Below are positions 1 through 64,000 of a stretch of 64,000 nt of DNA, piece after piece. The translations under genes were made by a program, and so were the position numbers. Source of the DNA: Anaeromyxobacteraceae bacterium. Lineage in GTDB: Bacteria; Myxococcota; Myxococcia; Myxococcales; Anaeromyxobacteraceae. The stretch is from contig DASRRJ010000018.1 in the NCBI GenBank assembly GCA_035656915.1, positions 49,816 through 113,815 of the forward strand, written 5' to 3'. The notes beneath the pieces were generated by a model that worked only from the letters and a program-made list of their open reading frames with translations, did not search any database and was not told the DNA's origin. Numbering within the stretch: position 1 is the first letter of the stretch; each line of letters opens with the position of its first letter.

Positions 1-438
1 CGCACCGGCGACATCGCCCGGCGCGACGCCGACGGCTATCTCACCTACGTGGGCCGGGCCGACGACGTCTTCAAGAGCTCCGACTACCGCATCAGCCCCT
101 TCGAGCTGGAGAGCGCGCTCATCGAGCACGAGGCGGTGGTGGAGGCGGCGGTGGTGCCGAGCCCGGACCCGATGCGCGGCGCGGTCCCCAAGGCCTTCGT
201 GATCCTGCGCGCCGACCGGCTGCCGGATCGCGCGCTGGCGCTCGACCTCTTCCGCTTCCTGCGGAAGCGGCTCGCTCCCTTCAAGCGGGTGCGGCGCCTG
301 GAGTTCAGCGACCTGCCCAAGACCATCTCCGGCAAGATCCGACGGGTGGAGCTGCGCGAGCTCGAGCAGGCCCGCCGCGCCGCGGGTGAGCGGGGCCCCC
401 AGGAGTACTGGCAGGAGGAGTTCCCCGAGCTCGTGTGA
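1..438 (+). CDS. AMP-dependent synthetase/ligase (acyl-CoA synthetase family), C-terminal fragment; 5' end lies outside the window
   Basis: The reading frame is open from nt 1. The C-terminal region (...RTGDIARRDADGYLTYVGRADDVFKSSDYRISPFELESALIEHEAVVEAAVV...LPKTISGKIRRVEL) matches the conserved C-terminal domain of adenylate-forming enzymes, including the GKI/V-R lysine motif. GC3 is high. Confidence 0.8.
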   Translation, partial: RTGDIARRDADGYLTYVGRADDVFKSSDYRISPFELESALIEHEAVVEAAVVPSPDPMRGAVPKAFVILRADRLPDRALALDLFRFLRKRLAPFKRVRRLEFSDLPKTISGKIRRVELRELEQARRAAGERGPQEYWQEEFPELV

Positions 439-442
439 GCCC

Positions 443-1798
443 TCACCGGGCCCGGGCGAGCGCGGCGTTCACCGTCACCACGTCGACCAGGCCGAGGGCG
501 CCGTAGAGCGCCGGGATCACCGCCTCGGGCGGGTGGCGGCGACGCAGCTCGGCCACCTTGTCGGTGCCGGCCCGGTAGGCGGGCAGGTACATGCGGCCGA
601 GGAGCGGGTGGGGCGCCCAGCCGCCGGCGAGCTTCCTGGCGCGCTCCTCCGAGCAGAGGTACTCGCGCCGCAGCGTGCGGGCCACCTCGGGCGCGGGCGC
701 CCCGTCGTTCCAGGTCAGCCACGCGGCCTGGTTCTTGGCGTCGTCCTGGAGCAGCGAGAGCAGCACCCCGAGCTGCAGGTCGGGGTCGGGGAGGTCGGCC
801 ACCTCGGTCACCCCGTGCGCCAGCAGCAGCGCGTTGTTTGCGATCCCCTCCGAGAGCGCCGCGCCGCGGGTGTTCATGGTGAGGACGGTGGCCTCGAAGC
901 CGAGCGCGCCGGAGAGGTGGCCTGCCTGGAGCAGCGCGAAGGTGCTGACGTGCCCCGGCACCACCTCGTGCGAGACGAGGCTCGCGAGCTCGGGCACCGA
1001 GATCTCGAGGGCGGCGTTGACCTCGTAGGTGGCGTCGTAGAGCGGCCGGCCCGCGGGCGTGCGGGCCCGGCCGAGGTAGTTCATCGACCCGGAGAACCAG
1101 GCGTCGGCGATGGTGAGGAAGCGGACGTTCGCGAGCGGCACGGCGCGCAGCGCGGGCGGGAGGTGCGGGGTGACGTGCCGCGCCGTGCCGGCCTCCAGCT
1201 CGGCGATGAAGGCCTGGGCCAGCATGGGGATCGACTTCGCCGGCACCTTCCGCTCCGCGCGCCAGGCGTCGACGGCGGCGAGGAGTTCCTCCGGCGCGCG
1301 CGACGGGTGCCCGGCGCAGGCGAGGAGCTCCTTCACCCGCTCCAGCTTCTCGGCCGGCCGGGAAGGCTCGGGCGGCTTGCCGGTGGAGGCCTCCACGCAG
1401 CGCGCGAAGGGGACCGGGGGACCGCGCCCGAGCCGCTCCTGCGAGAGCTCCCACATGACCTGCAGCGAGGTGACGAGCCCCTCGAGGTAGGCGCCGCGGA
1501 GGCCGCCCAGGGCGCGGGCCGCCCCGGACACCGCCGCCACCGCGCCCGGCACGTCCACCGCCGAGAGGTAGGCGTCCACCGCGGCCAGGTCGGGCGCGGC
1601 GGCGGAGACCCCGCCGCCCTGGCGAAGCGCTGCCGCGGCCGGGTGCGTGTAGGCGGCCGGGAGCGGCTCGTCGGAGAACCAGGAGTCGGCGATGAAGCGG
1701 CCGGCGCCGGAAGGGTTCATGACGTCGCCGCCCCAGAGCGTGTCGAGGCCGAGGACGGCGGTGGCGAGGGCAGGGGCGAGCCGGGAGTCGGTGCTCAT
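443..1798 (-). CDS. DUF885-like protein (putative metallopeptidase-like, HEVVPGH motif)
   Basis: 451-aa ORF with high GC3. An HE..PGH motif (SHEVVPGHVSTF) resembles the conserved motif of the DUF885 family. No signal peptide is obvious. The family assignment is from memory. Confidence 0.5.
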   Translation of the reverse strand: MSTDSRLAPALATAVLGLDTLWGGDVMNPSGAGRFIADSWFSDEPLPAAYTHPAAAALRQGGGVSAAAPDLAAVDAYLSAVDVPGAVAAVSGAARALGGLRGAYLEGLVTSLQVMWELSQERLGRGPPVPFARCVEASTGKPPEPSRPAEKLERVKELLACAGHPSRAPEELLAAVDAWRAERKVPAKSIPMLAQAFIAELEAGTARHVTPHLPPALRAVPLANVRFLTIADAWFSGSMNYLGRARTPAGRPLYDATYEVNAALEISVPELASLVSHEVVPGHVSTFALLQAGHLSGALGFEATVLTMNTRGAALSEGIANNALLLAHGVTEVADLPDPDLQLGVLLSLLQDDAKNQAAWLTWNDGAPAPEVARTLRREYLCSEERARKLAGGWAPHPLLGRMYLPAYRAGTDKVAELRRRHPPEAVIPALYGALGLVDVVTVNAALARAR

Positions 1799-1894
1799 GC
1801 GAGCGGTATAGCGCGGCGCGAACGTCGAGTCCTGCGAGCGTGGATCGCGGGATCCGAGGAGGCTGATCGCGGCGCGTCCAGGCGAGGCGGTGCT

Positions 1895-2494
1895 TCACCC
1901 CTGCCGCAGCGCCGGGCTGGGCCGCTCGCGCAGCGCGAGGCCGAGCGCCACGCCGGCGGCGAGCCCGCCCAGGTGGGCGGCGTTGTCGATGTAGCCCGAC
2001 ATGAACCCGAGCCCGACGTTGAGGGCCACCACCCAGCCGACGTCCTGGAGGATGAGCCGCCGCGCCTGCGGCGTGAGCCGGCGCCGCGCGCGCACCGCGA
2101 AGCCGAGCAGCGCGCCGAAGAGCGCGAAGATTCCGGCCGAGGCGCCCACCGAGGGGTTGGGCACGAAGGCCACGCTCGCCGCCATGCCCACCGCGCCGCC
2201 CCCGAGGAAGACCAGCAGGAACCTGGGCCGGCCGTAGAGCCGCTCGATCGACGGCCCCACCGAGGCGAGCGCCATGGAGTTGAAGGCGAGGTGCGCCAGG
2301 CCGCCGTGCAGGAAGCTGGCGGTGACGAGCCGCCAGACCTCGCCCGCCAGCACCCGCTCGTTCACCTTGGCGAAGAGCGCGAAGAGCCGCTGCTCCGGGT
2401 CCAGGCTGGTCGCCAGGAAGGCGACGATGAAGAGGCCGATGAGCGCGTAGCTCGCCGGGCCGTCCTCGATCCGCTGGCGGAGCGTGGGCGGCAA
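1895..2494 (-). CDS. Rhomboid family intramembrane serine protease
   Basis: 199 aa, polytopic. It has a GASAG (GxSG) catalytic serine motif, a downstream AHLGG catalytic histidine and an N-x-x-A/L motif in TM2. All are typical of rhomboid proteases. Confidence 0.85.
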   Translation of the reverse strand: MPPTLRQRIEDGPASYALIGLFIVAFLATSLDPEQRLFALFAKVNERVLAGEVWRLVTASFLHGGLAHLAFNSMALASVGPSIERLYGRPRFLLVFLGGGAVGMAASVAFVPNPSVGASAGIFALFGALLGFAVRARRRLTPQARRLILQDVGWVVALNVGLGFMSGYIDNAAHLGGLAAGVALGLALRERPSPALRQG

Positions 2495-2498
2495 GGCG

Positions 2499-3164
2499 CT
2501 ACTTCGTGCCGGGCGCGGCCGGCGGCGGGAACGGCGCCACCGGTCCCCGCGGCGCGCCGGCGGCGTCGAGCCGCTGCAGCGCCTGGCGCGCCTGGAGGGC
2601 GATGGGGCTCGCGGGCTCGGTCTCCAGGATCTTGTTCCAGGCCTTCTTCGCCTTCTCGGGCTGCTTCAGATCGTCGGCGTAGACGATGCCGAGGTTGAAG
2701 AGGCTCTGCATGTGGCGCGGGTCGATCTTGTTCGCCTTCTCGAAGTTGGCGGCCGCCTTGTCGAAGGCCCCGAGCTCCCGGTACATCACGCCCTGGTCGG
2801 TGAGGACGTTCGGGTCGTCGCCCTGCAGCGCGAGCGCCTTGGCGTAGGCATCGATCGACTTCTGCCGCTGGTGCGTGTCGAAGTAGGCGTTGCCGAGCTC
2901 GACCCAGCCCTGGCGGTTCTTGGGATCCTGTGCCACGAGCGCCTGGGAGGCGGCGATCTGCTGCTCCATCGCGGCGGCCGGCGGCTGGGGCGCGCCCTGG
3001 AGGCCCGTGGTGGGGGCGATGGGCGCGGACGAGGGCTCGTTGATCTTCGAGACCACGATGTAGCCGACGAGCAGGGCGACGACGACGCCGACAGCGAAGC
3101 CGAGCACGGTGTTCCGATCCAAGGTGCTACCTCCTCTGGCGGGATCCTCCCGCGAGGGGCGCAT
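2499..3164 (-). CDS. TPR-repeat protein with N-terminal membrane anchor
   Basis: The long ORF 2499-3785 was trimmed to Met208 (ATG at 3164), which precedes a hydrophobic anchor (VLGFAVGVVVALLVGYIVV). It is followed by TPR-like repeats (GWVELGNAYFDTHQRQKSIDAYAKALALQGDDPNVLTDQGVMYRELGAFDKAAANFEKANKIDP...). The upstream part of the ORF is low-complexity junk. Confidence 0.7.
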   Translation of the reverse strand: MRPSREDPARGGSTLDRNTVLGFAVGVVVALLVGYIVVSKINEPSSAPIAPTTGLQGAPQPPAAAMEQQIAASQALVAQDPKNRQGWVELGNAYFDTHQRQKSIDAYAKALALQGDDPNVLTDQGVMYRELGAFDKAAANFEKANKIDPRHMQSLFNLGIVYADDLKQPEKAKKAWNKILETEPASPIALQARQALQRLDAAGAPRGPVAPFPPPAAPGTK

Positions 3165-3208
3165 TGTCGCACGACTCCGGGCGGCCGCCCATCCGTGAAG
3201 TGGCGCCG

Positions 3209-4198
3209 TCAGCGCGGGCGGACCTTCATCCCCTTGCACGGGTCCTCGCGCTCGGCGCCCGGGGTGAAGACCACGTAGTCGAAGGGGAGGGCGGCGGCGG
3301 TGTAGTCCTTGGCGTAGGCCTCGGGGGTGCAGCCGTCCTTGAGGACCTCCACCAGGGCCACCGACACCAGCTTCCGCGCCCGGGCCGCCGGCGGCAGGTA
3401 CCACGGGACCCCGCGGTCGGTCCGGACGTGGCCGGTCCCGGCGATGAGGATCACCGGGCGGCTCGCGCCGGCGGTCGACAGGCTCTCGGCCAGCTGGGCG
3501 TCGCGGGCGCGCTGTCCCAGCACCATCGGGTCGAGGAGCGGCTCGGGGAGCTTGCCGCAGTGCGACTCGGCCATCTCCTCGCGCATCTCCCGGAGCGCCT
3601 CCGGCTCCATGGGCGCCTCGACGGCGCGGCGCAGGTCGGGCGAGAGCGCGGCGGGCCCCTTCGTCACCACCTCCTGCACCTCCTTGCGGACCAGGTTGGC
3701 GGCGATGAGCGGCAGGTCCTCCTCCACCGCGGCGGCGAAGATGGGCCGGTAGAGGGCGAAGGCGGGCCAGCCGCTCTTGTCCCACTGCACCGCGGCCCCG
3801 ACGGCGTCGGCGCTGGCCGGCTTCTTCCGGGCCGCGGCGTCGAGGGCCGCCTGCTTGCCGGTGTCGAGCATCTCGAAGGCGATCGCCGGGTGGCGGCCGG
3901 AGGCGGCGGCGGCGCGCACCAGCCTGGCCTGCAGCAGGTGGTGGTCCGGGTTGTCATGGGTCTCGCCGAGCAGCGCGAAGTCGGCGCCAGCCACGGCCGC
4001 GTCGAGAGCGGCCTGGTCGACGAAGCGCGCCTGCTTCACGTCCCAGATCCTGCCCACCAGCGGGTGGTCGCGGTGCCGCTCGCTCTTCCAGTCGAGCGCG
4101 AGCGCGGGGGCGCCGGGGAGCGGCTTGCAGTGCTGCTGCGAGGCGCAGCCGGCGACGAGCGCGGCCGCGAGGGAGAGCGCGAGCGGGAGGGTTCTCAT
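3209..4198 (-). CDS. ChaN-family (haem-binding uptake, Tiki-like) lipoprotein
   Basis: The signal peptide has a lipobox (LVAGC). Conserved LLGETHDNPDHH and GTGH motifs are typical of the ChaN/Cofac_haem_bdg family. 329 aa. Confidence 0.6.
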   Translation of the reverse strand: MRTLPLALSLAAALVAGCASQQHCKPLPGAPALALDWKSERHRDHPLVGRIWDVKQARFVDQAALDAAVAGADFALLGETHDNPDHHLLQARLVRAAAASGRHPAIAFEMLDTGKQAALDAAARKKPASADAVGAAVQWDKSGWPAFALYRPIFAAAVEEDLPLIAANLVRKEVQEVVTKGPAALSPDLRRAVEAPMEPEALREMREEMAESHCGKLPEPLLDPMVLGQRARDAQLAESLSTAGASRPVILIAGTGHVRTDRGVPWYLPPAARARKLVSVALVEVLKDGCTPEAYAKDYTAAALPFDYVVFTPGAEREDPCKGMKVRPR

Positions 4199-4230
4199 CG
4201 CGCAGTGACATAGCCGCTCCGGGGCGGCGG

Positions 4231-4380
4231 GTCACCCCCTCCCTGGCCCTCCCCCTTCCAGGGAGAGGGGGAAGAGGCGGGCCGCGCGGCACCACCTCGC
4301 GGAGGCGCAGCGCTGCTCTCCCTCCCCGCCGCGCCGACGGGCCGCGGCGCCGCTCTCCCTCCCCGCCGCGCGGGGAGGGG
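4231..4380. repeat. GC-rich intergenic region with imperfect inverted repeat (CCCCTCCCTGG...CCAGGGAGAGGGG), 20-bp direct repeat (GCTCTCCCTCCCCGCCGCGC x2) and hairpin CCCTCCCCGCcgcgcGGGGAGGG
   Basis: Read in the sequence. It lies between the ChaN-like gene start and the small RG-rich gene end. Confidence 0.6.
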
Positions 4381-4421
4381 CGGCCATGAGGACCGCGCCG
4401 CGCCCCGGCGAAGCCGCTGCG

Positions 4422-4724
4422 CTACTGCGGCCGCTTCGGCCAGGGGGAGGCTTCGCCGCGCTCGTCCACGCGGACCCGCTCGTGGCCAGGGCCGCGCCAG
4501 ACGCTGCCGGCGATGACCCGGCGCGGCAGCCAGGGCCAGCTGGCGCGGGCGGCGTCGGAGGTGAAGACGGCCGGGGAGGGAGGGATCTCGGGCGTGCCGG
4601 TGAGCGGCTCGGACACGGGCGCGGGCGCGCGCGGTCCGCGGTTACGCCGGCGGCCGCGGCGCGAGCCGCCACCGCCGCCGCCGCGCGAGCCGGAAGAAGG
4701 GGAGATGAAGTGCAGGTCGTCCAA
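4422..4724 (-). CDS. Small Arg/Gly-rich hypothetical protein (100 aa), TTG start
   Basis: GC3 is about 88% in this frame, against mixed GC3 in the overlapping + ORF. A perfect AAGGAG Shine-Dalgarno sits 7 nt upstream of the TTG start. The ORF starts 17 nt downstream of the tgt-mnmC-like stop on the same strand. Confidence 0.5.
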   Translation of the reverse strand: MDDLHFISPSSGSRGGGGGGSRRGRRRNRGPRAPAPVSEPLTGTPEIPPSPAVFTSDAARASWPWLPRRVIAGSVWRGPGHERVRVDERGEASPWPKRPQ

Positions 4725-4743
4725 GATGCGTCTCCTTGCGAGG

Positions 4744-6741
4744 CTACTCCGCGCCCGCGGCGAGGGCCGTGGGCGCGGTGAACTGCGGGTGCGCGCGGAT
4801 GAGCTCCAGCGCGTCGGCGGAGGCGTCCGCCGGGAACGGGGAGGAGGAGCGGGCGAGCCGGGCCAGCCAGCGCGCGTCGAGCGGCCGCACCAGATCGTCG
4901 CGCGACGTCGCCGCGGCGGTGGTCTCGGCCTTGGGCCCCGAGGCGTCGCCCGCGCCCACGAAGAACCCGGCCAGGAGGAGCGCGCTCCGCACCGCGGTGG
5001 CGGTGCTGTAGGTGAAGAGGGTCGCGCCGGGCGCGCAGCGCAGGCGGACCGCGCGGAACGCGGCGGCTGTCCAGAGCGCCGGGTTCTGCTTGGGAGAGAA
5101 GGGATCCCAGAAGACGAGATCGGCCCGCGCCGGCTCGCGCGCCAGCGCCTCGAGGGCGTCGCCCTCTACCAGCCTCCAGCCGGCGGCCGCCTCCTGGTGG
5201 CGTCCGGTGGCGAGGATCGCCCGGGCCGCGGCGAGGTCCTCGCCGGAGAGGCCGAGCCGGGCGGCGCCCTCGTCGGAGGTCGCGAGCGAGAGCGCGCCAA
5301 GGTCGCGCTCGAAGCTCACCAGCTCCAGCCGGCGCGCGCCGGGCGGCGCCGCGCGGGCGGCGCGCAAGGCGGCGAGGGCGTTCGAGGCGGCCCCGAGCCC
5401 CACGTCGAAGAGCACCAGGGGAGCGCCGCGCTCCGTGAGGCGGGCCGCGAGGCGCGACTGGGCCACGTAGAGCTGCTCCGACTCGGCGGTGGGGCCGATG
5501 ACCGGGTGCATCACCTCGCCCACCACCCGGTCGCGAACCGCGGCCGCGCCCTCGCTCGTCTGCACGATCTCGAAGCGGTCCGGCGGCGGCGGCACCGGGA
5601 CTCCCGGCTGGCGCCCCTCGGGGTCGTGCTCGTGCCGGTCGATGGCCGCGAGCGTCTCCCGGGCGAAGCGCTCGTAGCGCCCCTCCTCGATGGCGGCGCG
5701 GATGCCGCGCATCAGCTCGAGGTAGTGGTGCAGGTTGTGGACGGCGAGCAGCCGCGGCCCGAGCGGCTCCTTGCACTTCATGAGGTGGTGCAGGTAGCCG
5801 CGCGGGTGGGCGCGGCAGGTGGGACAGGCGCAGACGGGGTCGAGCGGCTCCTGCGAGAGCCGGTGATCGCCGCGGGTGAGCCGCACCCGGCCGGTGGAGG
5901 TGAAGGCGGTGCCCTGCCACGCCATGACGGTGGGGATGACGCAGTCGAACATGTCCACGCCGTGCGCGACCATCTCCAGGATGTCGGGCGGGGTGCCCAC
6001 GCCCATCAGGTAGCGCGGCCGGTCCTCCGGGAGCAGCTCCGCCGCGCGGGCCACCACCTCCGAACGTTGGGCGCGGGTGTCGCCGACGGCGAGCCCCCCG
6101 ATGGCGAAGCCATCGAAGGGGTGCTGGGTGAGGAAGCGCGCCGACTCGGTCCGGAGCTCGGGCGAGAGGCCGCCCTGGACGATGGCGAAGAGGGCCTGCT
6201 CCGGGTCCTGCCGCGCGGCGAGGCTGCGCAGCGCCCAGCGGTGGGTGCGCTCCATCGCCTCGCGGATGGCGCTCGGCTCGGCGGTGGAGGGGAGGCAGAT
6301 GTCGAGCACCATCATCACGTCGGAGCCGAGCGCGGTCTGCACCTCGATCGACCGCTCCGGGGAGAGGTGGTGGTAGCGGCAGTCGACGTAGCTCTTGAAG
6401 CGCGCCCCCTCCTCGGTGATGGTCCGGTCCTTCGCGAGCGAGAAGATCTGGAAGCCGCCCGAGTCGGTGAGGATGGGCCGGTCCCAGCCCATGAAGCGGT
6501 GCAGGCCACCGAAGTGGCGCATCGCCTCTGGACCGGGCCGCAGCAGCAGGTGGTAGGTGTTGCCGAGGACGATCTCGGCGCCGAGGCCGCGCAGGTCCTC
6601 GGGCGTGAGGCCGGTGACGGTGGCGCGGGTCCCGACCGGCATGAAGGCCGGGGTCTCCACCCGCCCGTGGGGGGTGGTGAAGGCGCCGCGCCGCGCGCGG
6701 GTCCCCACGTCGCGGGGGCCTGGGTGGAAGCGGAAAGGCAT
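4744..6741 (-). CDS. tgt: Queuine tRNA-ribosyltransferase (Tgt) fused in-frame to an MnmC-like (DUF752) SAM methyltransferase domain
   Basis: The ORF was trimmed to Met140 (ATG at 6741; MPFRFHPGPRDVGTRARRGAFTTPHGRVETPAFMPVGT...). It has the Tgt motifs LTDSGGFQIF, AIVQGGL and the C-terminal Zn site CxCxxC...H. There is no stop before a roughly 280-aa C-terminal extension with DLVFWDPFSPKQNPALWT, which is typical of the MnmC N-terminal methyltransferase domain. 665 aa in total. Confidence 0.75.
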   Translation of the reverse strand: MPFRFHPGPRDVGTRARRGAFTTPHGRVETPAFMPVGTRATVTGLTPEDLRGLGAEIVLGNTYHLLLRPGPEAMRHFGGLHRFMGWDRPILTDSGGFQIFSLAKDRTITEEGARFKSYVDCRYHHLSPERSIEVQTALGSDVMMVLDICLPSTAEPSAIREAMERTHRWALRSLAARQDPEQALFAIVQGGLSPELRTESARFLTQHPFDGFAIGGLAVGDTRAQRSEVVARAAELLPEDRPRYLMGVGTPPDILEMVAHGVDMFDCVIPTVMAWQGTAFTSTGRVRLTRGDHRLSQEPLDPVCACPTCRAHPRGYLHHLMKCKEPLGPRLLAVHNLHHYLELMRGIRAAIEEGRYERFARETLAAIDRHEHDPEGRQPGVPVPPPPDRFEIVQTSEGAAAVRDRVVGEVMHPVIGPTAESEQLYVAQSRLAARLTERGAPLVLFDVGLGAASNALAALRAARAAPPGARRLELVSFERDLGALSLATSDEGAARLGLSGEDLAAARAILATGRHQEAAAGWRLVEGDALEALAREPARADLVFWDPFSPKQNPALWTAAAFRAVRLRCAPGATLFTYSTATAVRSALLLAGFFVGAGDASGPKAETTAAATSRDDLVRPLDARWLARLARSSSPFPADASADALELIRAHPQFTAPTALAAGAE

Positions 6742-6849
6742 CTGGTTCAGGGGAGCGGCGCGCCGAATAGAGCACGGTTCGCGCGCGCCGTCACGCCGCT
6801 GGGGCGGAAACTTCGACGCCGGCGGCTGGTTCGTGCTTTGCTTCGGGAC

Positions 6850-7227
6850 GTGAAGACCACTCGATTCGGCAAGGCGCTCTGGTTCCTGGCTGTGCTGCTC
6901 GTCGTCGCCGTCGCCGGCCTGGCCCTGTACACCTGGGGCACGCTGAGCTTCAGCTACTCCAGCGGCGATCGGGTCGGCTACGTGCAGAAATTCTCGAAGA
7001 AGGGCTGGATCTGCAAGACCTGGGAGGGCGAGCTGGCCATGGTCACCCTGCCCGGTGCCATCCCGGAGAAGTTCTACTTCAGCGTCCGCAAGGATGCGAC
7101 CGCGAATGAGATCAACCGGCTGCTCGGGCGGCGGGTCAAGCTCCAGTACTCGCAGCACCGCGGCGTGCCGACCACCTGCTTCGCCGAGACCGAGTACTTC
7201 GTGGACGACGTGAAGCCGGTCGACTGA
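6850..7227 (+). CDS. Small membrane-anchored hypothetical protein (GTG start)
   Basis: This is the tail of a long shadow ORF. An in-frame GTG precedes a TM helix (ALWFLAVLLVVAVAGLALY) and then a compact hydrophilic domain (YVQKFSKKGWICKTWEGELAMVTLPGAIPEKFYFSVRKD...). GC3 is high. Confidence 0.5.
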   Translation: MKTTRFGKALWFLAVLLVVAVAGLALYTWGTLSFSYSSGDRVGYVQKFSKKGWICKTWEGELAMVTLPGAIPEKFYFSVRKDATANEINRLLGRRVKLQYSQHRGVPTTCFAETEYFVDDVKPVD

Positions 7228-7323
7228 GAGAGGGAGCGGCTCGCGAGATCAACCCGCCGCTCCGCGGGGTTGTTCCGCGCCGAGCCGGGAGCCGCTCGGC
7301 GCCTCGGGCGGAGCGGCGAACGG

Positions 7324-7560
7324 CTAGCGGATGAACCGCGCCGGCCGGTGCCCCGCCGGCCGCGCCTGGACCAGCTGGCCCGCGCAGTCGGCCGACGCGA
7401 ACTCGACCGGGCCGGCCTGGACCGGTGGTGGCCGCCGCGAGGTCTCCGCCACGAAGCCGGCGCCGAGGGCGGCGCAGAAGGCGAGGACGGCGAGGCCGCG
7501 CAGGCCGGCGAGGCGGGACGGAGTGGGGAAGTGCACCGCGGGGGCGGGGGTGGTGGTCAT
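7324..7560 (-). CDS. Small membrane protein downstream of an ECF sigma factor (possible anti-sigma/regulator)
   Basis: 78 aa with one TM segment (LAGLRGLAVLAFCAALGAGFVA) and high GC3. It lies immediately downstream of the ECF sigma gene on the same strand. The overlapping + ORF is Arg-rich and low-complexity. Confidence 0.4.
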   Translation of the reverse strand: MTTTPAPAVHFPTPSRLAGLRGLAVLAFCAALGAGFVAETSRRPPPVQAGPVEFASADCAGQLVQARPAGHRPARFIR

Positions 7561-7632
7561 GTCGGAGTTCCTCCTGACGTCTGGACAGGAGGGCGGCGCG
7601 GATCCGACGGATGGGATCCGGTCACGGTCGGG

Positions 7633-8229
7633 TCAGTCGAGCAGCCCCTGCTCCCTCGCCAGTCTTGCCAGCCGTTCCTTCAGCCGCTCGAAGCGCTTGG
7701 AGACCGCGTCGGGGGTCGGCGCGCTCCCCTCGGCGGCGACGACGCCGGCGATCTCGGCCCAGGAGAGCTGCTGGTCGAGCCGCAGCGTGAGGAGCGACTG
7801 GTCCTCGGCGGAGAGGCTGGCGCGCAGGCTGGCGAGGGCGTCGCGCTGCCGCTCCACGCGGATCGCCGTGCCGGTGCGGACCTCCTCGGCGAGGGCCGAG
7901 GCCTCGCCGGTGGCGAAGGGGCGCGCCCGTCGGCGCCAGGCCTCGTCGCGCAGGTTGAGCGCGGCGTCCCAGGCGATGCGGTAGGCCCAGGTGCGAAGCC
8001 CGGCCTCGCCGCGGAAGCGGGGCAGCCCCTTCCACAGGTTCTCGGCGAACTGCGAGAAGGCGTCGCGCGCGTCGGCCTCCTCGCGCAGCACCGCGCGCAG
8101 ATAGCGCAGGATCTGGGGACCGAGCGCGCGGATGGCCGCGGTGGCCGCGCCCTCCCCGTCCCCGGCGCCGAGGAGCGCTCGCACCCGCGCCTCCAGCGTC
8201 TCCAGCTCGCCCGGCCCGGCGTCGCTCAC
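7633..8229 (-). CDS. ECF-type RNA polymerase sigma-70 factor
   Basis: Sigma-70 region 2 (ILRYLRAVLREEADARDAFSQFAENLWKGLPRFRGEAGLRTWAYRIAWDAALNLRDE) and region 4 (LSAEDQSLLTLRLDQQLSWAEIAGVV) are present. The start was set at a GTG (VSDAGPGELE...) that overlaps the upstream kinase stop as GTGA. The longer ORF start would overlap the kinase extensively. Confidence 0.75.
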   Translation of the reverse strand: MSDAGPGELETLEARVRALLGAGDGEGAATAAIRALGPQILRYLRAVLREEADARDAFSQFAENLWKGLPRFRGEAGLRTWAYRIAWDAALNLRDEAWRRRARPFATGEASALAEEVRTGTAIRVERQRDALASLRASLSAEDQSLLTLRLDQQLSWAEIAGVVAAEGSAPTPDAVSKRFERLKERLARLAREQGLLD

Positions 8230-11171
8230 CGCGCCGGCTCCTGCGGACCGAGCCGCCGCCGCAGCGCCTTCACCTCGGCCAGGTAGGGGGCGTCGGCATC
8301 GGCGCGCGCCCAGAGGCGGAGGAGGTGGTCCGCCGCCTCCCGGGCCCCGTGGCGCTCTCCCAGGCGCTCCCGGGCCAGCGCCTCCAGGTAGAAGCTCCGG
8401 GGGTACATCCAGCTGCGCGCCACGCCGCCCGGCACCCGCCGGAACCGCTCGAGCGCGGCGGCCGCCTCCGCGTCCCGTCCGCTCGCGAGGGCCCACTCGC
8501 CCAGGAGCCAGAGCGCCGGCCCGCGCACGTCGAGGCTGGGGCGCTCCGCGAGGGCCCGCACCGAGCCCAGCGCCGCGGCCCGCTCGCCGCGCCGCCACGC
8601 CGCCGCCGCGTCGAAGAGCTGCCGGCCCTCGCCGGGCGGGAGCTCCGCCGCCGCGGCCTTCGCCTCCTCGGCGGCGCCGCTGAGCTCGAGCGCCAGCGGC
8701 AGGCCGCCCCAGTGCGGCTTCGGCGCCTTCCAGAGCCGGAGCGCCTCGGCGCGAGCCGCGTCCTGCGAGCGGTCGCCGAGCAGAAAGGCCAGGCGCTGCG
8801 CGGAATGCTCGGGGGTCATGGGCAGCTCCCGCGGCAGGCCGTCGAGGGCGCGCTGCGCCTCGCGCAGCCGCCCCTGGTAGGAGAGCTGGTTCGCGAGCAG
8901 ATAGAGCCCCTTGATCCGCTCCAGCCCCTGGCCGCGCTCCGCCGACGGGCGGACCAGGGCCTCGGCCTCGGGGTAGCGCTCGGCGAGGGCCAGCGCGTCC
9001 GCCAGCGCGGCGCGGGAGTGATGGCCGCCGTCGAGCTCCAGCGCGCGGCGGTCGTCGGCGACGGCGTCCTCCATCCGACCCGCGGCCTCGGCCCCCTGCG
9101 CGCGGGCGCGCCAGGCGGCGGCGCTCGCGGGCGCCTGCTCCACCCAGCGCCGGCTGCGCGCCTCCAGCTCGGCGCCGCGGCCCATCGAGAAGAGGCTGTC
9201 CATCAGGTGGAGCAGCGCCGGTTCCCAGGTGGGGTCGAGCGCCAGGGCCCGCTCGAAGAGCGGCAGCGCCTCCTCGGTCCGGCCCTCGTGGAAATAGAGG
9301 TCGGCCGCCATGTAGAGGGCGTCCTTGTCCTGCGGGTAGGCGGCGACGGCCTGTGCGTAGAGCCCGTGCGCCTCCTCGTTGCGCCCGTCCATGTGCGCCT
9401 TCCAGGCGCGGATGAGGAGCCGCTCCTTCTCCGGCGCCCGCTGCGCGTCACGCAGCGCCTCCTCGATCTCCGCCTTGCGGGTGGCGGCGTCGAGCCCGGT
9501 GAACTCCCCCAGGTAGGCGATCTGGTAATGGGCGAGGCTGAAGGAGGGGTCGGCCGCGATGGCGCGCCGGAACCCGGCGAGCGCCTCCTCGTACCGGGTG
9601 GCGTCCATGGCCTGCTCGCCGTGGAAGTAGGCAGAGTAGGCCTCGAAGCTGCCGGTGGTGGCGGCGGCCACCTGCACCCGCGAGGCCTTCACCTCGGCCG
9701 GCGTCTCGCGCAAGAGCGTGCGGGTCCGCTCCGAGAGCCGGTCGATCATGCCGGGGACGCTCGCCTTGCCGCGCCCCTCCTCCTTGAGCGTGAAGAGGTA
9801 CTCGCTCGTGTCGGGGTCGAGCGCCTTGAGCTCGATGGCGTAGAGCTGGTCGAAGCGGTGGATGGTGGCGAGCACCAGGGCCCGCGCCCCGGCGCTGCGG
9901 GCCACCTCCCGGCCGAGCGGCTCGTCCACCCCGCCCGCGCTCTCCTTCCCGAGCTGGCGGAGGAGGTCGAGCATGCGCACGCGGGTGAGCACCGCGAGGC
10001 GGCGCGACTGCTCGAGGGAGGTGATGAGCATGCCGGAGAGGCCCGACAGCTCCGGGTCGCCGGTCTGGTTCACGAAGTCGGCGACCGCCACGGTGATCCG
10101 CTCGGACGGCACCGCCGCCAGCTCCCGAGGGGGGGCGACGCCGCGGCGATAGGCCAGCCCCAGCGCGAGGCCGGCGACGAGCAGGAGCGCCAGGGCCACG
10201 GGCCACCACCGGGCGAGCCTCCGGTGGGCTCGCACCGGGCCGCCGGGGGCGGGCGGGGTGCGCTCGAGCTCGCCGCGGAAGGCGGCCAGCGCCGCCGCCA
10301 CGTCGCCGGCGTCGCGGGGGCGGTGCACCGGGTCCTTCGAGAGCATGCGGGCGATGAGGGTGCCCACCGCGGGGACGCCGGGCACCTCGAGCGCCGGCGG
10401 CGCCCGCACCCTGCTGGCCGCCTTGCCGCGATCGCCCTCGGGGAAGGGGAGCCGCCCCGAGAGCAGCCGGTAGAGCATGACCCCCAGCGCGAAGACGTCG
10501 GTGCGCTCGTCCTCCGGTGCCCCGCGCCACTGCTCCGGGGCCATGTAGGCCGGGGTGCCGCCGTCCACCCGTCGCCGGCCGAAGGCGTGGGCGAGGCCGA
10601 AGTCGAGCACCTTCACCTGCCCGTCGGGGCAGAGGAAGACGTTGCCCGGCGTGAGGTCGCGGTGGACCACGCCCTGCCGGTGGGCGCAGGCGAGCCCCTC
10701 CGCGACCGCGTGGGCGATCCGCAGCGCCTCGGCGATCCCGAGCTCCCCCTGCCCGAGGCGCGCGGAGAGCGTCTGACCGCGCAGGAGCTCGAGCACCAGG
10801 TAGGGCCCGGCCTCGCAGCGCCCGACGTCGTAGAGGGTGACGATGTTGGGGTGGGAGAGGCGCGCCGCCGCCTCGGCCTCGCGCAGGAGCTGCTCGTCGA
10901 CCGTGCCGCGGTCGGTGCTCGCGCGCACCGCCTTGAAGGCGACCCCGCGGCCGAGCTCGGTGTCGCGCGCCTCCCAGACCTGGCCGAAGCCGCCACGGCC
11001 GAGCTCCGAGAGGAGCTCGAACCGGCCGACGATCGCCCCGGGCCGGAGCACCTCGTCCCAGGCCGAGCCGCGCGCTCCCTCGGGGAGGCGCGCCAGCTCG
11101 TCCAGGATGGATGACAGCCCTTCGGGCACGCGGGCCTCCGTCGGAAGCACCGCGTAGCCTAACCGGGGCAC
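8226..11171 (-). CDS. Ser/Thr protein kinase with TM segment and C-terminal TPR repeats
   Basis: The Hanks kinase motifs are present: GRGGFGQVW, AFK, HRDLTPGNV, DFGLA and APE. A single TM follows (WWPVALALLLVAGLALGLAY), then roughly 600 aa of TPR-like repeats. The exact start is uncertain (GTG at 11171 is followed by a rare TTA codon). Confidence 0.85.
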   Translation of the reverse strand: MPRLGYAVLPTEARVPEGLSSILDELARLPEGARGSAWDEVLRPGAIVGRFELLSELGRGGFGQVWEARDTELGRGVAFKAVRASTDRGTVDEQLLREAEAAARLSHPNIVTLYDVGRCEAGPYLVLELLRGQTLSARLGQGELGIAEALRIAHAVAEGLACAHRQGVVHRDLTPGNVFLCPDGQVKVLDFGLAHAFGRRRVDGGTPAYMAPEQWRGAPEDERTDVFALGVMLYRLLSGRLPFPEGDRGKAASRVRAPPALEVPGVPAVGTLIARMLSKDPVHRPRDAGDVAAALAAFRGELERTPPAPGGPVRAHRRLARWWPVALALLLVAGLALGLAYRRGVAPPRELAAVPSERITVAVADFVNQTGDPELSGLSGMLITSLEQSRRLAVLTRVRMLDLLRQLGKESAGGVDEPLGREVARSAGARALVLATIHRFDQLYAIELKALDPDTSEYLFTLKEEGRGKASVPGMIDRLSERTRTLLRETPAEVKASRVQVAAATTGSFEAYSAYFHGEQAMDATRYEEALAGFRRAIAADPSFSLAHYQIAYLGEFTGLDAATRKAEIEEALRDAQRAPEKERLLIRAWKAHMDGRNEEAHGLYAQAVAAYPQDKDALYMAADLYFHEGRTEEALPLFERALALDPTWEPALLHLMDSLFSMGRGAELEARSRRWVEQAPASAAAWRARAQGAEAAGRMEDAVADDRRALELDGGHHSRAALADALALAERYPEAEALVRPSAERGQGLERIKGLYLLANQLSYQGRLREAQRALDGLPRELPMTPEHSAQRLAFLLGDRSQDAARAEALRLWKAPKPHWGGLPLALELSGAAEEAKAAAAELPPGEGRQLFDAAAAWRRGERAAALGSVRALAERPSLDVRGPALWLLGEWALASGRDAEAAAALERFRRVPGGVARSWMYPRSFYLEALARERLGERHGAREAADHLLRLWARADADAPYLAEVKALRRRLGPQEPAR

Positions 11172-11199
11172 CAGCGCCCCGGCAGGCCATGTGGGGGCT

Positions 11200-14100
11200 C
11201 TAGAGGAGGCCCGGCTTCCCCTGCTTCCAGCGCTCGAGCTCGGTGGTGAGCAGGGCGACGTGCTCCTGCTCCTCCGCTGCGAGCTCCTTGTAGAGCTCGC
11301 GGGCGGCCGAGCCGGCCGGAGCCTTCTCGACGTTCTCGGTGAAGAACTTCACCGCGCGCTGCTCGAAGAGGATGGCGATCTGGAACAGGCTCGCCGGGTC
11401 CTCCGGGCGGTGGTCGAGGCCGGCGAAGATGGCCGCGGTGCCGATGCGGAAGCCCGCCGAGGGGGGCGGGACCTCCACGTGGTAGCGCCGCTGCAGCGTC
11501 GCCATGTGCTCGGTCTCCATCCCCGCGAACTTGCCGAACAGCTCGCGCAGCACCGGGTCGGACGCCTCCTTGGCCGCCTTCGTGTAGAAGGCCATGCCGC
11601 CGAGCTCGATCTCGAAGGCCACCCGCACGGCGTCGAGGGCGGCGCCCTCGACCTTGCGGTCGTCGAGCGGCGCGAGCTTGCCCTCGCCGCAGATCGGGCA
11701 GAGGCCGTACGGGAAGGCGAAGCCCTCGCTCACCTTGGCGCACTTCTCACAGCGCCAGGACACCTGCGCGGTGGCGCAGCAGATGTACTCCTCGTCGCCC
11801 TCGAGGGGGCGGTGGCACTTCGGACAGGTGCGCACGGGCTCCTCCAGCGCTCCGGCGAGCGCGGTCGCGCCGGCCGGCGCGGGCTTCACCTGGACGGGCG
11901 GCTGGAAGGCCGCCGCCTCCTCGGCGGTGACCGGCCAGCTCTTCTTGCCCTCCTTGAGCCAGGCGGCGATGGAGCGCGCGGCGCGGCGGCCGGCGCCCAT
12001 GGCCAGGATCACGGTGGCGCCGCCGGTCACGATGTCGCCGCCGGCGAAGACGCCGGGCAGGCTGGTGGCCTGGGTGGACTGCGGCTTGCCGTCGTCGGCG
12101 GCGATGTTGCCCCACTTGTTGAGCGCGAGGCCGGGGGTGGACTCGGTGACGATGGGGTTCGCCTTGGTGCCGAGGGCCGAGATGACCGTGTCGCACTCGA
12201 GCGTGTGGAACTCGCCCGTGCCGACCGGCTTGCGGCGCCCCTTCTCGTCGGGCTCGCCGAGCACCATGCGCTCCACCTTCATGCCGGTGACGTTGCCGTC
12301 GTCGTCGGCCAGGATGGCGATGGGGCCGTGGAGGAAGAAGAACTCGATCCCCTCCTCCTTGGCGTGCCGGATCTCCTCGATGCGGGCCGGGGCCTCGGCC
12401 TCGGAGCGGCGGTAGACGCAGCGCACCGTCGGGGCGCCGAGCCGCTTCGCCACGCGCAGGCAGTCCATGGCGGTGTTGCCGGCGCCGATCACCACCACGC
12501 TCTTGCCGAGGCGGATGGGGGTGTCGAGGTAGGGGAACTTGTCCCCGCCCATGAGGTTCACGCGGGTGAGGAACTCGTTGGCGCTGTAGACCTGGCCCGC
12601 GTTCTCGCCGGGGATGCCGAGGAAGGCCGGGGCTCCGGCGCCGACGCCGAGGAACACCGCGTCGTAGCCCTTCTCCTCGAGGAGCTGCGGGACGGTGAAG
12701 GTCTTGCCGATGACCTTGTTGGTCTCGATCTTCACGCCCGAGTCGCGCAGCTGCTTCACCTCGCGGGCGATGATGTCGCGCGGGAGGCGGAAGGACGGGA
12801 TGCCGTACTGGAGCACGCCGCCCACCACGTGGAGCGCCTCGTAGACCGTGACGTCACAGCCGAACTTCACGAGATCGGCGGCGGCGGCCAGGCCGGCCGG
12901 GCCGGAGCCGCAGATGGCGACCCTGCCGAGCCGGTCCTGCGCCCGGAACACCGGCGGGGAAGCCTTGGGCATGGCGGCGTTGTCGCCCACGAACCGCTCC
13001 AGGCGGCCGATGCCCACCGACTCCATCTTCTTGTTGATGATGCACTGCGACTCGCACTGCGTCTCCTGCGGGCAGACGCGGCCGCAGACCGACGGGAAGG
13101 CGTTCGACTCGCGGATCACCGCGGCGGCGCCGTCGATGTCGCGCACCAGCAGGTGGCGGATGAAGCGCGGGATGTCGATCGACACCGGGCAGCCGGCCAC
13201 GCAGGTGGGCTTCGCGCACTGGATGCAGCGCTCCGCCTCGCCGAGGGCGTCCTGGAGCGAGTAGCCCAGGTTCACCTCCTTGAAGTTGCGGGCGCGCTCG
13301 TAGGCGTCGCGCTCCGGCATGTGCGCCTGCTTGGGCGCGAGCTCCTTCAGCTTCTTGTAGTTGCGCTTCTCGTCCTCGAAGAGCTGCTTCTCGAGGTTGC
13401 AGACGTGCGCGTAGTCCTGGTTGGCGGCCGCCTCCTGCTCCTTGAAGCGGCGCTGGCGGGCGATGAGCTCCTTGAAGTCCACCTTGTGGCCGTCGAAGTC
13501 AGGGCCCTCGACGCAGGCGAACTTGACCTTGCCGTCCACGGTGACGCGGCAGGAGCCGCACATGCCGGTGCCGTCCACCATGATGGCGTTGAGGCTCACC
13601 ATGGTCTTCACGCCGAAGGGGCGGGTGGTCTCGACGCAGGCGTTCATCATCGGCAGCGGGCCGATGGCGACGACCAGGTCGGGCTTGTCCTTCTCGCAGA
13701 TCTCCTTGAGCGCCTGGGTGACGAAGCCGGGCTTGCCGTAGCTGCCGTCGTCGGTGCAGACCACCAGGTCGTCGCAGTGCTTCTTGAACTTGTCCTCCCA
13801 GAACACCAGGTCCTTGTTGCGGAACCCGATGACGCCGGTGGTGCGGCAGCCGGCCTCCTTGAAGGCGCGCAGCTGCGGGTAGACCGGGGCGACGCCGAGG
13901 CCGCCGCCGACGAGCACCACGTGGCCGAGCTTGCCGACGTGCTGGGGCAGCCCGAGCGGACCCACGAAGTCGGCGAACTCGTCGCCTTCCGCGTAGTTGG
14001 TCATCATCTCGCGGGTCGTCTTGCCGAGCGCCTGGATCACCATGGTGATGGTGCCCTTCTCCCGGTCGAAGTCGGCGACGGTGAGCGGGATGCGCTCGGA

Positions 14101-14223
14101 GCCGTCGTGCAGACGCAGCATCACGAAGTGCCCGGGCTGGGCGGCGCGGGCGACGTCGGGGGCGTCGACTTCCCAGAGGAAGGTGGTGTCGGAGAAGGCT
14201 TGGCGGCGGACGATCCTGGTCAT
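11200..14223 (-). CDS. Multidomain oxidoreductase: NfnA/SudB-like FNR module + NfnB/GltD-like FAD/NAD(P) + 2x[4Fe-4S] module + Zn-ribbon + rubrerythrin/ferritin-like diiron domain
   Basis: The ORF was trimmed to Met30 (ATG at 14223, GAGGA about 10 nt upstream; MTRIVRRQAFSDTTFLWEVDAPDVA matches the sulfide dehydrogenase/NfnA N-terminus). The FAD/[2Fe-2S] part ends with CGSCRV...C. Ferredoxin-type CxxCxxC...CP motifs follow, then Rossmann GSGPAGLAAA and GAGNTAMD motifs typical of GltD. The C-terminus has CPKCH...CEKC and CPICGEG zinc ribbons. Paired E..EH motifs (FAGMETEHMA, ELAAEEQEHVALL) are diagnostic of a rubrerythrin-like four-helix diiron domain. Confidence 0.75.
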   Translation of the reverse strand: MTRIVRRQAFSDTTFLWEVDAPDVARAAQPGHFVMLRLHDGSERIPLTVADFDREKGTITMVIQALGKTTREMMTNYAEGDEFADFVGPLGLPQHVGKLGHVVLVGGGLGVAPVYPQLRAFKEAGCRTTGVIGFRNKDLVFWEDKFKKHCDDLVVCTDDGSYGKPGFVTQALKEICEKDKPDLVVAIGPLPMMNACVETTRPFGVKTMVSLNAIMVDGTGMCGSCRVTVDGKVKFACVEGPDFDGHKVDFKELIARQRRFKEQEAAANQDYAHVCNLEKQLFEDEKRNYKKLKELAPKQAHMPERDAYERARNFKEVNLGYSLQDALGEAERCIQCAKPTCVAGCPVSIDIPRFIRHLLVRDIDGAAAVIRESNAFPSVCGRVCPQETQCESQCIINKKMESVGIGRLERFVGDNAAMPKASPPVFRAQDRLGRVAICGSGPAGLAAAADLVKFGCDVTVYEALHVVGGVLQYGIPSFRLPRDIIAREVKQLRDSGVKIETNKVIGKTFTVPQLLEEKGYDAVFLGVGAGAPAFLGIPGENAGQVYSANEFLTRVNLMGGDKFPYLDTPIRLGKSVVVIGAGNTAMDCLRVAKRLGAPTVRCVYRRSEAEAPARIEEIRHAKEEGIEFFFLHGPIAILADDDGNVTGMKVERMVLGEPDEKGRRKPVGTGEFHTLECDTVISALGTKANPIVTESTPGLALNKWGNIAADDGKPQSTQATSLPGVFAGGDIVTGGATVILAMGAGRRAARSIAAWLKEGKKSWPVTAEEAAAFQPPVQVKPAPAGATALAGALEEPVRTCPKCHRPLEGDEEYICCATAQVSWRCEKCAKVSEGFAFPYGLCPICGEGKLAPLDDRKVEGAALDAVRVAFEIELGGMAFYTKAAKEASDPVLRELFGKFAGMETEHMATLQRRYHVEVPPPSAGFRIGTAAIFAGLDHRPEDPASLFQIAILFEQRAVKFFTENVEKAPAGSAARELYKELAAEEQEHVALLTTELERWKQGKPGLL

Positions 14224-14375
14224 TGTTCTAGGGTCCTCGCAGTAGCCCCGAAACGGTCCAATTCCCGCTCGGGGTGAACCTTCGTACGCGAACACGCCGG
14301 CTGTGGTCAAATGGGCGTAAACTGGACGGGAAAGGTCCGGTTAGAGACCCGCGATTTCACTCCGAGCGGGAGCGG

Positions 14376-15461
14376 TCACCAGCGCTCGTCAGCCCCTTTT
14401 GGGGCTAGCGGCCAGGGAGGCGCGGAACGGCCGTTTATCGTCGTCCCTCCGTGGAAGAAGGGGGCGCCGTTGGCGATGAAGTCGGCCGGGAAGTCGAGCC
14501 GGGGGGCGGTGAGGGCGTCGAGGCGGGCCACCTGTCCGGGGGTGAGCCGGACGTCGGCGGCGCCGAGGTTGTCGTCGAGCTGGGCCAGGGTGCGGGCGCC
14601 GATGATGGTGGAGGTGACCCCCGGGCGGCCCTGTACCCAGGCGATGGCCACGCGCGACACGGTGGTGCCGAGCTCGGCGGCGATCTCCCCGAGCGCGTCG
14701 AGCAGGTCGTAGGTCTTCTCGCCGAGGTTGCGGGTGGCCCAGTCGCCCCGGCCGGCCTGCTGCCGCCCGTGCTCCTCGCGCCGGTACTTGCCGGAGAGCG
14801 CGCCGCTCTTGAGCGGCGACCAGGGGGTGACCCCCATCCCGAGCTCGCGCGCCATCGGCACCAGCTCGCCCTCGACGGTGCGCTCCAGCAGCGAGTACTC
14901 GACCTGGATGGCGACCAGCGGGGACCAGCCGTGAAAGCGCGCCAGCAGCTGCGCCTCGGCGCACTTCCAGGCGGGCGTGTCGGAGAAGCCGACGTAGCGG
15001 ACCTTGCCCGCGCACACCAGGTCGTCGAGCGCGCGCATCGTCTCGTCGATGGGCGTGGTGGCGTCCCACGAGTGCATCCAGTAGAGGTCGACGTAGCCGG
15101 TCTGCAGCCGGCGCAGGGACTGCTCGCAGGCGGCGACGAGCGACTTCCGGCTGGCGCCGCCGCCGTTGGGATCGCCGGGGTAGAGGTTGGAGAAGAACTT
15201 GGTGGCGAGCACCACCCGGTCGCGCTTCTCGGGGTACCGCCCGAGGTGGTCGCCGATGATCTTCTCGGAGTGGCCCTTGGTGTAGGCGTTGGCGGTGTCG
15301 ATGAAGTTGCCGCCGCGCTCCAGGAAGCGGTCGAGGATGGCCTCGGAGTCGGCCACGCTCGAGCCCCAGCCCCAGTCCTCGCCGAAGGTCATGGCGCCGA
15401 GGCAGAGCGGGGAGACGCGCAGGCCGGAGCGGCCCAGGGTGACGTAGTGGTCGAGGGGCAT
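14376..15461 (-). CDS. Aldo/keto reductase family oxidoreductase
   Basis: 361 aa. The N-terminal LGRSGLRVSPLCLGAMTFG, IDTANAY...GHSE, GKVRYVGFS and the substrate loop are typical of AKR (Tas/YghZ-like). Confidence 0.9.
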   Translation of the reverse strand: MPLDHYVTLGRSGLRVSPLCLGAMTFGEDWGWGSSVADSEAILDRFLERGGNFIDTANAYTKGHSEKIIGDHLGRYPEKRDRVVLATKFFSNLYPGDPNGGGASRKSLVAACEQSLRRLQTGYVDLYWMHSWDATTPIDETMRALDDLVCAGKVRYVGFSDTPAWKCAEAQLLARFHGWSPLVAIQVEYSLLERTVEGELVPMARELGMGVTPWSPLKSGALSGKYRREEHGRQQAGRGDWATRNLGEKTYDLLDALGEIAAELGTTVSRVAIAWVQGRPGVTSTIIGARTLAQLDDNLGAADVRLTPGQVARLDALTAPRLDFPADFIANGAPFFHGGTTINGRSAPPWPLAPKGADERW

Positions 15462-15517
15462 CCGCGTTGCCTAACCGCGGCCGGCCGCGCGGCGCTTCCC
15501 TGTCGGGGGCGGCGCGC

Positions 15518-16135
15518 CTATCCCCGCATCCAGGCCTTGAGCGCGGGGACGGTCTTCTTCGCCCAGCCGCGTCCAGCGCGCACCTCGAGGAAGTCCCCCG
15601 CGAGCGCGTCCACGACGGCGGAGAGCTGCTCGACGAGGTGGAGCCGCTCCTGCAGGCGGTCGTCCTCCTCCTCGGTGAGGAGCTCGGGGAGCTTCGCGCT
15701 CCGCACGTCGAGGAACTCGGCGTCGAGCGTCGCCTCGTACGCCCGCTCGCCGTGCGAGAAGCGCAGCCGGGCCTGGTGCACCAGCAGCCCCTCGTCGAGC
15801 GCGTGCTTCACCTGGGCCGAGTAGGGGGCCTGCGCGCCGCGGGCGGCGACCTCGACCACGTCGCCCTGCACGCCGCGCAGGAGGAGCTTCGAGATGAAGA
15901 GCACCGTCACGCCGGTCCCCTCGAGCTCGACCAGCGGCTCGCCGGCCTCGGAGCGCCAGAGCAGCCAGGTGAGGAACTCGCGACCGAGCCAGGCGCGGTT
16001 GCGAATGAGCTGCTCGCGCGCCTTGCCGCGCTCCACCTCGGCCTCGTCCCGCTCCTCGCGGTCGGTGGCCTGGCCGTCCACGCCGACGTCGCCGCGCAGG
16101 AAGGCGGCCTCCTCCCTCGCCTCACGCCTCGCCAC
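15518..16135 (-). CDS. Hypothetical protein (possible C-terminal part of an RdgC-like protein; GTG start)
   Basis: 205 aa, acidic, with high GC3. It overlaps the upstream ORF by 14 nt in a different frame. The RdgC-like assignment is a weak similarity impression. Confidence 0.4.
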   Translation of the reverse strand: MARREAREEAAFLRGDVGVDGQATDREERDEAEVERGKAREQLIRNRAWLGREFLTWLLWRSEAGEPLVELEGTGVTVLFISKLLLRGVQGDVVEVAARGAQAPYSAQVKHALDEGLLVHQARLRFSHGERAYEATLDAEFLDVRSAKLPELLTEEEDDRLQERLHLVEQLSAVVDALAGDFLEVRAGRGWAKKTVPALKAWMRG

Positions 16136-16766
16136 GGTCCACCTCCGCTCCCGAGAGCTCCACGCCGAGCAGCGCGCCGGTGGGCGCGAGCGACTTCCCT
16201 TCGAGGCCGGCCGCGCCGGCGAGCCCGGCCAGGTTCCGCGGGGAGAGCGAGGCCTCGAAGGCCGACTCGATCGCCTCGGAGATCTCGTCCACCACGCCGC
16301 GCGAGGCGGCCCACACCTGCACCGCGCCGGTCTTCCAGCTCAGGCTCACGTCGTGCACCTTGCTCGTCGGCGGCGTGCGCTGGCGCAGCATGCCGCGGAT
16401 GGCGTCCTTGGCGTGGGCCTTCTCCCCCCGGGTCGCCTTGCGCCCGTGCTCCTGCTCGAACTTCGCGAGCCAGCGCCCGAGCTCCGCCTTGAGCTGGGGG
16501 GCGGGGATCTTGATCTGGTCCACGCGCCAGCCGAAGAGCGCGTACTCGCCCTCGAGGCCGGCGCCGGCGGCGAAGGTGGTCGAGTCGTGGTCCTCCAGCT
16601 CGACGAAGCCGGCGGAGCGGTCCTCGGCACCTGCGGCCGGATCGAGCGGCTGGAACGCGCCCTGCTTGAGGGCGCGGGAGAGCCAGCGGCGGGTGTCGGT
16701 GGAGGCCGTCTTGGGCAGCTCGGCCTGGAAGCGGGCGAAGGTGACGGTGCCTGCGAGGAGGGGCAT
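16122..16766 (-). CDS. Hypothetical protein (possible N-terminal part of an RdgC-like protein)
   Basis: The ORF was trimmed to Met100 (MPLLAGTVTFARFQAELPK...). The upstream 99 codons are Arg-rich junk. 214 aa. The gene ends by overlapping the next ORF. Confidence 0.4.
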   Translation of the reverse strand: MPLLAGTVTFARFQAELPKTASTDTRRWLSRALKQGAFQPLDPAAGAEDRSAGFVELEDHDSTTFAAGAGLEGEYALFGWRVDQIKIPAPQLKAELGRWLAKFEQEHGRKATRGEKAHAKDAIRGMLRQRTPPTSKVHDVSLSWKTGAVQVWAASRGVVDEISEAIESAFEASLSPRNLAGLAGAAGLEGKSLAPTGALLGVELSGAEVDRGEA

Positions 16767-17365
16767 GGGGGCGGGCAAGATGGGGGAGAGCGGGGCCCGC
16801 GTCAAGCGGGAGCGCGGCGAGGCTCGAGGGCGCCCGAGCGCGGGCCGGTGGGGTGGCCGTGGGGCCGTCCCGCCGATGCGATCGTCGCCGCGCGCCGGCG
16901 GGAGCCCACCGCTGCGGTGCTCGCTCCAGCGGCTCCGCCGGGCGCCGATCATCCGGCGGGTCCGGGGGCGCAGAGCGCTCGACCCCGCTGCGGAGCCGAT
17001 CCTGTGACGGTGCGCGGCTCTGATCCTGGCATGGATGGGCGGACCGGGTTGCCGTCGTGTCACGCGGTCCGATGCCGGACGGCGGCCCGCTTGCGCTGCG
17101 CTCCTCGGGAGGGCTCTCGCCGGCGATTGGGGAGCGGCGTGGAGCCGGCGCGCGCGGATCGGGGCCGCAAGCGTCGCAGCTGGAGCGCGCCGAGGGGCTT
17201 CGCGACGCGAGTCAGCAGCAGCGTCGGCTGTTCGTCGGCGCTCTCCGCGGCCAGCCGTTCACCCGCAGGGGCGCGTTTGCCCACGGGGAGGAATCGGCCG
17301 GAAGAGCGAGCACGGCGCCTTGGCGATCGGCGATTTCGGCTGCCGGAGCGACCCGTCGTCGCCTT

Positions 17366-18688
17366 CTAGTGGCGCCGGCGGCGGCGCCGTCGGTGCGACG
17401 GCGGAGCGCCCTCCGCCCCGGGCTCCTTCGGCTGAGCCGTGCTGGGTCGCCGCTCGCCGGGGGCGAGAGGGTGCGCGGACGCGGGCGCGGCCGGGAGGCG
17501 CGTGACGTAGGTGACGACCGGGCCGGTCGGCTCGCGGCGGGGGGGATGGCGCGGGGCGGTCGCGCCTCCCCGGCCGTTACCACGCGATGGGGCTGCTGGA
17601 GGTGGCGGGCGGCGCGAGGGCTGCGAAGCGGGCGCGCCGCCCCGGACCTGTTCGGGCGGCCGGGAGGGCGTGGCCGCTGGGGGCGGCGTGTGGTGCGGCG
17701 GCGGGTGCGGCTTGGTGGCCCCTCCCCGGCCCTCCCCACGCGGTGGGGAGGGAGTGACGGCGCGCTGCTGGCCACGCTGCCCGTGCTTTTCGCCGCGCGC
17801 GCGCTGCTCGCCCCTCGGCTCCTGGCGCTGACCGCGCTGTTCGCGCTGCTCGCCCCTCGGCTCCTGCCGCTGACCGCGTTGTTCGCGTTGCTCGCCCCTC
17901 GGCTCCTGCCGCTGACCGCGCCCGCCCCGATGCTGCGGCTCCGGCGCCGGCCTTCCGCTGGGCACGAAGTCGGGGGTGAGCTCGCGGCGCACGTAGGCGC
18001 GCCAGATCTCGCGGGCGTCGCCGTTGGCGGCCTGCACGGCCGGGTCGAGCGGCGCGAAGAAGCGGCGGAGGGTCTCGAGGTCGCGCTCGAAGAAGCGTTC
18101 GGCCTGGCTGTTGTGCGCCGCGCCCACCACCTGCGGGAAGTCGATGATGGTCGGGCCGTTCCAGGCCATCAGCACGTTGTAGGGCGAGAGGTCGCCGTGG
18201 ATGAGGTCGCAGGCGAGCATCCGCACCACCTGCTGGCGCAGGTCGGCGTAGTGCTCGGCGGCGCGCTCGCGCGGGAGGACGGCGTCCACGAGCCGGGGCG
18301 CGGCGTGCCCGTCGGCGTCCACCACCGCCTCCATGAGCAGCACCCCTTCGTAGAACATCACCGGCCGCGGCACGCGCACCCCGGCGGCGTGGAGTGAGTA
18401 GAGCGCCTCCGATTCCTTGGCCTTCCAGGCCTCCTCGGCGGCGCGCTGGCCGAAGCGGCTGCCGCGGACCATGGCCCGCTGGGTGCGGCTGTCGCGCACC
18501 TGCCGCCCCTCCTTGTAGGCCGCGTTGTTGTGGAAGCTTCGCGCGTGGAGGTCCTTGTAGACCTTGGCGGCCACCACCTCGCCGGCGTGCTGCACCAGCC
18601 AGATGTCGGCTTCCTTGCCGCTCTTGAGGCGCGCGACGACCGCTTCGATGACGCCGTCGGCGAGGAGTTGCTGGAGAGGATCGGACAT
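17366..18688 (-). CDS. RIO-type atypical Ser protein kinase with long low-complexity Arg/Pro/Gly/Gln C-terminal tail
   Basis: The ORF was trimmed to Met21 (ATG at 18688). It has a GKEADIWLV nucleotide-binding region, LIHGDLSPYNVLM (catalytic loop) and IIDFPQ (metal-binding DFxQ), which are hallmarks of RIO kinases. The C-terminal 190 aa contain (QEPRGEQREQRGQR)x3, encoded by a 42-bp tandem repeat. Confidence 0.75.
   Translation of the reverse strand: MSDPLQQLLADGVIEAVVARLKSGKEADIWLVQHAGEVVAAKVYKDLHARSFHNNAAYKEGRQVRDSRTQRAMVRGSRFGQRAAEEAWKAKESEALYSLHAAGVRVPRPVMFYEGVLLMEAVVDADGHAAPRLVDAVLPRERAAEHYADLRQQVVRMLACDLIHGDLSPYNVLMAWNGPTIIDFPQVVGAAHNSQAERFFERDLETLRRFFAPLDPAVQAANGDAREIWRAYVRRELTPDFVPSGRPAPEPQHRGGRGQRQEPRGEQREQRGQRQEPRGEQREQRGQRQEPRGEQRARGEKHGQRGQQRAVTPSPPRGEGRGGATKPHPPPHHTPPPAATPSRPPEQVRGGAPASQPSRRPPPPAAPSRGNGRGGATAPRHPPRREPTGPVVTYVTRLPAAPASAHPLAPGERRPSTAQPKEPGAEGAPPSHRRRRRRRH
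17803..17923. repeat. 42-bp tandem repeat, about 2.8 copies (gctgctcgcccctcggctcctg[g/c]cgctgaccgcg[c/t]tgttcgc), inside the RIO kinase 3' region
   Basis: Read directly in the sequence. Copy 2 differs from copy 1 at 2 positions and copy 3 is truncated. On the minus strand it encodes the 14-aa repeat QEPRGEQREQRGQR. Confidence 0.85.
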
Positions 18689-18841
18689 GGTCTTGGCCCG
18701 CGCGGGGGCGGGAGGCGAAGGACTAGAGGACCGCTCGGGCCGGGTCAAGGGCGCTGCGGCGCCCCTTCGCGAGCGCTCCCCGTCAGGCGGGTGGCCGATC
18801 GCGTGGCCGGGTGGGAGCTTTGGCTACAGGGAGGTGGAAAA

Positions 18842-19117
18842 ATGAAGCCGGCGGCCCTGGCCTCGCTGTTCGTCGCCTTCAACGCCGTCGACGCGGCCAC
18901 CACCGCCTGGCTGGTCGGCCACGGGGCCGTCGAGGCGAACCCGCTGATGGGCGCGGTCCTCTCGCTGGGGGTCGTCTCCTTCTTCTGCGTGAAGCTCGGA
19001 GTTGCCGTGCTGGTGGCGGCGCTCACCGCCCGCTTCGCGATCCGGGCGCTCCGCGCGCTCTGCGTGGCCTTCGCCGGGATCGTCGCCTGGCAGGCGGCGC
19101 TCTGCCTCACCCTCTAG
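18842..19117 (+). CDS. Small membrane protein, DUF5658-like
   Basis: The ATG at 18842 has a strong SD (GGGAGGTGG) 5 nt upstream. It is 91 aa with two to three TM helices. An NAVDAATTAWLVGHGAVEANPLM motif resembles the DUF5658 family signature. The upstream part of the enclosing ORF is junk. Confidence 0.65.
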   Translation: MKPAALASLFVAFNAVDAATTAWLVGHGAVEANPLMGAVLSLGVVSFFCVKLGVAVLVAALTARFAIRALRALCVAFAGIVAWQAALCLTL

Positions 19118-19127
19118 CCCCCGCCGG

Positions 19128-19790
19128 TCACGGGAGCAGCTCCAGCACCCAGGTGCGCAGCAGCGCGGTCGCCTCGATGTCGGTCGACGAGGGCACCTCG
19201 TACTCGGCGACGTCGCGGGTGCCTTCGCGCGGCGAGTAGGTCCGCCCCGGGTCGCCGGCCAGCACCGCGACGCCCTGCCGCACCAGCCCGCGGAACCAGG
19301 CCAGGCTGCGCTCGGCCAGGTCGCGTTCGTAGAACACGTCGCCGGCGACCACCAGGTCGAAGCCCTCGAGCGGAGCGCCGAGCAGGTCTTCGCCGCTGAC
19401 CTCCACCGCGAGCCCGTTCAGATCGGCGTTCAGCGGGATCACCGCCGCGCAGAACGGGTCTATGTCGACCGACACCACCCGCGCCGCGCCGGCCCGGGCG
19501 GCGGCGAAACCCACCAGGCCGCTGCCGGCCGCGAAGTCGAGGACGCGCCGCCCGCGCACCAGCTCCGGGCGATCGAGGATCCGGCGCGCCAGCGCCTGTC
19601 CACCCGCCCAGGGGAAGGCCCAGAAGGGCGTGTCGTCCCAGCCCTTCAGCTCGGCTGCGGTGGCGTGCCAGAGCGGCGTGATGTCGGAGGCGGTGTAGAG
19701 CGCCAGCTCGGGACAGAGCGGCACCTTGGTCGGCGCGGTCCGCGCGCGGACGAAGGCCTCGAGGTCGGCGCGGGAGGGGTGGGCGATCAC
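19128..19790 (-). CDS. Class I SAM-dependent methyltransferase (Methyltransf_16/protein-lysine MTase-like)
   Basis: 220 aa with a SAM-binding motif I (VLDFAAGSGLVGFAAARAGA), ARVVSVDIDP (motif II) and VVAGDVFYE (post II). Confidence 0.75.
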   Translation of the reverse strand: MIAHPSRADLEAFVRARTAPTKVPLCPELALYTASDITPLWHATAAELKGWDDTPFWAFPWAGGQALARRILDRPELVRGRRVLDFAAGSGLVGFAAARAGAARVVSVDIDPFCAAVIPLNADLNGLAVEVSGEDLLGAPLEGFDLVVAGDVFYERDLAERSLAWFRGLVRQGVAVLAGDPGRTYSPREGTRDVAEYEVPSSTDIEATALLRTWVLELLP

Positions 19791-19930
19791 GGCACATGAG
19801 GCGCCCGAAGCCGGGAAGTGTCAACCAGCCGCCGGGCCGCGGGGCGCACCTACATCGGGCGACCTCGCCTCCTCGCCCGGCGAGCCGCCGGGATGTGGAC
19901 AATCGATCTCTCCGCTGCGAGCATGCGACC

Positions 19931-20434
19931 GTGGGCTCGCTCTCTCCCAGCCACCAGTCCTTCGAGGACCGGAACCGGGCCGTGCTCGAGGACCCGCGCG
20001 CGCTGCGCGACGCCGACCTGCTCCTGTGGAAGGAGGGGCGAGACGCCCTGGCGCGCCGGGCCTTGCAGCGGCAGGGCGGCTCGACGCGCCGCCGCTCGCC
20101 CCGGGCCGAGGCGATCCTCCCCGGCTTCCTGGCCGGGCATGGCGGGGTGTTCACCGTCGACCTCGGCTTCGAGGGGATCTCCCTGCGTGTCTCCGGCGAG
20201 CACCGGCCGGGCCGCTCCGAGGTTGCCTCGGTGCGGCTCCGGGTCGGCGAGCACTCCGTCTACCTGAGCGGGCGGGTGGCCTGGCTGCAGGACGATCGGC
20301 TCGGCATCCACGTCGAGCAGGTCCACCCGGCGGACGAGCAGCTCCTGCACGCGGCGGTCTGCCGGCAGCTGCTCGAGATCCTGCGCGCCGAAGCTCCCAC
20401 CGGACCGCTGCTGGGGAGGCGAGCCGGCGACTAG
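19931..20434 (+). CDS. PilZ-domain (c-di-GMP-binding) protein, paralog 1 (GTG start)
   Basis: RRRSPR...(RxxxR) and DLGFEGISL (D/NxSxxG) PilZ motifs are present. It aligns along its whole length with the downstream paralog. The start was chosen by that alignment (VGSLSPSHQSFEDRNRAVLEDP vs MPLLPLRDQFEVKNRLLLDG). Confidence 0.7.
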   Translation: MGSLSPSHQSFEDRNRAVLEDPRALRDADLLLWKEGRDALARRALQRQGGSTRRRSPRAEAILPGFLAGHGGVFTVDLGFEGISLRVSGEHRPGRSEVASVRLRVGEHSVYLSGRVAWLQDDRLGIHVEQVHPADEQLLHAAVCRQLLEILRAEAPTGPLLGRRAGD

Positions 20435-20465
20435 ACAGCGCCGACACTTCGCCTCACAAAGAACC

Positions 20466-20942
20466 GTGCCGCTACTTCCGCTCCGCGATCAGTTCGAGGT
20501 CAAGAACCGCCTGCTCCTCGACGGCGTGCGCCAGCTCACCGCCGAGGAGCTCGCGATCTGGTCGCACGGCCGGGACTTCCTGGTGGGTCGCGTGCTGGCC
20601 CGCGAGGCCGCGGCCACGCCGGCAGCGGGCTCCACGCGCCGGCGCCACCCGCGGACCCACGTACGCGTCGCGGCGCACCTCGCCGGTCACGGCGGCGGCT
20701 TCACCGACGACCTCGGCTTCGGCGGCCTCGGGCTGCGCACCCACCGGGTCTCTCCGCTCCGCCGCGGGGACGAGGCCTCGGTGAAGCTCAAGTGGGCGGA
20801 GCGCTCCATCTTCCTGCAGGGGCAGGTGGCCTGGACCGAGGGCACGCGGCTTGGCCTCTCCATCACCCGCATCCACCCCCAGGACGAGCAGCTGCTGCAG
20901 GCCCTGGTGTGCGAGCGGCTCGGCGACGTCTGGGAAGGCTGA
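20466..20942 (+). CDS. PilZ-domain (c-di-GMP-binding) protein, paralog 2 (GTG start)
   Basis: RRRHPRTHVR (RxxxR) and DLGFGGLGLRT (DxSxGG-like) motifs are present. 158 aa. The shared C-terminal region (IHPxDEQLLxAxVCxxL) matches the upstream paralog. Confidence 0.7.
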   Translation: MPLLPLRDQFEVKNRLLLDGVRQLTAEELAIWSHGRDFLVGRVLAREAAATPAAGSTRRRHPRTHVRVAAHLAGHGGGFTDDLGFGGLGLRTHRVSPLRRGDEASVKLKWAERSIFLQGQVAWTEGTRLGLSITRIHPQDEQLLQALVCERLGDVWEG

Positions 20943-20946
20943 AGCC

Positions 20947-22005
20947 CTAGTCCGCCAGCCGGCGCCGCCGGACGGCGTCCGCGAGCAGGTCGAGCACCCG
21001 GACGCTGTCCTCCCAGCCCAGGCAACCGTCGGTGATGCTCTGGCCGTAGGTGAGCGGCTTCCCGGGCGAGAGGTCCTGCCGCCCGGCCACGAGGTGGCTC
21101 TCGATCATCACCCCGAAGATGCGCGCGTCGCCGCCGGCGATCTGCCGGGCCACGTCCTCGCAGACCGGCACCTGGTTCTCCGGCTTCTTCTGGCTGTTGG
21201 CATGGCTGGCGTCGATCATGAGCCGCTGCGCCAGCCCGGCCTTGGCGACCTCCTGGCAGGCCGCCTCGACGCTGGCGGCGTCGTAGTTGGGCAGCTTCCC
21301 GCCGCGGAGGATGACGTGGCAGTCCTCGTTGCCGCCGGTCGAGACGATGGCCGAGTGGCCGCCCTTGGTGACCGAGAGGAAGTGGTGCGGCTGCTGCGCC
21401 GCCCGGATGGCGTCGACCGCGTTGCGGACGTTGCCGTCGGTGCCGTTCTTGAACCCCACCGGGCAAGAGAGGCCGGAGGCGAGCTCGCGGTGCACCTGGC
21501 TCTCGGTGGTGCGCGCCCCGATGGCGCCCCACGACACCAGGTCGGCGATGTACTGCGGCGTGATCATGTCGAGGTACTCGCAGCCGGCCGGCACTCCCAG
21601 CTCGTCGATCTCGAGGATGAGCTGGCGGGCGATCCGCAGCCCCTCGTTGATGTCGAAGCTCCGGTCGAGCCGGGGGTCGTTGATGAGCCCCTTCCAGCCC
21701 ACGGTGGTCCGCGGCTTCTCGAAGTAGACCCGCATCACGATCTCGAGGTCCTCGGAGAGCCGCGCCCGCTCCGGCGCCAGCCTGGCCGCGTACTCCTTGG
21801 CGGCGGCGACGTCGTGGATGGAGCACGGGCCGATCACCACCACCAATCGGTCGTCCATCCCGTGCAGGACGCGGTGCACCGCCTCGCGGGCGGAGTGGAC
21901 CACGGCGCTCGCCCGCTCGGTGCAGGGGAGCTCGCGGATGAGGTGCGACGGCGGGGACAGCTCCCGGATGGCCTTGATTCGGAGGTCGTCGGTGCGGAAG
22001 GGCAT
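20947..22005 (-). CDS. aroG: 3-deoxy-7-phosphoheptulonate (DAHP) synthase, class I (AroG/AroF-type)
   Basis: The ORF was trimmed to Met81 (ATG at 22005; MPFRTDDLRIKAIRELSPP...). The KPRTTVGWKGLINDP, GARTTESQ and IDASHANS motifs are diagnostic. 352 aa. Confidence 0.9.
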   Translation of the reverse strand: MPFRTDDLRIKAIRELSPPSHLIRELPCTERASAVVHSAREAVHRVLHGMDDRLVVVIGPCSIHDVAAAKEYAARLAPERARLSEDLEIVMRVYFEKPRTTVGWKGLINDPRLDRSFDINEGLRIARQLILEIDELGVPAGCEYLDMITPQYIADLVSWGAIGARTTESQVHRELASGLSCPVGFKNGTDGNVRNAVDAIRAAQQPHHFLSVTKGGHSAIVSTGGNEDCHVILRGGKLPNYDAASVEAACQEVAKAGLAQRLMIDASHANSQKKPENQVPVCEDVARQIAGGDARIFGVMIESHLVAGRQDLSPGKPLTYGQSITDGCLGWEDSVRVLDLLADAVRRRRLAD

Positions 22006-22180
22006 GACGAGCGAGTGTACCAGACGGGCGGCGCCGGCCGGGGCGGTGCCTGCTGCGCGAGCACCTCGCTGCCCGGCTGCGGGCAGCGCGCCGCCGACGG
22101 GTGCGCGGGCGTGGAGTTCCGGGCGCGCGCGGCGATCGGCACGCCGGATGCTCTGGAGCTCTGGAGAACGGAGGCGCCCC

Positions 22181-22801
22181 TTGCTCGACACCACCCTCTG
22201 GAGGACCATCCCCGCCGCCAACCGGCCGAACCCGCCGCCGGCCACTGCGCAGCTCGCCCCAGGCGAGGGGAGCGCCCGGCTGCTGCGGCTCTCCGGCCAG
22301 CTGGCGCTCGGCTGGATGGGCCGCCTCGTGGCGGCGCTCGCGGCCCGTCGCGTGGGGGTGATCTCGGCGCACGCCCGGCAGGCCGCGCCGCGGCTGTGGG
22401 ACGCCGATTTCGAGCTCGAGCCGCTCGACCCCGCGGTCGACCTCGCCGCCCTCGACTACCTCGCCTTCGCCGCCCTGCAGCCGGCGCGGCCGCCCTGCGC
22501 CGTGCCGCGGCTCCGCTCCTATCGCCTCGAGCGAACCGACGAGGCGGTGCGGGTGGAGCTCACTGCCGCCGACCAGCTCGGCTTCCTCGATGGCATCCTG
22601 CGGGCCTTCGCCGCCTGCGGCCTCTTCCCGCGGGAGATGCTGGTCGAGACGCGCGGCGCAGAGGCGCTCGATTCGTTCGACCTCTGCGGCATCGGCGGGA
22701 GGGCGCCCCCCCAGGCGATCTGCGAGGCGCTCGACGCCCGGCTGGCGAGGCTGATCGGCTCTCCTGCCGCGCTCACCGCGCGCCCGAAGACCTCACGGTG
22801 A
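22181..22801 (+). CDS. Hypothetical protein (ACT-domain-like?); TTG start after GGAGAACGGAGG
   Basis: High GC3 begins at the TTG at 22181, which is preceded by an SD-like GGAGAACGGAGG. The protein has repeats of L..L.G.LA..GL-type motifs (RAFAACGLFPREM...) reminiscent of ACT/regulatory domains. It is divergent from aroG and converges with usp by 29 nt. Confidence 0.4.
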   Translation: MLDTTLWRTIPAANRPNPPPATAQLAPGEGSARLLRLSGQLALGWMGRLVAALAARRVGVISAHARQAAPRLWDADFELEPLDPAVDLAALDYLAFAALQPARPPCAVPRLRSYRLERTDEAVRVELTAADQLGFLDGILRAFAACGLFPREMLVETRGAEALDSFDLCGIGGRAPPQAICEALDARLARLIGSPAALTARPKTSR

Positions 22802-23228
22802 GCACCGGGCAGCCCGCCCGCCGGACCACCCGCTCCGCCGTGGAGCCGAGCAGCGCGTGCGCAAAGCCGGTGCGGCCGTGGGTCCCGACCACCACCAGGT
22901 CGCACCCGCGCTCGCGGGCCAGCTCGACGATCTCGAAGGCCGGCTCCCCGATGCCCTTCTCGATCGTGACCCGCGGGGCGCCCATGCCCTCCGCCAGGCG
23001 CTTCCACTCCTCGAGGTGGGTCTCGGCCTGATCCGCCAGGTCCTGCAGCATCCTGGGGCTCGCCACCACCGAGCCTTCGGGGAGCGTGTAGCCAGGCAGC
23101 TGGTAGGCGTGGAACAGCAGCAGCTCGCCGTCGAACTGCCTCGCGATCTCGGCCGCCGCCTTCATGGCGCCGCGCGCCGGGTCGGAGAAGTCGACGGGGC
23201 AGAGCACCTTCTTCCAGGGAAAGGTCAT
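22773..23228 (-). CDS. Universal stress protein (UspA family)
   Basis: 151 aa. It has MTFPWKKVLCPVDFSD..., LLLFHAY and the ATP-binding motif LVVVGTHGRTGFAHALLGSTAERVVRRAGCPVLTV. Confidence 0.9.
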   Translation of the reverse strand: MTFPWKKVLCPVDFSDPARGAMKAAAEIARQFDGELLLFHAYQLPGYTLPEGSVVASPRMLQDLADQAETHLEEWKRLAEGMGAPRVTIEKGIGEPAFEIVELARERGCDLVVVGTHGRTGFAHALLGSTAERVVRRAGCPVLTVRSSGAR

Positions 23229-23315
23229 GCGACCTCCTGTGAAAGAGCATAGCTCTTCGGGCAGGCGCGGGGGCTCCCAGGAGGGCCCGCTCGCGGGGAT
23301 CCCTCTCGCGCAGGC

Positions 23316-24944
23316 TCAGTGGCGGACGCCGGTCGCCTCCGGCGTCTCGCCGCCGCCGTCCGGGGTCGGCACCGGCCGGGGCTCGTCGAGCGGCAGCTCC
23401 ACCGAGAAGCTGGTGCCCTCGCCCGGGTGCACCTCGACGGCGAGCCTGCCCCCCAGCGCCTCGGCCACGTGACGCGCGATCCAGGGCCCGAGGCCGAGCC
23501 CGCCCCAGGTCCGCTCCGCCACCCCGCGGTCGAAGGGCTGATAGATGGCGGCCACCACCGCCGGCTCGAGCCCGCCGCCGCGGTCGCGGACCGCGAGCCG
23601 CACCGCCGGTCCGGCCCGCTCCACCGACACCGTGACCGGCCGCCCGCGCCCGGCGCGGAGCGCGTGCCGCACCAGGCTGGCGACGACCTGGTCGAGCCGC
23701 GATGGATCCCAGCGACCCACCAGCGAGGTCGCGGCTTCGAGGTGGAGGGAGCAGCCGGCCGCGGCCGCCTCCAGCCGGAGCCGCCGCACCACCTCCCTCG
23801 CCACCGCGCAGAGATCCACCTCGCGCGGCGAGAGCGACACCCGGCCGGTGGAGAGCCGCGCCGCCTCGAGGAGCTGGTCCACCAGCCCCTCCAGCCGGTC
23901 GAGCGCGCGCAGCGAGGCGTCGATGCGATCGCGGCGCGCCTCGCCGTCGCTCCCGCTCGGATCCCGCTCCATCATCTGCAGGCGCAGGTGAAGGGCGGCG
24001 AGCGGGGTCTTGAGCTCGTGCGACATCATGGAGAGGAAGCGGTCCTCCTTCCGCAGCGCCTCCTCGCCCAGCCGCGCCTCGGCGCGGGCCTCCCGCTCCC
24101 GTGCCAGCGTGAGGAAGCGCTCGCGCTCGGCGGCTCGCCGCCTCACCTCCGACGCCTCGACGGCTCTCATCGCGAGGAGCACCTGCACCGCCAGGAGCCC
24201 GGTGGAGAGCACCACCAGGAGCGCCGCCGACTCGACCGGCGAGATGAGGCGGTGATGCTCGAGCAGGGTGGCGAGGGCCCCGAGCCCGAGGGGCAGGAGC
24301 AGGGCGGGCAGGAGCAGCCGCCGGGTGAGGATCCCGAGCGGGCCCCGGTCGGTCAGCAGCCGGACCGCGCGGTGGTGCGGCGTCGCGAAGAGCACCCCGA
24401 GGGCGAGCGCAGCGAAGGAGAGCGCGGTCCAGGGCGACACGCCCCGCAGCACGGAGAGGCCGTAGAGCGGCCGGACCGCGTAGAGGAGCCCCACCAGCGC
24501 CACCAGCGCCAGCCCCAGCACCGTGTGGCCAAAGGCGACGGCGGCCCGCTGCGAGCGGGGCAGCGAGAGCAGCGCGCCGGCGAGGAGCGCCATGCTGGCG
24601 CCGGTCTGGGGAGCGGGCCGACCCAGCCCCGGACCGAAGCGGACGAGCCAGAAGCGCGGCACGAGGTGCTGGTCGAGCGCGGCGCCGGCTCCGAGGGCGT
24701 ACTCCCCGAGCACGAACGCCCCGCAGAGCAGGAGCAGGATCGCGCAGAGCCTCCCCGCGCGCCGGGCGCGGCGGGTGGCGGCGGAGAAGAGGCCGACGGC
24801 GCCGAGCGCGAGGCCGGCGCAGGTGAGCGGGACCATGGGCGGCAGCGACCCGCTCGAGTGCGCGAGCGCGGCGTTTCCGGTGAACCAGCCGGCGAGGGTG
24901 GTGAGCGAGAGCAGCAGCACCAGCCCCGCCGCCGCGAGCGGCAC
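23316..24944 (-). CDS. Sensor histidine kinase with polytopic N-terminal membrane domain
   Basis: The H-box MSHELKTPLAAL and the HATPase N, G1 and G2 boxes (GGLGLGPWIARHVAEALGG) are present. There are about eight TM helices. The ORF N-terminus (about 280 codons) is antisense to the ABC ATPase gene and was rejected. The start at the GTG at 24944 is approximate. Confidence 0.7.
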   Translation of the reverse strand: MPLAAAGLVLLLSLTTLAGWFTGNAALAHSSGSLPPMVPLTCAGLALGAVGLFSAATRRARRAGRLCAILLLLCGAFVLGEYALGAGAALDQHLVPRFWLVRFGPGLGRPAPQTGASMALLAGALLSLPRSQRAAVAFGHTVLGLALVALVGLLYAVRPLYGLSVLRGVSPWTALSFAALALGVLFATPHHRAVRLLTDRGPLGILTRRLLLPALLLPLGLGALATLLEHHRLISPVESAALLVVLSTGLLAVQVLLAMRAVEASEVRRRAAERERFLTLAREREARAEARLGEEALRKEDRFLSMMSHELKTPLAALHLRLQMMERDPSGSDGEARRDRIDASLRALDRLEGLVDQLLEAARLSTGRVSLSPREVDLCAVAREVVRRLRLEAAAAGCSLHLEAATSLVGRWDPSRLDQVVASLVRHALRAGRGRPVTVSVERAGPAVRLAVRDRGGGLEPAVVAAIYQPFDRGVAERTWGGLGLGPWIARHVAEALGGRLAVEVHPGEGTSFSVELPLDEPRPVPTPDGGGETPEATGVRH

Positions 24945-25140
24945 GTCAGCGGGCCAGTCCCTCCGCGGCTTTCGTCCCTCGGCCACGGGGCGAGAGAATG
25001 CCACCCTGCGCGGCCGGCGCGGCGTAGAAGGCGGCCCGCTCCCCAAGTGTCCGGCCACCCCGCCGGGGCCGCGCCTGCGCGCGGTCGCGCTCCCGCGGGG
25101 AGTTTGACAGCGCCCGGGGCCTGCCGGGAGAGTGGCGTCG

Positions 25141-25842
25141 ATGAGCCCGCCCGCACCGGTCGTCCTCCGCGCCGAGCACCTCGGCCGCGTCGCCGACGGC
25201 AGGGCGCTGGTGGACGACGTGTCGTTCGAGGTGCGCCAGGGGGATGTGCTGGCGGTGGTCGGCCCGAGCGGCGCCGGGAAGTCCTCCCTCCTGCGGCTGC
25301 TCAACCGCCTCGACGAGCCGACCGCCGGCGCCGTGTACCTCGACGGCCAGGACGCCCGCGCGCTTCCTCCTCGCGAGCTGCGGCGGCGGGTGGGCATGGT
25401 GATGCAGACCCCCGCGCTCTTCCCCGGCACGGTCGCGGAGAACCTGAGCTTCGGGCCGCGGCAGCGCGGGGCCGCGCTCGGAGACGGGGCGCTGGCGGCG
25501 CTCCTGCGCCAGGTGGGGCTCGGCGGCTTCGCCGAGCGCGGCGTGGACCGGCTCTCCGGAGGGGAGGCGCGGCGCGTCGCCATCGCCCGGGCGGTGGCCA
25601 ACGAGCCCTCCGTGCTCCTCATGGACGAGCCGACCTCGGCCCTCGACGACGTCTCCAAGCGCGAGATCGAGGCGCTGGTGGCCGAGGTGGTGCGGGCGCG
25701 TGGGCTCACCTGCGTGGTCATCACCCACGACCTCGCCCAGGCGGCGCGCGTCGCCGGGCGGGTGCTGGTGATGGAGGCGGGCCGGGTGCGCCGCATCGGG
25801 CCGGTGGAGGAGGTGCTGCGTGCTGAAGGAACTGGTTCCTGA
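25141..25842 (+). CDS. ABC transporter ATP-binding protein (FetA/YbbL-like)
   Basis: Walker A (GPSGAGKSSLL), ABC signature (LSGGEARRVAIARA), Walker B (LLMDEPTSALD) and H-loop motifs are present. The ATG at 25141 has GGAGAG 8 nt upstream. Confidence 0.9.
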   Translation: MSPPAPVVLRAEHLGRVADGRALVDDVSFEVRQGDVLAVVGPSGAGKSSLLRLLNRLDEPTAGAVYLDGQDARALPPRELRRRVGMVMQTPALFPGTVAENLSFGPRQRGAALGDGALAALLRQVGLGGFAERGVDRLSGGEARRVAIARAVANEPSVLLMDEPTSALDDVSKREIEALVAEVVRARGLTCVVITHDLAQAARVAGRVLVMEAGRVRRIGPVEEVLRAEGTGS

Positions 25843-26614
25843 CCCGCTGCTCCTGACGCTCGCCCAGGCGGCGGTGGCCGGAGCGGCGGCGCTGGCGGTG
25901 GCGCTGCTCGCCCGGGCGCGGCGCATCCACGTCGAGAAGGAGCTGGCGATCGCGCTGGTGCGCGGCCTGGCGCAGATCTCCGCCGTGGGATCGGTGCTGC
26001 TCCTCATGCTGAAGGGGCCGGGCTGGCTCGGGGCGCTGGCCCTCGCCGGGATGATGGTCGCCGCGGCGGCCACCTCGGCGCGGCGCGCGCGGCGGGTGCC
26101 CGGCGCCTTCAAGGTGTCGCTGCAGGCCATCGCCGCCGGCTCGGGCTCGGTGATCGCGCTCATGGCGCTCGCGGGGGTGATCGACACCGGCGTGGCGGTG
26201 CTGGTGCCGGTGGGGAGCATGCTCGTCGCCAACGCCATGAACGCCAACGGGCTCGCGCTCGATCGCTTCCGCTCCGACGTGGTGGCGCACCTGCGCGAGG
26301 TGGAGTCGGCGCTGGCGCTCGGCGCGTCGCCGGAGGTGAGCGTGGCTCCCTGGGCGCAGTCGTCCTTCCGCGCCAGCCTCATCCCGGCCATCGACAACCT
26401 GCGCTCGCTCGGGATCGTCTGGATCCCGGGGCTCATGACCGGGATGGTGCTCTCCGGCACGCCCCCGCTGCGCGCGGCGATCTACCAGTTCGTCACCATC
26501 GCCATGATCTTCGCGTCCTCGGGGGTGACCTGCCTCGTCGGCACCACCCTCATCCGCGCCCAGGCCTTCTCGCCGGCGGAGCAGCTGCTGCTCCGGCCGG
26601 GCGAGGGCCGCTGA
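25820..26614 (+). CDS. ABC transporter permease, FetB/YbbM (UPF0014) family (putative iron export)
   Basis: 264 aa with 7-8 TM helices. Its start overlaps the ATPase gene by 23 nt. The topology and length fit FetB-type permeases paired with FetA ATPases. Confidence 0.75.
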   Translation: MLKELVPDPLLLTLAQAAVAGAAALAVALLARARRIHVEKELAIALVRGLAQISAVGSVLLLMLKGPGWLGALALAGMMVAAAATSARRARRVPGAFKVSLQAIAAGSGSVIALMALAGVIDTGVAVLVPVGSMLVANAMNANGLALDRFRSDVVAHLREVESALALGASPEVSVAPWAQSSFRASLIPAIDNLRSLGIVWIPGLMTGMVLSGTPPLRAAIYQFVTIAMIFASSGVTCLVGTTLIRAQAFSPAEQLLLRPGEGR

Positions 26615-26617
26615 CGG

Positions 26618-27025
26618 TCAGCCGCGCCGCCCCCAGCGCCCGCGCAGCACCACCTGGTACTCGCGCACGTCCACGCCCTTCAGCGCCTCGACCTTGCGCA
26701 CGTCGAGCGCGTCCCAGGGCACGTCGTGGATGGCGCCGCTCGCCTCGTCCACGAAGTGGTGGTGCGGCCGCACGTTGGGATCGAAGACCACCTTGCCCTC
26801 GGCGATGACGAGCTGCTTCAGCAGCCCTCGCCGCACCAGCAGGTTGAGCGTGTTGTAGACCGTCGCGCGCGAGATGCGCGGGTTGCGCGCGGCGACCACC
26901 TCGAAGACCCGGTCGGCCGACGGGTGGGCGACGGTGTCGAGGACGTACTCCGCCACCGCCCGCCGCTGCGCCGACGGCTGGATGCCGTGGCGCGACAGGA
27001 GCTGGGCGGCGAGGGCGTGATCCAT
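26618..27025 (-). CDS. Fur-family transcriptional regulator (PerR/Fur-like)
   Basis: 135 aa. It has a winged-helix region (RATVYNTLNLLVRRGLLKQL) and a regulatory HHHF..E metal site. It is divergent from a rubrerythrin operon. Confidence 0.85.
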   Translation of the reverse strand: MDHALAAQLLSRHGIQPSAQRRAVAEYVLDTVAHPSADRVFEVVAARNPRISRATVYNTLNLLVRRGLLKQLVIAEGKVVFDPNVRPHHHFVDEASGAIHDVPWDALDVRKVEALKGVDVREYQVVLRGRWGRRG

Positions 27026-27131
27026 GGCTCTTCACCTAGGGACGATTCACGTCGATTTCAACGCGAGCGCCGGCCGGCGGCGATTCCGGCCTCCGACCCA
27101 AGCGGGCCTTTCGCGGGGTGGCGGAGACGAA

Positions 27132-27146
27132 TTAGACGCTGTCTAA
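27132..27146. promoter_or_regulatory. Perfect 6-3-6 palindrome TTAGACgctGTCTAA in the Fur-family/rubrerythrin divergent intergenic region; candidate operator
   Basis: Read directly in the sequence. It lies 36 nt upstream of the rubrerythrin ATG, in the only AT-richer stretch of the 156-bp intergenic region. Confidence 0.45.
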
Positions 27147-27181
27147 ACCGTAACATCCCCCACGAACCAAGGAGCGCGAAG

Positions 27182-27601
<420 letters not shown>

Positions 27602-27624
27602 CCGGGCCCCGGCGAGAGGTTCAC

Positions 27625-28992
27625 ATGAGCGGAGAGAGCGTGGAGCGGATCTCGTACCGGCCTACCGGGTGGCTCTCCTACGATCCGTCGGAGGAGAAGT
27701 ACTGGAGCGCCGAGGGGCTCCGGGCCGAGACGGTCCGGGCCTTCGAGATCTGTCACGGCTGCCGCATGTGCTTCAAGTACTGCGACAGCTTCCCCACGCT
27801 CTTCTCCCTCATCGACGAGCAGCACGGCGGAGACGTGCGCCGGCTCACCAACGGCGAGGTGGACCGGGTGATGGACGCCTGCTTCCAGTGCAAGCTCTGC
27901 GAGGTGCAGTGCCCGTACACCCCGCGGGACGGCCACGAGTTCCAGCTCGACTTCCCCAAGCTCGTGCACCGCCACGACGCGGTGAAGCTGCGGCGGCGCG
28001 GCCGGCCGACGCTGCGGGACCGCGTGCTGGGCGACCCGGACGGCGCCGGGCGGCTCGCGCGCGCCTCGCTCGGCCTCGCCAACGCGGCGAACCGCTCGCG
28101 GCCGCTGCGCGTGCTGATGGAGAAGACGGTCGGCATCCACCGCGACAAGCTCCTGCCCGACTTCGCCGCCCAGCCCTTCGACGACTGGGCCGAGGAGAAC
28201 GGGTGGGTGAAGGGCGAGCCCGGCGGCGAGGCGGTGCTCTTCCAGACCTGCTTCGTGCAGCACAACGAGCCGCAGCTCGGGAAGGACGCGCTGGAGGTGC
28301 TCGCCGCCTGCGGCGTCGACGCGCGGGTGGTGAAGGGGCTCGCCTGCTGCGGGATGCCGGCCTGGGAGCACGGCGACCTCGAGGCGCTCCGCCGCCAGGC
28401 GCGGCGGGACCTCGATCTCCTGCTCCCGTTCGTGAAGGCGGGGGCAAAGGTGCTGGTGGTGAACCCCACCTGCTCGATGATGATGCGCAAGGAGTGGCCG
28501 CACCTGCTCGAGGGCGCGGACCGGGCCCGGGCCGCCGAGCTCGCCGCGGCGGTGCGCGACCCCTCCGAGTTCCTCTGGACCTTGCGCGACGAGCCCCGCT
28601 TCGTGAAGAGCTTCCAGAGCGTGCCGCCGGGCGGCAAGGTGGCCTACCACGCCCCCTGCCACCTGCGCGCGCAGGGAGTCGGGTTCAAGGGGCGCGACCT
28701 GCTCCGGCGCATCCCCGGGGTCACCGTGGCCGCCACGGTGATGGAGTGCTGCGGCCACGACGGCACCTACGCCATGACCGTGGAGGGCTTCGGCCCGTCG
28801 CAGCGGGTGGGGAAGAAGGCCTTCGACGGCATGCGCGGAGCGGACGCCCGGGTCTGGGCCACCGACTGCCCGCTGGCGGCGCTCCAGTTCGCGCAGCACG
28901 CCGGCCGGCGGCCGCTGCACCCGCTCGCGATCCTGGCGCGCGCCACCCGCAAGAACGGCTTCGCCGACCTCGAGGAGGAGCGCCAGACATGA
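27625..28992 (+). CDS. (Fe-S)-binding oxidoreductase, GlpC/HdrD-like (2x[4Fe-4S] ferredoxin motif + two CCG cysteine-rich domains)
   Basis: It has [15 protein letters not shown] and [12 protein letters not shown] clusters. CCG-type motifs (CCGMP..., CCGHDG) typical of heterodisulfide-reductase-like proteins are also present. Confidence 0.8.
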
Positions 28993-29540
28993 AGATCGCG
29001 CGCGCCGAGATCCTGCGGCTGGAGGAGTACGACGCCCTGCGCCCGGTGGTGCGGGCCGCGGTGCTGGAGCTGAAGCGGCCGCGGCGCGTCCACGCCGGCC
29101 CGCTCACCTTCCTCTTCGAGAACGCCGACACGGTGCGCTACCAGGTGCAGGAGATGGTGCGGGCCGAGCGCCTCTACCGCGACGCCGAGATCCAGCACGA
29201 GGTGGACACCTACAACGAGCTGCTCGGCGGCCCCGGCGAGCTCGGCTGCACGCTGCTCATCGAGCTCACCGATCCGGGCGAGCGCGACCAGAAGCTGCGG
29301 GCCTGGCGCGGGCTGCCCGAGCACCTCTACGCGAGGCTCCCCGGCGGCCGCCGCGTGCGTCCCACCTTCGACCGCCGGCAGGTGGGGGACGACCGGCTCT
29401 CGTCGGTGCAGTACCTCCGCTTCGCGCTCGGCGCCGAGGCGCCGGTGGCGCTCGGGTGCGACCTGCCCGGCCTCCCGCTGGAGGTGGCGCTCACCGAGGC
29501 CCAGCGGACCGCGCTGCGGCAGGATCTGGCGGCCTCCTGA
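28989..29540 (+). CDS. DUF3501-family protein
   Basis: The ATG overlaps the upstream stop as ATGA. 183 aa. [20 protein letters not shown]... and the overall pattern resemble DUF3501, which commonly sits next to Hdr-like Fe-S proteins. The assignment is from memory. Confidence 0.55.
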
Positions 29541-29549
29541 GCGTCCGCC

Positions 29550-30770
29550 TCAGCGCCAGCGCACCGTCCACATGTAGCGCGCGTAGGTGCCAGGCGGCTC
29601 GAGCCGGCCGTCGAAGATGGGCGAGAACCAGAGGAAGAGGGCGGCGCAGCCGGCCGCGAGCGCCGCCGCCGCGGGCCGCGCGGCGCGCTCCGGCAGGAGG
29701 CGCAGGAGCGCCCAGACCACCGCCGGCCCGAGCCAGAGCGAGGCGGGGTAGAAGTAATAGAAGATCTGCGCCCGCGGCAGCGCCGCCCAGAAGAGGAGCG
29801 GCGCCCAGTAGAGGAGGGCGAGGTGCCGGTCGGCGCGGGCGGCGCGCCGCCGCAGCGCGGCGAGCCCGAGCCAGAGGGTGGCCGGCAGGGCGCAGGCGAA
29901 GAGCAGCGGATTCCCGCCGGCCCAGACGTAGCGCTCGCCCGCCGCGGAGCGCTCGAAGTGGTACCAGGCCGGGCGCAGCAGGGTGGGCCACTCCCAGAAG
30001 CGCGAGTGGTACGGGTGGGTGGCGAGGTCCACCCGGCCGAAGCCGGAGAGCATGCGGAGCTGGTAGGCCGGGATGCCGGCGAGCGGGGTGGCGTCCCTCG
30101 CGAGCAGCGACAGCGGCAGGAACGGGACGACGTAGGCCAGGACGGCGAGGGCCACGCCGGCGAGGCGACGCCGAGGCGGCGCGTCCGACCAGAGCACGGC
30201 CAGGACGCAGAACGGGGCCGCCGACCACTTGCAGGCCATGGCGAGGCCGAGCGCGGCCCAGCCGAGCCACGGCCCCCACCCGGCCCCACCGCGCCGCACC
30301 CGGCGCAGCCCCGCCAGCGCGAAGCCGGCCGAGAAGGGCTCGAGCATGGCGGTGCGGCTCTGCACGAACCAGAGGAAGTCGACCGCGGTGAGCCAGACCG
30401 CCGCCTCCGCGGCCCAGCCGGGGAAGCCGAGGTCCCGCAGGAGCGCCCCCACCGAGAGGAGCGCCCAGAGCCCGAAGGCGGCGGTCACCAGCCGGTAGGC
30501 GGCCGGCTCCGAGGCGAGGTGGAGCCCCTCGGAGAGGACGCGCCCGCCGAGCCCCAGCAGCCACTTCGCGAACGGCGGGTGCTCCCAGTTGAGGTCGCCC
30601 GCGAGGTGGGCCAGCGCCTTCGCCGCTGGGACGTAATGGTTCTCGTCGAAGACCAGTCCGGGCGGGTCGGCGGCGTGGGCGGCGAAGAGCGCGCCGAAGG
30701 CGCCGACTACCGCGAGGGGTCCGGCTGCGCGGGCGAGCGTCGCCGGGACGGGCAGCGGGGGGCCGGCCAT
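29550..30770 (-). CDS. Polytopic membrane glycosyltransferase, GT39/PMT (dolichyl-phosphate-mannose protein mannosyltransferase)-like or ArnT-like
   Basis: The ORF was trimmed to Met23 (ATG at 30770). It has about 11 TM helices. An N-terminal DE motif in loop 1 (VFDENHYV) is typical of GT-C PMT-type enzymes. Confidence 0.6.
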   Translation of the reverse strand: MAGPPLPVPATLARAAGPLAVVGAFGALFAAHAADPPGLVFDENHYVPAAKALAHLAGDLNWEHPPFAKWLLGLGGRVLSEGLHLASEPAAYRLVTAAFGLWALLSVGALLRDLGFPGWAAEAAVWLTAVDFLWFVQSRTAMLEPFSAGFALAGLRRVRRGGAGWGPWLGWAALGLAMACKWSAAPFCVLAVLWSDAPPRRRLAGVALAVLAYVVPFLPLSLLARDATPLAGIPAYQLRMLSGFGRVDLATHPYHSRFWEWPTLLRPAWYHFERSAAGERYVWAGGNPLLFACALPATLWLGLAALRRRAARADRHLALLYWAPLLFWAALPRAQIFYYFYPASLWLGPAVVWALLRLLPERAARPAAAALAAGCAALFLWFSPIFDGRLEPPGTYARYMWTVRWR

Positions 30771-30828
30771 GCCGGGGAGTGTAGGCCGGCGGCCGGAGCG
30801 GCGCCCGGCCGTTAGACTCGGAGGCACC

Positions 30829-31929
30829 ATGCCCACCTTCCGCTACGCGAACCCGGACGTGATCCACTGGGGGCCGGGCTGTGTCCGCGAGCAGCTGGGA
30901 GAGGAGCTCCGGCGCGTGGGGGCGAGCCGCGTCCTCCTCGTCACCACGCGGAGCGCGGTCGAGGACCCGCGCCTCGCGCCCGCGGTCGAGGCGGCGATCG
31001 GGGCGCGGCTGGCCGGACGAGCCGTGATCGGGCAGCACGCGCCGGCGCGGGCGGTGGTGGAGGCGGTGGAGGCGGCCCGCGCCGCCCGGGCCGACGCGCT
31101 CGTCTCGCTCGGCGGCGGCTCGCCCATCGACGCCGCCAAGGCGGTGGCCTTCTCGCTCGCGAGCGGGCTCGACCTGGGGGCGCCCGACGCGCCGGCCCGC
31201 GCGCGCGGCGCGGCGCTCTCCGGGGCGCTGCCGCACGTCGCCATCCCCACCACGCTCTCGGTGGCCGAGCTGAACGCCGGCGCGGGCTTCAGCGCCGTGG
31301 GGACGCGCGAGAAGGTGGGGGTCTCCGCACCGCAGCTGCTCCCGGTGGCGGTGCTCTACGACGCCGAGCTGGCGGTGCGCACGCCGCTCCCGCTCTGGCT
31401 CTCGACCGGCCTGCGCGCCGTGGACCACGCCGCCGAGACGCTTTTGTCCGAGGGCGAGCACCCGCTGCCCGACGCCGCCGCGCTCGAGGGGCTGCGACGC
31501 CTCGCGGCCGCGCTCCCGGCGGCGCGCGAGCGCCCCGGCGACGAGGCCGCCCGCACCGAGGGTCAGCTCGGCGCCTGGCTCACCTACCTCCTCCCGGGCC
31601 CGGCTGCGCGCGGCCTCTCCCACCTGCTCGGGAAGCGGCTCGGGTCGCGCCACGGGATCGCCCACGGGGTGACCTCCTGCCTGCTCCTGCCGCACGTGCT
31701 CCGCTACCTCGCCCCGCGCGCCCCCGAGGTGATGGACCAGATCGCGGCGGCGCTCGGCGCGCTCGACGCGCCCGGCGGCGTGGCCGCGCTCGTCGCCCGG
31801 CTCGACCTGCCGCAGCACCTGTCCGCCTGGAACCTGTCCGACGACGACCTGGTCGAGGCGGCGCGGCCGCTCGCGAGCCCGGAGCGCCCGCTGGAGGATC
31901 TGGTGGGGATCCTGCGGGCGGCGCGGTAG
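30829..31929 (+). CDS. Iron-containing alcohol dehydrogenase family protein (maleylacetate reductase-like)
   Basis: GGAGG sits 7 nt upstream of the ATG at 30829. GGGSPIDAAKAVA, and HGIAHG... in the metal site, are Fe-ADH family motifs. Confidence 0.8.
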   Translation: MPTFRYANPDVIHWGPGCVREQLGEELRRVGASRVLLVTTRSAVEDPRLAPAVEAAIGARLAGRAVIGQHAPARAVVEAVEAARAARADALVSLGGGSPIDAAKAVAFSLASGLDLGAPDAPARARGAALSGALPHVAIPTTLSVAELNAGAGFSAVGTREKVGVSAPQLLPVAVLYDAELAVRTPLPLWLSTGLRAVDHAAETLLSEGEHPLPDAAALEGLRRLAAALPAARERPGDEAARTEGQLGAWLTYLLPGPAARGLSHLLGKRLGSRHGIAHGVTSCLLLPHVLRYLAPRAPEVMDQIAAALGALDAPGGVAALVARLDLPQHLSAWNLSDDDLVEAARPLASPERPLEDLVGILRAAR

Positions 31930-31951
31930 CGGCCAAAAACGTACCGGCCGC

Positions 31952-32887
31952 TCAAGCCGCGGTCGTCGCCTCCGCGAGCGACCGCCGCTCGGCGCGGAGC
32001 GCCTCGAGCGCCTCCTCCTCGCCGCAGGCTGCGAAGCGCACCGCGTCGCCGATCCTCGCCTGGGCCAGCAGGCGGAGGTCGGGGCCGATCACGGTGGCGA
32101 TCTTGGCGTAGCCGCCGGTGGTCTGCGCGTCGGCCATCATCACGATGGGCCGCCCGCTCCCGGGCACCTGGACCGCGCCGGGGCAGAGCGCGTCGGAGAC
32201 GATGTCCGGACCGCGGAGGTGGCGGATGGGCGGCCCCTCCAGCTGGTAGCCCATGCGGTCGTTCCGGTTGCCGACCTCATAGGCGGCGCCGAAGAAGGTG
32301 GCGAGCCCCTCGGAATGGAAGAGGTCGTCCTGCGGGCCAGGCAGCACGCGCAGCGTCACCGCGCCGCCGCAGGGCAGGACGAGGCCCGGGGCGAGCGCGC
32401 GAGGGCGCCGCCGCGCCCAGGGGGTCGGGCCGACCGGCAGGAGGTCGCCCGCGCGGAGCGCGCGCCCGCCGAAGCCGCCGAGCGCGCCGCGGACGTAGGT
32501 GGAGCGGCTCCCGAGCAGCGGCGCGACGTCGATGCCGCCGGCCGGCGAGAGGTAGGTCCGGCAGCCGTCGCGGGCGGCGCCGAAGGCGAGCAGGTCGCCC
32601 GCGAGCACCGGGAAGCCGGAGGCGGGAGCGACCGGCGTGCCGTTGAGCCGGGGCTGCATGTCGGCGCCGCAGACGCCCACGTAGCCGGGCCGCTCGAAGC
32701 GGAAGGTGCCGCCGAGCAGCGTCATCTCCAGCGCCGCCGCGCCGGGCGGGTTGCCGGCGAGCGCGTTCGCGAGCGCGAAGGCGAGCCGGTCCATGGCGCC
32801 CGCCACCGGGAGGCCGGAGGCGCGGTGACCCGGGCGCCCGGCGTCCTGGACCGTGGTGAGCAGGCCCGGCTTCAGCACGGCGATCAC
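31952..32887 (-). CDS. pxpC: 5-oxoprolinase subunit C (PxpC; allophanate hydrolase subunit 2 family)
   Basis: The ORF was trimmed to a GTG start that overlaps the pxpB stop (GTGA). It has the cyclophilin-like AHS2 domain (KPGLLTTVQDAGRPGHRASGLPVAGAMD). Confidence 0.8.
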   Translation of the reverse strand: MIAVLKPGLLTTVQDAGRPGHRASGLPVAGAMDRLAFALANALAGNPPGAAALEMTLLGGTFRFERPGYVGVCGADMQPRLNGTPVAPASGFPVLAGDLLAFGAARDGCRTYLSPAGGIDVAPLLGSRSTYVRGALGGFGGRALRAGDLLPVGPTPWARRRPRALAPGLVLPCGGAVTLRVLPGPQDDLFHSEGLATFFGAAYEVGNRNDRMGYQLEGPPIRHLRGPDIVSDALCPGAVQVPGSGRPIVMMADAQTTGGYAKIATVIGPDLRLLAQARIGDAVRFAACGEEEALEALRAERRSLAEATTAA

Positions 32888-33639
32888 GGCGGCGCCCCCA
32901 CGGCGTCCGGCTCGAGCTCCAGCGCCTGGTCGCCGGCCTCCGCCCGGGCCGCGAGCTTCCGGTACTCGCGCTCGGAGCACGGGCGGAAGCGCACTCGATC
33001 TCCGGCTGCCAGGAGGAACGGCGAGGGGGCGGCCGGGTCGAAGAGGCGCAGCGGCGTCCGGCCGATGAGCCGCCATCCGCCCGGGCTCTCGACGGAGTAG
33101 ATGCCGGTCTGGGCGCCGGCGATCCCGACCGAGCCGGCCGGAATCCGCGCGCGCGGCGAGTCGAGGCGCGGCGCGGCGATCCGCTCCGACATGCCGCCGA
33201 GGTAGGGAAAGCCGGGCGTGAACCCCAGCATGAACACCCGGTAGAGCGCGCCGGCGTGGAGCGCGATCACCTCCTCCTCGGAGATCCCGGCGTGCCGGGC
33301 GACGAACGCGAGGTCGGGACCGAGCTCGCCGCCGTAGGCCACCGGGACGCGGACCACCCGCCCGCCTCCAGGCGCCGCGCCGGCCCGCTCGAGCCCGGCG
33401 AGGAGCGCCTCGACGCTCGCCACCAGCCGCGCCCGCGGGAGCCGCAGCGGATCGAAGAGCAGGAGCAGGGAGCGGTAGGTCGGGACCAGCTCCTCGACGA
33501 GGTCCCCGAGCTCGCGGCGGACCGCGGCGGCGAGCAGGTGGACGCGCGCGTTCACCTGCTCGTCGATGCCGCTCCCGAGCTCCACCGCCAGCCCGCCCTC
33601 GCCGACGGTGAGGAACCTCGCCGGCGCCGGGCTCACCCG
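32884..33639 (-). CDS. pxpB: 5-oxoprolinase subunit B (PxpB; allophanate hydrolase subunit 1 family)
   Basis: The ORF was trimmed to a GTG start (VSPAPARFLTVGEGGLAVELG...). The AHS1 domain motifs RVVRVPVAYGGELGPDL and GFTPGFPYLGG are present. Confidence 0.8.
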   Translation of the reverse strand, partial: RVSPAPARFLTVGEGGLAVELGSGIDEQVNARVHLLAAAVRRELGDLVEELVPTYRSLLLLFDPLRLPRARLVASVEALLAGLERAGAAPGGGRVVRVPVAYGGELGPDLAFVARHAGISEEEVIALHAGALYRVFMLGFTPGFPYLGGMSERIAAPRLDSPRARIPAGSVGIAGAQTGIYSVESPGGWRLIGRTPLRLFDPAAPSPFLLAAGDRVRFRPCSEREYRKLAARAEAGDQALELEPDAVGAPP

Positions 33640-34412
33640 GCCGCTCCGGCCGCGGGGAAGGGCCGGACCGCGATGCCCTCGGCCGCGAGCCGCGCCCGGA
33701 TGGCGCGGATCGCCTCGACGGCGCCGGGCGTGTCGCCGTGCACGCAGACGGTGCCGGGCGACAGGGCCACCTCGCCGCCGTCGAGGGCGGCCACCGTCCC
33801 TTGCCGCACCATGCGCACCACCCGCTCCGCCATCTCCGACGGGTCCTCGAGCACCGCGCCCGGCTGCCCCCGCGGCACCAGGGTGCCGGCGCGGGTGTAG
33901 GCGCGGTCGGCGAAGGCCTCCTCCACGAACGGCTGGCCGGCGCGCCGGGCCGCCTCCACCTGCTCGGAGCGGCTGAGGCAGACGAGCACCAGCCCGGGGT
34001 CGACCGCCCGCACCGCCGCGGCGACGGCGTCGGCGACGCGCGCATCCACCGCCGCCAGGTTGTAGAGCGCGCCGTGCGGCTTCACGTGGCGCAGCGGCAC
34101 GCCCTCGGCGCGACAGAAGGCCCAGAGCGCGCCCACCTGGTAGGTGACGTCGTCGCGGATCTCCTCGGCGGACGCCGACAGCGCGCGCCGCCCGAAGCCC
34201 ACCAGGTCCGGGAAGGAGGGGTGCGCGCCCACGGCGACCCCGTGCCGCTTCGCCAGCCGGACCGTGCGCCGCATGGTGCCGGGGTCGGAGGCGTGGAAGC
34301 CGCACGCCACGTTGGCCGAGGTCACGAGGGGCATGGCCGCCTCGTCGCACCCGAGCGTCCAGGCGCCGAAGCTCTCCCCCATGTCGCAGTTCAGGTCGAC
34401 TTCCATCGGCAT
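33633..34412 (-). CDS. pxpA: 5-oxoprolinase subunit A (PxpA; LamB/YcsF family)
   Basis: MEVDLNCDMGESFG..., VACGFHASDP and HVKPHGALYN are diagnostic LamB/YcsF motifs. 259 aa. Confidence 0.9.
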   Translation of the reverse strand: MPMEVDLNCDMGESFGAWTLGCDEAAMPLVTSANVACGFHASDPGTMRRTVRLAKRHGVAVGAHPSFPDLVGFGRRALSASAEEIRDDVTYQVGALWAFCRAEGVPLRHVKPHGALYNLAAVDARVADAVAAAVRAVDPGLVLVCLSRSEQVEAARRAGQPFVEEAFADRAYTRAGTLVPRGQPGAVLEDPSEMAERVVRMVRQGTVAALDGGEVALSPGTVCVHGDTPGAVEAIRAIRARLAAEGIAVRPFPAAGAAG

Positions 34413-34416
34413 GAGA

Positions 34417-35682
34417 TCAGGCGAGCTCCCGCCCGCGCGTCTCCGGCAGCAGGTAGATCGAGGCGGCGCCGCCGGCGAAGGCCACCGCCAGGAAGGTGAG
34501 CGCGCCGCCGAGCCCGTAGGTCGTCGAGAGCGCGCCGACCACCGTGGGCGCGAGCGCGCTCAGCATGCGGCCGGCGTTGTAGCAGAAGCCCACCGCCGAG
34601 CCGCGCGCCTGGGTGGGGAAGAGCTCGGAGATGAACGCGCCGAAGGCGCTGAAGTAGCCGGAGCCGAAGAAGCCGACCAGCGGGCCGAGCAGCATGAGCG
34701 TGGTGACGTCGCGCGTGCTGCCGAAGAGCCAGACCAGCCCGGCCGAGGCGAGGAGGAAGACGGCGAAGGTGGGGCGGCGGCCGAAGCGGTCGGCGATGAA
34801 GCCGAAGCTCACGTAGCCGAGGAAGGCCCCGATCATCATGGGGATGATCCAGATGGGCGCCTTGGCGATGCCGAGCCCCGCGCCGCCCTTGGCGACCGGC
34901 ATGGCGAGGAACCCCGGCATCCAGGTGAAGAGCCCCCAGTAGGCGAACATCACGAACGCGCTGGTGAGGGTGCTGAGGAGGGTGAAGCGCAGGAGCGGCG
35001 GCCTGAAGATCTGGAAGAAGCCGAAGTCGGCCTTCTGCTCCGACGCCGCGGGCGCGCGCTTCGCGGCGAGCCAGATGGCCGGCTCCTCCACGCGGGTTCG
35101 GATCCAGAGCGTGAAGAGCGCGGGCAGGATGCCGACGAAGAACATGGCCCGCCAGCCGAACGCCGGGAGGATCGTCGCTCCGGCCGCCGCCGCCAGGATG
35201 TAGCCGATGGCCCAGCCGCTCTGCATGATGCCCACCGCCTTGCCGCGGTGCTGCGGCGGCCAGGTCTCGGACACCAGCAGAGCGCCGGAGGCCCACTCGC
35301 CGCCCATGCCCAGGCCGAGCACGGTGCGGGCCAGGGCGAGCTGGGTCAGGTTCTGCGCCAGTCCGGCGAGTCCCGAGCAGACGGAGAAGAGGAGCACCGT
35401 GATCATGAGCGCCTTCTTGCGCCCGATCCGGTCGGCCACCGCGCCGAAGAGGATCCCGCCGAACGAGGAGGCGAAGAGCGTCACCGAGACCATGAAGCCG
35501 GCCGTGGCGGGGGAGTTGCCCCACTCCTTCATGATGGTGGTGAGGCAGAACGAGTAGAGCATCACGTCGAAGGCATCGAGCGCCCAGCCCATCTGGCCAG
35601 CGACGAGGGCGTACCACTGCTTGCGGCTGATCTCCCTGTACCAGGGCGTGCCCGCGGGCGGGGCCAGCACCACTTCGCTCAT
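34417..35682 (-). CDS. MFS transporter (co-operonic with pxpABC)
   Basis: The ORF was trimmed to Met37 (ATG at 35682, CAGGAGA upstream). It has 12 TM helices. An MFS motif A (GAVADRIGRKKAL) is present. It stops 4 nt before the pxpA start. Confidence 0.8.
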   Translation of the reverse strand: MSEVVLAPPAGTPWYREISRKQWYALVAGQMGWALDAFDVMLYSFCLTTIMKEWGNSPATAGFMVSVTLFASSFGGILFGAVADRIGRKKALMITVLLFSVCSGLAGLAQNLTQLALARTVLGLGMGGEWASGALLVSETWPPQHRGKAVGIMQSGWAIGYILAAAAGATILPAFGWRAMFFVGILPALFTLWIRTRVEEPAIWLAAKRAPAASEQKADFGFFQIFRPPLLRFTLLSTLTSAFVMFAYWGLFTWMPGFLAMPVAKGGAGLGIAKAPIWIIPMMIGAFLGYVSFGFIADRFGRRPTFAVFLLASAGLVWLFGSTRDVTTLMLLGPLVGFFGSGYFSAFGAFISELFPTQARGSAVGFCYNAGRMLSALAPTVVGALSTTYGLGGALTFLAVAFAGGAASIYLLPETRGRELA

Positions 35683-35837
35683 CGGCGGTCTCCTGAGGCG
35701 GCGGTCGGGATCGAGTGCGGGGGCTGCGCGGCGTCTTCGCGGGGCGCTCGGGTGGGGTGGCCCCGAATCGGGCGCTACACCATCCGTCACCTTTGCAGGT
35801 TAGATGGAACCTTCCAAGCCCCCCTCTTTGGAGCCCT

Positions 35838-36887
35838 ATGCTCGAGCGCAGCGACGACGGAAGGCCTTTCCGGATCCCACGCTGGAAGCTCACGCCGTGC
35901 TGCGCCCTGGGCGCTCACGCCGCCGCGGGCCCTCGCGCCGCCGTCGCACCGGCGAGCGGCAGCCCGGCCGCCGATCCGCCCGCGGCTCCCGCTGGCAGGC
36001 AGTACCCGCCGCCGCCGCCGGCGGTGAGCCCGGTCGAGGGGCTCATCGACCTGCACGTCCACAGCGCCCCCGACGTCTTCGGCCGGGCCCTCGACGACGA
36101 GGACGCCGCCCGCACCTTCCGCGACCGCGGGCTGGAGGCCTTCGCCATCAAGGGCCACACCACGGTCACCGCCGACCGCGCCTGGCTGGCGCGCCGCCAC
36201 GTGCAGGGGATCGGGGTCTACGGCGGCGTGGTCCTGAACGGCGCCGCGGGCGGCCTCAACCCCGAGGCGGTGGAGTGGATGGCCCGAGTCCAGGGCTCGT
36301 ACGGGCGGCTGGTCTGGTTCCCGACCTTCGACGCCGACCACCACGTGCGGCACTTCCGCAACGGGCCGTCGGGCATTGGCGTCCTCGACGCGGAGGGGCG
36401 GGTGCTCCCGGCGGCGCGGCGCGTGCTCGAGGCCTGCGCCCGCCAGACGCTGGTGGTCTGCACCGGGCACCTGTCGGCGGCCGAGTCGCTCGCCGTGGTG
36501 CGTGCGGCGCGGGAGGTGGGCTGCGAGCGCATCAGCGTCACCCACGCGATGATGGAGGTGCCCGGCTTCACCCTGGAGCAGCTGCGAGAGGCGGCGGGGC
36601 TCGGCGCGAAGCTGGAGCTGGCCGCGCTCGGCCTACTCATGGGCCCCGACGCCCACCTCGCCTGGATGCGCGAGTGGCGGCGCGTCACCCACGCCGACAT
36701 GGCGGCGGCGATCCGCGCCATCGGCGCGCGGCACTTCCACCTCTCCACCGACCTCGGGCAGACGGGCAACCCCGTCCCCGCCGACGGCTACGCGCTGCTC
36801 GTCGAGGGGCTCCTGGCCGAGGGGATCACGCGCGACGAGATCCGGGTGATGGGGCGCGAGGTGCCGGGGGCGCTCCTGCTCGGCTGA
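35838..36887 (+). CDS. Metal-dependent TIM-barrel hydrolase-like protein (amidohydrolase-related), N-terminal signal-like region
   Basis: The ORF was trimmed to Met42. It has IDLHVHSAPD (HxH), ...CTGHLS, ISVTHAMME and HLSTDLGQ histidine motifs that suggest an amidohydrolase-like metal site. The family is not pinned down. Confidence 0.5.
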   Translation: MLERSDDGRPFRIPRWKLTPCCALGAHAAAGPRAAVAPASGSPAADPPAAPAGRQYPPPPPAVSPVEGLIDLHVHSAPDVFGRALDDEDAARTFRDRGLEAFAIKGHTTVTADRAWLARRHVQGIGVYGGVVLNGAAGGLNPEAVEWMARVQGSYGRLVWFPTFDADHHVRHFRNGPSGIGVLDAEGRVLPAARRVLEACARQTLVVCTGHLSAAESLAVVRAAREVGCERISVTHAMMEVPGFTLEQLREAAGLGAKLELAALGLLMGPDAHLAWMREWRRVTHADMAAAIRAIGARHFHLSTDLGQTGNPVPADGYALLVEGLLAEGITRDEIRVMGREVPGALLLG

Positions 36888-37079
36888 CGGGCTGATCGCC
36901 GGCTGGCCGCCGTGGCTGGCCCGCCTTCGCCGGCCGCCCGCGTGGCCGCTTGCGCGCTGGTGATCGAGGGGACGCTCCGCCTCCCCGGCTCCCCGCTGGG
37001 TTGCGGCGCTCCGGTGGGGTTTCCATCCTCCTTGCAAGCGGGCCGTGGGGAAACCGGTCCGGGCGGGGGACGGGGGCCG

Positions 37080-37406
37080 ATGCTCGAAGCGAGGTTCGAG
37101 GAGAGGAGGGGTGCACTTCTGGTGACCCCGCTGGCGGCGTTGGACGCCGAGGCCGCGCCGGAGCTGCGGCGGGTCGTCGGGGAACGCGCCAGCGGGAGGT
37201 CGCTGGTCGTCGTCTCCCTGGCACAGGTCCGGGAGGTGGACTCCTCCGGGCTGGCGGGGCTCCTGGCGGTGCTGAAGCGGATGGCGCCCGGCGGCGAGCT
37301 GCGGCTCGCGGCCGTCCCACCTCGCACGCGCGACATCCTGATGGCGACCCATCTCGACGAGGTGTTTCCGCAATTCGAGGATGCGGCCGCCGCCCTGCGG
37401 CGATGA
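37080..37406 (+). CDS. STAS-domain anti-sigma-factor antagonist (SpoIIAA/RsbV-like)
   Basis: 108 aa. VVVSLAQVREVDSSGLAGLLAVLKR carries the conserved phosphorylatable Ser in a DSSG context. Its stop overlaps the GT2 start as ATGA. Confidence 0.8.
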   Translation: MLEARFEERRGALLVTPLAALDAEAAPELRRVVGERASGRSLVVVSLAQVREVDSSGLAGLLAVLKRMAPGGELRLAAVPPRTRDILMATHLDEVFPQFEDAAAALRR

Positions 37407-39250
37407 TCCCGACCGCTCCAGAGACCCGCGAGCGGTGGTACTTCTCGCGCTACGAGGACCGGCTCCCCGCGGAGCCGCTCCGGGTCAGCCCGGCGCGCGA
37501 CTTCGCTTTCCAGGCCCTGGCGGTGCTCGCGACGGCCCTCGGGGTGCACTACCTCGTCTGGCGCTGGGGGTGGTCGCTGAACCCGGACGCCCTGGCCTTC
37601 TCCGTGGCGGTCGCCGTCGCCGAGACGCTGGCCTTCCTGGGCGCGACCCTGTTCTTCCTGTCGGTGTGGAGGATCCAGGATCCGGTGGTCCGGCCGCCGC
37701 CCCGCACGGCGAACGAGATCCGCGAGACGCCGCTCCCGATCGACCGACCCATCCGCGTGGACGTGCTCATCGCCACCTTCAACGAGCCGGTGGAGCTGGT
37801 GCGACTGTCGGTGCAGGACGCCAAGCGGCTCGGCTACCCCCACCCGCTCACGCTCCGGATCCACGTCCTCGACGACGGGCGGCGCCCGGCGATGGCCCGC
37901 ATGGCGCGGGAGGAGGGGGTCGGCTACCTGACGCGCTCCGGAAACCAGGGGTTCAAGGCGGGGAACCTGCGGAACGGCCTCGAGCAGACCGACGGTGACC
38001 TGGTCGTGATCTGCGACGCGGACACCCGCCCGCTGCCCGGCCTGCTCGCCGACACGCTCGGCCACTTCCGCGACCCGAGCGTCGCCTGGGTGCAGACGCC
38101 GCAGTGGTTCTACGACGTCGATCCGGGCACCCCGCTGCCGGAGTGGCTGGCGCGCGCGGCGCGGCTGGGGCGGCCGGGGAGGCTGATCGGGCGGATGCTC
38201 GAGGCGGTGATCGGGCCGGTGGCGGTGGGCGCCGATCCGCTCGCCGCCGATCCGGCCGCCTTCTACGAGATCGTCCAGCGGGGCCGGAACTGGTGCAACG
38301 CCTCCTTCTGCTGCGGTGCCGGGAGCATCCACCGGCGCGAGGCGGTGATGGAGGCCGCGCTCAAGGACTTCGGGCGCCGGGTCACCGAGTCGGTGCGCCC
38401 CTGGACGGCGAAGGTGCGCGACCCGGAGCTCCGCGAGGCGCTGAGGACGGCCTTGGTCGCCCAGGCAGCGCGCCACGCGGAGCTCACCCCCTACCGCTTC
38501 CACGTCTCCGAGGACATCTACACGAGCATCGCGCTCCACGCCGATCCCGAGCGCCGCTGGCGCTCCGTCTACCACCCGCGGGCGCTCACCCGCATGCTCT
38601 CGCCCCAGGATCTCCCTGCCTGGACGGTGCAGCGCTTCAAGTACGCCGCCGGGACGCTCGACATCGGCTGGCGCGACAACCCGCTGCGGCTCCCGGGGCT
38701 GACTCCCTGGCAGAAGCTCATGTACGGGGCCACCATCTACGCCTACCTGGCGCCGCTCTGGACCATCCCGCTGCTGTTCTCGCCGCTCGCCTACTTCTTC
38801 ATCGGGGTGACGCCGGTGCGCGCCTTCGACGCCGCCTTCTTCGGAAACCTCATCCCCTTCCTGCTGGCGAGCCGGCTCGCGTTCGCCGTCCGCGCCTGGG
38901 GCGTGCCCACCTGGCGCGCCGAGCAGTTCCACCTCGCCTCGTGCTGGCTGAACCTGCGGGCGCTGGGGCACGTGCTGGCCGGCCGCCCGCTGCGCTTCGA
39001 GGTCACGCCCAAATCGGGCGCGCGCCGGCGCTCGCTCTCGCTCGTGGCGCCGCACCTGGCGTTCATGGCCGCGGCGGTGGTCGGGATCGCCTACCGCGGC
39101 GCGCGGCTGGCCGCGGACTCGGGCCCGCCCCACGCGACCGCCTTCGCCTCCAACGTCTTCTGGGCCGCGCACACCAGCCTGTGCTTCCTGCCCTTCATCC
39201 TCGCCGCGCTGGCGGTCTCGCTCCGGCGCGAGGGGGGAGGAGCGCGATGA
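37403..39250 (+). CDS. Family-2 processive glycosyltransferase, cellulose-synthase (BcsA/CrdS)-like, membrane-embedded
   Basis: 615 aa. Two N-terminal TM helices are followed by GT-A motifs (DVLIATFNEP, HVLDDG, ICDADT = D, D, D) and a Q(R)xRW-like QRFKYAAG. There are 6 C-terminal TM helices. No PilZ domain is present. Confidence 0.8.
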   Translation: MIPTAPETRERWYFSRYEDRLPAEPLRVSPARDFAFQALAVLATALGVHYLVWRWGWSLNPDALAFSVAVAVAETLAFLGATLFFLSVWRIQDPVVRPPPRTANEIRETPLPIDRPIRVDVLIATFNEPVELVRLSVQDAKRLGYPHPLTLRIHVLDDGRRPAMARMAREEGVGYLTRSGNQGFKAGNLRNGLEQTDGDLVVICDADTRPLPGLLADTLGHFRDPSVAWVQTPQWFYDVDPGTPLPEWLARAARLGRPGRLIGRMLEAVIGPVAVGADPLAADPAAFYEIVQRGRNWCNASFCCGAGSIHRREAVMEAALKDFGRRVTESVRPWTAKVRDPELREALRTALVAQAARHAELTPYRFHVSEDIYTSIALHADPERRWRSVYHPRALTRMLSPQDLPAWTVQRFKYAAGTLDIGWRDNPLRLPGLTPWQKLMYGATIYAYLAPLWTIPLLFSPLAYFFIGVTPVRAFDAAFFGNLIPFLLASRLAFAVRAWGVPTWRAEQFHLASCWLNLRALGHVLAGRPLRFEVTPKSGARRRSLSLVAPHLAFMAAAVVGIAYRGARLAADSGPPHATAFASNVFWAAHTSLCFLPFILAALAVSLRREGGGAR

Positions 39251-40590
39251 GCTTCCTGCGCGGGCTGCTGACGGCGCGCTCCCACCTCGCCTTCCTGGTG
39301 GGGCTGACCGCCGCCGTGGCGGTGGTCCGGATCACCTCGCGGCTGGGCCGCGCCGGGGAGGCGACGACGCTCCGCGAGCTGGTGGCGCCGCTCCCGCGGT
39401 CGCTGCCGCTGCGGGCTCCGGGGCGCGTCGGCGCCCGCGAGCGATCGCTGGCGCGGGCCGCCTTCGCCTACCTGGAGCGCAACACCGATGAGGCCACCGG
39501 GCTGGCGCGCTCGGTGGCCGGGTATCCCTCCACCACCATGTGGGAGGTGGGCTCGCAGCTCATGGCACTGCTCGCCGCGGAGGATCTCGACCTGGTCTCG
39601 CGCGACGGGGCGCGGCGCCGCGCCGCCCGGGTGGTCTCCGCGCTCGCCTCGCTGCCGCTCTGCGACGGGAGGCTGCCGAACAAGGCCTACGACACGCGGA
39701 CCCTCGCGATGGTGGATTACGGCAACCGGCCCGCCCCCGAGGGGATCGGCTGGTCCGCGCTCGATCTGGGCCGCGTCCTCTCCGCGCTCGGCCTGGTGAT
39801 GCGCCGCTACCCTGAGCTCGCGCCTCAGATCGAGCGGGCGACCGCGAGCTGGGACCTGCAGGCGCTGAGCGACGGTGACGTGCTCCGGGGCGCCACGCGC
39901 CGGCCCACCGGCGAGCTGGAGCGCCATCAGGAGGGGCGGCTGGGGTACGAGCAGTACGCCGCGCGGGCGCTCCTGCCCTGGGGGGTCGCCGCCTCGAGCG
40001 CGCTCGACTACCGCTCCCACCTCGCCGCGGCCGAGATCTACCGAATGGCCGTGCCGGTGGACGACCGCCGGCCGGAGGATCACGGCGGGACGCACGCCGC
40101 GGTCCTCTCCGAGCCGTGGATCCTCGCCGGGATCGAGCAGGGGTTCGACGCGGTCAGCGAGGCGCTGGCGCGGCGGGTGCTCGAGGTGCAGGCGCGCCGG
40201 GCCGACGGGACCGGGCGGATCACCGCCTTCTCGGAGGACGCCATCGACCGGCCGCCCGGCTTCGCCTACTCGGCGATCCTGAACGGCGGTCGCTCCTGGA
40301 CCGCCTTCGCGGCCGACGGCTCCCCCGCGCCCGCCACCTTTTCGACCAAGGCCGCGCTCGGCTGGGCCGCGCTCTTCGGCGGCCCCTACTCCGACCGGCT
40401 GCGGGAGGCCGCGCTGGCGCTGGTGGCGCCGGGCGCCGGCGCCTGGGCCGGGCGCTACGACGCCGGCGGCGAGGTGAACCGGGTGCTCTCGCTCAACACC
40501 AACGCGGTGATCCTGGAGGCGCTCTCGTACCAGCTGCGAGGTCCGTTCTCGCGTCGCCCGGTCCGGCTGCCGCGGCAGGTGGCGCGATGA
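39247..40590 (+). CDS. Conserved large-domain protein (DUF3131-like by recollection), paralog A, N-terminal TM anchor
   Basis: Its start overlaps the GT2 stop as ATGA. 447 aa. It shares the motifs GYPSTT/SVW(E/D)(V/L)GS, LPNKAYDT, G(I/W)SALDLGR, EGRLGYEQYAA and NTNAVILE with the downstream paralog. The DUF3131 label is from memory. Confidence 0.6.
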   Translation: MSFLRGLLTARSHLAFLVGLTAAVAVVRITSRLGRAGEATTLRELVAPLPRSLPLRAPGRVGARERSLARAAFAYLERNTDEATGLARSVAGYPSTTMWEVGSQLMALLAAEDLDLVSRDGARRRAARVVSALASLPLCDGRLPNKAYDTRTLAMVDYGNRPAPEGIGWSALDLGRVLSALGLVMRRYPELAPQIERATASWDLQALSDGDVLRGATRRPTGELERHQEGRLGYEQYAARALLPWGVAASSALDYRSHLAAAEIYRMAVPVDDRRPEDHGGTHAAVLSEPWILAGIEQGFDAVSEALARRVLEVQARRADGTGRITAFSEDAIDRPPGFAYSAILNGGRSWTAFAADGSPAPATFSTKAALGWAALFGGPYSDRLREAALALVAPGAGAWAGRYDAGGEVNRVLSLNTNAVILEALSYQLRGPFSRRPVRLPRQVAR

Positions 40591-42569
40591 GGGCGCTGGG
40601 CCTGTCCGCGCTCCTCCTGGCCGCGCGGGTGGCCGGCGCCCAGCAGCAGTGCCCCGCGCCGGCCCCCCCGCCCTCGCCCGAGGCGGCCTCCGTCGCGCGG
40701 GTGGCCTGGACCTACTTCGAGCGCAACTATCGCCCGGAGACCGGCATGGTGGACTCGGTCGAGGGCTACCCGAGCACCTCGGTGTGGGACCTCGGCTCCT
40801 CGATCCTGGCAACGGTCGCGGCGCGCCGGCTCGGCGTGCTCTCCGAGCCGGACTTCGACCGGCGCGTGCGAGCGCTGCTGGGGACGCTCTCGCGGCTGCC
40901 GCTCTTCGAGGGCGAGCTCCCGAACAAGGCCTACGACACCACCACCGGAGGGATGACCGACTACGCGAACAGGCCCTCGCCCGGCGGGATCGGCGTGTCG
41001 GCGCTCGACCTCGGGCGGCTCGCGGCCGCGCTGCGCGCGCTCGCCTGCGCGGAGCCGGCGCTCCGGCCGGAGGTGGAGCGGGTGCTGGCGCGCTGGCGCT
41101 GGTGCCGGCTGCTCGGCGACGGAGAGCTGCACGGGATGCTGCGGGGCGGCGCGGGCGCCGTGCAGGTGGTGCAGGAGGGACGGCTCGGCTACGAGCAGTA
41201 CGCGGCCGAGGGGCTGGCCGGGCTCGGGCTCGACGTCGCTCGCGCGCGCCGCTACGACCGCCACTCCGCCGAGGAGGTGATCCTGGGCGTGCCGGTGCGG
41301 CGCGACGCGCGCGACGCCCGCCGCTTCGGTGCGGTGGACGCGCTCGTGACCGACCCCTGGGTCCTCTCCGCGCTCGAGTACGGCCCCGACGCGGCCCGCG
41401 CGCCGCTGCTGCGGCGGCTCTTCGAGGTCCAGAAGCGGCGCTGGCAGCGCACCGGCGTGGTCACCGCCGCGAGCGAGGACCACGTCGACCGGGCGCCCTG
41501 GTTCGTCTACGACGCCGTCTGGGCGGACGGCGGCGCCTGGAAGGCGGTGACGCCGGAGGGGCGCGAGGTCCCCGAGCTGCGCGGGCTCTCGGTGAAGGCC
41601 GCCTTCGCCCTGGCGGCGCTCTTCCCGATCGACCCCTATGCGCAGGTCCTGCTGCAGGCGGCCGGCCGCGCCTACGATCCGGGGCGGGGGTTCTTCGCGG
41701 GGGTCTACGAGCGCGGCGGCCTGAACCGCTCGGTGAACGCCAACACCAACGCGGTCATCCTGGAGGTGCTGCTCTTCCAGCGCTCCGGCCCCTTGCTGGG
41801 CTGTGGGAGCTGCGCGCAGGAGCCGGCCGGGGCGGCGCTGCGCCTTCCGGCGGGCGCGCGGAGCTGCCCAGCGGTCGCCCGGACGAGCGCGCCGGGCGGC
41901 GGCGCCGGGCTAGAGAGCGCAGCCGGGCTCGGGCCCAAGCCGCCGCTCCTCGCGCCGGTGAGCACCGGCACCCGCTTCCTGCGCCTCGACGGCACCTTCT
42001 TCCTGGGCTACCGCGGCCTCGACGGTCCGACCGCCGGCGGGGTCGCGACCGCCTGGCTCGGCCGCGCCATCTTCCTGCGGCTCGGAGGCGAGGGCACCCC
42101 CAACTCCACCTACGGCCACTCCCGGTTCCTGTGGGGCTTCGGCTACGACGACTGGCGGGACAACACCTTCTTCCTCCACGTGGACAACTGGGGGCCCATC
42201 CGGCTCGAGGACAGCCTCTCGCGCTCGGCCGAGGTGAACGCGGGCTACCGCCTCCCGACCCTCTGCGCGAAGAGCTGGCTCTGCGCCTCCCCGGTCGCGC
42301 AGGTCACCACGCCGTTCGTGGGCGGGCCGTACCTGAGCGCTCGCGTGAACGTCACCTTCTGGAAGGACTGGTTCCTGATGGGCGGGCTCGGCTGGACCGT
42401 GCCCGGCGTGCTGCCCGGTCCGCTCGGCACGCCGAGCTGGCGGGTCATGTACGGGCTCGGCCGCTGGAGCTGGAAGCCCGGGAGCGTCTACGTCACCTAT
42501 TACGACTGGGGGCCCGATTCGCACAGCGGCAACGGGATCCTCGCCATCGGCATCAACTGGGCGTTCTAG
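40587..42569 (+). CDS. Conserved large-domain protein (DUF3131-like), paralog B, fused to a C-terminal putative outer-membrane beta-barrel domain
   Basis: ATGA overlap again. A signal peptide is present (MRALGLSALLLAARVAGAQQ). The region 30-430 is paralogous to the preceding gene. The C-terminal roughly 200 aa are rich in alternating aromatic/Gly beta-strand patterns and end in ...GINWAF, a terminal Phe typical of OM beta-barrels. Confidence 0.6.
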   Translation: MRALGLSALLLAARVAGAQQQCPAPAPPPSPEAASVARVAWTYFERNYRPETGMVDSVEGYPSTSVWDLGSSILATVAARRLGVLSEPDFDRRVRALLGTLSRLPLFEGELPNKAYDTTTGGMTDYANRPSPGGIGVSALDLGRLAAALRALACAEPALRPEVERVLARWRWCRLLGDGELHGMLRGGAGAVQVVQEGRLGYEQYAAEGLAGLGLDVARARRYDRHSAEEVILGVPVRRDARDARRFGAVDALVTDPWVLSALEYGPDAARAPLLRRLFEVQKRRWQRTGVVTAASEDHVDRAPWFVYDAVWADGGAWKAVTPEGREVPELRGLSVKAAFALAALFPIDPYAQVLLQAAGRAYDPGRGFFAGVYERGGLNRSVNANTNAVILEVLLFQRSGPLLGCGSCAQEPAGAALRLPAGARSCPAVARTSAPGGGAGLESAAGLGPKPPLLAPVSTGTRFLRLDGTFFLGYRGLDGPTAGGVATAWLGRAIFLRLGGEGTPNSTYGHSRFLWGFGYDDWRDNTFFLHVDNWGPIRLEDSLSRSAEVNAGYRLPTLCAKSWLCASPVAQVTTPFVGGPYLSARVNVTFWKDWFLMGGLGWTVPGVLPGPLGTPSWRVMYGLGRWSWKPGSVYVTYYDWGPDSHSGNGILAIGINWAF

Positions 42570-42594
42570 AGGTCGAGAGGGGAGGGGCGCGAGA

Positions 42595-43497
42595 ATGAGA
42601 GGGCGTGGCGGGTTCCTGCTGGCGGCGTCGGCGGCGCTGGCGATGGGCTGCGGCCTCATGCCGCCGGAGAAGCCCGGGACGACCCAGCAGTCGACGCCGA
42701 CGCCTCCGCCGGTGCCCGGGCCCACCCAGACGCCGTCGCCCGCTCCGTCCTCGGGGCTGCCGTCCCCGCTGCCCGGCTACCACCTGCTCTGGCACGACGA
42801 GTTCGACGGCGCGGGCCTCGACCCGACGAAGTGGACCGCCTCGACCGGCCCTCGACGCGACGCGACGCTCACCACCGACGCGATCTCGGTCCACGACGGG
42901 CTGCTCACCGTCACCACCTACACCGACGGCGGGAAGCACTACACCGGCTTCCTCACCACCGGCAGCGCCTTCCAGCCGACCTTCGGGTACTTCGAGGCGC
43001 GGATCCGCTTCAACGACGCGCCCGGGGAGTGGTGCGCCTTCTGGCTCCTCTCGCCGACGAACGGGGTCCCGCTCGGAGATCCGGCCACGGCGGGCGCCGA
43101 GGTGGACATCGTCGAGCACCGTGTCACCGACCCGAAGGGCTGGGACGCGCTGCGCGACCTCGTCAAGGAGGAGGTGCACTGGGACGGGTACGGCGCCGAC
43201 CGGAAGGACTCGCCGGAGCACACCGTCCCGCTCGCCGGCGGCGGTCCCGTGCAAGGCGCCTGGCACACCTACTCGGTGCTCTGGACGGACGCGGGCTACT
43301 GGTTCTACGCGGACGGATCGCTGCTCTGGAACTACGACCAGGGGCTCTCGAAGCGGGGCGAGCAGGTGCTGCTCACCTGCGAGGTCGAGGACGGCACCTG
43401 GGCGGGCTACGTCCCGGCCGGCGGCTACGGCTCGCTGGCCAGCAGCGCCACCCACATGGACGTGGACTGGGTGCGGGTCTGGGCGCCGGGGCCGTAG
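42595..43497 (+). CDS. Glycoside hydrolase family 16 lipoprotein (endo-beta-1,3/1,3-1,4-glucanase-like)
   Basis: GGGGAGGGG SD. The signal peptide has a lipobox (LAMGCG) and a Pro/Thr-rich linker. The catalytic GH16 motif EVDIVEH (ExDxxE) and a jelly-roll-type sequence are present. Confidence 0.8.
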   Translation: MRGRGGFLLAASAALAMGCGLMPPEKPGTTQQSTPTPPPVPGPTQTPSPAPSSGLPSPLPGYHLLWHDEFDGAGLDPTKWTASTGPRRDATLTTDAISVHDGLLTVTTYTDGGKHYTGFLTTGSAFQPTFGYFEARIRFNDAPGEWCAFWLLSPTNGVPLGDPATAGAEVDIVEHRVTDPKGWDALRDLVKEEVHWDGYGADRKDSPEHTVPLAGGGPVQGAWHTYSVLWTDAGYWFYADGSLLWNYDQGLSKRGEQVLLTCEVEDGTWAGYVPAGGYGSLASSATHMDVDWVRVWAPGP

Positions 43498-46360
43498 TCC
43501 TCGGAGCCGGCCGCCTACTCCTCCGGCGCGCCAGCGCCGCGGCCGCGAGGAGCCCTGCCAGCGAGAGCGCGTCCCCTCCACCGCTCGAGGCGCAGCCCCC
43601 CCGACCGCCGGCAGCGGCGGAGGCCGGCGTGGGCGATCCTCCAGCCGTCGAGGGCGCGGTGGCCCCCCGGATGACGCCCGAGAGCATGAAGTCGCGCGAC
43701 GAGCTCCCCACGAACACCGGGGTCTCGCACGCCGGCGATGTCCAGGCGTGCGCCGCCGGGTCCCAGCGCTCGAACGCCTCCGGCGCCAGCGCGACGGTCA
43801 CGCGCCGGCTGGCGCCCGGATCGAGCGCCACCTTGGAGAACCCCGCCAGCCGGTGCGGCACCGGGTCGGCCTCCCCGGGGCAGGGTCCCACGTAGACCTG
43901 CGCCACCTCGGCGCCAGCGCGGCCGCCGGTGTTGGCGAGCGTGAACGAGACCTGGGCCGTGCGGCGGCCGGCGGCGTCCACCGTCGCCGGCGCGACCTCG
44001 AGGCCGGAGTAGCCGAAGGTGGTGTAGGAGAGGCCGTAGCCGAAGGGGAAGAGCGGCGCGATCCCCTTCGCGTCGTACCAGCGGTATCCCATGAGCAGCC
44101 CCTCCGACCAGGCGATCACCGGGCCGATCTGGTCCTGGGTGGGCGCGGGCTGCGCGCCGACCGGCGTCTGGTCGAGCGAGCGCGGGAAGGTGAGCGGGAG
44201 CTTGCCCGAGGGGTTCACGTCGCCGAAGAGCACCCGGGCGACGACGTCCCCCTGCCGCTGCCCCGGGTACCAGGCCTGCACCACCGCCGAGACGGCGGGG
44301 AGCCAGGGCATGCTGGTGCCCTGACCGGTGGTGAGCACCACGACCGTGCGCGGGTTGGCCGCCGCCACCGCGGCGATGAGCGCGTCCTGCTCGGACGGGA
44401 GCGAGAGGTCCAGCCGGTCGCGCTCCTCGGTCCCGTAATCCCGCGCGACCACCACCGCCACGTCAGAGGCGGCCGCCAGCGCCACCGCCTCGCGCGTGGT
44501 GGAGAGCACCGTGCCGGCCGGCATCTGCCACCCCAGCTTCAGATCCCCGCCGCGATCGGTCGCCACCCCGATGCTGGGGGCGTCGGCGACGTAGTCCACC
44601 CGAAGGTCGTGCTTCGTGCCGGCGGCGAGCTGCACGGTGGCGGACCTGGAGTCGAGCTCGTGCGAGCCGGAGTGGTCGATGACGAGCGCGCCGTCGAGCC
44701 ACACCCAGCCCTGGCCGCGGTCGGTGAGCGTGAAGGTGTAGGTGCCGGTCGCCGGCGCGGTGAGGGTGCCGTTCCAGCGGGCCGAGATCTTCTGCAGGGC
44801 GAAGCTCTCCGGGAGCTGCGGCTCGGAGGAGGCGTCGACGCTCGGGTAGTCGAAGAAGCCGAGCGAGACCGCCGCCTCGTGGTCCACCCGGATCACCTCC
44901 GCCGGGCCGGCGAAGCTCGGGTTGAGCCAGTACTGCGCCCGCAGGCCGCGGGTCCCGTCGTCGAACCCCTCCGGCGTGAGCACCGAGGAGGGGATGGCCG
45001 GCGGTCCCGGCAGGAGGTGCGCCGGCGAGACCGGGTCGCCACCGGGCGCGAACCTCACGTCCACCCCGGGTCCGGCGCGCTGGCGCAGGCCGTCGAGCGG
45101 AGTCACCGAGGAGGTCGGCTCCACCCGCGCCGCGCCGCCGCCCTGGGCCGCGGCGGTGTCGGCGTCGGCGCCGATGACCGCGATCGAGCGCAGCGCGCCG
45201 GCGGAGAGCGGGAGGAGCCCGTCGCGGTTCTGGAGCAGCACCACCCCCTGCTCGGCGATTTGCTCCGAGCGGTCGGAGTCGTCCGCCTCGGCGAGCGGCC
45301 CCGGTTGCACCGGCTGGTCCATGAGGCCGAGGCGGAACATGGAGCGCAGGATCCGGCGCGCCTTGTCGTCCACCACGTCGCGCGCCACCTCCCCGCGCTG
45401 GACCGCGCCGAGGAGCGAGTGGCCGAAATACTTCTCGAAGGCCAGCTCCTGGTCGAGGCCGGCCGTGGCCGCCAGCACCGTGCCGTGGATCGAGGCCCAG
45501 TCGCTGAGGACGTAGCCCTGGAAGCCCAGCTCGCCCTTGAGGACGTCGGTGAGGAGGTGGCGGTCCTCGCAGGCGAACGCGCCGTTCACGCGGTTGAAGC
45601 CGCACATCACGCTCCCCACCTGGGCGTCGGCGACCGCCGCCTGGTAGGGCCGGAGGTAGAGCTCTCGCAGGGCGCGCTCGTCCAGCTCGGCGTCCACCGT
45701 GAAGCGGTCGGTCTCCTGGCCGTAGGCGACGTAGTGCTTGGCGTCGGCGATCACCGGGTGCTTCTGGATGGCCTGGATGAACGGGGCGGCGAGGCGCGCC
45801 GCCAGGAGCGGGTCCTCGCCGAAGCCCTCGAAGGTGCGGCCGGCGAGCGGGTCGCGCGCGAGGTCCAGGGTGGGCCCGAGCAGCACGTTGTGCCCGGTGA
45901 GGAAGGCCTCGGCACCGAGCACGTCCCCCTGCTCGGAGGCCGCGGTGGGGTCGAAGCTCGCGGCGAGCGCGATGGGCGCGGGGAGCTGGGTGGCCCGACC
46001 GCCGTTCACCCGCTGGTAGGGGATGCGGATGCCCGCCGGGCCGTCGGTCATGGTCAGGGCCGGGATGCCGAGCCGGGCGATGGGGGCGTTGTAGTAGCCG
46101 TAGAGCAGGCAGCGCTCGCCCGTCGCGAGATCGATCTCCTCCTCGAGCGCCATGGCCCCGAGCAGCGCCTCGGCGCGCGCATCCGGCGGCTGGCTGGAGT
46201 CGGTCCAGGGCCGGCTCGCGGGCGGCCCCTGCTCCGAGCCGAGCGTCGGGCCAGGGCAGTACGGCGGTGGCGCGGCGCCGGCGTGGAGCGCGACCGAGGC
46301 GATCACTGCCGCGAGCAGCGCGAGCGCCCCTCGGTCTGCCTGAAACCCGGCGTGGAGCAT
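43373..46360 (-). CDS. Glycoside hydrolase family 3 beta-glucosidase with inserted PA14 domain and MYXO-CTERM-like C-terminal sorting region
   Basis: The ORF was trimmed to Met91 (signal peptide MLHAGFQADRGALALLAAVIASVALHA). The GH3 nucleophile motif GFQGYVLSDWASIHG is present. The PA14 region reads YWLNPSFAGPAEV...TGTYTFTLTDRGQGWVWLDGALVIDHSG. The C-terminal ...GGCASSGGGDALSLAGLLAAAALARRRSRRP resembles MYXO-CTERM. The ORF runs roughly 43 aa beyond it and overlaps the GH16 3' end by 125 nt. Confidence 0.8.
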   Translation of the reverse strand: MLHAGFQADRGALALLAAVIASVALHAGAAPPPYCPGPTLGSEQGPPASRPWTDSSQPPDARAEALLGAMALEEEIDLATGERCLLYGYYNAPIARLGIPALTMTDGPAGIRIPYQRVNGGRATQLPAPIALAASFDPTAASEQGDVLGAEAFLTGHNVLLGPTLDLARDPLAGRTFEGFGEDPLLAARLAAPFIQAIQKHPVIADAKHYVAYGQETDRFTVDAELDERALRELYLRPYQAAVADAQVGSVMCGFNRVNGAFACEDRHLLTDVLKGELGFQGYVLSDWASIHGTVLAATAGLDQELAFEKYFGHSLLGAVQRGEVARDVVDDKARRILRSMFRLGLMDQPVQPGPLAEADDSDRSEQIAEQGVVLLQNRDGLLPLSAGALRSIAVIGADADTAAAQGGGAARVEPTSSVTPLDGLRQRAGPGVDVRFAPGGDPVSPAHLLPGPPAIPSSVLTPEGFDDGTRGLRAQYWLNPSFAGPAEVIRVDHEAAVSLGFFDYPSVDASSEPQLPESFALQKISARWNGTLTAPATGTYTFTLTDRGQGWVWLDGALVIDHSGSHELDSRSATVQLAAGTKHDLRVDYVADAPSIGVATDRGGDLKLGWQMPAGTVLSTTREAVALAAASDVAVVVARDYGTEERDRLDLSLPSEQDALIAAVAAANPRTVVVLTTGQGTSMPWLPAVSAVVQAWYPGQRQGDVVARVLFGDVNPSGKLPLTFPRSLDQTPVGAQPAPTQDQIGPVIAWSEGLLMGYRWYDAKGIAPLFPFGYGLSYTTFGYSGLEVAPATVDAAGRRTAQVSFTLANTGGRAGAEVAQVYVGPCPGEADPVPHRLAGFSKVALDPGASRRVTVALAPEAFERWDPAAHAWTSPACETPVFVGSSSRDFMLSGVIRGATAPSTAGGSPTPASAAAGGRGGCASSGGGDALSLAGLLAAAALARRRSRRPAPRTTAPAPRPAPSPRPCGWRCWPASRSRRPGRSPPRCRPRPRR

Positions 46361-46584
46361 CCGATGGCCGTGCGCCGTGCGGCGACCCCCCTGCGAGCAA
46401 GGGTAGGGCGAGAGGGACGGCAGGCAACGAGCGGGCGGCCGCCGCTCGAGCCCGCGCCCGATGGCCGCGCCGCGACCACGCGCAGGCTCGCGCGCACGAG
46501 AGAGCCCGTCCGGGCGTGGTGCTCGCTCGGCCCGGTGGCTTAAATGGCGGAGATCTTGGAGCGCGGCTGGATCTGGAGGCAAGC

Positions 46585-47604
46585 ATGGCCGACACCATGA
46601 AGGCGTACGAGGTTCCGAAGCCCGGCTCACCCTTCACCCTGGTCGAGCGGCCGGTGCCTCGACCGGCCCCGGCCCAGGTGCGCATCGCCGTCGAGGCCTG
46701 CGGCATCTGCCACTCGGACGCGTACGTGAAGGGTGGGCAGTTCCCCGGGCTGACCCTCCCGCGCGTGCCGGGGCACGAGGTGGTCGGCCGCGTCGACGCG
46801 GTGGGGGACGGCGTGACCACCTGGCGGGTCGGGCAGCGCGTCGGGGTGGGCTGGCACGGCGGCCACTGCTTCGTCTGCGAGGCTTGTCGCGCCGGCGACT
46901 TCATCGAGTGCGCGCGCGGCCTCATCTGCGGCTTCAGCTACGACGGCGGCTACGCCGAGTACCTGATCGCTCCCCAGGAGGCGCTCGCCGCGGTCCCCGA
47001 CGCGCTCGACGCGGTGGCCGCCGCGCCGCTGCTCTGTGCCGGGGTCACCACCTTCAACGCGCTGCGCAACAGCGGCGCGCGCGGCGGCGAGCTGGTGGCG
47101 GTCCAGGGCATCGGAGGGCTCGGGCACCTCGGCATCCAGTACGCCCGCAAGCTCGGCTTCCACACCGTGGCGATCTCGCGCGGCGCCGACAAGCGCGCCC
47201 TGGCCCTCGAGCTCGGCGCGCACGAGTACGTCGACCAGGAGGCCGGCGACGCAGCGGCGGCGCTGCAGAAGCTCGGCGGAGCCCGCGCGATCCTCGCCAC
47301 CGCGCCCAACTCGCAGCTGATGTCGAAGCTGGTGGACGGGCTCGGCCGCAACGGCACGCTGCTCGTTGTGGGGGCGTCGCCGGATCCGATCCAGGTCTCG
47401 CCCTTCCAGCTCATCGGCCCGCGCCGGCGGCTGCAGGGGTGGCCGAGCGGCACGGCCAAGGACTCCGAGGAGGCGCTCGCCTTCAGCGCGCTCAACGGGG
47501 TGGCGTCGCGGAACGAGGTCTTCCCCCTGGAGCGCTGCAACGAGGCCTTCGAGCGGATGACGAGCAACAAGGCGCGCTTCCGGGTGGTGCTGAAGGTGCG
47601 CTGA
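46585..47604 (+). CDS. Zinc-dependent alcohol dehydrogenase (MDR superfamily)
   Basis: GGAGG SD. It has the catalytic Zn (GICHSD...GHE) and structural Zn (C..C..C...C: CFVCEACRAGDFIEC) motifs and a Rossmann GIGGLGH motif. Confidence 0.9.
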   Translation: MADTMKAYEVPKPGSPFTLVERPVPRPAPAQVRIAVEACGICHSDAYVKGGQFPGLTLPRVPGHEVVGRVDAVGDGVTTWRVGQRVGVGWHGGHCFVCEACRAGDFIECARGLICGFSYDGGYAEYLIAPQEALAAVPDALDAVAAAPLLCAGVTTFNALRNSGARGGELVAVQGIGGLGHLGIQYARKLGFHTVAISRGADKRALALELGAHEYVDQEAGDAAAALQKLGGARAILATAPNSQLMSKLVDGLGRNGTLLVVGASPDPIQVSPFQLIGPRRRLQGWPSGTAKDSEEALAFSALNGVASRNEVFPLERCNEAFERMTSNKARFRVVLKVR

Positions 47605-47616
47605 ACGGCGGGTGGC

Positions 47617-47874
47617 TCAGCCGCCGCTCAGCGCCTGCACGAGCTGCACCTCGTCGCCGAAGCGCAGCGGCCGGGAGAGGTCGAAGACCTGCTCGCCGTT
47701 GACGAAGCAGCGGATGTGCGGCCGCAGCCGCTCCTGCTCGTCGATCACGCGGAAGCGGAAGCCGGGGTAATGACGCTCGAGGTCGAGGAACGCCGCGGCC
47801 AGCGTCTCGCCGCGGGCCTCCACCTCCCGCGCCCCGGTGTAGGAGCGCAGCGGGCTCGGGATCAGCACCTTCAT
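47617..47874 (-). CDS. MoaD/ThiS-family ubiquitin-like sulfur-carrier protein (C-terminal GG)
   Basis: 85 aa ending ...LVQALSGG. It has a beta-grasp-like pattern. Its start overlaps the upstream stop as ATGA. Confidence 0.7.
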   Translation of the reverse strand: MKVLIPSPLRSYTGAREVEARGETLAAAFLDLERHYPGFRFRVIDEQERLRPHIRCFVNGEQVFDLSRPLRFGDEVQLVQALSGG

Positions 47875-49082
47875 GCGATACCGTCCAGCTCGGCCGCCTC
47901 CACGGCGTAGATCTCGGGGAGGTGGCGCGCCAGACAGGTCCAGCGCGCGCCCTCGTCGCGGCTCCCCCAGAGCTCTCCGCTCGTCGTCCCGAGGTAGAGG
48001 CCGACCGGGTCGCGCAGATCGCCCGCCATCGCCTGGCGCTTCACCGTCCACCACGCCTGCTCCTGCGGCAGCCCGGCGTCGAGCCGCCGCCAGGTCCTGC
48101 CGCCGTTCCGGGTGACGTAGGCGGCGGCCTTGCCCCCGGGGCTGGTGCGCGGCCAGACGCTGGTGCCGTCCATCGGGAACACCCAGGCGGTGTCGGGATC
48201 GCGCGGGTGGACCACCAGGGGGAAGCCGATGTCGCCGACCCTCTTCGGCAGGCTCCTGCCCACCCGGATCCACTCGCTCGACGGGCGGTCGAGGCGGTAG
48301 GTGCCGCAGTGGTTCTGCTGATAGAGCCGGTCGGGGTTGGCGGGGCAGAGGCGGATGCAGTGCGGGTCGTGGAACGCCGGGTTGGAGACGTCGAACCCCT
48401 CCACCACCTCCAGCCCCGCGAGGAGCGGCGCCCAGGTCTCGCCGCGATCGAGCGACTCGTGCACGCCGCCGCTCGACATGCCGACGTAGAGGTGGGCCGG
48501 GTCGCGCGGGTCGACCAGGATCGAGTGCAGCTTCGGGCCGTCGGGCGTCCCGTCCTGCGGGCCTCCCATCCAGGCCCGGTAGCGGGGGTGGTCGTTCAGC
48601 CCGGAGACCGGCTCCCAGCTGGCGCCGCCGTCGCTCGAGCGGAAGAGCCCGTGCGGCGAGGTGCCGGCGTACCAGACCCGTGGCTCGGTCGCGTGGCCGG
48701 GCGTGAGCCAGAAGGTGTGGTCGACGACGCGGCCCTTCTCGCCCTCAGGCGCCCTGGGGAAGGCGGGAGGCCGCAGGGCCTCCTTCCAGGTCCGCCCGAG
48801 GTCGGTGGAGCGGAAGATCGTGGGGCCGAGGTGCCCGGTCTTCGCCGACGCCAGCAAGGTCCGCCCGTCGCGCGGGTCGAGGACCAGGTGGTTGATGACC
48901 TGGCCCAGGAAGTGGGGCCCGTCGACCTGCCAGCGGCGCCGGGCCGCGTCGCCGCGGTAGACCCAGGCGCCCTTGCGCGTGGCGACGAGCAGGAGCAGAG
49001 GCGGCGTGGGCCGCCGCCGCCTCGAGCGCGGGGGCGTGGCGGGTCGCGGCCTCCGTGCCGTCGTCTTTCGGGTGGTCGCCAT
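47871..49082 (-). CDS. BNR/Asp-box repeat (sialidase-like beta-propeller) protein
   Basis: Five SxDxGxTW BNR repeats are present: STDLGRTW, SDGGASW, SLDRGETW, TRNGGRTW and SRDEGARW. The N-terminus is Arg-rich (possible Tat-like) and the exact start is uncertain. Confidence 0.75.
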   Translation of the reverse strand: MATTRKTTARRPRPATPPRSRRRRPTPPLLLLVATRKGAWVYRGDAARRRWQVDGPHFLGQVINHLVLDPRDGRTLLASAKTGHLGPTIFRSTDLGRTWKEALRPPAFPRAPEGEKGRVVDHTFWLTPGHATEPRVWYAGTSPHGLFRSSDGGASWEPVSGLNDHPRYRAWMGGPQDGTPDGPKLHSILVDPRDPAHLYVGMSSGGVHESLDRGETWAPLLAGLEVVEGFDVSNPAFHDPHCIRLCPANPDRLYQQNHCGTYRLDRPSSEWIRVGRSLPKRVGDIGFPLVVHPRDPDTAWVFPMDGTSVWPRTSPGGKAAAYVTRNGGRTWRRLDAGLPQEQAWWTVKRQAMAGDLRDPVGLYLGTTSGELWGSRDEGARWTCLARHLPEIYAVEAAELDGIA

Positions 49083-49198
49083 GGGCGCTCCTCCCAGTCC
49101 GGGCCTGCTCCGGATGCGTAGGCCGGATCTCTTAAGCCGCCCGGCGCGGCGAGCAACGTGGACGCGCGTGCGCAGGCCGGGCGCGGTAGAACGCTCGG

Positions 49199-49858
49199 AT
49201 GCTCCTCGAACACCGGATGCTCCCGCCCCGGACGCCGTCGGACCGGCCGCCGCTGCTGGTGCTCCTGCACGGGATCGGGGCCGACGAGGGCGATCTGCTC
49301 CCGCTGGCGCTGTCGCTCGACCCGCGCTTCCTGGTGATCTCCGCGCGCGCGCCCCACGAGGCCGAGCCGATGGGCTACCGCTGGTACGCCATCGACTGGA
49401 CGGCCACGCCGCCGCGCGGCGATCCAGGCGAGCTCGCCGCCAGCCGCGAGCTCCTGGCCAGGTTCATCGCCGAGGCGCCGGCGGCCTACGGCACCGACCC
49501 GTCCCGCACCTTCCTCCTCGGCTTCAGCCAGGGGGCCATCATGGCGCTGGCGCTGCTCCTCGCCATGCCGGACCTGGTGCGCGGCGTGGTGGCGCACTCC
49601 GGGCGGCTGGCGCGGCTGCCCGGGCCCGACCCCACGCCCGAGGCGCTCTCCGGCGCGGAGGTGCTCCTCCTCCACGGCGCCGAGGACGAGGTGGTCCCCG
49701 CGGCGATGGGGCGCAAGGCGTTCGAGGTGCTGCGGAGCCTCCTCGGCACGCGGGTGGCGTACCGCGAGCTCGAGGGGCTCGCCCACGGGATCTCGGAGGA
49801 GAGCCTCGGCGAGGCGGCGCGCTGGCTCGCTGCCCGGCTCGACGGCGTCGATCGGTGA
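49199..49858 (+). CDS. Alpha/beta hydrolase, phospholipase/carboxylesterase family
   Basis: LVLLHGIGADEGDL, the nucleophile elbow GFSQGA and an AHG catalytic His are present. 219 aa. Confidence 0.8.
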   Translation: MLLEHRMLPPRTPSDRPPLLVLLHGIGADEGDLLPLALSLDPRFLVISARAPHEAEPMGYRWYAIDWTATPPRGDPGELAASRELLARFIAEAPAAYGTDPSRTFLLGFSQGAIMALALLLAMPDLVRGVVAHSGRLARLPGPDPTPEALSGAEVLLLHGAEDEVVPAAMGRKAFEVLRSLLGTRVAYRELEGLAHGISEESLGEAARWLAARLDGVDR

Positions 49859-49927
49859 GTAGGCGGCCCCGCCGCATCGAGGCCGCCGCCGCTGGCCTTC
49901 CGCGCCCGACTGCGATTAGCTGCCGGG

Positions 49928-50395
49928 ATGGCGCGCGTCGAGATCGAGCTCCCCGACCAGTTCCAGTTCCGCACCGAGATCCCGATCCGGATCGGCGACA
50001 TCAACTACGGCGGGCACCTCGGGAACGACGCGGTCCTCTCCATCGCCCAGGAGGCGCGGGTGCGCTTCCTGCGCTCCCACGGCTGGACGGAGCTCGACGT
50101 CCAGGGCGTCGGCCTGGCCATGGTGGACGCCGCGGTGGTCTACCGCGCCGAGGGGCTGTACGGCATGGTGCTCGGCGTCGAGCTCGCTCCGGCCGACGTC
50201 CGCACCCGCGGCTTCGACCTGCTCTACCGGCTCTCCGACCTCGCCGGCGGCGGGGAGATCGCGCGCGTGAAGACCGGGCTGGTCTTCTTCGACTACGCGG
50301 CGCGGCGGATCGTGAGGATGCCCGAGGCCTTCCGGCAGGTGGTCGCGCCGGCGTCGGGATCAGACGGCGCCCCTGGCGCACCGCGCGGGCTATGA
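49928..50395 (+). CDS. Acyl-CoA thioesterase, hotdog fold (YbgC/4HBT-like)
   Basis: 155 aa. The pattern around NYGGHLGNDAVLSIAQEARVRFL is typical of 4HBT hotdog thioesterases. Confidence 0.7.
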   Translation: MARVEIELPDQFQFRTEIPIRIGDINYGGHLGNDAVLSIAQEARVRFLRSHGWTELDVQGVGLAMVDAAVVYRAEGLYGMVLGVELAPADVRTRGFDLLYRLSDLAGGGEIARVKTGLVFFDYAARRIVRMPEAFRQVVAPASGSDGAPGAPRGL

Positions 50396-50448
50396 TGGCT
50401 CCCCTCGTGCGCCGCCCTATCTGAGCGGCGCGCCCCTCTGGAGGCCGC

Positions 50449-51312
50449 ATGCGACGTGTCGCCGGGCTCTTCGCCTTCTTCCTCGCCGGCTCGCTCGCCG
50501 GGTGCTCGAACCCCGGCACCCCCGCCGGTTACGTGGGATATCTGACCCGGGGGGCCGTCGTCGGGAAGACCAGCTACGTCGGCCTGCAGACCGGCCCCAC
50601 CAGCTTCGGCCTCGGTTGGATGATGAACGTGATGAACGTCTCGGTGACCCCCTTCAGCTACGCGGAGGACTTCACCGGGGACAACGCCGTGCTGGCGCAG
50701 GACAAGCTCATGATCGGGTTCCGCGCCCACACCATCTTCCGGGTGCGCTCCGACAAGGTGAAGGAGTTCGTGGAGCAGTACACCACCATCGAGCAGGGCA
50801 GGGATCAGGTGCAGGTGGCCTTCGGGAACTTCCTCAGGGAGCCGCTCCGGACCGAGATCCGGGCGGCGGTGGCCCACTACGACGCCTTCTCGCTCAACGC
50901 CAGCATCGGCAAGATCAACCAGGAGCTGACGGCCTGGGCCCAGGAGAAGACCAGGGGCACGCCCTTCGAGGTGCTGAACGTGGTGGTGGGCAACATCCAG
51001 TTCCCCGCCGCGGTGTCGCAGGCGGTGGGGGCCAAGCTGGCGGCCTCACAGGACCTCGAGACCCGCGCCACGCAGGTGGAGATCGCGAAGAAGGACGCCG
51101 AGAAGCGCATAGTGGAGGCCGAGGGCATCGCCAAGGCCACGCAGATCATCCAGCAGCGCCTCACGCCGCTCTACGTCCAGCACGAGGCCATCGAGGCGCA
51201 GAAGGCGATGGTCGGGAGCCAGAACCACACCACCATCTACATCCCGGTGGGGCCGATGGGGGTGCCCATCGTCAGCACGCGGCAGCACGGGGACGCCGAG
51301 GGCGTGAAGTAG
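50449..51312 (+). CDS. SPFH/band-7 (prohibitin/HflK-like) domain lipoprotein
   Basis: The signal peptide has a lipobox (LAGCS). The band-7 core and a coiled-coil Ala/Gln/Glu-rich C-terminus (AQEKTRG...QVEIAKKDAEKRIVEAEG) are present. Confidence 0.75.
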   Translation: MRRVAGLFAFFLAGSLAGCSNPGTPAGYVGYLTRGAVVGKTSYVGLQTGPTSFGLGWMMNVMNVSVTPFSYAEDFTGDNAVLAQDKLMIGFRAHTIFRVRSDKVKEFVEQYTTIEQGRDQVQVAFGNFLREPLRTEIRAAVAHYDAFSLNASIGKINQELTAWAQEKTRGTPFEVLNVVVGNIQFPAAVSQAVGAKLAASQDLETRATQVEIAKKDAEKRIVEAEGIAKATQIIQQRLTPLYVQHEAIEAQKAMVGSQNHTTIYIPVGPMGVPIVSTRQHGDAEGVK

Positions 51313-51357
51313 CGCGCCGGCGCCTGCGAGCCGCCTCTCGCGCGAACACTGCCCCCG

Positions 51358-51966
51358 ATGCCGTCCTCCGAACGACACCTCTTCCTCGTCCGCCACGGCG
51401 AGACGGACTGGAACGCCGCTGGCCGCTGGCAGGGCCACACGGACGTGCCGCTCAACGCGACCGGCCGGGCGCAGGCCCAGGCCGTCGCGGCGCGGCTGCG
51501 CGGCGAGGGTGTCCGCGCGATCGCGACGAGCGATCTCTGCCGGGCGCGCGGCACGGCGGAGATCGTGGGCGAGGCGCTCGGGCTGGAGGTGGCGGTGGTG
51601 GATGAGGGCTTGCGCGAGCGCGCCTACGGCGAGTGGGAGGGCCTCACCCGCTGCGAGTGCGAGGTGCGGTATCCGGGGCAGTGGGCGCTCCACCTCTCCG
51701 ATCCGCGGGTGGCGCCGCCCGGCGGCGAGTCCATGGACGCGCTGCTCGCGCGAGTCGTCCCGGCGATCCACCGGGCCGCCGAGCGCCTCGAGGCGCCGGC
51801 GTTGCTCGTGACGCACGGCGGCGTGATGCGGGCGTTCCTCGCCGCCACGCTCGACGCGGCGCCCCTCTCGCCGCCGCGCGTCGTCCCGAATTGCGGCGTG
51901 TGGCGGGTGCGCCTGGTGGCCGGCCGCGTGGCCGGGGCGGCGGCGTTGGACGGCCACGGGCGCTGA
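51358..51966 (+). CDS. Histidine phosphatase family protein (phosphoglycerate mutase-like)
   Basis: LVRHGETDWN (RHG catalytic His), a second His in LLVTHGGVMRA and the overall length of 202 aa fit this family. Confidence 0.85.
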   Translation: MPSSERHLFLVRHGETDWNAAGRWQGHTDVPLNATGRAQAQAVAARLRGEGVRAIATSDLCRARGTAEIVGEALGLEVAVVDEGLRERAYGEWEGLTRCECEVRYPGQWALHLSDPRVAPPGGESMDALLARVVPAIHRAAERLEAPALLVTHGGVMRAFLAATLDAAPLSPPRVVPNCGVWRVRLVAGRVAGAAALDGHGR

Positions 51967-52078
51967 TTCGCTCGCGAAAACGCCGTGATCGACGGTCGTC
52001 GTTCCGTTGGTGGGCGGTTGTCCCACCCCCGGATACAGGGTACAGCGTCACCCACTCCGAACGTGCTACCGCTGTTCG

Positions 52079-52432
52079 ATGCCCCTCAAGATCGCCCTGC
52101 TGATCGCGCTCGCCCTCTCGGCCTGTAACCCCAACAACTGCGATCCGGGCTGCACCGGAAGCAACGGGAGCTGCGAGAGCTGCCCTTCTCCCTACTCCTG
52201 CAACAGCGGCGGGATCTGCAGCAGCGTCGTCAACGGCGTCGCCTGCTGCACCGGAGGCAGCGGCGGCGGCGGTGGTGGTGGCGGCGGGAGCTGCAACGCC
52301 GGGTACTGCGTCTCGAACGGCGCCTGCTGCCCGGCGGGCTCGCCGTACTACTGCCGAGGCTCCTGCTACGTCACGTACAACGACCTGCTCCATGCCGGCT
52401 GCACCACCGCGGTGCAGGGGACCTGTTACTGA
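52079..52432 (+). CDS. Small secreted Cys-rich lipoprotein (22 Cys in 117 aa) with poly-Gly linker
   Basis: The ORF was trimmed to Met25 (MPLKIALLIALALSAC, lipobox LSAC). GC3 is very high. Cys spacing is repeated (C..C...C, CC, C....CC). The central linker is G12S. No SD is obvious. Confidence 0.55.
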   Translation: MPLKIALLIALALSACNPNNCDPGCTGSNGSCESCPSPYSCNSGGICSSVVNGVACCTGGSGGGGGGGGGSCNAGYCVSNGACCPAGSPYYCRGSCYVTYNDLLHAGCTTAVQGTCY

Positions 52433-52553
52433 GCGCGCCGTAGCAGATGGCGGGGGCGCAGGTGACGCCCGCTCGCGCGGTCGCCCGCGGGGCAGGGGGG
52501 CGAAGGTGCGATTCGGGCCCGCACCCCCGGGCCGCGGAGAAGGTGAGTAACGT

Positions 52554-54263
52554 GTGAGCGTGCGCTACCACGCGCTCGCCACGGACTACGACGGCACGCT
52601 GGCGACTGCCGCGCGGGTCGGCGCGGAGACCGTCGCAGCCCTGACCCGGCTGCGCGCCTCCGGTCGCCGCCTCGTGCTCGTGACCGGCCGCATCTTCTCC
52701 GACCTGGCGCAGGTCTTTCCCGAGCACGCGCTGTTCGACGTCGTCGTCGCCGAGAACGGCGGGGTCTCCTGCCGGCCTGGCGCGGCCGAGCGCCTCCTGG
52801 CCGAGGCGCCTTCGCCTGCGCTGGCGAAGGCCCTGCGGGCGCGCGGCGTCCCGTTCGATCAGGGGCGGGTCGTCATCGCCACCCGCGAGCCGCACGACGT
52901 GACGGTGCTGGAGGTCATCCGGGAGCTCGGCCTCGAGCTCGACGTGATCTTCAACAAGGGCGCGGTGATGGTGCTGCCCTCCGGCGTGAACAAGCGCACC
53001 GGGCTCGAGGCCGCCCTGGCGGAGCTTGGGCTCACGGCGCACGAGGTGGTGGCCCTCGGGGACGCCGAGAACGACCACACACTCCTGGCGGGCGCGGAGC
53101 TGGGCGTGGCGGTGGAGAACGCGCTGCCCGCGCTGAAGGAGCGCGCCGACCTGGTCACCCGCGGCGCCAGCGGCGCGGGCGTCGAGGAGGTGATCGCAGG
53201 GTTGTTGGCCGACGACCTCGCCGGCCTGGATCCGCCCCGCCACCGCGTGGCCCTGGGCGAAGGCGCCGCGGGCGCGCTCTCCGTCTCGCCCGCCGGCACG
53301 AGGCTGCTGGTCGCCGGCACCTCCGGCAGCGGCAAGAGCACGTTCGCGAGCGGCGTGCTGGAGAAGCTCGTGGAGAAGGGGTACCAGGTCTGCCTGGTGG
53401 ACCCGGAGGGCGACTTCGAGGGCTTCCAGGGCCTGACGCCGCTCGGCTCCGCGGAGCGGACCCCCTCGGTCGAGGAGGTGGTGGCGCTGCTCGCGGAGCC
53501 GGGCATCAGCCCGGCGGTGAGCCTGCTGGGGCTGCCGCTGCGCGACCGCCCGCGCTTCCTGACCGAGCTCTGGCCCAAGCTGCAGCAGCTCCGCGCCAGG
53601 TCCGGGCGCCCGCACTGGCTGGTGGTGGACGAGGCGCACCACATGTTCCCGCGCGCGTTCGACTCGAGCGCCGCGCTGCCCCGCGACCCGGGCGGCCTGC
53701 TGCTCGTCACAGTCCACCCCGACCGGCTCGAGCCCGAGGTGCTGCGGACGGTGAACGCCGCGGTGGCGGTGGGGGAGGGCGCGGCGGCGACGCTCTCCGC
53801 CTTCTTTCGCTCTGCCGGGCTGCCCGGAGGCGGCCCCGCGGAGACGCAAGCGCCCGAGCAGGCGCTCCTGTGGACCGCCCGTTCCGGCGAGACCGTCGCC
53901 TTCCGCCCTGCCCAGCCTCGCGCGGCGCACCAGCGCCACCGGCGGAAGTACGCCTCCGGCGACGTGCACGAGAAGGCGTTCCGGTTCCGGGGGCCAGACG
54001 GCCGCCTCGACCTGCGGGCGCAGAACCTCGAGCTCTTTCTCCAGCTCGCAGACGGGGTGGACGACGAGACCTGGCGCTTCCACCTCGAGAACGGGGACTA
54101 CTCGCGCTGGTTCCGTGAGGCCATCAAGGACGAGGAGCTGGCGCGCGACGCCGCGGAGGTGGAGCGCTCGGCCGGCGGCGACCCACGGGACACCCGCAAG
54201 CGCCTGCGCGAGGCGGTGGAGCGGCGCTACGTCGTGGAGGACGCGGGGGCGGTCGCGCGCTGA
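52554..54263 (+). CDS. Fusion protein: HAD-IIB (Cof/SPP-like) phosphatase domain + HerA/DUF87-like P-loop ATPase domain
   Basis: The GTG start has GGAGAAGGTGAG upstream. The HAD motifs are I LATDYDGTLA, II LVLVTGR and IV GDAENDHTLL. After about 270 aa come Walker A (VAGTSGSGKST), a VDPEGDFEGF box and Walker B (HWLVVDEAHHMF), reminiscent of HerA/FtsK/DUF87 ATPases. Confidence 0.7.
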   Translation: MSVRYHALATDYDGTLATAARVGAETVAALTRLRASGRRLVLVTGRIFSDLAQVFPEHALFDVVVAENGGVSCRPGAAERLLAEAPSPALAKALRARGVPFDQGRVVIATREPHDVTVLEVIRELGLELDVIFNKGAVMVLPSGVNKRTGLEAALAELGLTAHEVVALGDAENDHTLLAGAELGVAVENALPALKERADLVTRGASGAGVEEVIAGLLADDLAGLDPPRHRVALGEGAAGALSVSPAGTRLLVAGTSGSGKSTFASGVLEKLVEKGYQVCLVDPEGDFEGFQGLTPLGSAERTPSVEEVVALLAEPGISPAVSLLGLPLRDRPRFLTELWPKLQQLRARSGRPHWLVVDEAHHMFPRAFDSSAALPRDPGGLLLVTVHPDRLEPEVLRTVNAAVAVGEGAAATLSAFFRSAGLPGGGPAETQAPEQALLWTARSGETVAFRPAQPRAAHQRHRRKYASGDVHEKAFRFRGPDGRLDLRAQNLELFLQLADGVDDETWRFHLENGDYSRWFREAIKDEELARDAAEVERSAGGDPRDTRKRLREAVERRYVVEDAGAVAR

Positions 54264-54332
54264 AGGCCGCCGAGCGCCGCTGCCCTCGAGCCGGGCGGGA
54301 GCCGGGGGAAGATCTCCCGGCTCCCGACTTCC

Positions 54333-54614
54333 TCAGCTGGCGTGCGGCTGCCGGGTCTCGCGGGACGAGACCTCCCGCAGCGTCCTCCCCGCCGCCGCCT
54401 CCTCCTCCAGATCGGCGACGTCGGAGAGGCTGATCACGCCGGCCAGCTTGCCGTCCTGGTCGCAGACCATGATGCGGGACTTGCGGTGGTCCCGCATCAA
54501 CCGCTCCGCGTCCTCGATCGAGTCGCCGGCGCCAGCACGCGGATCGCCAGGTCGCGATCGTTCAAGGTGCCCACCGGCTTGCCGGGGGAGGACATGGAGC
54601 ACGCGTTCACTCAC
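54333..54614 (-). pseudogene. CBS-domain protein remnant (single C-terminal CBS motif; likely truncated)
   Basis: Only one CBS motif is present (MRDHRKSRIMVCDQDGKLAGVISLSDV), preceded by a non-protein-like N-terminus. It is squeezed between the anti-sigma gene end and the HAD-ATPase gene. Confidence 0.35.
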
Positions 54615-54656
54615 GCGATGGAGATGCAGGGAACGAGGGGCGCGAGGGACGCGGGT

Positions 54657-55757
54657 TCAGGGGGACGACGCCCGGCAGGTCACCGCGGGAGCGCCGCTCT
54701 CGACGCCCGACACGCTGCAGGCGAGTGAGCCCACGGCTCGCTGGAACGTGAAGCGCAGCACGCCGTCGCTCCACCGGAGGTCGCGGAGGTCATCGCCCGC
54801 GGAGGCCTCGACGAGCGCGTCGCCGCCCCGCAGCTCGTCGGCGCGCCAGGACGCGACCACTCCCGGATCGTCGCCCGCGCGCAGCTTCTCGATGACCAGG
54901 ACGAGGCCCGAGTCGGCTCGTTCCTTTCGCGCCCGGTAGAGGAACCCGGCGGCGGTGAAGGAGGCGGTCTCCGGGAGGTTCGCGCCCGCGCGGGGGCCGC
55001 TGCGCGAGGTCGTGTCCTCGGCGCTCGCCCTCGCCTTGGCGGCGCCACGCACGCGGGTCGGGGCGGCATTGCTGCGCTGAGCGTCAACCAGCGGCATCGC
55101 TGGGAGGGCCGCGGCGGCGGAGGGTCCGGCGGATGCTTCGCGCCTGGCCTCCGGGGCTGCGGCCGACGAGGAGGGCGCCGCCATCGCCGTGGGAGGTTCG
55201 GCGGCCGCGGTCGCGCGCGGAGGCTCGACCGCGGGCGCGAGCGGGCGTGGCGGTCTTGCTCGCGGGGCCGGCGCTGCGGGCGCGGTCTGGAGGGCCGGCG
55301 GCGCCTCCGGCAGGTCCGGAGACGACGCTGGAGCGGGCGCCGCCGACTCAGAGCGCGGCTCCAGGGCGGGCGCGGCCGCGCGCGAAACCGCTGCGCTCTC
55401 CTCATCGCTGGCGCGGTGAGCCCCCGGTCGCGTGAGCTGGAGCGTCACGCCGAAGGCGACCAGGGCCACGGCCGCCGCGGCTCCAAACGAGAGCGTCGCC
55501 GGGCGTGCAAACCAGCGCCGCTCCGGGCGCGCCCGCACCGCGCGACGCGCCGCTTCCACGAGCTGGTCGCGGTTGCTCCGGGGCGGAGCGCTCTCGCGGA
55601 GCGCGGAGGCGAGCGCGCGGGTGGAGGTGAGGCGCTGCAGCTGCGGGCCGCAGGTGGCGCACTCCCCGGCGTGGCGCGCGACCTCGGCCGCGGTCGCCGG
55701 CTCGAGCTCGCGGTAGGCCAGGTCCAGCAGCAGTTCTTGCGCCTGCTCGTGCGTCAT
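54657..55757 (-). CDS. Zinc-finger (ZAS, HxxxCxxC) anti-sigma factor with TM helix, Pro/Ala-rich linker and C-terminal periplasmic domain
   Basis: The ORF was trimmed to an ATG (MTHEQAQELLLDLAYRELEPATAAEVARHAGECATCGP) that overlaps the sigma stop as ATGA. It has one TM segment (LSFGAAAAVALVAFGVTLQL). The enclosing 1182-aa ORF N-terminus is antisense junk. Confidence 0.75.
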   Translation of the reverse strand: MTHEQAQELLLDLAYRELEPATAAEVARHAGECATCGPQLQRLTSTRALASALRESAPPRSNRDQLVEAARRAVRARPERRWFARPATLSFGAAAAVALVAFGVTLQLTRPGAHRASDEESAAVSRAAAPALEPRSESAAPAPASSPDLPEAPPALQTAPAAPAPRARPPRPLAPAVEPPRATAAAEPPTAMAAPSSSAAAPEARREASAGPSAAAALPAMPLVDAQRSNAAPTRVRGAAKARASAEDTTSRSGPRAGANLPETASFTAAGFLYRARKERADSGLVLVIEKLRAGDDPGVVASWRADELRGGDALVEASAGDDLRDLRWSDGVLRFTFQRAVGSLACSVSGVESGAPAVTCRASSP

Positions 55758-56350
55758 GGCCTCGCGCTCCTGTCGGTCGCCCGGTGGGCGCCGGCCTCCG
55801 GAACCTCTCCCGCGGCGTCGAGCGCCCTGCGCAGGGCCTCGAGCGCGTACCGCATCCGGCTCTTCACCGTCGGCAGGAGCGCGGCGGTGACCTCCGCCAC
55901 CTCCGCGAACGATAGCCCCTCGTACTCGCGCAGGAGGAATACCTCCCGCTGATCCTCGGGCAGCGCCGCGATGGCGCGCTCGAGCGCCGCGCGAAGGAGG
56001 ACGTCGCCCTCCGGTGCGCCCGCGGCCGGCTCCTTGCCGTCCCGACCCGCCGTGCGCTCCAGCGGCTCGTGATCCCGGTGCGCCGTGCGCCGGGCCGCGT
56101 CGGTCGCCAGGTTGCGGGCCACCGCGTACAGCCAGGTCTTGAAGCTCCCGCTCGCCTTCCAGCGCGGAGCCGCGCCGATGAAGCGCATCCAGCAGTCCTG
56201 CGCGAGGTCGTCGGCCCGGGCGGCGTCGCCGACGAACCGGCGGAGGAACCGGAAGACGCCCTGGCGGTGGCGGTCGAGGAGCGCCTCGAACGCCGCCACG
56301 TCGCCTCGCTGGTAGCGAGTCACGAGCGCCTCGTCGGTGTCGTCGACCAC
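55754..56350 (-). CDS. ECF-type RNA polymerase sigma factor (start uncertain)
   Basis: Region 2 (LVTRYQRGDVAAFEALLDRHRQGVFRFLRRFVGD...DLAQDCWMRF) and region 4 (LPEDQREVFLLREYEGLSFAEVAEVT) are present. I placed the start at an internal GTG; the longer ORF start at 56554 would overlap the divergent gene. Confidence 0.7.
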   Translation of the reverse strand: MVDDTDEALVTRYQRGDVAAFEALLDRHRQGVFRFLRRFVGDAARADDLAQDCWMRFIGAAPRWKASGSFKTWLYAVARNLATDAARRTAHRDHEPLERTAGRDGKEPAAGAPEGDVLLRAALERAIAALPEDQREVFLLREYEGLSFAEVAEVTAALLPTVKSRMRYALEALRRALDAAGEVPEAGAHRATDRSARP

Positions 56351-56507
56351 GCCTCTCCCCGGCTCTCCGCGCCGTTCCTTCCAGGGTGAACGCAACGAGC
56401 TCGGAAATGGATCTGGCACATCCGAGCCGGGGCCGCCAGGACGGCCTGCGCCAGGCGCGTAGATCCTTCTCAGGCCTGGTGCGTTCCACCGGGCAGGAGG
56501 ATTCACC

Positions 56508-57323
56508 ATGCGCCTCACGGCCGTCGCCGCCTGCCTCGCCGTCTTCGTCGCCACTGCGCCGCTTCACGCTTTCGCGAGGGACCTCGCTCCCGGTCGCTGG
56601 GGGAGCTACTCCGTCGAGCTGCTGGACGAGGCGGGGCGGGTGCTGCCCACCTACGACCACGGGGGGCGCACCTACGTCCTCGGCGCGCTCGGCGGGCGCT
56701 ACATGATCCGGGTGGCGAACGGCTCGCCGCGGCGGCTGGAGGTGGTGGTCTCGGTGGACGGCCGCGACGTCCTCGACGGCCGCCCGGCGGAGTGGGGCAA
56801 GCGCGGCTACCTGGTCGAGCCGCACGGCGCCGTCACCATCGACGGCTACCGCCTGACGCAGGAGGCGGTGGCCGCCTTCCGGTTCTCGAGCGTGCCGCGG
56901 TCGTACGCCGCGCTCGAGGGGAACGCGCGCGACGTCGGCGTCATCGGCGTGGCGGTCTTCCCCGAGCGGGAGGTGGCGCTCGCGCCGCGGCCGGACGCGC
57001 GCGCGCTCCGCTCCGAGGCGGCGCCCGCCGCGCCGGGGATGGCCGGCGCCAAGGCGATGCGCCGCAATGGGCTCGGCACCGAGTTCGGGGAGGAGCGCGC
57101 CTCGCACGTGGAGCAGGTCCCCTTCGAGCGCGCCCGCGCGCGGCCCGACGTGGTCCTCTCGCTGCGCTACGACGACCGGGAAGGGCTGCTGGCGGCCGGC
57201 GTCCCCCTCGAGCCGCGCCGCTGCGGAGAGCAGGCGCTGCGCCACGACGCCGACCCGTTCCGCCGCGATGTCGGCTACGCCGCGCCGCCGCCCGGCTGGC
57301 GCGGGGCGAGCGCGCGGGATTGA
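56508..57323 (+). CDS. Secreted hypothetical protein (signal peptide), divergent from the ECF sigma/anti-sigma pair
   Basis: AGGAGG sits 6 nt upstream. The signal peptide is MRLTAVAACLAVFVATAPLHAFA. GC3 is high. 271 aa. Confidence 0.6.
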   Translation: MRLTAVAACLAVFVATAPLHAFARDLAPGRWGSYSVELLDEAGRVLPTYDHGGRTYVLGALGGRYMIRVANGSPRRLEVVVSVDGRDVLDGRPAEWGKRGYLVEPHGAVTIDGYRLTQEAVAAFRFSSVPRSYAALEGNARDVGVIGVAVFPEREVALAPRPDARALRSEAAPAAPGMAGAKAMRRNGLGTEFGEERASHVEQVPFERARARPDVVLSLRYDDREGLLAAGVPLEPRRCGEQALRHDADPFRRDVGYAAPPPGWRGASARD

Positions 57324-57377
57324 GCGCTGCGGCCCCGGTGCGCCTCCTCTGGTAGCCTGCCATCGGGAGGTCGGGCG

Positions 57378-58061
57378 ATGGACGAAAGGACGCGGCAGCT
57401 CCTCGAGCGCATCCGGAGCTTCGCGATGCCGCAGGGGCCGGTGGAGTGCCGAGGGACCTGGCTTCGACAGGTGGGCGAGATGCGGTTCGCGCCCGACCGC
57501 TCCTGGTTTCCGTTCGAGGCGGAGCAGTGGTTCGAGGGAGACGGCATCGACTTCCGCTGGAAGGCCCGCGCGCGGCTGGCGGCGCTCGTGCGCGCCAGCG
57601 TGGTCGACGCGTTCGAGGCCGGCCGCGGCGCGCTCACCGCACGGCTGTTCGGTGTCATCCCGGTCGCCAGGGCCCGGGGTCCCGCGACGGACCAGGGTGA
57701 GGCGCTCCGCGGCCTCGCGGAGCTTCCCTGGCGGCCATTCGCGTTTCGCGAAGGGCCGGGCATCGCCTTTGAGGCGACCGGCTCGGACAGGCTGCGCGCC
57801 ACCTTCGACGACGGCAGGACCCGCGCGACCGTCGAGTACGAGGTCGACGCCGAGGGCCGGGTGCTCGGGGCCGCGGCCTCGAGCCGGCCGCGCGTCGTCG
57901 GCAAGTCGACCGTGGAGACGCCCTGGGCGGGAGTCTTCCGGGAGTACCGTACGTTCGATCGCCTCCGGGTGCCGACCGAGGCGGAGGTGTCCTGGCAGCT
58001 GCCCGAGGGTGCCTTCACGTACTGGCGAGGGCGGGTCGTGGAGTTGAGGATCTTGCCGTAG
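57378..58061 (+). CDS. Hypothetical protein
   Basis: GGGAGG SD. 227 aa with high GC3. No family is recognised. Confidence 0.55.
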   Translation: MDERTRQLLERIRSFAMPQGPVECRGTWLRQVGEMRFAPDRSWFPFEAEQWFEGDGIDFRWKARARLAALVRASVVDAFEAGRGALTARLFGVIPVARARGPATDQGEALRGLAELPWRPFAFREGPGIAFEATGSDRLRATFDDGRTRATVEYEVDAEGRVLGAAASSRPRVVGKSTVETPWAGVFREYRTFDRLRVPTEAEVSWQLPEGAFTYWRGRVVELRILP

Positions 58062-58169
58062 CGAAACGCCGGCGCGCCCTTGCACGGCGGAGACGTTCGC
58101 GCGAAGTAGGAGAGCGCGGCGCGCCGTGCCGTGCCGTGTCGACGAAGGGTCCGCCCAGGAGCAACGAGG

Positions 58170-59195
58170 ATGAGAGTCGTCCATTCCGCACTGCACGCTC
58201 GCCACGACGGGGGCAAGGAACTCTACCGCGGTGAGCTGGTGCCGTGCTTCGAGTCGCCGGCGCGGGCCGACCTCATCCTCCGGGCGGTGCAGCGCGCCGG
58301 CTTCGAGGTGAGCGAGCCTCGCGCCCTCTCCGCGGAGGCGCTCCTAGGGGTCCACGACGCGGGGTTCGTCGAGTTCCTGCGGACCGCTCACCGCGAGTGG
58401 CGGGCCACCGGCAGGGGCGGGTTCATGCTGCCGAGCGCGTTCCCCGCGCGCGGCCTGCGCCGCGATCACGCCCCCTCGGGCATCCACGGGCGGATGGGCT
58501 ACTACTGCTTCGACCCCGGGACGCCGATCGTGGAGGGCACCTGGGACGCCGCGCTCGCGTCGGCCGGGTGCGCGCTCACCGCCGCCGCGCTGGTCGCCGA
58601 GGGCGCCACCAGCGCCTACGCCCTGTGCCGGCCCCCCGGGCACCACGCCGGCCGCGCCGTCTACGGCGGCTACTGCTTCCTCAACAACGCCGCGCTGGCG
58701 GCGCAGCGCCTCCGCGACCTGGGCCTCGGCCGGGTGGCGGTGCTCGACGTGGACGCGCACCACGGCAACGGGACCCAGCAGATCTTCTGGGAGCGCGCCG
58801 ACGTGCTCTACGTCTCGATCCACGGCACCCCCGAGACCGAGTACCCGTACTTCCTCGGCTACGCCGACGAGCGCGGGGCCGGGGCAGGGGAGGGCTTCAC
58901 CCGCAACTTCCCCCTGCCGCGGGAGGCGGCCTGGGCGGAGTACGGCCCCACGCTCGACGCGGCGCTCGACGTCGTGGCCCGGTTCACGCCGGCCGCCCTG
59001 GTGGTCTCGCTCGGCGTGGACACCTTCGCCGGTGATCCGATCAGCCCCATCGCGCTCGAGCGCGAGCACTTTCCGCTCATCGGCCAGCGGCTCGCCACGC
59101 TCCGCGTGCCGACGGTGATCGTCCAGGAGGGCGGTTACGCCCTGGAGGACATCGGGGCGAACGTCGTGGGGGTGCTGAGCGGCTTCGAGGGGTGA
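58170..59195 (+). CDS. Histone deacetylase-family protein (acetoin utilization AcuC / acetylpolyamine amidohydrolase-like)
   Basis: The ORF was trimmed to Met14 (GAGG SD). HDAC motifs are present: PPGHHA, DVDAHHGNGTQ and a Gly-rich loop. Confidence 0.85.
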   Translation: MRVVHSALHARHDGGKELYRGELVPCFESPARADLILRAVQRAGFEVSEPRALSAEALLGVHDAGFVEFLRTAHREWRATGRGGFMLPSAFPARGLRRDHAPSGIHGRMGYYCFDPGTPIVEGTWDAALASAGCALTAAALVAEGATSAYALCRPPGHHAGRAVYGGYCFLNNAALAAQRLRDLGLGRVAVLDVDAHHGNGTQQIFWERADVLYVSIHGTPETEYPYFLGYADERGAGAGEGFTRNFPLPREAAWAEYGPTLDAALDVVARFTPAALVVSLGVDTFAGDPISPIALEREHFPLIGQRLATLRVPTVIVQEGGYALEDIGANVVGVLSGFEG

Positions 59196-59251
59196 GGTGA
59201 CGGGGCTCCCCACGAAGGCCCGGTCCTGACGGGCGCGCGCGGCGCTGCTGT

Positions 59252-59989
59252 CTAGCGAGGCGCGCCGCTGCCGCTCATGGCCATGCCGATGACCAGCTGG
59301 ACGAGCACGGGCCTCCCGGGACCGACGTCTGGCGAGACGCGCAGCACGTAGCCCGGGAGCGCGACCCCGCTCCCGCGCAGCGGCGTGTAGACCGCGATCT
59401 CCGGGAAGACTCGCAAGCTTGGCGTGACCTCCATCGAGACCCCGAGCGTGCCGCCAGCGAAGAGCGCGTCGGGGGCATACCCCGAGTTCTTGCCCATCCC
59501 GCTGCCCCACTCTCTCGCGAGCGTGGGGCCGATGACCACCGCATGCTGACCAAAAGCGCCAAAGCGGGCGTCGCCGAGCAGGGTGAGCTTCGCAAGCGCC
59601 ATCTCCCACGCTTCATCATCGCCATTCGAGCCGACGGCGCCCTGGAGGGCTGGAGCGAGCGCGACGTCGAAGCGGTTGCCGCGAAAGACTTGAACGGTCC
59701 CATTGACCTCGATACTCGAGAGCGTGGTCTTCACGCCGAGGTCCAACCATTCGGTGAGCCCATAGCGCACTTGCGCCTCGAGCCCAGGGGAGAGGCGCGC
59801 CTGCTCGGTGGTGTCGGTCGGCGAGGGGCGCGCTCCGTTCAGGAACGCCGTGGCTCCCGAGACCGGTCGAGCCGTGATCCCGGCCGCCGCGACATCCACG
59901 CGGAAGACGCCGGGGTCGACCGTCCGCGCCTCCTTCAAGCTCGAATACGAAGCACACCCGGAAACGAGGGCGATGAAGACGGTTGGCAT
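59252..59989 (-). CDS. Lipoprotein, hypothetical
   Basis: The ORF was trimmed to Met66 (MPTVFIALVSGCAS, lipobox VSGC). It is 245 aa with a beta-rich pattern. The upstream 65 codons are junk. Confidence 0.55.
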   Translation of the reverse strand: MPTVFIALVSGCASYSSLKEARTVDPGVFRVDVAAAGITARPVSGATAFLNGARPSPTDTTEQARLSPGLEAQVRYGLTEWLDLGVKTTLSSIEVNGTVQVFRGNRFDVALAPALQGAVGSNGDDEAWEMALAKLTLLGDARFGAFGQHAVVIGPTLAREWGSGMGKNSGYAPDALFAGGTLGVSMEVTPSLRVFPEIAVYTPLRGSGVALPGYVLRVSPDVGPGRPVLVQLVIGMAMSGSGAPR

Positions 59990-60306
59990 GAGCCGGCGCG
60001 ACGTCGCCTGGAGCACGTGGGTCCACCTCCGTGCACCCAGAGTGTCACGCCGAGACCACGCTGACAAAGCGAACTCGTCATTGCCTGCTGCGCCGAGTCC
60101 AGGCACTCGACGAACGGCGCCAACTACCCGAACGATTCGGTGTTCGAGTTGCTGATTCCCGGCGAGCGGGTCGCGATCCGCCACGTCTCCGGTCCGCGCC
60201 TCACGCTCACCGTCACGCTCGCGGCGGAGGGCGCGGCGACCGTGCGGCGCTTCGCCGTCCCCCGCGAACGAGGAGAACCTCGACCGGCTCGAGGTGGAGC
60301 TGGACG

Positions 60307-61317
60307 TCAGGGTAGCGCGACGGCGCCCTTCGTCCGTTCGTGGGCGAGCCGTTCACCCCGCGCTGCCGCCACGCCCAGGCCCCACGTCACCGCGAGCGTG
60401 AGGAGGCACGCGATCCCGAGCGCGACGTAGCGGTGCACCATCGCGTGCATGGCCCAGCCGTAGACCTGGGTCAGCTTCGACGGATCGGAGAGCCCGACGC
60501 CCTCGATCTCTCCGAACGGGACCGCGTCGAGGTCCGTGAGGGCCGCCCACCAGGTGGCGAAGGTGTCCACGAAGGCGGACGCGCCGATGACCAGGAACCC
60601 CCAGCGCAGCTGTCCCCGGTAGACCTGCGTGTCGCGCCCGCAGAAGAAGGAACTCATGAGGAGGGTGCCGAGCACGAGGGCTCCCCCGTCGCCTCCGAAG
60701 ACGATCAGCGCCTGCGCGGTCCGCGGGCTCGCGAGGAGGGTGCCCGCGAGCTGGAGCGACAGCACGACGGCGCCTGCCCAGGTCCAGGCCGCCCGGCGGG
60801 CGCGCCGCCCCGCCACGATGAGCCACGCGCCGGCGGCGGCCACGAGCAGCACGATCGGCCACCCGCGCGCCTCGGCCGTGTACGTGACCCAGAGTCCCGG
60901 GAAGGCGGCGAAGCCGCAGAGCCAGGAGGTCACGGCGTGCCCGGACTCGTGCACCATCATCGACAGGAACGTCCGCTGCAAGAAGTGCCCGAGCGGCCAG
61001 TGGTGGAAGAGCGCGGCGAGCGCCAGCGCCGCGGGGACGGCGCCGAGCCGGAGTCGCCACTCGAGCCGGAGCTCGTCGGCGCGCCCGTCGAACGCGGGGC
61101 CAGCCTCGGGGGGCTCCCAGCCTGCCGGCGCGGCGAGGTCGTCCCCAGGCGTTGTGGCCAGGGGTGGCGCGGCGACGTCGTCCATCGGGGCGGCTGGCGG
61201 CCCTGGCGCGACCGCCCCTGCCCGGAGCGCCTCCGCCTTGGCGTAGACGGCGCCACAGGAGGCGCACTTCGGCCCTGGGCCGCGGGGGGCATCGCACCAG
61301 GCGCAGGTCGCGAGCAT
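60307..61317 (-). CDS. Membrane zinc-metalloprotease-like protein (HExxH) with N-terminal zinc-ribbon
   Basis: An N-terminal CxxC...CxxC (CAWCDA...CASCG) is followed by a Pro-rich linker. A polytopic membrane domain carries MVHESGHAV (HExxH) at a TM boundary, suggesting an M50/M48-like peptidase. Confidence 0.55.
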   Translation of the reverse strand: MLATCAWCDAPRGPGPKCASCGAVYAKAEALRAGAVAPGPPAAPMDDVAAPPLATTPGDDLAAPAGWEPPEAGPAFDGRADELRLEWRLRLGAVPAALALAALFHHWPLGHFLQRTFLSMMVHESGHAVTSWLCGFAAFPGLWVTYTAEARGWPIVLLVAAAGAWLIVAGRRARRAAWTWAGAVVLSLQLAGTLLASPRTAQALIVFGGDGGALVLGTLLMSSFFCGRDTQVYRGQLRWGFLVIGASAFVDTFATWWAALTDLDAVPFGEIEGVGLSDPSKLTQVYGWAMHAMVHRYVALGIACLLTLAVTWGLGVAAARGERLAHERTKGAVALP

Positions 61318-61470
61318 CGGGGTCAGTATCTCACGCCATCGTCCGCGCGCGGCCGCCGTAGGTCGCGACGGCGAAGGAGGTCTGCGTGCAGCACCCCAGG
61401 ATCCTCGGCCTGGCCGTGACCTGACTTACGTTACGAGCCGTTTAGCGTCGGGAGGGCAGGTCAAGAAGGC

Positions 61471-61773
61471 TCACCGGGCGCGCCGCACGCGTTGCAGCCC
61501 CACCGTGAGCGCGGCCGCGATGCCGATGGCCGCGGCGAGATGGAGGAGGAGCGACGGGTCACGTCCGAGGACGGCCCGCAGCACGTCGCGGGACGCGAAC
61601 AGCCACGCGAGCGGGACCGCGGCCAGCGCGTCGTCCTGCCATGGCGCGGTCTCGGGCGACCGCAGGGCGCGATCGCGCCGATGCAGGGCCCTCAGGGTGA
61701 AGAACCCGACCGCCCAGAAGAGCAGGGGCACCCCGATGGCCCAAACGGCACGCCACGCGAGCGATTCACTCAT
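61471..61773 (-). CDS. Small membrane protein, hypothetical
   Basis: 100 aa with 3 TM segments and high GC3 from codon 5 onward. Confidence 0.45.
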   Translation of the reverse strand: MSESLAWRAVWAIGVPLLFWAVGFFTLRALHRRDRALRSPETAPWQDDALAAVPLAWLFASRDVLRAVLGRDPSLLLHLAAAIGIAAALTVGLQRVRRAR

Positions 61774-61961
61774 CGGCAGTGCCCTCCGTCGAGGCCGCCC
61801 CGGCCTCCTGCATTCCGGCCGAGCATGCTCCGACGTATAGCACGGCGTAGCGGACCCTCGGCCGCCGGCGCGGCGCGGTCGGTCCGCTTTGGAGTAGAGC
61901 AGCCCAGCGGAGTTGTGCCGCCACCTCTTCGAAGGAATACATCCTTCGCCGGAGGGCAGTC

Positions 61962-62429
61962 ATGAACGAGGCGAACACGATTGCTGCTGGTACCGCTGTT
62001 CACATCCACCAGGACGAGGGCGAGGCATTCCGGCTGGGACCCCTGGAAATCCTCGTGAAGGAGAACGGCGCGGGGACGCGGATGAATCTGGCGGTGGCCG
62101 AATTTCGCGGGAGCTCGTTCCGAATCCCGCCGCACGTCCACACCGAGCACGACGAAACGATCTACGTCCTGGAGGGTGGGATGGGGGTGAATCTCGGAGA
62201 CCAGACGTTCACTGCCACCGCGGGCAGCTCGTTCACGATCCCCGTCAATGTTCCGCATGCGATCTGGAACGAGAGTGGAGCCCGGGCGCGCTTCCTCAAC
62301 ATCATCGTCGCCGCGCGCTACCTCGACTACTTCCGTGAGATGGCTGCGGCAGCGACTACGGGTCTGCCGCCGCCGGGCGTGATCGCGCGGGTCATGGGGC
62401 ACTACGGGCTCCGGCCTGTGACGCAGTAG
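61962..62429 (+). CDS. Cupin-domain protein
   Basis: GGAGGG SD. Cupin motifs are G(X)5HxH(X)3,4E(X)6G (PPHVHTEHDETIYVLEGGMG) and a second His at P..VPHAI. Confidence 0.8.
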   Translation: MNEANTIAAGTAVHIHQDEGEAFRLGPLEILVKENGAGTRMNLAVAEFRGSSFRIPPHVHTEHDETIYVLEGGMGVNLGDQTFTATAGSSFTIPVNVPHAIWNESGARARFLNIIVAARYLDYFREMAAAATTGLPPPGVIARVMGHYGLRPVTQ

Positions 62430-62820
62430 CCGATTTCCGATCCCCTGCGCACGCGGCATGGCGACGGCGGACGCCAGCAGGCCCGCTCGCGCAGACCCGC
62501 GGAGCCGCCATACTTCGCGAGCTGCTCCTCGTGAATGAGGAGCACCTCTTCGACGTCGAGAAAGGCGGGTCGGTCACTTCGCGAGCTTCCGGAGGGTGGC
62601 GTCGTGCGTCGCCATCGCGCGCTGCACGGCGGCCTTCACCCTGGCTCGCTTGGCGCCGCGGATGGGCTCGATGATGAGCCGGGACCCATCCGTGCGCATC
62701 TCGAGCTCGGTCTCGCGGTCGATGGTCCAGGAGCTCGAGGATGGGCTTCTCTCGGGACGCTGCCGTCAGCGGCCTGGCGGGGGTGCGCTGTCCCGCACGT
62801 GCCTGGGCTCTCCGGTCGGG

Positions 62821-62849
62821 TTGACGCATCGCTATGACATAGCTATGCT
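62821..62849 (+). promoter_or_regulatory. Sigma70-like promoter (TTGACG-17 nt-TATGCT) overlapping a perfect palindrome GCTATGaCATAGC upstream of brnT
   Basis: Read in the sequence. The -35 box is at 62821-62826, the palindrome at 62831-62843 and the -10 box at 62844-62849. It lies in a locally lower-GC region, 62 nt upstream of the brnT ATG. Confidence 0.45.
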
Positions 62850-62910
62850 CTGGTCAGTGAAGCTGGTCACCGAACCAGACGTCGCCCCTTGGCTGGGCAA
62901 GCATCCCGCC

Positions 62911-63180
62911 ATGGATTGGGACGCCGGGAACAGCACGAAGAGCCAGGCGAAGCATGGGTTCAGCACTGGCGACGTGGAGTCCCTGCTCGATGCGCCGGTG
63001 CTCTTCGCCGGTCGCATCGTCGAGCCGGCGCATGAGGAGGCACGTTACCTGCTCCTCGGCGTGACCGCCAGCGGTCGCCGTGCGGCCCTGATCTTCGCGC
63101 GCCGCGGCGACACGCTTCGGCCGATCAGCTGCCGCGCGATGCGGAAGAAGGAGAAGGAGGCGTACGATGCAGCGACGTAA
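62911..63180 (+). CDS. brnT: BrnT-family toxin (DUF497 ribonuclease toxin)
   Basis: MDWDAGNSTKSQAKHGFSTGDVESLL...ARYLLLGVTASGRRAALIFARRGDTLRPISCRAMRKKEKEAY matches the BrnT pattern (WD..K...N..KHG.SF.E...; RIISAR...E...Y). An in-frame alternative ATG at 62845 lies inside the promoter, so it is less likely. Confidence 0.7.
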   Translation: MDWDAGNSTKSQAKHGFSTGDVESLLDAPVLFAGRIVEPAHEEARYLLLGVTASGRRAALIFARRGDTLRPISCRAMRKKEKEAYDAAT

Positions 63181-63436
63181 GACCACGGGCGCGCGGAAGA
63201 TGAAGAACGCGGCCACTCACCGCGACGCCACACTGCGCGAGTTCGAGAAGCAGGACCTCGGCGATGACATCGCGGCGGCGGGGACGGCCGTCGTGGTCCG
63301 TCCGCAGCGACCGACGTCCATCCTGCTCAGCGACGAGCTCAAGGCTGCGCTTCGGAAGCGCGGTCAGGAACTCGGTGTCGGGTACCAGACCGCCGCCAAG
63401 ATGATCCTCGCCAAGTACGTCAACGCGAAATTGTAG
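63167..63436 (+). CDS. brnA: BrnA-family antitoxin (CopG/RHH-like)
   Basis: GGAGAAGGAGG SD. Its start overlaps the brnT 3' end by 14 nt. The C-terminal RHH-like region is SILLSDELKAALRKRGQELGVGYQTAAKMILAKYV. The toxin-first order is typical of BrnTA. Confidence 0.7.
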   Translation: MQRRKTTGARKMKNAATHRDATLREFEKQDLGDDIAAAGTAVVVRPQRPTSILLSDELKAALRKRGQELGVGYQTAAKMILAKYVNAKL

Positions 63437-63619
63437 CAGGCTAGAGTCACTTGGAGGCGAGCGCGGCGCCGAGCGTCGGGGTTCGCTCGCCACGGCAGCA
63501 GCGGTCGAGGCTGGCCTTGGTGACGCCGAGGGCCTTAGCAACCTGCGTCGAGAGCCTTCATCGCCGGGGATCGTCCGAAAGGCGGGACCGTTCACAAGCT
63601 GAACGAGACTGCCGGTGCT

Positions 63620-63655
63620 CAGGGACCTCGTCAGGGACCTGCTCCGGTCCCTGAC
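63620..63655. repeat. Direct repeat CAGGGACCT x2 and a perfect 10-bp inverted repeat GTCAGGGACC-tgctcc-GGTCCCTGAC (hairpin)
   Basis: Read in the sequence, in the 500-bp non-coding stretch downstream of brnA. No T-tract follows, so it is not a canonical intrinsic terminator. Confidence 0.6.
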
Positions 63656-63945
63656 GAAATCCCGAGTCGAATCATCACGGTAAATGGTGGAGGCGCCGGG
63701 AATCGAAATTTACTGTACGTGAACGGCTAACCTCGCGATGGTGCACGCCTTTCGTCGGGAAAGCCTTCTCGCTCAGTGAGTATCGGTTGTCGGCGTCGTC
63801 CACGGCAGGCAACGCCAGTCGACGTGGATCGGCCTCGGTCTTGGAGACATTCTGGAGACCATGCGTGATCGGTTAGCACGCCCATCCGCGCTTCAAGGTC
63901 GCTCTGCCGACGTTGGGATCCAGCGCTTCTCGTGAGAGGAGACGA

Positions 63946-64000
63946 TGCCATTTCCGGAGCTGCGCCGCATCGGGGACCTCGCCCAGGAGCGCGGCGACAA
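63946..64000 (+). CDS. Start of an unknown protein-coding gene (MPFPELRRIGDLAQERGD...), truncated by the window end
   Basis: The ATG is preceded by GAGAGGAGA. Only 18 codons are visible. Confidence 0.3.

Follow-up and report, generated by a model that had tools for sequence, protein, structure and literature searches.

The window, that is, the whole 64-kb stretch of DNA that was analysed, carries on its plus strand at 37080-43497 five genes in the order STAS, GT2, DUF3131-A, DUF3131-B and GH16, and a convergent GH3/PA14 gene lies downstream of this block on the minus strand (46360-43373). After re-derivation of the gene coordinates, the gene order, coordinates, ATGA overlaps and 25-nt gap that an earlier note on this DNA had given matched almost to the base, and the Pfam analysis returned all of its families (STAS, GT2, two DUF3131, GH16 and GH3/PA14). 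The features are listed below.

37080..37406, plus strand, STAS-domain protein, 108 aa, anti-sigma-antagonist type (Pfam STAS, 1.3e-12)
37403..39250, plus strand, membrane GT2 synthase of the BcsA type, 615 aa (Pfam GT2 families)
39247..40590, plus strand, DUF3131 paralogue A, 447 aa (Pfam PF11329, 6.5e-118)
40587..42569, plus strand, DUF3131 paralogue B, 660 aa, with signal peptide, DUF3131, Cys-rich linker and outer-membrane barrel (PF11329, 7.3e-128)
40692..41786, plus strand, predicted six-hairpin (alpha/alpha)6 catalytic domain of paralogue B, residues 36-400
41886..41972, plus strand, Cys-rich low-confidence linker of paralogue B, residues 434-462 (pLDDT <50)
41979..42566, plus strand, 12-stranded outer-membrane beta-barrel of paralogue B, residues 465-660, with terminal signal G.NW.F
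42595..43497, plus strand, putative GH16 endo-beta-glucanase, 300 aa (Pfam GH16, 8.3e-14)
43373..46360, minus strand, putative GH3 beta-glucosidase, 995 aa, with PA14 insertion, Fn3-like domain and signal peptide (Pfam)

The STAS stop codon overlaps the GT2 start in an ATGA, the same overlap is present at the GT2/DUF3131-A and DUF3131-A/DUF3131-B junctions (three of three), and a 25-nt gap separates DUF3131-B from GH16. The tblastn results showed that the entire block, including the overlaps, is retained in A. paludicola with 72-84% protein identity. Because the block and its overlaps are kept there despite an upstream context that differs from that of the window, a chance arrangement is ruled out. 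An Rfam scan of the whole 64-kb window returned zero families, and a promoter and terminator scan of 36000-47000 returned zero sites.

The GT2 carries the motifs DDG157, DAD205, SED369 (VSED) and QRFKY410 and the gating-loop motif FEVTPK, in agreement with the D, D, D, QRxKY pattern read earlier. QRFKY, which stands in place of QxxRW, is strictly conserved, and the partner GT2s of related loci (48-80% identity) keep the same motif signature. The best PDB match of the GT2 was BcsA (8e-31, covering part of the protein), with an alignment that includes the FxVTxK gating loop, and no PilZ domain was matched in it by Pfam; the earlier description of a BcsA-like GT2 without PilZ was thus correct. 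Among the NCBIfam models, CelA scored 201 bits, its cut-off being 699, and OpgH gave no match. A Kyte-Doolittle scan gave six strong hydrophobic segments arranged 2 + 4, with two N-terminal and at least four C-terminal helices, and the C-terminus follows directly after the last membrane helices; the eight transmembrane segments previously claimed were not demonstrated.

Both DUF3131 paralogues match PF11329 over its full length and above the cut-off of 20.3 bits, paralogue A with 394 bits (profile positions 2-367 of 367) and paralogue B with 427 bits (positions 2-366 of 367). They show 45% identity across 373 aligned residues (E 2e-73) and have the motifs LPNKAYDT, GYPST.xW..GS and EGRLGYEQYAA in common, so that their earlier assignment as DUF3131-like proteins with these shared motifs was borne out. 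Paralogue A has a signal-anchor at residues ~9-33, as expected from the membrane anchorage proposed for it, followed by the DUF3131 domain (68-432), and its anchor motif M..R..L.ARS.L is kept from Pantoea to Anaeromyxobacter. The DUF3131-barrel fusion of paralogue B is kept in Anaeromyxobacter species, and the alignment consensus retains its linker cysteines. Nearly all DUF3131 paralogues have a signal peptide or an anchor, indicating that these proteins act outside the cytoplasm. In the AlphaFold model of paralogue B (mean pLDDT 87), structure comparison showed the DUF3131 fold to be a single (alpha/alpha)6 barrel of the suspected GH144/GH162/GH189-like type, and the single best structural match was the cyclization domain of Cgs. 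Twelve acidic positions are conserved throughout all DUF3131 paralogue types, which makes both copies look catalytically competent; E197, E203, E264, E297, F306, Y308 and Y351 are invariant.

A profile search linked DUF3131 to the Cgs middle domain (E 2.7e-4), hhalign gave 95.7% with E 1e-8 over 118 columns, significant for the first four helices only, and the Pfam DUF3131 model matched residues 1040-1135 of S. meliloti NdvB. Judged by these profile comparisons, DUF3131 appears to share homology with the Cgs middle domain in the N-terminal part of the latter. For its C-terminal half, profile-profile comparison with GH189/GH144 yielded no usable alignment, nor did a forced longer alignment, and even a permissive Pfam scan gave no weak match to PF10091 (Glycoamylase) in DUF3131. 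The retaining Glu/Glu pair of TiCGS is E1356 and E1442; residue E297 of paralogue B falls on the GH189 nucleophile, and D256 on the acid/base residue, solely in an unreliable alternative alignment with a probability of 0.2%. In XcSGL, the conserved catalytic-site residues are E239 (general acid), Y367 and F286 (PMC12102758). Mapping of the GH189/GH144 catalytic residues onto DUF3131 was given up because reliable alignment was confined to the first ~118 columns. The hallmarks of GH189 are a long alpha5 helix, extra helices between alpha4 and alpha5, and a domain of ~600 residues (PMC12102758); the GH189-specific insertion is missing from DUF3131, whose domains, at only ~365 residues, have no room for it. 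The SGL clan of beta-1,2-glucanases comprises GH144, GH162, GH192, GH193 and GH194, and the groups described there do not include DUF3131 (PMC12102758); phmmer and profile searches of DUF3131 against the PDB entries of GH144, GH162 and GH192-GH194 gave no matches.

The earlier note had framed the cluster as a Cgs split across genes. The likeness to part of the Cgs middle domain stands: the N-terminal helices are significantly similar, NdvB is recognized by the DUF3131 model, and OpgC is a neighbour in both systems, adjoining ndvB in S. meliloti. However, Cgs is a single cytoplasmic protein of ~2,800 residues that includes a GT domain of its own as well as a GH94 phosphorylase, all of its domains act inside the cytoplasm, and its product is exported by an ABC transporter, whereas the six-hairpin domains here exist as individual proteins of ~365 residues that are secreted or anchored, and the synthase is BcsA-like and not of the Cgs type. 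In addition, Pfam found no GH94 in the cluster, which leaves no counterpart for length control. A literal split Cgs was therefore rejected on its different compartment, different synthase and missing GH94.

The C-terminal region of paralogue B, which ends in ...INWAF, forms in the AlphaFold model a closed, antiparallel barrel with an even number of strands (12) and a C-terminal aromatic beta-signal, so that the earlier view of a secreted protein with a C-terminal beta-barrel ending in Phe was right. The order of signal peptide, enzyme, linker and C-terminal 12-stranded barrel would also fit an autotransporter-type surface enzyme, in which the barrel only displays DUF3131 and the enzyme acts on the cell's own, prey or environmental glucan. 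We regard this explanation as quite improbable, given that no pore-spanning helix is predicted ahead of strand 1, the preceding linker being disordered (pLDDT <50), and that the barrel has no Pfam autotransporter match and, at ~196 residues, is the size of KdgM or NanC. Moreover, ten other members of the barrel family have no Pfam domain at all, and their N-termini look, by eye, like DUF3131 remnants; as these members carry only an apparent remnant, the barrel seems to be retained even without a complete enzyme. On the same resemblance, a generic barrel module carried on unrelated passengers was rejected. KdgM/NanC porins and type Va autotransporter beta-domains show no sequence or Pfam similarity to the barrel, which, unlike them, is fused to, or encoded beside, DUF3131.

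Related loci were gathered by a contig scan with a single sequence (6 loci), exact-protein look-ups and plasmid searches; 11 of them span at least 19 kb and come from five lineages (Myxococcota, Beta-, Gamma- and Alphaproteobacteria-type plasmids, and cyanobacteria). In all 11 of these, a GT2 adjoins DUF3131 genes. Each locus has two to five DUF3131 paralogues, all with the conserved acidic residues, and OpgC is present in 7 of the 11, whereas a search for it in the 64-kb window gave nothing. In the majority of the proteobacterial and cyanobacterial loci, neither a barrel nor any other obvious porin is encoded. Among Enterobacterales, the cluster belongs to the accessory genes of Klebsiella pneumoniae, Salmonella has it on a genomic island and on plasmids, and Pantoea stewartii carries it on plasmids; a search of complete E. 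coli genomes with the Pantoea version gave no match. No functional description of the gene set was found in the literature, where its enterobacterial form occurs solely in a list of annotated genes; the earlier note had likewise not recognised it as a described gene set. The DUF3131 genes of Shewanella belong to a salt-shock co-expression module (PMC8371737), which hints at an osmotic link, a further likeness to the OPG system.

The GH16 protein is a probable lipoprotein (LAMGC, then a Pro/Thr-rich linker), its ExDxxE catalytic motif reads EVDIVE, and its nearest solved relatives are beta-1,3-glucanases and laminarinases (~1e-10). The GH3 protein matched PDB beta-glucosidases down to 3.6e-128, and the lipoprotein GH16 endoglucanase and GH3 beta-glucosidase named earlier agree with these Pfam and PDB relatives. 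The MYXO-CTERM anchor claimed for GH3 was upheld in part: a tag-like sequence (GGC...LARRRSRR) is present, but 45 further residues lie after it, and through this extension the GH3 ORF runs 125 nt into the 3' end of GH16; the orthologue in A. paludicola terminates directly after RRRR. Since the GH16 here is laminarinase-like and the glycoside hydrolases of other loci are GH9, GH2 or GH15, the linkage type of the glucan may not be beta-1,2 and may vary by lineage.

With glycoside hydrolases or hydrolase relatives making up three of the six genes, and degradative beta-1,2-glucanases accounting for most of the characterised relatives of DUF3131, the block could be read as a catabolic locus for environmental beta-glucans, in which imported glucan is broken down by DUF3131, GH16 and GH3 while the GT2 merely happens to lie beside them. 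This is very improbable and was rejected, because the GT2 is translationally coupled to DUF3131 here and adjoins it, across phyla, in all related loci of sufficient length, and because the conserved block has no sugar-uptake system, the upstream MFS gene being on the opposite strand and missing in A. paludicola. OpgC and the proposed regulation of the synthase likewise point towards biosynthesis.

With regard to this regulation, the STAS protein matched TIGR00377 at 4.4e-12, under the model cut-off, and combines the STAS fold with a phosphorylatable Ser in a retained DSSG motif, which is replaced by DESG or DASG in two related STAS proteins. Neither a HATPase_c_2 anti-sigma kinase nor a response-regulator/SpoIIE phosphatase was found by tblastn within the 64-kb window, and the cognate pair may be encoded elsewhere in the source genome. 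STAS, kinase and phosphatase genes are recurrent among the related loci, the kinase and phosphatase adjoin orthologous clusters, and in one cyanobacterial locus a HATPase_c_2 kinase domain is inserted within the GT2 itself. In Anabaena, a phosphorylated STAS domain exerts direct control on a polysaccharide glycosyltransferase; this system, All4160 with HenR/Alr3423, combines a phosphorylatable STAS, a SpoIIE-type phosphatase and an anti-sigma-type kinase in post-translational glycosyltransferase control (PMC13555669). SypA/SypE of Vibrio fischeri appears to be a comparable STAS-phosphatase-kinase control of a polysaccharide glycosyltransferase (PMC4517449). In contrast to both systems, the STAS here is a separate, translationally coupled protein, its target would be a processive membrane GT2, and the kinase and phosphatase are not encoded in this window. 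From gene linkage, the domain fusion and this published precedent, we infer that the STAS protein would set synthase activity in place of PilZ and that, in related clusters, its phosphorylation would be set by the adjacent anti-sigma-type kinase and response-regulator/SpoIIE phosphatase.

The cluster resembles the Bcs system in the GT2 fold, membrane layout and gating loop, and in that a periplasmic six-hairpin enzyme and an outer-membrane barrel accompany the synthase. With a GT2 most similar to BcsA and linked GH16 or GH9 endoglucanases in several loci, it could secrete an exopolysaccharide of high molecular weight, following the model of cellulose, curdlan or mixed-linkage glucan, that is, a long linear beta-glucan, with the DUF3131 proteins only as BcsZ-like quality-control endoglucanases and the barrel as a BcsC-like porin; a single linear chain would pass a 12-stranded pore more easily than a ring. 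However, trimming needs fewer than two to five DUF3131 paralogues with conserved acidic residues, OpgC, a known modifier of periplasmic oligoglucans, is frequently linked, and the missing barrel or porin of most proteobacterial and cyanobacterial loci does not fit, so that we consider this reading unlikely. The cluster also differs from BcsA-BcsB-BcsZ-BcsC in lacking PilZ and BcsB, in having QRFKY for QxxRW and in its CelA score far below cut-off, and its barrel is 12-stranded and lacks a TPR region.

OpgH with periplasmic OpgG/OpgD would be a nearer functional analogue than Cgs: the likeness comprises a membrane GT2 exporting a glucan chain, periplasmic cutting or transglycosylating enzymes and OpgC in many related loci, and Xanthomonas OpgD cyclises glucan (PMC11842490). 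The GT2 here is not OpgH, its best match being CelA/BcsA, and the periplasmic enzymes are six-hairpin DUF3131 proteins and not OpgG/OpgD (GH186), a family without sequence homology to the GH144/GH162/GH189 group (PMC11842490). Further differences from OPG are the proposed regulation by a STAS partner switch and, in the Myxococcota version, a dedicated outer-membrane barrel. The cluster thus does not correspond to the OpgH, OpgG/OpgD and OpgC set of OPG biosynthesis; as the window is without OpgC, kinase and phosphatase, the phospho-switch and OPG-like parts of the proposal rest on other genomes.

Taken together, the operon probably directs the biosynthesis of an envelope beta-glucan, periplasmic and/or released, by an alternative OPG-like pathway. 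By homology, the GT2 would act at the inner membrane, where it would use UDP-glucose to polymerise glucose and thread the chain into the periplasm. DUF3131-A would be tethered to the inner membrane beside the synthase and DUF3131-B to the outer membrane via its own 12-stranded barrel. By fold and location signals, both are extracytoplasmic six-hairpin proteins related to the Cgs cyclization/transglycosylation domain and to beta-1,2-glucanases, and they would cleave the growing chain, set its size and perhaps transglycosylate or cyclise it. The barrel would be a route or anchor at the outer membrane, and trimming or recycling of the glucan would fall to the lipoprotein GH16 and the surface or periplasmic GH3. 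The narrowness of a 12-stranded pore relative to a cyclic glucan counts against this envelope-glucan explanation. More tentatively, it is conceivable, though short of probable, that DUF3131 is a new glycoside-hydrolase/transglycosylase family that, with the QRFKY GT2, makes an undescribed beta-glucan, possibly cyclic, under a STAS-phosphorylation switch and not c-di-GMP, with export in Myxococcota via the 12-stranded channel. Such a family would be a secreted stand-alone kin of the ring-closing domain of Cgs, with a periplasmic or released glucan, and would range over Myxococcota, Klebsiella, Salmonella, Pantoea, other Enterobacterales, Betaproteobacteria and cyanobacteria.

Envelope and cyclic beta-glucans are factors in virulence, symbiosis and osmoadaptation, and to our knowledge the known routes to them are few (Cgs, OpgGH, NdvB/C, Bcs, Crd and Bgs). 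If the proposal is true, the cluster adds a beta-glucan route with a new synthase signature and a large uncharacterised six-hairpin enzyme family, structurally the nearest to the Cgs cyclase, and a phospho-STAS switch on a processive synthase would be a further new feature. As its components are small and can be separated, the glucan hypothesis is directly testable. Because the gene set is an accessory block in K. pneumoniae and is carried on an island or plasmids in Salmonella and on plasmids in P. stewartii, a defined product could matter for host or plant association.

The six-gene block, as read by frame translation, and the genes upstream of it were as follows.

Gene block and upstream genes (window positions)
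31952-36887: upstream genes, namely a 5-oxoprolinase-typical carboxyltransferase CT_A_B domain with LamB/YcsF, an MFS transporter (minus strand), and DUF6282
37080-37406, plus strand: STAS protein, 108 aa
37403-39250, plus strand: GT2 synthase, 615 aa
39247-40590, plus strand: DUF3131-A (paralogue A), 447 aa
40587-42569, plus strand: DUF3131-B (paralogue B), 660 aa
42595-43497, plus strand: GH16, 300 aa
46360-43373, minus strand: GH3, 995 aa

The proteins named in the earlier note (STAS, GT2, two DUF3131, GH16, and GH3 with PA14) were all recovered in the Pfam search, which found both DUF3131 domains at full length and additionally an Fn3-like domain in GH3. The coupled gene order that it described also held on frame translation, with ATGA overlaps at the STAS/GT2, GT2/DUF3131-A, and DUF3131-A/DUF3131-B junctions and 25 nt between DUF3131-B and GH16. 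Between the end of the DUF6282 gene and STAS lie 192 nt; downstream, the block is followed by genes for a zinc alcohol dehydrogenase and a BNR protein. Anaeromyxobacter paludicola has the identical six-gene block with identical 4-nt overlaps, yet its upstream genes are different, with no CT_A_B, LamB/YcsF, MFS, or DUF6282 genes there, indicating that the block is a unit. The genes flanking it are unrelated to it. The G+C content of the window was ~75%, and the genes of the block match without differences those on a contig of an Anaeromyxobacteraceae metagenome-assembled genome; an Rfam scan of positions 1-64000 returned no families at gathering score, and a pattern scan of positions 36000-47000 found no sigma-70-like promoter or intrinsic terminator.

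DUF3131-A and DUF3131-B shared 45% identity (E 2e-73). A sequence link from DUF3131 to the middle domain of Cgs/NdvB, the enzyme that makes cyclic beta-1,2-glucan, appeared at E 0.09 with one sequence and at 2.7e-4 with a 43-sequence profile. The Pfam DUF3131 model matched residues 1040-1135 of Sinorhizobium meliloti NdvB, just above threshold, and the remainder of that domain matched PF10091. A Brucella gene annotated as DUF3131, which we take to be cgs, may owe its annotation to such a match of the model to an NdvB-type domain. Profile-profile alignment of DUF3131 with five Cgs middle domains reached E 1e-8 (95.7% probability), confined to the first four helices; judged by this alignment, DUF3131 appears to be a compact relative of the ring-closing domain of Cgs. 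That domain, GH189, is defined by an insertion between helices 4 and 5 (PMC12102758), for which DUF3131, at ~365 residues, is too short, and that paper's groups do not include DUF3131. For the GH189 catalytic residues, E1356 and E1442 (PMC10834661), and for those of GH144, no DUF3131 counterparts could be placed. Across 74 domains of all paralogue types, twelve acidic positions (D68, D141, E197, E203, D240, D256, E264, E297, D298, D301, E375, and E393 in paralogue B) were kept in 90% or more, and both paralogues therefore look active from their sequences.

The N-terminus of paralogue A is a signal-anchor with a motif that has been retained from Pantoea to Anaeromyxobacter, and sequence inspection showed a cleavable-looking signal peptide in paralogue B. 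At other loci, almost all DUF3131 paralogues have N-terminal hydrophobic segments, and one is lipoprotein-like. These signal peptides and anchors suggest that the DUF3131 enzymes act outside the cytoplasm, unlike the Cgs domains, which are not extracytoplasmic. For residues 465-660 of paralogue B, the full model and the domain-alone model (pLDDT 86.6, pTM 0.79) agreed in predicting 12 antiparallel strands, in line with the beta-barrel proposed earlier rather than a disordered or helical region. A ...G.NW.F motif is conserved at its C-terminus. Among 1.84 billion proteins, the barrel family accounts for just 135 representative clusters, and every member carries the barrel at its C-terminus. Pfam found no domains in ten members whose N-termini differ; by eye, such N-termini (for example those of P0130, P0137, P0138, P0145, and L009:11707-13146) resemble the middle of DUF3131 (...LD..L..L...P.LR..VER.L.W.YC...), followed by a Pro-rich linker. 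From this resemblance, the barrel appears to be tied to the DUF3131 system and to persist where the enzyme domain has shrunk. No pore helix was predicted for the barrel, and from the models its candidate functions are those of a channel, of an anchor, or of a device resembling an autotransporter. That paralogue B as a whole is an autotransporter-type surface enzyme, as a signal peptide and C-terminal barrel might suggest, we consider improbable.

The closest solved relatives of the GT2 were BcsA proteins (8e-31, partial alignment), and the alignment covers the FxVTxK gating loop, which reads FEVTPK here. The GT2 scored 201 bits with the NCBIfam cellulose-synthase model, whose cut-off is 699, and no OpgH model matched. 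The motifs are DDG, DAD, and VSED, and the QRxKY reported earlier is present as QRFKY at the site of QxxRW in processive GT2 enzymes. The absence of a PilZ domain was likewise upheld by the Pfam search, and the chain stops just beyond the last hydrophobic helices. VSED, QRFKY, and FCCGA occur without variation in the GT2s linked to DUF3131 in Myxococcota, Noviherbaspirillum, and Pantoea (48-80% identity to the window GT2), and cyanobacterial partner GT2s retain the canonical TED and QRLRW. The orthologues are all about 600-620 residues long and bear generic names only. A Bcs-like system for a high-molecular-weight exopolysaccharide, with the DUF3131 proteins acting like BcsZ, would suit the BcsA relationship; we find it rather unlikely.

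In all 11 related loci of at least 19 kb, a GT2 adjoins DUF3131 genes, of which each locus has two to five copies. Four loci from other lineages had the following content.

Gene content of related loci
Noviherbaspirillum humi: response regulator, Hpt, response-regulator/SpoIIE phosphatase, GH16, STAS, anti-sigma kinase, GT2, three DUF3131, OpgC, GH16
Pantoea stewartii pDSJ10: kinase, SpoIIE phosphatase, GT2, three DUF3131, GH2
Cyanobacteria-like metagenome contig L010: tandem DUF3131 fusions, OpgC, GH9
Nostoc flagelliforme plasmid L018: tandem DUF3131 fusions, GT2, STAS, SpoIIE phosphatase, anti-sigma factor

The 64-kb window itself yielded no gene for OpgC, a kinase, or a phosphatase. Klebsiella pneumoniae has the same gene set, which one paper names as an accessory block but does not study (PMC12974863), and a paper on a Salmonella genomic island gives a similar gene list with DUF3131 unmentioned (PMC3401170). 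A conserved hypothetical gene lies among the Noviherbaspirillum and Pantoea partner-switch genes (L008:6104-7108 and L017:6106-7005); the L008 copy had no Pfam matches. Cgs-like 'glucoamylase family protein' genes of ~8.5 kb were seen on Rahnella, Phenylobacterium, Azospirillum, and Methylocystis plasmids, and a 100-residue Cgs fragment also had hits (fragment match only) in plasmid records of Escherichia (14), Klebsiella (12), and Pantoea (17). The record of locus L012 (11691-12297) is labelled pSymB yet is 3.7 Mb long.

The STAS protein retains the DSSG phosphorylation motif, and its gene terminates in a stop codon that overlaps the start of GT2. We infer that it most likely exerts direct post-translational control of the synthase, replacing PilZ and c-di-GMP, because kinase and phosphatase genes recur at the loci, a kinase domain is inserted in one partner GT2, and in Anabaena a glycosyltransferase was shown to be under the control of a phosphorylated STAS domain (2026, PMC13555669). 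The insertion, a HATPase_c_2 anti-sigma-kinase domain, occupies residues 211-335 of a cellulose-synthase-type GT2 (L010:15163-17589), which adjoins four DUF3131 genes, GH9, and OpgC. In two Myxococcota-type loci (L003:7641-7958 and L002:7659-7982), the STAS motif is DESG (phosphomimetic) or DASG (non-phosphorylatable) rather than DSSG, and their examined flanks contain no kinase or phosphatase.

The GH16 has the ExDxxE motif and is closest, weakly (about 1e-10), to beta-1,3-glucanases/laminarinases; by sequence it points towards a beta-1,3 linkage. The DUF3131 fold and the link to OpgC, which flanks ndvB in S. meliloti, point towards beta-1,2. The GH3 compares with solved relatives as a generic beta-glucosidase, and other loci have GH9, GH2, or GH15 instead. 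A catabolic locus, which such hydrolases might suggest, is very improbable beside the conserved synthase. At 43373-43510 (minus strand), the GH3 ORF runs on for 45 Pro/Arg-rich residues beyond its MYXO-CTERM-like tag (...GGCASSGGGDALSLAGLLAAAALARRRSRR), so that it shares 125 nt with the 3' end of the convergent GH16. In A. paludicola, the orthologue has its stop immediately behind RRRR; loss of a stop codon or an error in the assembly may account for the extension.

We consider it fairly probable that the block encodes a biosynthetic envelope beta-glucan pathway following the logic of OpgH and OpgG/OpgD. As in the OPG system, the GT2 would translocate the glucan chain and periplasmic enzymes would then cut or transglycosylate it; the protein families differ from those of OPG, and a dedicated outer-membrane barrel is added in Myxococcota. 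In Shewanella, DUF3131 genes are co-expressed as a module under salt shock (PMC8371737), which hints weakly at an osmotic function. A full-text literature search found four papers mentioning DUF3131, none of them functional, and literature searches on GH189, OpgC, and partner switching turned up no account of the gene set, in agreement with the earlier note. Every part of the system is a member of a known superfamily. The system is of interest because DUF3131 is a large and widespread family that lends itself to direct testing.

Follow-up and report, generated by a model that had tools for sequence, protein, structure and literature searches.

A STAS protein translationally coupled to a BcsA-like synthase in Anaeromyxobacteraceae: a possible remnant of a lost phosphorylation switch

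In the 64-kb stretch of Anaeromyxobacteraceae DNA analyzed here (hereafter, "the window"), a glucan operon opens with the gene for a 108-aa STAS-domain protein (37080..37406, forward strand), which directly precedes a BcsA-like processive glycosyltransferase (GT2). In many phyla, orthologues of this protein adjoin a GT2-DUF3131 glucan cluster of the same kind, where an RsbW-like kinase and a receiver-PP2C phosphatase usually accompany them. Comparison of these clusters suggests that the STAS protein of the window is what remains of a phosphorylation switch now lost from its lineage. We put at about even the chance that, in Anaeromyxobacteraceae, it is a partner of the synthase machinery that acts without phosphorylation and is permanently "on".

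That the gene encodes a genuine single-domain STAS protein is confirmed. The ORF matches Pfam STAS (PF01740; E 1.3e-12, 47.9 bits against a cut-off of 22.6, residues 6-103) as well as a second Pfam family, STAS_2, and both its frame and its start at 37080 are backed by codon-position GC (GC2 0.50, GC3 0.88). Its length is kept at 107-109 aa across some 60 orthologues. An AF2 model built from the orthologue alignment (pLDDT 95.6) has the STAS fold of alternating beta-strands and alpha-helices, and Foldseek matches it to SpoIIAA (1th8_B, TM 0.88), TM1442, and a Haliangium antagonist, all within TM 0.82-0.88, and to RsbV (6m36_B) at TM 0.81. The sequence-only reading that preceded this analysis had called the protein SpoIIAA/RsbV-type, and the Pfam match, the model, and its structural relatives bear this out as to the fold; the score of 23.4 with the SpoIIAA equivalog does not reach the cut-off of 114.75. 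Pfam and six-frame searches find no second STAS in the window.

A protein of this fold could be a canonical anti-anti-sigma factor that antagonizes an RsbW-type anti-sigma factor encoded elsewhere, its adjacency to GT2 reflecting co-expression only. The fold itself and the best PDB matches (SpoIIAA, RsbV, and TM1442) point that way, as do the label "anti-sigma B factor antagonist" that orthologues carry in some sources and the presence of two ECF-type sigma genes in the window (7633-8229 and 55754-56395). However, the protein scores 45.8 bits with TIGR00377, the NCBIfam anti-sigma-antagonist model, which is under the curated cut-off of 53.45, and the ECF-type genes lie 18-30 kb from the STAS gene. 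In addition, we know of no ECF-type sigma factor that is a target of RsbW-type anti-sigma kinases. Considering also, as set out below, that no sigma-70 family recurs in the kinase-containing clusters, that the phospho-site is unconserved, and that STAS-GT2 linkage is conserved across phyla, we regard this explanation as very improbable.

The STAS gene is preceded by an intergenic leader (36888..37079, forward strand) that probably holds the operon promoter and a ribosome-binding site, the G-rich GGGGGACGGGGG lying 3-14 nt before the ATG. By codon-position GC, positions 36912-37079 look non-coding, and an Rfam search of the leader found no riboswitch or other match. A scan of the operon found neither a sigma-70 consensus promoter nor an intrinsic terminator consensus, which is unsurprising at 74% GC. 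At the other end of the gene, the STAS stop (TGA, 37404-37406) overlaps the GT2 start (ATG, 37403-37405) in an ATGA (37403..37406, forward strand) that, read from the sequence, indicates translational coupling. Thus, the placement of STAS at the head of a glycan operon, with its stop overlapping the GT2 start, stands as it was first described. We considered whether STAS and GT2 might be one fused gene, or the ATGA a product of a frameshift error, and rejected both ideas, as each frame has proper codon bias and the orthologues are likewise two ORFs.

The GT2 (37403..39250, forward strand; 615 aa) is a membrane protein with a Pfam Glycos_transf_2 domain and a PDB match to BcsA at E 1e-30. Its AF2 model (pLDDT 89) reaches TM 0.65-0.71 to BcsA in Foldseek, and the fold is, therefore, BcsA-like. 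Its score with NCBIfam CelA is 201 bits, far under the cut-off of 699; it reads QRFKY where BcsA has the QxxRW motif; and neither Pfam nor the AF2 model reveals a PilZ domain. Two DUF3131 proteins follow, each joined to the preceding gene by a further ATGA overlap (at 39247 and 40587). Protein A (39247..40590, forward strand; Pfam DUF3131 E 6e-118) has an N-terminal membrane anchor, judged from its N-terminal sequence, and protein B (40587..42569, forward strand; E 7e-128) carries a signal peptide and is extended at its C-terminus by ~250 aa, the last residues of which, INWAF, resemble the terminus of an outer-membrane barrel. A PDB sequence search with DUF3131 found no relative. Next comes a GH16 beta-glucanase-like lipoprotein (42595..43497, forward strand; Pfam Glyco_hydro_16 E 8e-14, lipobox LAMGC), whose position is kept in relatives. 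A GH3 beta-glucosidase with PA14 (43373..46360, reverse strand; Pfam GH3 N and C domains, PA14, Fn3-like) is convergent with it in the window; in some relatives, the GH3 gene lies inside the operon and is co-oriented, and it is also a neighbor in three further Anaeromyxobacteraceae loci (L081-L083). The best explanation of this gene set, from STAS and the BcsA-like GT2 through the two DUF3131 proteins, one with a barrel-like tail, to GH16 and the adjoining GH3, is an operon for beta-glucan synthesis and turnover.

Across the 80 loci compared, GT2 orthologues are 47-71% identical and a DUF3131 gene comes next in nearly all. An HMM built from the orthologues of the window's STAS matched STAS ORFs of the cluster in 64 of these loci (E 1e-14 to 1e-52); unrelated Streptomyces STAS proteins gave phmmer E values of 1e-4 to 1e-7 only. 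Linkage was counted in the 57 GT2 loci that have at least 4 kb on both sides: STAS is present in 50, an RsbW-like kinase-HMM match in 43, a SpoIIE phosphatase in 38, and all three together in 37. A Pfam check of sampled loci returned HATPase_c_2 at E ~1e-24 and Response_reg plus SpoIIE at E ~1e-39. When 112 neighbor proteins from 12 kinase-containing loci were tallied by family, the commonest were Response_reg (11), HATPase_c_2 (11), STAS (11), and SpoIIE (10), and neither Sigma70 nor GGDEF was among the 25 commonest. These counts suggest that the ancestral system was a partner-switching module dedicated to the glucan cluster and composed of a receiver-PP2C phosphatase, the STAS protein, and an RsbW-like Ser kinase. 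The wider family can therefore be soundly described as having a partner switch that serves glucan synthesis and not a sigma factor. The sequence-only reading had proposed just such an input on polysaccharide synthesis for the window; the proposal suits the wider family, with its kinase and phosphatase linkage and its lack of a recurrent sigma-70 neighbor, but seemingly not the window's own lineage, where both enzymes are missing from the locus and the motif has decayed.

STAS is the most persistent component of the partner-switch module. It is found without a kinase in eight loci, and a kinase-HMM match without a detected STAS occurs only in L054, where the match is a ~400-codon ORF recognized by HMM only, and in L070, which is truncated upstream. 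No STAS at all accompanies the GT2-DUF3131 cluster in six full-flank loci (three Edwardsiella, Serratia, Vibrio, and one Myxococcales MAG), so the synthase family can manage without it. Gene order differs as well: in a number of other clusters, the kinase gene directly follows the STAS stop, a slot that GT2 fills in Anaeromyxobacteraceae, and in several kinase-containing clusters, STAS stands apart from GT2, with NTP_transferase, GH2-like, DUF3131, and other genes between them.

The Anaeromyxobacteraceae have a reduced module. A Pfam scan of the ~55 ORFs called in the window found no HATPase_c_2 or SpoIIE/PP2C protein, nor did a six-frame search of the window with HMMs made from the cluster-linked kinases and phosphatases, which upholds the original remark that it lacks an RsbW-type kinase and a PP2C phosphatase; for this genome, the search covered 64 kb of a 280-kb contig. 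Similarly, no kinase or phosphatase was found within 8-10 kb in 15 Anaeromyxobacteraceae loci (12 from the genome scan plus L081-L083). A simple gene caller erred at several high-GC loci, for example by placing an antisense ORF over GH16, and our conclusions therefore rest on six-frame HMM matches together with the genes called in the L081-L083 set. Where STAS is all that is left of the module, it always directly abuts GT2, and no other gene. Of 12 Anaeromyxobacter-type loci, 10 (L001-L008, L010, and L024) preserve the NTGA overlap between the two, so the adjacency to which the sequence-only reading had tied its proposal is indeed kept in relatives. The same operon is found in A. paludicola and in JGI contigs with different genes upstream, and because these upstream genes vary between relatives, the STAS gene is where the conserved unit begins.

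The D54-S55-S56-G57 motif of the window (37239..37250, forward strand; S55 at 37242-37244) aligns by phmmer with the DSSG of SpoIIAA (1th8_B), with S55 opposite its first Ser. The phospho-acceptor of SpoIIAA is Ser58, the first Ser of its DSSG, and S55 is, therefore, the equivalent position. In the AF2 model, the motif Ser is at the N-terminus of helix 2, with helix 55-67 beginning at S55. Position 55 is Ser in all 51 kinase-linked orthologues. Among 57 Anaeromyxobacteraceae-type database orthologues, which are phylogenetically non-independent, it is Cys in 30, Ala in 18, Pro in 5, Ser in 3 (plus the window), and Gly in 1, and the residue switches between S, P, A, C, and G even between close relatives: the nearest relative (91% identical) has Pro, and A. 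paludicola has Ser, like the window. Around it, F-x-D-S-S-G-L-G, the motif that faces the kinase, has degenerated to x-V-D-[C/A/P/S]-S-G-L-A in the clade. Going from the kinase-linked group to the clade, conservation falls from 98% to 0% at F52, from 100% to 6% at S55, from 96% to 1% at G59, from 98% to 26% at R91, and from 85% to 1% at M92; the window itself has E52, A59, H91, and L92. The alignments indicate that the kinase-facing residues, including the phospho-acceptor Ser, have probably lost constraint in Anaeromyxobacteraceae. A conserved, phosphorylatable Ser had been claimed at the outset: the Ser is present in the window, but conserved it is not, 54 of the 57 clade orthologues having C, A, P, or G.

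The Ser of the window could nevertheless belong to a live switch, in which S55 is phosphorylated by a trans-encoded RsbW- or Hanks-type kinase, a PP2C phosphatase reverses this, and glucan synthesis is gated post-translationally. Its place at the SpoIIAA acceptor position and the Ser of A. paludicola are in keeping with this, and the window does encode a Hanks kinase (8226-11171) and a RIO kinase. Related clusters also have enzymes at a distance. In L011, a REC-SpoIIE-HATPase_c_2 fusion lies 2.4 kb downstream of the operon, and L018, whose F-x-D-S-S-G motif is intact, has no kinase within 8 kb, so trans-acting kinases are a possibility for this STAS family. As a protein-database query, the L011 fusion gave 1789 matches, with no Anaeromyxobacter name among the best 120; REC-SpoIIE is ubiquitous. 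Set against these points are the C, A, P, or G at position 55 in nearly the whole clade, the Pro of so close a relative, the replacement of all four flanking residues in the window, and the lack of HATPase_c_2 and SpoIIE proteins in the window and within 8-10 kb in the 15 family loci. On balance, we consider a live switch unlikely.

Conversely, the STAS protein might have no function at all, its frame surviving only as a leader whose translation brings ribosomes to the start of GT2. In favor of this, kinase, phosphatase, and phospho-Ser have been lost, GT2 clusters without STAS exist, and STAS evolves somewhat faster than GT2 (dN 0.39 versus 0.27). In the same genomes, dN/dS is 0.57 for STAS and 0.46 for GT2, figures whose absolute values are distorted at GC3 ~0.9-0.95 and for which the STAS-versus-GT2 comparison alone is meaningful. 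Such a vestigial ORF is, however, hard to reconcile with the constraint seen at the protein level: S56 and A26 are invariant, many positions (the clade-specific PGGELR included) are at least 90% conserved, clade-specific residues are 93-99% conserved, and P70-G-G-E-L-R75 forms an invariant patch that the Anaeromyxobacteraceae STAS has gained. The constant length of the orthologues and the very confident STAS fold argue against it also, and we find the idea scarcely credible. Judged from these alignments, from its dN/dS beside that of GT2, and from the retained NTGA coupling, the STAS protein of Anaeromyxobacteraceae is still evolving under constraint. If the kinase were the output of the module, and STAS a mere antagonist, then loss of the kinase should make STAS dispensable; yet it is not dispensable.

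How a permanently "on" STAS protein might have arisen and might work can be outlined. The kinase and phosphatase genes of the ancestral module would have gone from the locus, with GT2 coming directly after the STAS stop; termination-reinitiation would keep the output of STAS at a fixed ratio to that of GT2; and STAS would do constitutively what unphosphorylated STAS does conditionally in the ancestral system. We infer physical binding, to GT2 itself or to the complex that it belongs to, and an activating effect. As GT2 has no PilZ, the activating domain of BcsA, another activator is plausible. The activity of the non-phosphorylatable forms of SypA and All4160, described below, serves as a precedent. 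Binding of STAS to the synthase itself was the second idea of the sequence-only reading, and for this lineage it would appear to fit better than a switch. In its fullest form, our proposal is that STAS, and not the RsbW-like kinase, would be the output that contacts and activates the PilZ-less BcsA-like synthase, and that Anaeromyxobacteraceae would be a natural "locked-on" mutant, one that had deleted kinase and phosphatase, whose phospho-Ser had drifted to Cys, Ala, or Pro, and in which STAS is an obligatory, stoichiometrically co-translated, non-catalytic synthase subunit. We hold this fuller version tentatively, at somewhat less than even chances. A comparison of GT2 from kinase-containing, STAS-only, and STAS-less clusters for a STAS docking signature yielded no discriminating column or indel, and nothing other than ten clade-fixed conservative substitutions.

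The effector of STAS may also be something other than GT2, such as the cytoplasmic N-terminus of DUF3131 protein A with its membrane anchor, a nucleotide-sugar supply enzyme, or a small ligand, in which case the effect on glucan would be indirect. Some STAS domains are known to bind small ligands. In addition, the Foldseek matches of the STAS model include the YchM STAS-ACP complex (3ny7) and MlaB, structures in which the partner is not a kinase. Further operon junctions are ATGA-coupled as well, so that coupling does not single out GT2, and the separation of STAS from GT2 in several kinase-containing clusters is also compatible with another effector. However, STAS-only loci always have STAS abutting GT2, and the cyanobacterial STAS-glycosyltransferase fusions (All4160, All2285, and XssP; bioRxiv 10.64898/2026.04.08.717354) point to the transferase, albeit one of a different class. 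An effector other than GT2 is thus rather unlikely in our judgment, and direct contact with the synthase is the reading that we prefer.

Textbooks present partner-switching modules as controllers of sigma factors, and evidence that such modules can act on polysaccharide enzymes directly has emerged only very recently (Anabaena All4160 preprint, 2026). In the GT2-DUF3131 family, which spans many phyla, the STAS is a stand-alone protein paired with a synthase that is BcsA-like and processive and, by gene content, the same kind of cluster is carried on accessory islands of Klebsiella and Salmonella. STAS-only lineages offer a natural experiment on which component is the output and what it touches, and one that comes down to a two-protein test. 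They also point to c-di-GMP-free control of a cellulose-synthase-like enzyme. For annotators, the lesson is that the STAS proteins of these clusters are probably mislabeled when they are called "anti-sigma factor antagonist".

Among known systems, MlaB provides a working model for the window's STAS. It is the STAS subunit of the lipid transporter MlaFEDB, is not known to have a dedicated kinase, and is a stoichiometric accessory bound to the cytoplasmic catalytic part of this membrane machine. The likeness is at the level of fold only (TM 0.62-0.64): the partner of MlaB is an ABC ATPase, and MlaB has no evolutionary tie to a partner switch.

Another parallel is BgrU/V/W of Sinorhizobium meliloti, a partner switch with the STAS protein BgrV that governs a BcsA-like mixed-linkage beta-glucan synthase (Baena et al. 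2019, cited in PMC13438883 and bioRxiv 10.64898/2026.04.08.717354). The Bgr switch operates by way of a diguanylate cyclase, BgrR, and of a synthase that binds c-di-GMP, with BgrV as a repressor. Unlike Bgr, the GT2-DUF3131 clusters have no recurrent GGDEF, and the GT2 of the window is without PilZ. Judged by gene lists, accessory block 3b of Klebsiella pneumoniae and SGI3 of Salmonella Mississippi are clusters of the same kind as L045, L047, and L061 (PMC12974863, PMC3401170). The listed genes are a cellulose synthase, a DUF3131 or beta-galactosidase-like protein, OpgC, a sensor kinase, an anti-sigma factor/serine phosphatase, and an antagonist, and the reports give no function or mechanism for them (PMC12974863, PMC3401170). 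The window differs in having no OpgC, kinase, phosphatase, or sensor kinase, and has GH16 and GH3 instead.

In the All4160/HenR/Alr3423 system of Anabaena PCC 7120, an RsbW-type kinase phosphorylates the STAS domain and a receiver-SpoIIE protein reactivates it, so that a polysaccharide enzyme is controlled directly, and not a sigma factor; an All4160 variant that cannot be phosphorylated is active (bioRxiv 10.64898/2026.04.08.717354). GT2-DUF3131 clusters contain these three types of regulatory domain as well. In All4160, All2285, and XssP, STAS is fused to a transferase of another class, whereas the STAS of the window is separate, coupled, and beside a BcsA-like synthase, and its lineage is missing the kinase, the phosphatase, and the conserved Ser.

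The SypA/SypE system of Vibrio fischeri resembles the window in that a single-domain STAS protein is made from the first gene of a polysaccharide locus, syp. SypA is active when unphosphorylated, as is the non-phosphorylatable SypA-S56A, and promotes polysaccharide via an unidentified non-sigma partner (PMC4517449). K66 is conserved in both the kinase-linked and the Anaeromyxobacteraceae groups and, in a register counted from the Ser and not aligned, would correspond to K67 of SypA, which is essential for output (PMC4517449). SypE, which combines kinase, receiver, and PP2C domains, can be likened to the tri-domain protein of L011, although the order is kinase-REC-PP2C in SypE and REC-PP2C-kinase in L011. 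The likeness to SypA is drawn from gene context and function, and the loci differ, syp being a Wzx/Wzy-type locus with multiple glycosyltransferases and the window having a BcsA-like synthase with DUF3131. In V. parahaemolyticus and V. vulnificus, the STAS protein (SypA-VP and RbdA, respectively) is kept without a sypE homologue (PMC4517449). These kinase-less Vibrio orthologues keep the Ser, whereas in most of the Anaeromyxobacteraceae clade it has been replaced.

The first gene of the glucan operon encodes a STAS protein of 108 aa (37080–37406, forward strand; MLEARFEERRGALLVTPLAALDAEAAPELRRVVGERASGRSLVVVSLAQVREVDSSGLAGLLAVLKRMAPGGELRLAAVPPRTRDILMATHLDEVFPQFEDAAAALRR). Its frame and the ATG at 37080 are backed by codon-position GC (GC2 0.50, GC3 0.88, in a window of 74% GC) and the start agrees with orthologue lengths of 107–109 aa; in the 168 nt 5′ of the ATG, read in the same frame, codon-position GC is not coding-like. 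The protein matches Pfam STAS (E 1.3e-12; 47.9 bits vs. a cut-off of 22.6) as well as STAS_2, and its sequence matches the solved anti-sigma antagonists TM1442 (6.7e-5) and SpoIIAA (1th8_B, 1.3e-4). The AlphaFold2 model, built on an alignment of 62 sequences (pLDDT 95.6), gives TM scores of 0.82–0.88 to SpoIIAA, TM1442, and a Haliangium antagonist, and 0.81 to RsbV. D54-S55-S56-G57 aligns with the DSSG of SpoIIAA, in which the leading Ser, Ser58, is the phospho-acceptor; the aligned counterpart is S55, placed by the model at the N-terminus of helix 2.

An ATGA at 37403–37406 joins the STAS stop codon to the start codon of a GT2 protein of 615 aa, confirming the sequence-only reading, which had described a DSSG-bearing STAS protein placed first in a glycan operon and overlapping its GT2. 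Further ATGA overlaps occur between GT2 and a DUF3131 gene (39247) and between the latter and a second DUF3131 gene (40587); a GH16 gene follows 25 nt downstream, and just past it, in convergent orientation, is the gene of a GH3 beta-glucosidase that includes a PA14 domain. This gene content (GT2, GH16, GH3, DUF3131) points to a beta-glucan of whatever linkage as the polymer.

By homology (E 1e-30 to BcsA) and predicted structure (pLDDT 89; TM 0.65–0.71 to BcsA, then plant CesA and CslF6), the GT2 (37403–39250) is a BcsA-like processive synthase, with an invariant QRFKY at the position of the QxxRW of BcsA. It is not a cellulose-synthase equivalog (201 bits with the CelA model vs. a cut-off of 699), and neither the Pfam scan nor the AlphaFold2 model of this protein contains a PilZ domain. 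Compared with BcsA, its cytosolic GT domain carries two insertions (approximately residues 242–282 and 328–367), both conserved, and the model has helices at 245–270 and 312–358. The second DUF3131 protein (40587–42569) carries a signal peptide and is extended at its C-terminus by ∼250 aa that end in GILAIGINWAF; by sequence this end resembles an outer-membrane beta-barrel terminus, and the protein may be a glucan export pore. The 3′ ends of GH16 and GH3 overlap by 125 nt (43373–43497). In A. paludicola 85 nt separate the two genes, and the window GH3 is ∼40 aa longer, which may reflect either an extended C-terminus or an error in the sequence.

It had also been noted that the window holds no RsbW-type kinase or PP2C phosphatase, and this stands. 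Among the ∼55 called ORFs that cover the whole window, Pfam scans detected neither HATPase_c_2 nor a SpoIIE/PP2C protein, and HMMs of the cluster-linked kinases and phosphatases, run on its six-frame translation, returned nothing beyond one weak match (E 0.006), an ordinary HisKA/HATPase_c histidine kinase (23316–25796). The other regulators lie 14–30 kb from the STAS gene: an ECF sigma factor, a RIO kinase, two tandem stand-alone PilZ proteins (179 and 158 aa; 19895–20942, 16 kb 5′ of the synthase, which itself lacks PilZ), and a Hanks-type kinase (981 aa; TPR repeats, weak match to CsgG-like sequence), coupled by a 4-nt overlap to a Sigma70_r2-only protein (7633–11171, reverse strand).

Three other loci deserve a record. 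A 1007-aa fusion (11200–14223, reverse strand) combines DHODB-type Fe-S, Fer4_20, and Pyr_redox_2 domains (glutamate-synthase small-subunit-like) with a C-terminal rubrerythrin/ferritin-like domain. At 52554–54263, an N-terminal HAD-type hydrolase (Hydrolase_3/S6PP) is joined to a P-loop AAA/HerA-like domain. Finally, a BrnT toxin domain sits behind an N-terminal extension of ∼100 aa (62596–63436), and an 89-aa ORF overlapping the end of this gene has no family match; the two may form an atypical toxin-antitoxin pair.

The STAS protein belongs to a tight orthologous group of ∼60 proteins (107–109 aa, 53–91% identical; the named members are Anaeromyxobacter), beyond which scores drop sharply to unrelated Streptomyces STAS proteins. 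Several members come from contigs equal in length to contigs that carry GT2 orthologues. A genome scan with the GT2 alignment, using one genome per species, yielded 80 loci. The STAS–GT2 adjacency, whose loss in relatives would have counted against the sequence-only reading, is conserved: STAS lies immediately 5′ of GT2 in all 12 Anaeromyxobacter-type loci, with an NTGA overlap in 10 and gaps of 3 and 5 nt in the other two. The complete genome of A. paludicola and JGI contigs (independent gene calls) share the order STAS(109)-GT2-DUF3131-DUF3131-GH16-GH3 with 4-nt overlaps. Their upstream neighbours are mutually unrelated, and therefore the conserved unit starts exactly at the STAS gene. In the window, that upstream context consists of a 5-oxoprolinase-like set (CT_A_B, CT_C_D, LamB/YcsF) with an MFS transporter (31952–35682, reverse strand) and a DUF6282 gene directly 5′ of STAS (35838–36887, forward strand), a setting that relatives do not share.

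Median dN/dS over 13 genomes comes to 0.57 in STAS against 0.46 in GT2 (dN 0.39 vs. 0.27). The extreme GC3 limits dS and thereby inflates the absolute values; taken relative to GT2, they show a constraint on STAS only slightly weaker than that on the synthase. The gene is not decaying; length, fold, and coupling are all retained.

Of the 80 loci, 64 have an orthologue close to GT2 that the same STAS HMM picks up, among them loci of Myxococcota (Hyalangium, Kofleriaceae, Haliangiales), Alpha-, Beta-, and Gammaproteobacteria (Paracoccus, Loktanella, Ramlibacter, Noviherbaspirillum, Thiothrix, Ferrimonas, Franconibacter, Phytobacter), and Desulfoluna, Calditrichaceae, Kapaibacteria, and Bacteroidota. 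Outside Anaeromyxobacteraceae, STAS is usually flanked by an RsbW-type HATPase_c_2 protein of 140–180 aa (Pfam E ∼1e-24) and a Response_reg+SpoIIE phosphatase of ∼395 aa (E ∼1e-39). With the count restricted to the 57 loci that extend at least 4 kb to both sides, STAS is present in 50, the kinase in 43, the phosphatase in 38, and the complete trio in 37. In one Pfam run on 112 neighbour proteins of 12 of these loci, the leading families were Response_reg (11), HATPase_c_2 (11), STAS (11), and SpoIIE (10), followed by NTP_transferase, OpgC, glycogen phosphorylase, GH2, and GH9; neither Sigma70 nor GGDEF is among the 25 most frequent families listed (at least two members each).

A number of loci have the order phosphatase-STAS-kinase-GT2, in several of which the STAS stop overlaps the kinase start; removal of the kinase gene from this order would give the arrangement of the window. 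Intermediate forms exist in Hyalangium (gene order REC-PP2C, STAS, GT2) and in locus L011, where STAS-GT2-DUF3131 is followed 2.4 kb downstream by a single 516-aa REC-SpoIIE-RsbW-like kinase fusion (HATPase_c_2; locus positions 12173–13720). Loci L015, L021, and L022 (∼130–5700) of Kofleriaceae and Haliangiales carry two STAS-kinase pairs per cluster, one STAS being an orthologue of the window protein beside a DUF3131 gene and the other a more distant paralogue (E ∼1e-14).

All STAS sequences were aligned to one HMM. The kinase-linked proteins (51 STAS sequences from loci with a kinase match) share F-[MIVL]-D-S-S-G-L-G, with Ser at position 55 in 51/51, F52 in 50/51, and G59 in 49/51. Among 57 database orthologues of the Anaeromyxobacteraceae-type clade, position 55 holds Cys in 30, Ala in 18, Pro in 5, Ser in 3, and Gly in 1, F52 is found in none, and G59 is Ala in 56; D54, S56, and L58 are invariant in both groups. 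The clade has also lost R20, F87, R91, and M92, all invariant in kinase-linked STAS, and has gained near-invariant T16, R30, R40, S46, P70-G-G-E-L-R75, P97, and D101. In a neighbour-joining tree, Ser-bearing proteins (those of the window, A. paludicola, and two others) are scattered inside the Cys/Ala clade, and the nearest relative of the window STAS (91% identical) has Pro. The DSSG of the window is thus real, but it is best read as a permitted variant at a small-residue site under relaxed constraint rather than as a conserved phospho-acceptor. The score of 45.8 with the NCBIfam anti-sigma-antagonist model, which is below the curated cut-off of 53.45, agrees with this.

The sequence-only reading had proposed a partner switch acting on polysaccharide synthesis rather than on a sigma factor. 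At the family level, comparative genomics strongly supports such wiring to glucan synthesis; in this organism, however, a kinase-less, phosphorylation-independent STAS subunit is more likely. Classically, the effector of a partner switch is the kinase, which STAS only antagonizes, so that loss of the kinase should leave STAS useless. Here the opposite is seen. Eight well-flanked loci have STAS without kinase, and a kinase-HMM match without detected STAS occurs only in L054 (a ∼400-codon ORF known from the HMM match alone) and L070 (sequence upstream of the kinase cut off). This retention argues that STAS, not the kinase, is the output. We therefore propose that the Anaeromyxobacteraceae STAS is naturally locked on and, co-translated with a PilZ-less synthase, would serve it as a constitutive partner. 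That STAS binds GT2, and in which direction it acts, are inferences; the GT2 sequence showed no docking-site signature, and six clusters do without any STAS. With two proteins, STAS and synthase, the system lends itself to a clean test of the way STAS outputs work on polysaccharide synthases.

Several known systems invite comparison, the closest precedents being MlaB, Bgr, SypA/SypE, and the Anabaena module. A cluster of the same gene content, judged from gene lists, is recorded but not studied in Klebsiella accessory block 3b and Salmonella island SGI3 (PMC12974863, PMC3401170). MlaB is a model for STAS as an accessory subunit, its likeness to the window protein being at the fold level only (TM ∼0.63). 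In S. meliloti, the Bgr partner switch acts via c-di-GMP to control a beta-glucan synthase (Baena 2019, cited in PMC13438883). In SypA/SypE, the STAS gene likewise opens a polysaccharide locus, the S56A protein is active, and STAS is retained in the absence of SypE in V. parahaemolyticus and V. vulnificus (PMC4517449); the L011 fusion has the domain combination of SypE in a different order. SypA K67/R68 are essential for its output (PMC4517449), and K66/R67 of the window correspond by register counted from the phospho-Ser, not by alignment, K66 being conserved in both the kinase-linked and clade groups. The Anabaena HenR/All4160/Alr3423 module, together with STAS-glycosyltransferase fusions (2026 preprint, bioRxiv 10.64898/2026.04.08.717354), is a close precedent too. 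Genetics has shown STAS to be the output in All4160, and the same role has been suggested for SypA; in both the active form is unphosphorylated or non-phosphorylatable (PMC4517449; bioRxiv 10.64898/2026.04.08.717354).

Follow-up and report, generated by a model that had tools for sequence, protein, structure and literature searches.

A DUF3131 enzyme fused to a predicted outer-membrane beta-barrel in a candidate glucan-synthesis cluster of Anaeromyxobacteraceae

The fusion gene and its operon

The window analysed here (the whole stretch of 64,000 nucleotides, from a metagenome-assembled genome of an Anaeromyxobacteraceae bacterium) contains an operon in which genes for a STAS-domain protein, a membrane GT2 synthase, a DUF3131 protein and a DUF3131 fusion protein are joined by three ATGA overlaps. 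The order of these genes is kept in A. paludicola and A. diazotrophicus, with the STAS gene in the same position. The features of the operon and of its immediate neighbours are as follows.

37080 to 37406, + strand: STAS-domain protein of the anti-sigma-factor-antagonist type, which opens the operon (Pfam STAS, E 5e-12)
37403 to 39250, + strand: BcsA-like membrane GT2 synthase (Pfam GT2 families), its start overlapping the STAS stop (ATGA)
39247 to 40590, + strand: DUF3131 paralog A of 447 aa (PF11329), hydrophobic at its N-terminus (anchor or signal), ATGA overlaps at both ends
40587 to 40640, + strand: Sec signal peptide of the fusion protein, residues 1-18 (MRALGLSALLLAARVAGA, followed by QQQ), read from the sequence by its basic n-region, hydrophobic core and A-G-A cleavage motif
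40692 to 41786, + strand: DUF3131 domain of the fusion protein, residues 36-400, with a predicted (alpha/alpha)6 glycoside-hydrolase-like fold (Pfam, AF2, Foldseek)
41787 to 41978, + strand: C-terminal tail of the enzyme domain (with the conserved Cys427), then a disordered Ala/Gly/Pro-rich linker, residues 401-464 (AF2 and orthologs)
41979 to 42566, + strand: predicted 12-stranded outer-membrane beta-barrel, residues 465-660, of an uncatalogued family with internal duplication
42537 to 42566, + strand: C-terminal beta-signal strand ILAIGINWAF, read from the sequence
42595 to 43497, + strand: GH16 family protein (Pfam GH16, E 8e-14), a probable lipoprotein with a Pro/Thr-rich linker, the lipobox (LAMGC) being read from the translation
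43373 to 46630, - strand: GH3 beta-glucosidase-like protein into which a PA14 domain is inserted (Pfam GH3 N and C, PA14, Fn3-like); the coordinates are those of the longest ORF, and translation probably starts at a more internal codon

The synthase matches the BcsA structures 4hg6 and 5ej1 (phmmer, E about 1e-30). In Anaeromyxobacter loci the GH16 gene lies directly after the fusion gene, and a GH3 gene is found near the operon in loci L002 and L003. Both glycoside hydrolases are limited to the Anaeromyxobacter version of the cluster, and their presence suggests beta-1,3 over beta-1,2 chemistry.

The fusion ORF (40587 to 42569, + strand) encodes 660 aa, starts with an ATG that overlaps the stop of the upstream gene, and ends in aac tgg gcg ttc tag, that is N-W-A-F-stop. 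Its GC3 of about 0.87 is typical for coding sequence in a window of 75% GC, and an identical protein is present in NCBI as 'DUF3131 domain-containing protein [Anaeromyxobacteraceae bacterium]'. The signal peptide was judged by eye from its n, h and c regions, which places the putative cleavage site between AGA and Q, and residues 2-18 form a lone helix in the AF2 model. Between the enzyme and the C-terminal domain of about 196 aa, residues 436-462 have a pLDDT below 50, and the linker measures 50-95 aa across 75 orthologs (A 22%, G 19%, P 17%). A full-length homology search recovered the same architecture in about 85 full-length orthologs, the C-terminal domain being 50-82% identical. The initial annotation had described this ORF as a conserved-domain paralog fused to a putative outer-membrane barrel, a description borne out by the ORF itself, its PF11329 match and the barrel in the AF2 model. 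The term paralog was also apt: the fusion protein matches PF11329 with E 7e-128 (427 bits where the cut-off is 20.3, spanning positions 2-366 of the 367 in the model), the upstream paralog A with E 6e-118, and the two share 41% identity.

The DUF3131 domain is modelled with pLDDT mostly above 90, and comparison of this model with known structures by Foldseek gave matches at probability 1.00 to 3eu8 and 4qt9 (GH144, E 1e-10) and 5gzh (GH144, 1e-8). Also matched were 8xuj (GH192, 3e-10), 8xuk (GH194, 2e-8), 8wy1 (GH189, 5e-7) and 6imu (GH162), the whole set spanning E 1e-10 to 5e-7, and a profile-to-sequence search linked DUF3131 weakly to 8wy1 (E 0.0012). The predicted fold is therefore of the (alpha/alpha)6 class of the beta-1,2-glucanase clan (GH144/162/189/192-194). 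The clan is defined by residues corresponding to E239, Y367 and F286 of XcSGL (PMC12102758). Invariant acidic positions are numerous in DUF3131 (E197, E203, D240, E264 and E297), and C173 and C427, 254 residues apart, are conserved in 89-90 of 97 alignment rows. Although the (alpha/alpha)6 fold is common to DUF3131 and the GH-S clan (GH144, GH162, GH189 and GH192-194; PMC12102758), DUF3131 stands outside the defined GH families, with identities of 10-15%. The domain is predicted to be a sugar-chain-cutting enzyme, which would act in the periplasm. In passages of the literature that mention it, DUF3131 appears only as a gene annotation, and these passages attribute no transport or enzyme activity to any DUF3131 or barrel-family member.

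The C-terminal barrel and its family

The C-terminal domain of the fusion protein is predicted as a closed barrel with an even number of antiparallel amphipathic strands, 12 in all, most of them hydrophobic on one face and polar or Gly-rich on the other. The alternating strand pattern that had been pointed out in the last 200 or so residues goes far beyond chance, as seen from the strand faces and from conservation in about 85 orthologs, and an AlphaFold model, which the initial annotation had proposed as a check, returned the barrel with pLDDT 80-97 (89.9 over the full length). The sequence ends in GILAIGINWAF, a beta-signal with a terminal Phe, Gly at -6 and hydrophobic residues at -1, -3, -5, -7 and -9. 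The terminal Phe, singled out earlier as an outer-membrane hallmark, is found in 63 of 75 fusion orthologs, the remainder ending in Y (7), L (4) or W (1), so that the last residue is aromatic or Leu in all 75; among 134 barrel-family proteins it is F in 61, L in 20, Y in 17 and W in 13. A BAM-dependent outer-membrane barrel is recognised by a Sec signal peptide, a closed even-stranded barrel, a C-terminal beta-signal and a diderm host, each of which is found here, all host lineages of the barrel being diderm. All-beta C-terminal modules on glycoside hydrolases are as a rule carbohydrate-binding modules (CBMs), a precedent for reading the domain as a soluble beta-sandwich or lectin-like module with a coincidental terminal Phe; this reading is disfavoured and regarded as very improbable.

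The barrel is internally duplicated and carries a twin-hairpin motif. Near invariance is seen for W, G, Y, D, N and P residues; the periplasmic turn T2 (DWHPG; mean top-residue frequency 0.82) is part of the most conserved element, the starts of extracellular loops L3 and L6 are conserved in the family, and many charged residues lie on the predicted lumen-facing side of the strands. A catalytic barrel of the OMPLA, LpxR or OmpT type was rejected, since there are no invariant Ser/His-type residues and the His of DDWH is Arg in the fusion protein. Membership of the YaiO family (PF19413 / TIGR04390) was likewise rejected, with one of 27 members giving a sub-threshold match (E 5e-4) and an hhalign probability of 0.07% between the family profile and E. 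coli YaiO. A search of PDB chains with the barrel profile gave no sequence match.

An exhaustive profile search of 1.84 billion proteins identified 129 representatives of the barrel family, which is uncatalogued. The extreme rarity suggested by a word-indexed homology search with the barrel alone, which gave 7 relatives, is overturned by this number. Hosts include Gammaproteobacteria, Zetaproteobacteria, Myxococcota and Pantoea, and the barrel is nearly always found beside clusters of DUF3131 and BcsA-like GT2 genes. Scanning genomes with barrel motifs alone, taken from a closer alignment, yielded 40 loci, all in Pseudomonadota or Myxococcota. Every one of these loci has at least one of DUF3131, GT2, OpgC, SpoIIE and GH16; DUF3131 is present in 36, on the same strand and within 4 kb upstream of the barrel in 30. 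GT2 is linked to the barrel in most family loci, and OpgC is found in many of the clusters. Most family members have a different, Cys-containing N-terminal domain and very long Pro-rich linkers, in proteins of up to about 1,800 aa. Small proteins with no Pfam match upstream of the barrel in L005 and L011 were considered as homologs of this majority N-domain and rejected, being membrane-anchored and coiled-coil-like. The upstream ORF of L009 looks spurious.

The barrel also occurs as a gene of its own, encoding 210-270 aa, in L011, L007, the Pantoea locus L012 and probably L005. In L011 it has its own signal peptide and lies right after a DUF3131 gene, with a TAATG overlap; L007 and L005 have a separate gene call for it in a cluster of the same type, although the 19-nt overlap in L005 could be a frameshift. 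Two further candidates are artefacts: P0001 begins 22 nt from a contig end, and P0005 is preceded on the same strand by broken DUF3131 fragments, probably frameshifts. In Pantoea piersonii three DUF3131 genes are followed in order by 'cellulose synthase', OpgC, barrel, SpoIIE, STAS and kinase, and this barrel matches the family profile with an hhalign probability of 98.7%. The Pantoea locus was found with P0260, a relative richer in AT; the Anaeromyxobacter barrel, used as a tblastn query against plasmids, had returned nothing. Since the barrel is nearly always found in one glucan-synthesis cluster, whether fused or alone, the family is probably the dedicated outer-membrane component of that system.

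A proposed role in the glucan system

On balance, the explanation that we favour, by a modest measure of belief, is that a Sec-exported, BAM-inserted barrel serves as the dedicated outer-membrane part of the glucan system, as a conduit or as a dock for the tethered DUF3131 enzyme. The system, which is widespread, would combine a BcsA-like GT2 synthase in the inner membrane with two or three DUF3131 enzymes in the periplasm, frequently an acyltransferase of the OpgC type, and a regulator that works by partner switching (STAS/SpoIIE). In Anaeromyxobacteraceae a fusion would have joined the barrel gene to the DUF3131 gene usually found before it. The fusion protein would be exported by Sec and its last 196 or so residues inserted by BAM in the outer membrane as a 12-stranded barrel, leaving the DUF3131 enzyme to hang in the periplasm right below the barrel on the flexible tether of 50-95 aa. 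The synthase would extrude a beta-glucan into the periplasm, where the tethered enzyme may trim or transglycosylate it at the outer membrane, and the barrel would pass the product through the outer membrane or at least dock the processing enzyme. The initial annotation had thought of a one-protein exporter and processor of glycan; this is partly supported. The analysis shows the predicted barrel fold, the family with its gene linkage, and the fold class of the enzyme, while the exporter role is one that we infer, together with the periplasmic placement of the enzyme, a pore, the direction of transport and the type of glucan linkage. Three observations run counter to this proposal. An OPG-like periplasmic product, as the OpgC of many clusters would imply, could make export unneeded and the barrel perhaps only an anchor; the members of about 1,800 aa, with another N-domain and long linkers, do not easily fit a simple periplasmic tether; and the GH16 and GH3 neighbours point to beta-1,3 chemistry in place of beta-1,2.

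The first of these observations leads to the idea of a non-conducting barrel which holds DUF3131, or in other lineages the different N-domain, against the periplasmic side of the outer membrane, making this the place where glucans of the periplasm are processed. Besides OpgC, the conserved turn T2 would be where a partner docks, and fusions to two unrelated N-terminal modules fit generic anchoring. However, tethering could be had more cheaply with a lipid anchor, stand-alone barrels carry no covalently bound partner that they could anchor, and the charged lumen side and conserved L3 and L6 loop starts suggest more than anchoring; we regard this idea as unlikely. A type V mechanism, in which the barrel would move the DUF3131 domain as a passenger to the cell surface, there to act on extracellular glucan, is improbable. 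It is disfavoured because the barrel is nearly confined to DUF3131/GT2 clusters and is often stand-alone, with its own signal peptide and without a passenger. Moreover, the autotransporter Pfam family PF03797 was not matched by the fusion protein at E <= 0.1 or by any of 27 family barrels at E <= 1, and an alpha-helical pore-spanning linker is absent from the AF2 model, which shows no helix from residue 424 up to the first strand (465). Autotransport is blocked by disulfide loops in the passenger, and Cys173 and Cys427, should they pair on oxidation in the periplasm, would block passage.

It is also quite improbable that the barrel takes up oligosaccharides as a porin similar to KdgM or NanC, or retains glucan as a surface lectin of the Wzi kind, rather than acting as an exporter. 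Although GH16 and GH3 neighbours are present, they are confined to the Anaeromyxobacter version, and what invariably accompanies the barrel across phyla is a biosynthetic GT2 synthase and not a catabolic or uptake locus. The Pfam KdgM family also gave no sequence match to the barrel. Going beyond the favoured explanation of an outer-membrane part of the glucan system, a bolder and more tentative proposal is that the barrel represents a new 12-stranded, internally duplicated channel family, the missing outer-membrane exit of an unrecognised synthase-dependent beta-glucan pathway, in which case the Anaeromyxobacter fusion would display a glucan-processing enzyme physically coupled to its pore.

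Significance and comparison with known systems

To our knowledge, the models of synthase-dependent secretion (cellulose, PNAG, alginate and Pel) all have large TPR-linked porins of 16-18 strands. The barrel family described here is different and much smaller, and across phyla it goes together with a BcsA-like synthase and with enzymes of the beta-1,2-glucanase fold class. The cluster lies on accessory islands of Pantoea, and also on those of Klebsiella pneumoniae and Salmonella Mississippi (PMC12974863, PMC3401170), its annotation on these islands being only 'cellulose synthase, DUF3131, OpgC, hypothetical protein'. Naming the 'hypothetical protein' and the fusion C-terminus as the outer-membrane component would complete an envelope-spanning parts list, suggests which DUF3131 paralog acts at the outer membrane, makes the glucan system directly testable, and offers protein-family databases an uncatalogued domain to model. 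If the channel proposal is true, polysaccharide export would gain its first described fusion of an enzyme with a porin, and the pathway (BcsA-like GT2, DUF3131, OpgC and partner-switching control) would span Proteobacteria and Myxococcota, including the Klebsiella, Salmonella and Pantoea islands, with the Anaeromyxobacter fusion as its natural Rosetta stone.

Among known systems, the type Va autotransporters (EstA, 3kvn; AaaA, 9oqa; NalP, 1uyo) always have a passenger attached to the barrel, whereas the present barrel is also an independent gene, differs in family and in the pore helix, and in its fused form would have a passenger with a conserved, widely spaced Cys pair. KdgM and NanC are also 12-stranded and specific for oligosaccharides, but they serve uptake in catabolic loci, and the twin-hairpin motif belongs to the barrel described here. 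The OpgGH/OpgC pathway follows the same logic of a GT2 synthase with a periplasmic glucan-processing enzyme; however, the synthase here is BcsA-like rather than OpgH, and we know of no dedicated outer-membrane barrel in the OpgGH system. In BcsC, PgaA and PelB a 16-stranded barrel follows TPR repeats, an arrangement that differs from that of the fusion protein, whereas a GT2 synthase is shared, the BcsA-like enzyme being encoded in the same ATGA-coupled operon. Like BcsC, PgaA, PelB and AlgE/AlgK, the fusion protein has a predicted C-terminal outer-membrane barrel after a putatively periplasmic domain, and its operon also encodes a processive membrane GT2 synthase; the presumed shared role is passage of the nascent glycan over the outer membrane.

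The fusion gene and its operon

The gene joining a DUF3131 domain to a C-terminal barrel belongs to a five-gene operon in which STAS, GT2, DUF3131-A (the upstream paralog) and the fusion gene are linked by ATGA overlaps; in the last of these, read from the sequence, the ATG of the fusion gene overlaps the stop of the gene before it.

37080..37406, +, STAS gene, first of the five
37403..39250, +, GT2 gene, BcsA-like (phmmer to 4hg6 and 5ej1, E ~1e-30)
39247..40590, +, DUF3131-A (PF11329, E 6e-118)
40587..42569, +, fusion gene, 660-codon ORF with the 3' end N-W-A-F-stop
42595..43497, +, GH16 gene, fifth of the operon, directly after the fusion gene

The third-position GC of the fusion ORF (~0.87) equals that of real genes in the window (75% GC). 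An NCBI entry is identical to the protein ('DUF3131 domain-containing protein [Anaeromyxobacteraceae bacterium]'), and full-length orthologs, those of Anaeromyxobacter paludicola and A. diazotrophicus among them, form ~85 clusters (50-82% identity). Both species have the identical order STAS, GT2, DUF3131, fusion, GH16 with a GH3 gene near by; the window's own GH3 gene, also near the operon, is read in the opposite direction and contains a PA14 insert. The initial annotation had called the fusion gene a conserved-domain paralog, correctly, since Pfam DUF3131 (PF11329) is found both in it (residues 36-400 of the protein, E 7e-128) and in the gene upstream.

In those Anaeromyxobacter loci that were examined, GH16 comes directly 3' of the fusion gene. 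Its product opens with a plausible lipobox (MRGRGGFLLAASAALAMGC…), continues into ~40 residues rich in Pro, Thr and Ser, and would be a stalked lipoprotein glucanase. Directly upstream of STAS is a DUF6282 family gene (35697-36887, +; E 7e-61), which is probably not part of the glucan system because neither A. paludicola nor A. diazotrophicus has it there. A homolog of PMT-like (dolichyl-phosphate-mannose-type) membrane glycosyltransferases (29550-30842, -) adjoins an Fe-ADH gene, and such a pair also flanks the A. paludicola cluster.

Predicted structure of the fusion protein

Residues 1-18 read as a Sec signal peptide (…RVAGA|QQQ). In the full-length AlphaFold model (97 input sequences, mean pLDDT 89.9), residues 31-400 form a confident helical domain and residues 436-462 are without helix at pLDDT <50, within a linker that is 50-95 residues long and Ala/Gly/Pro-rich across 75 fusion orthologs. 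The best Foldseek matches of the full model are beta-1,2-glucanase-clan enzymes with an (alpha/alpha)6 fold: GH144 (3eu8 and 4qt9, E 1e-10; 5gzh, E 1e-8), GH192 (8xuj, E 3e-10), GH194 (8xuk, E 2e-8), GH162 (6imu, E ~3e-7) and GH189 (8wy1, a cyclic-glucan-synthase cyclisation domain, E 5e-7), the last also being matched by the DUF3131 profile at sequence level (E 0.0012). The initial description of the domain as glycan-active is thus supported at the level of predicted fold. DUF3131 is not among the clan families described (PMC12102758) and, in the portions of the literature covered, is mentioned only as a gene annotation.

Residues ~401-660 have no match in Pfam or NCBIfam. The model predicts twelve long antiparallel strands in residues 465-659 (pLDDT 80-97), most of them hydrophobic on one face and polar or rich in Gly on the other. 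Outer-membrane proteins usually have their termini on the periplasmic side, and with sides assigned by this rule the periplasmic connections are 2-7 residues long and the outer ones 3-14. In the final strand, ILAIGINWAF, position -6 is Gly and positions -1, -3, -5, -7 and -9 are hydrophobic; among the 75 fusion orthologs the terminal residue is F in 63, Y in 7, L in 4 and W in 1. Fold comparison of the domain gave AaaA 15.6, EstA 15.4, Hbp 13.6, NalP 13.5, KdgM 13.4, AIDA-I 13.1, a COG4313 channel 13.0, NanC 12.7, FapF 12.4, a designed 12-stranded barrel 12.1, BcsC 8.0 and PgaA 7.9, with the first soluble folds at 8.7 or less. Barrels scoring up to 15.6 therefore argue for the putative outer-membrane beta-barrel ending in NWAF that had been proposed, and against a soluble lectin-like module or a domain with no barrel.

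The barrel family and its genomic linkage

No curated family covers the barrel, and neither a family model nor literature on it was found. Searched exhaustively with a HMMER profile, 1.84 billion representatives yielded 129 proteins at E <= 1e-3 (97 at E <= 1e-10), nearly all with the barrel at the extreme C-terminus; the terminal residues of 134 retrieved proteins include F (61), L (20), Y (17) and W (13). In the family alignment the barrel is internally duplicated: hairpin b4-b5 carries the motif [YW]SWGxGYDDWxPxTxSxxxNNWGP, and b10-b11, six strands on, repeats it more weakly as YGFGYxxWxPxTxSLxYxNWGPN (window 41979-42566), which would make the barrel pseudo-twofold. Conservation is highest in the two hairpins, in turn T2 on the periplasmic side and where outer loops L3 and L6 begin. 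Cys560/Cys566, flanking periplasmic turn T3, are conserved only in Anaeromyxobacter and some myxobacterial versions. Kinship with YaiO, raised by one weak match, was not confirmed (hhalign probability 0.07%).

Besides the signal peptide, DUF3131, linker and barrel of the window's protein, the family includes proteins with a signal peptide and barrel only (210-270 aa) and a majority form in which a signal peptide, a ~200-aa Cys-containing domain of no named family and a long Pro-rich linker precede the barrel (P0045, at about 4651-6675 of locus L013; also P0028, P0049, P0070, P0038 and P0021). Of 81 proteins scanned, 76 had no Pfam domain. The N-terminal domain that replaces DUF3131 in the majority form combines conserved Cys with the motifs LxCA…, VLxWNYC, GxGxWGF and CFPHPxTG, and matched no Pfam or NCBIfam model; the linker is TolA/FimV-like, and some proteins reach 1,200-1,800 aa.

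Genomic linkage of the barrel is the decisive result. Scanning species-representative genomes with the two barrel motifs as the only seed gave 40 loci, all in diderm bacteria (Halothiobacillaceae, Methylococcales, Crenothrix, Granulosicoccaceae, Thiotrichaceae, Mariprofundaceae, Polyangia, Kofleriaceae and Anaeromyxobacteraceae). By tblastn with the window's proteins and those of a Pantoea cluster, every locus held at least one of DUF3131, GT2, OpgC, SpoIIE and GH16. DUF3131 was found in 36, in 30 of the 40 on the same strand and <=4 kb upstream of the barrel; in the four loci where DUF3131 was not found, contig ends shorten the upstream flanks. The commonest order is GT2, DUF3131-A, DUF3131-B, barrel gene, the paralog adjoining the barrel gene being the one closest to the window's fused domain.

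Stand-alone barrel genes are found in the same cluster type as fused ones. In locus L011 the gene encodes its own signal peptide and its start overlaps DUF3131 by TAATG; L007 resembles it, as does L005, where the barrel gene and DUF3131 overlap by 19 nt, possibly through a frameshift. A Pantoea piersonii megaplasmid is annotated with, in this order, a response regulator, three DUF3131, 'cellulose synthase catalytic subunit', OpgC, a hypothetical protein, SpoIIE phosphatase, STAS and a kinase; hhalign pairs the hypothetical protein with the barrel profile (probability 98.7%, E 1.5e-16). From its annotated start (MHDES…) this protein (WP_120456589.1; NZ_CP115896.1, locus L012 8713-9630) is without a signal peptide; the deposited start is probably wrong, since moving it 37 codons upstream, to an in-frame ATG, adds MIHPGLPARGAGLLMIAFVASAAMPACA…, a signal peptide. 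The apparent stand-alone barrel P0005 is an artefact: the L001 gene (7426-10570, on a 273-kb ENA contig) was called as three separate ORFs (102, 149 and 189 aa), probably through assembly frameshift errors, and tblastn homology across the DUF3131-barrel region is continuous.

Usual cluster members include a partner-switching module (a response regulator that carries a SpoIIE/PP2C phosphatase domain, STAS, HATPase_c_2 kinase, sometimes Hpt), seen in L005, L007, L011, L012 and many of L013-L052. Of this module the Anaeromyxobacter operon keeps only STAS, ATGA-coupled to the synthase, a hint that the synthase may be controlled post-translationally, by analogy with Vibrio SypA/SypE. The same gene set is reported, uncharacterised, from an accessory block of Klebsiella pneumoniae (PMC12974863) and from the Salmonella Mississippi island SGI3 (PMC3401170).

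Role of the barrel and known systems

On these predictions and gene linkage, the barrel is best read as a dedicated outer-membrane subunit of a glucan system, fused in Anaeromyxobacteraceae to its usual neighbour DUF3131-B. Both termini of a 12-stranded barrel lie on the periplasmic side and the model predicts no pore-spanning helix in the fusion protein. The enzyme domain would most likely be kept in the periplasm, beneath the barrel, on a flexible tether. The 12-stranded barrels KdgM and NanC can pass oligosaccharides, and a barrel that conducts the glucan with the enzyme tethered below is somewhat favoured. A barrel that only docks the enzyme is a rather unlikely reading. Autotransport by the barrel, for which the model offers no helix in the pore, is improbable, and an uptake porin or surface lectin slightly more so. 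That the C-terminal domain is a soluble module is very hard to maintain against the fold comparison. As to chemistry, OpgC and the predicted fold of the enzyme would suit a beta-1,2 or OPG-like glucan, and the Anaeromyxobacter neighbours GH16 and GH3 a beta-1,3 one.

The result is a parts list, concrete and open to testing, of a cluster found in clinically relevant Enterobacterales. The fusion gene was already deposited, annotated as DUF3131 only, and synthase-dependent glycan operons are known to include outer-membrane barrels. The likeness to BcsC and PgaA drawn in the initial annotation is loose, their barrels being 16-stranded whereas this one is predicted to have 12; what is new is a family of 12 predicted strands that lacks TPRs, is internally duplicated and is here fused to a GH-like enzyme.
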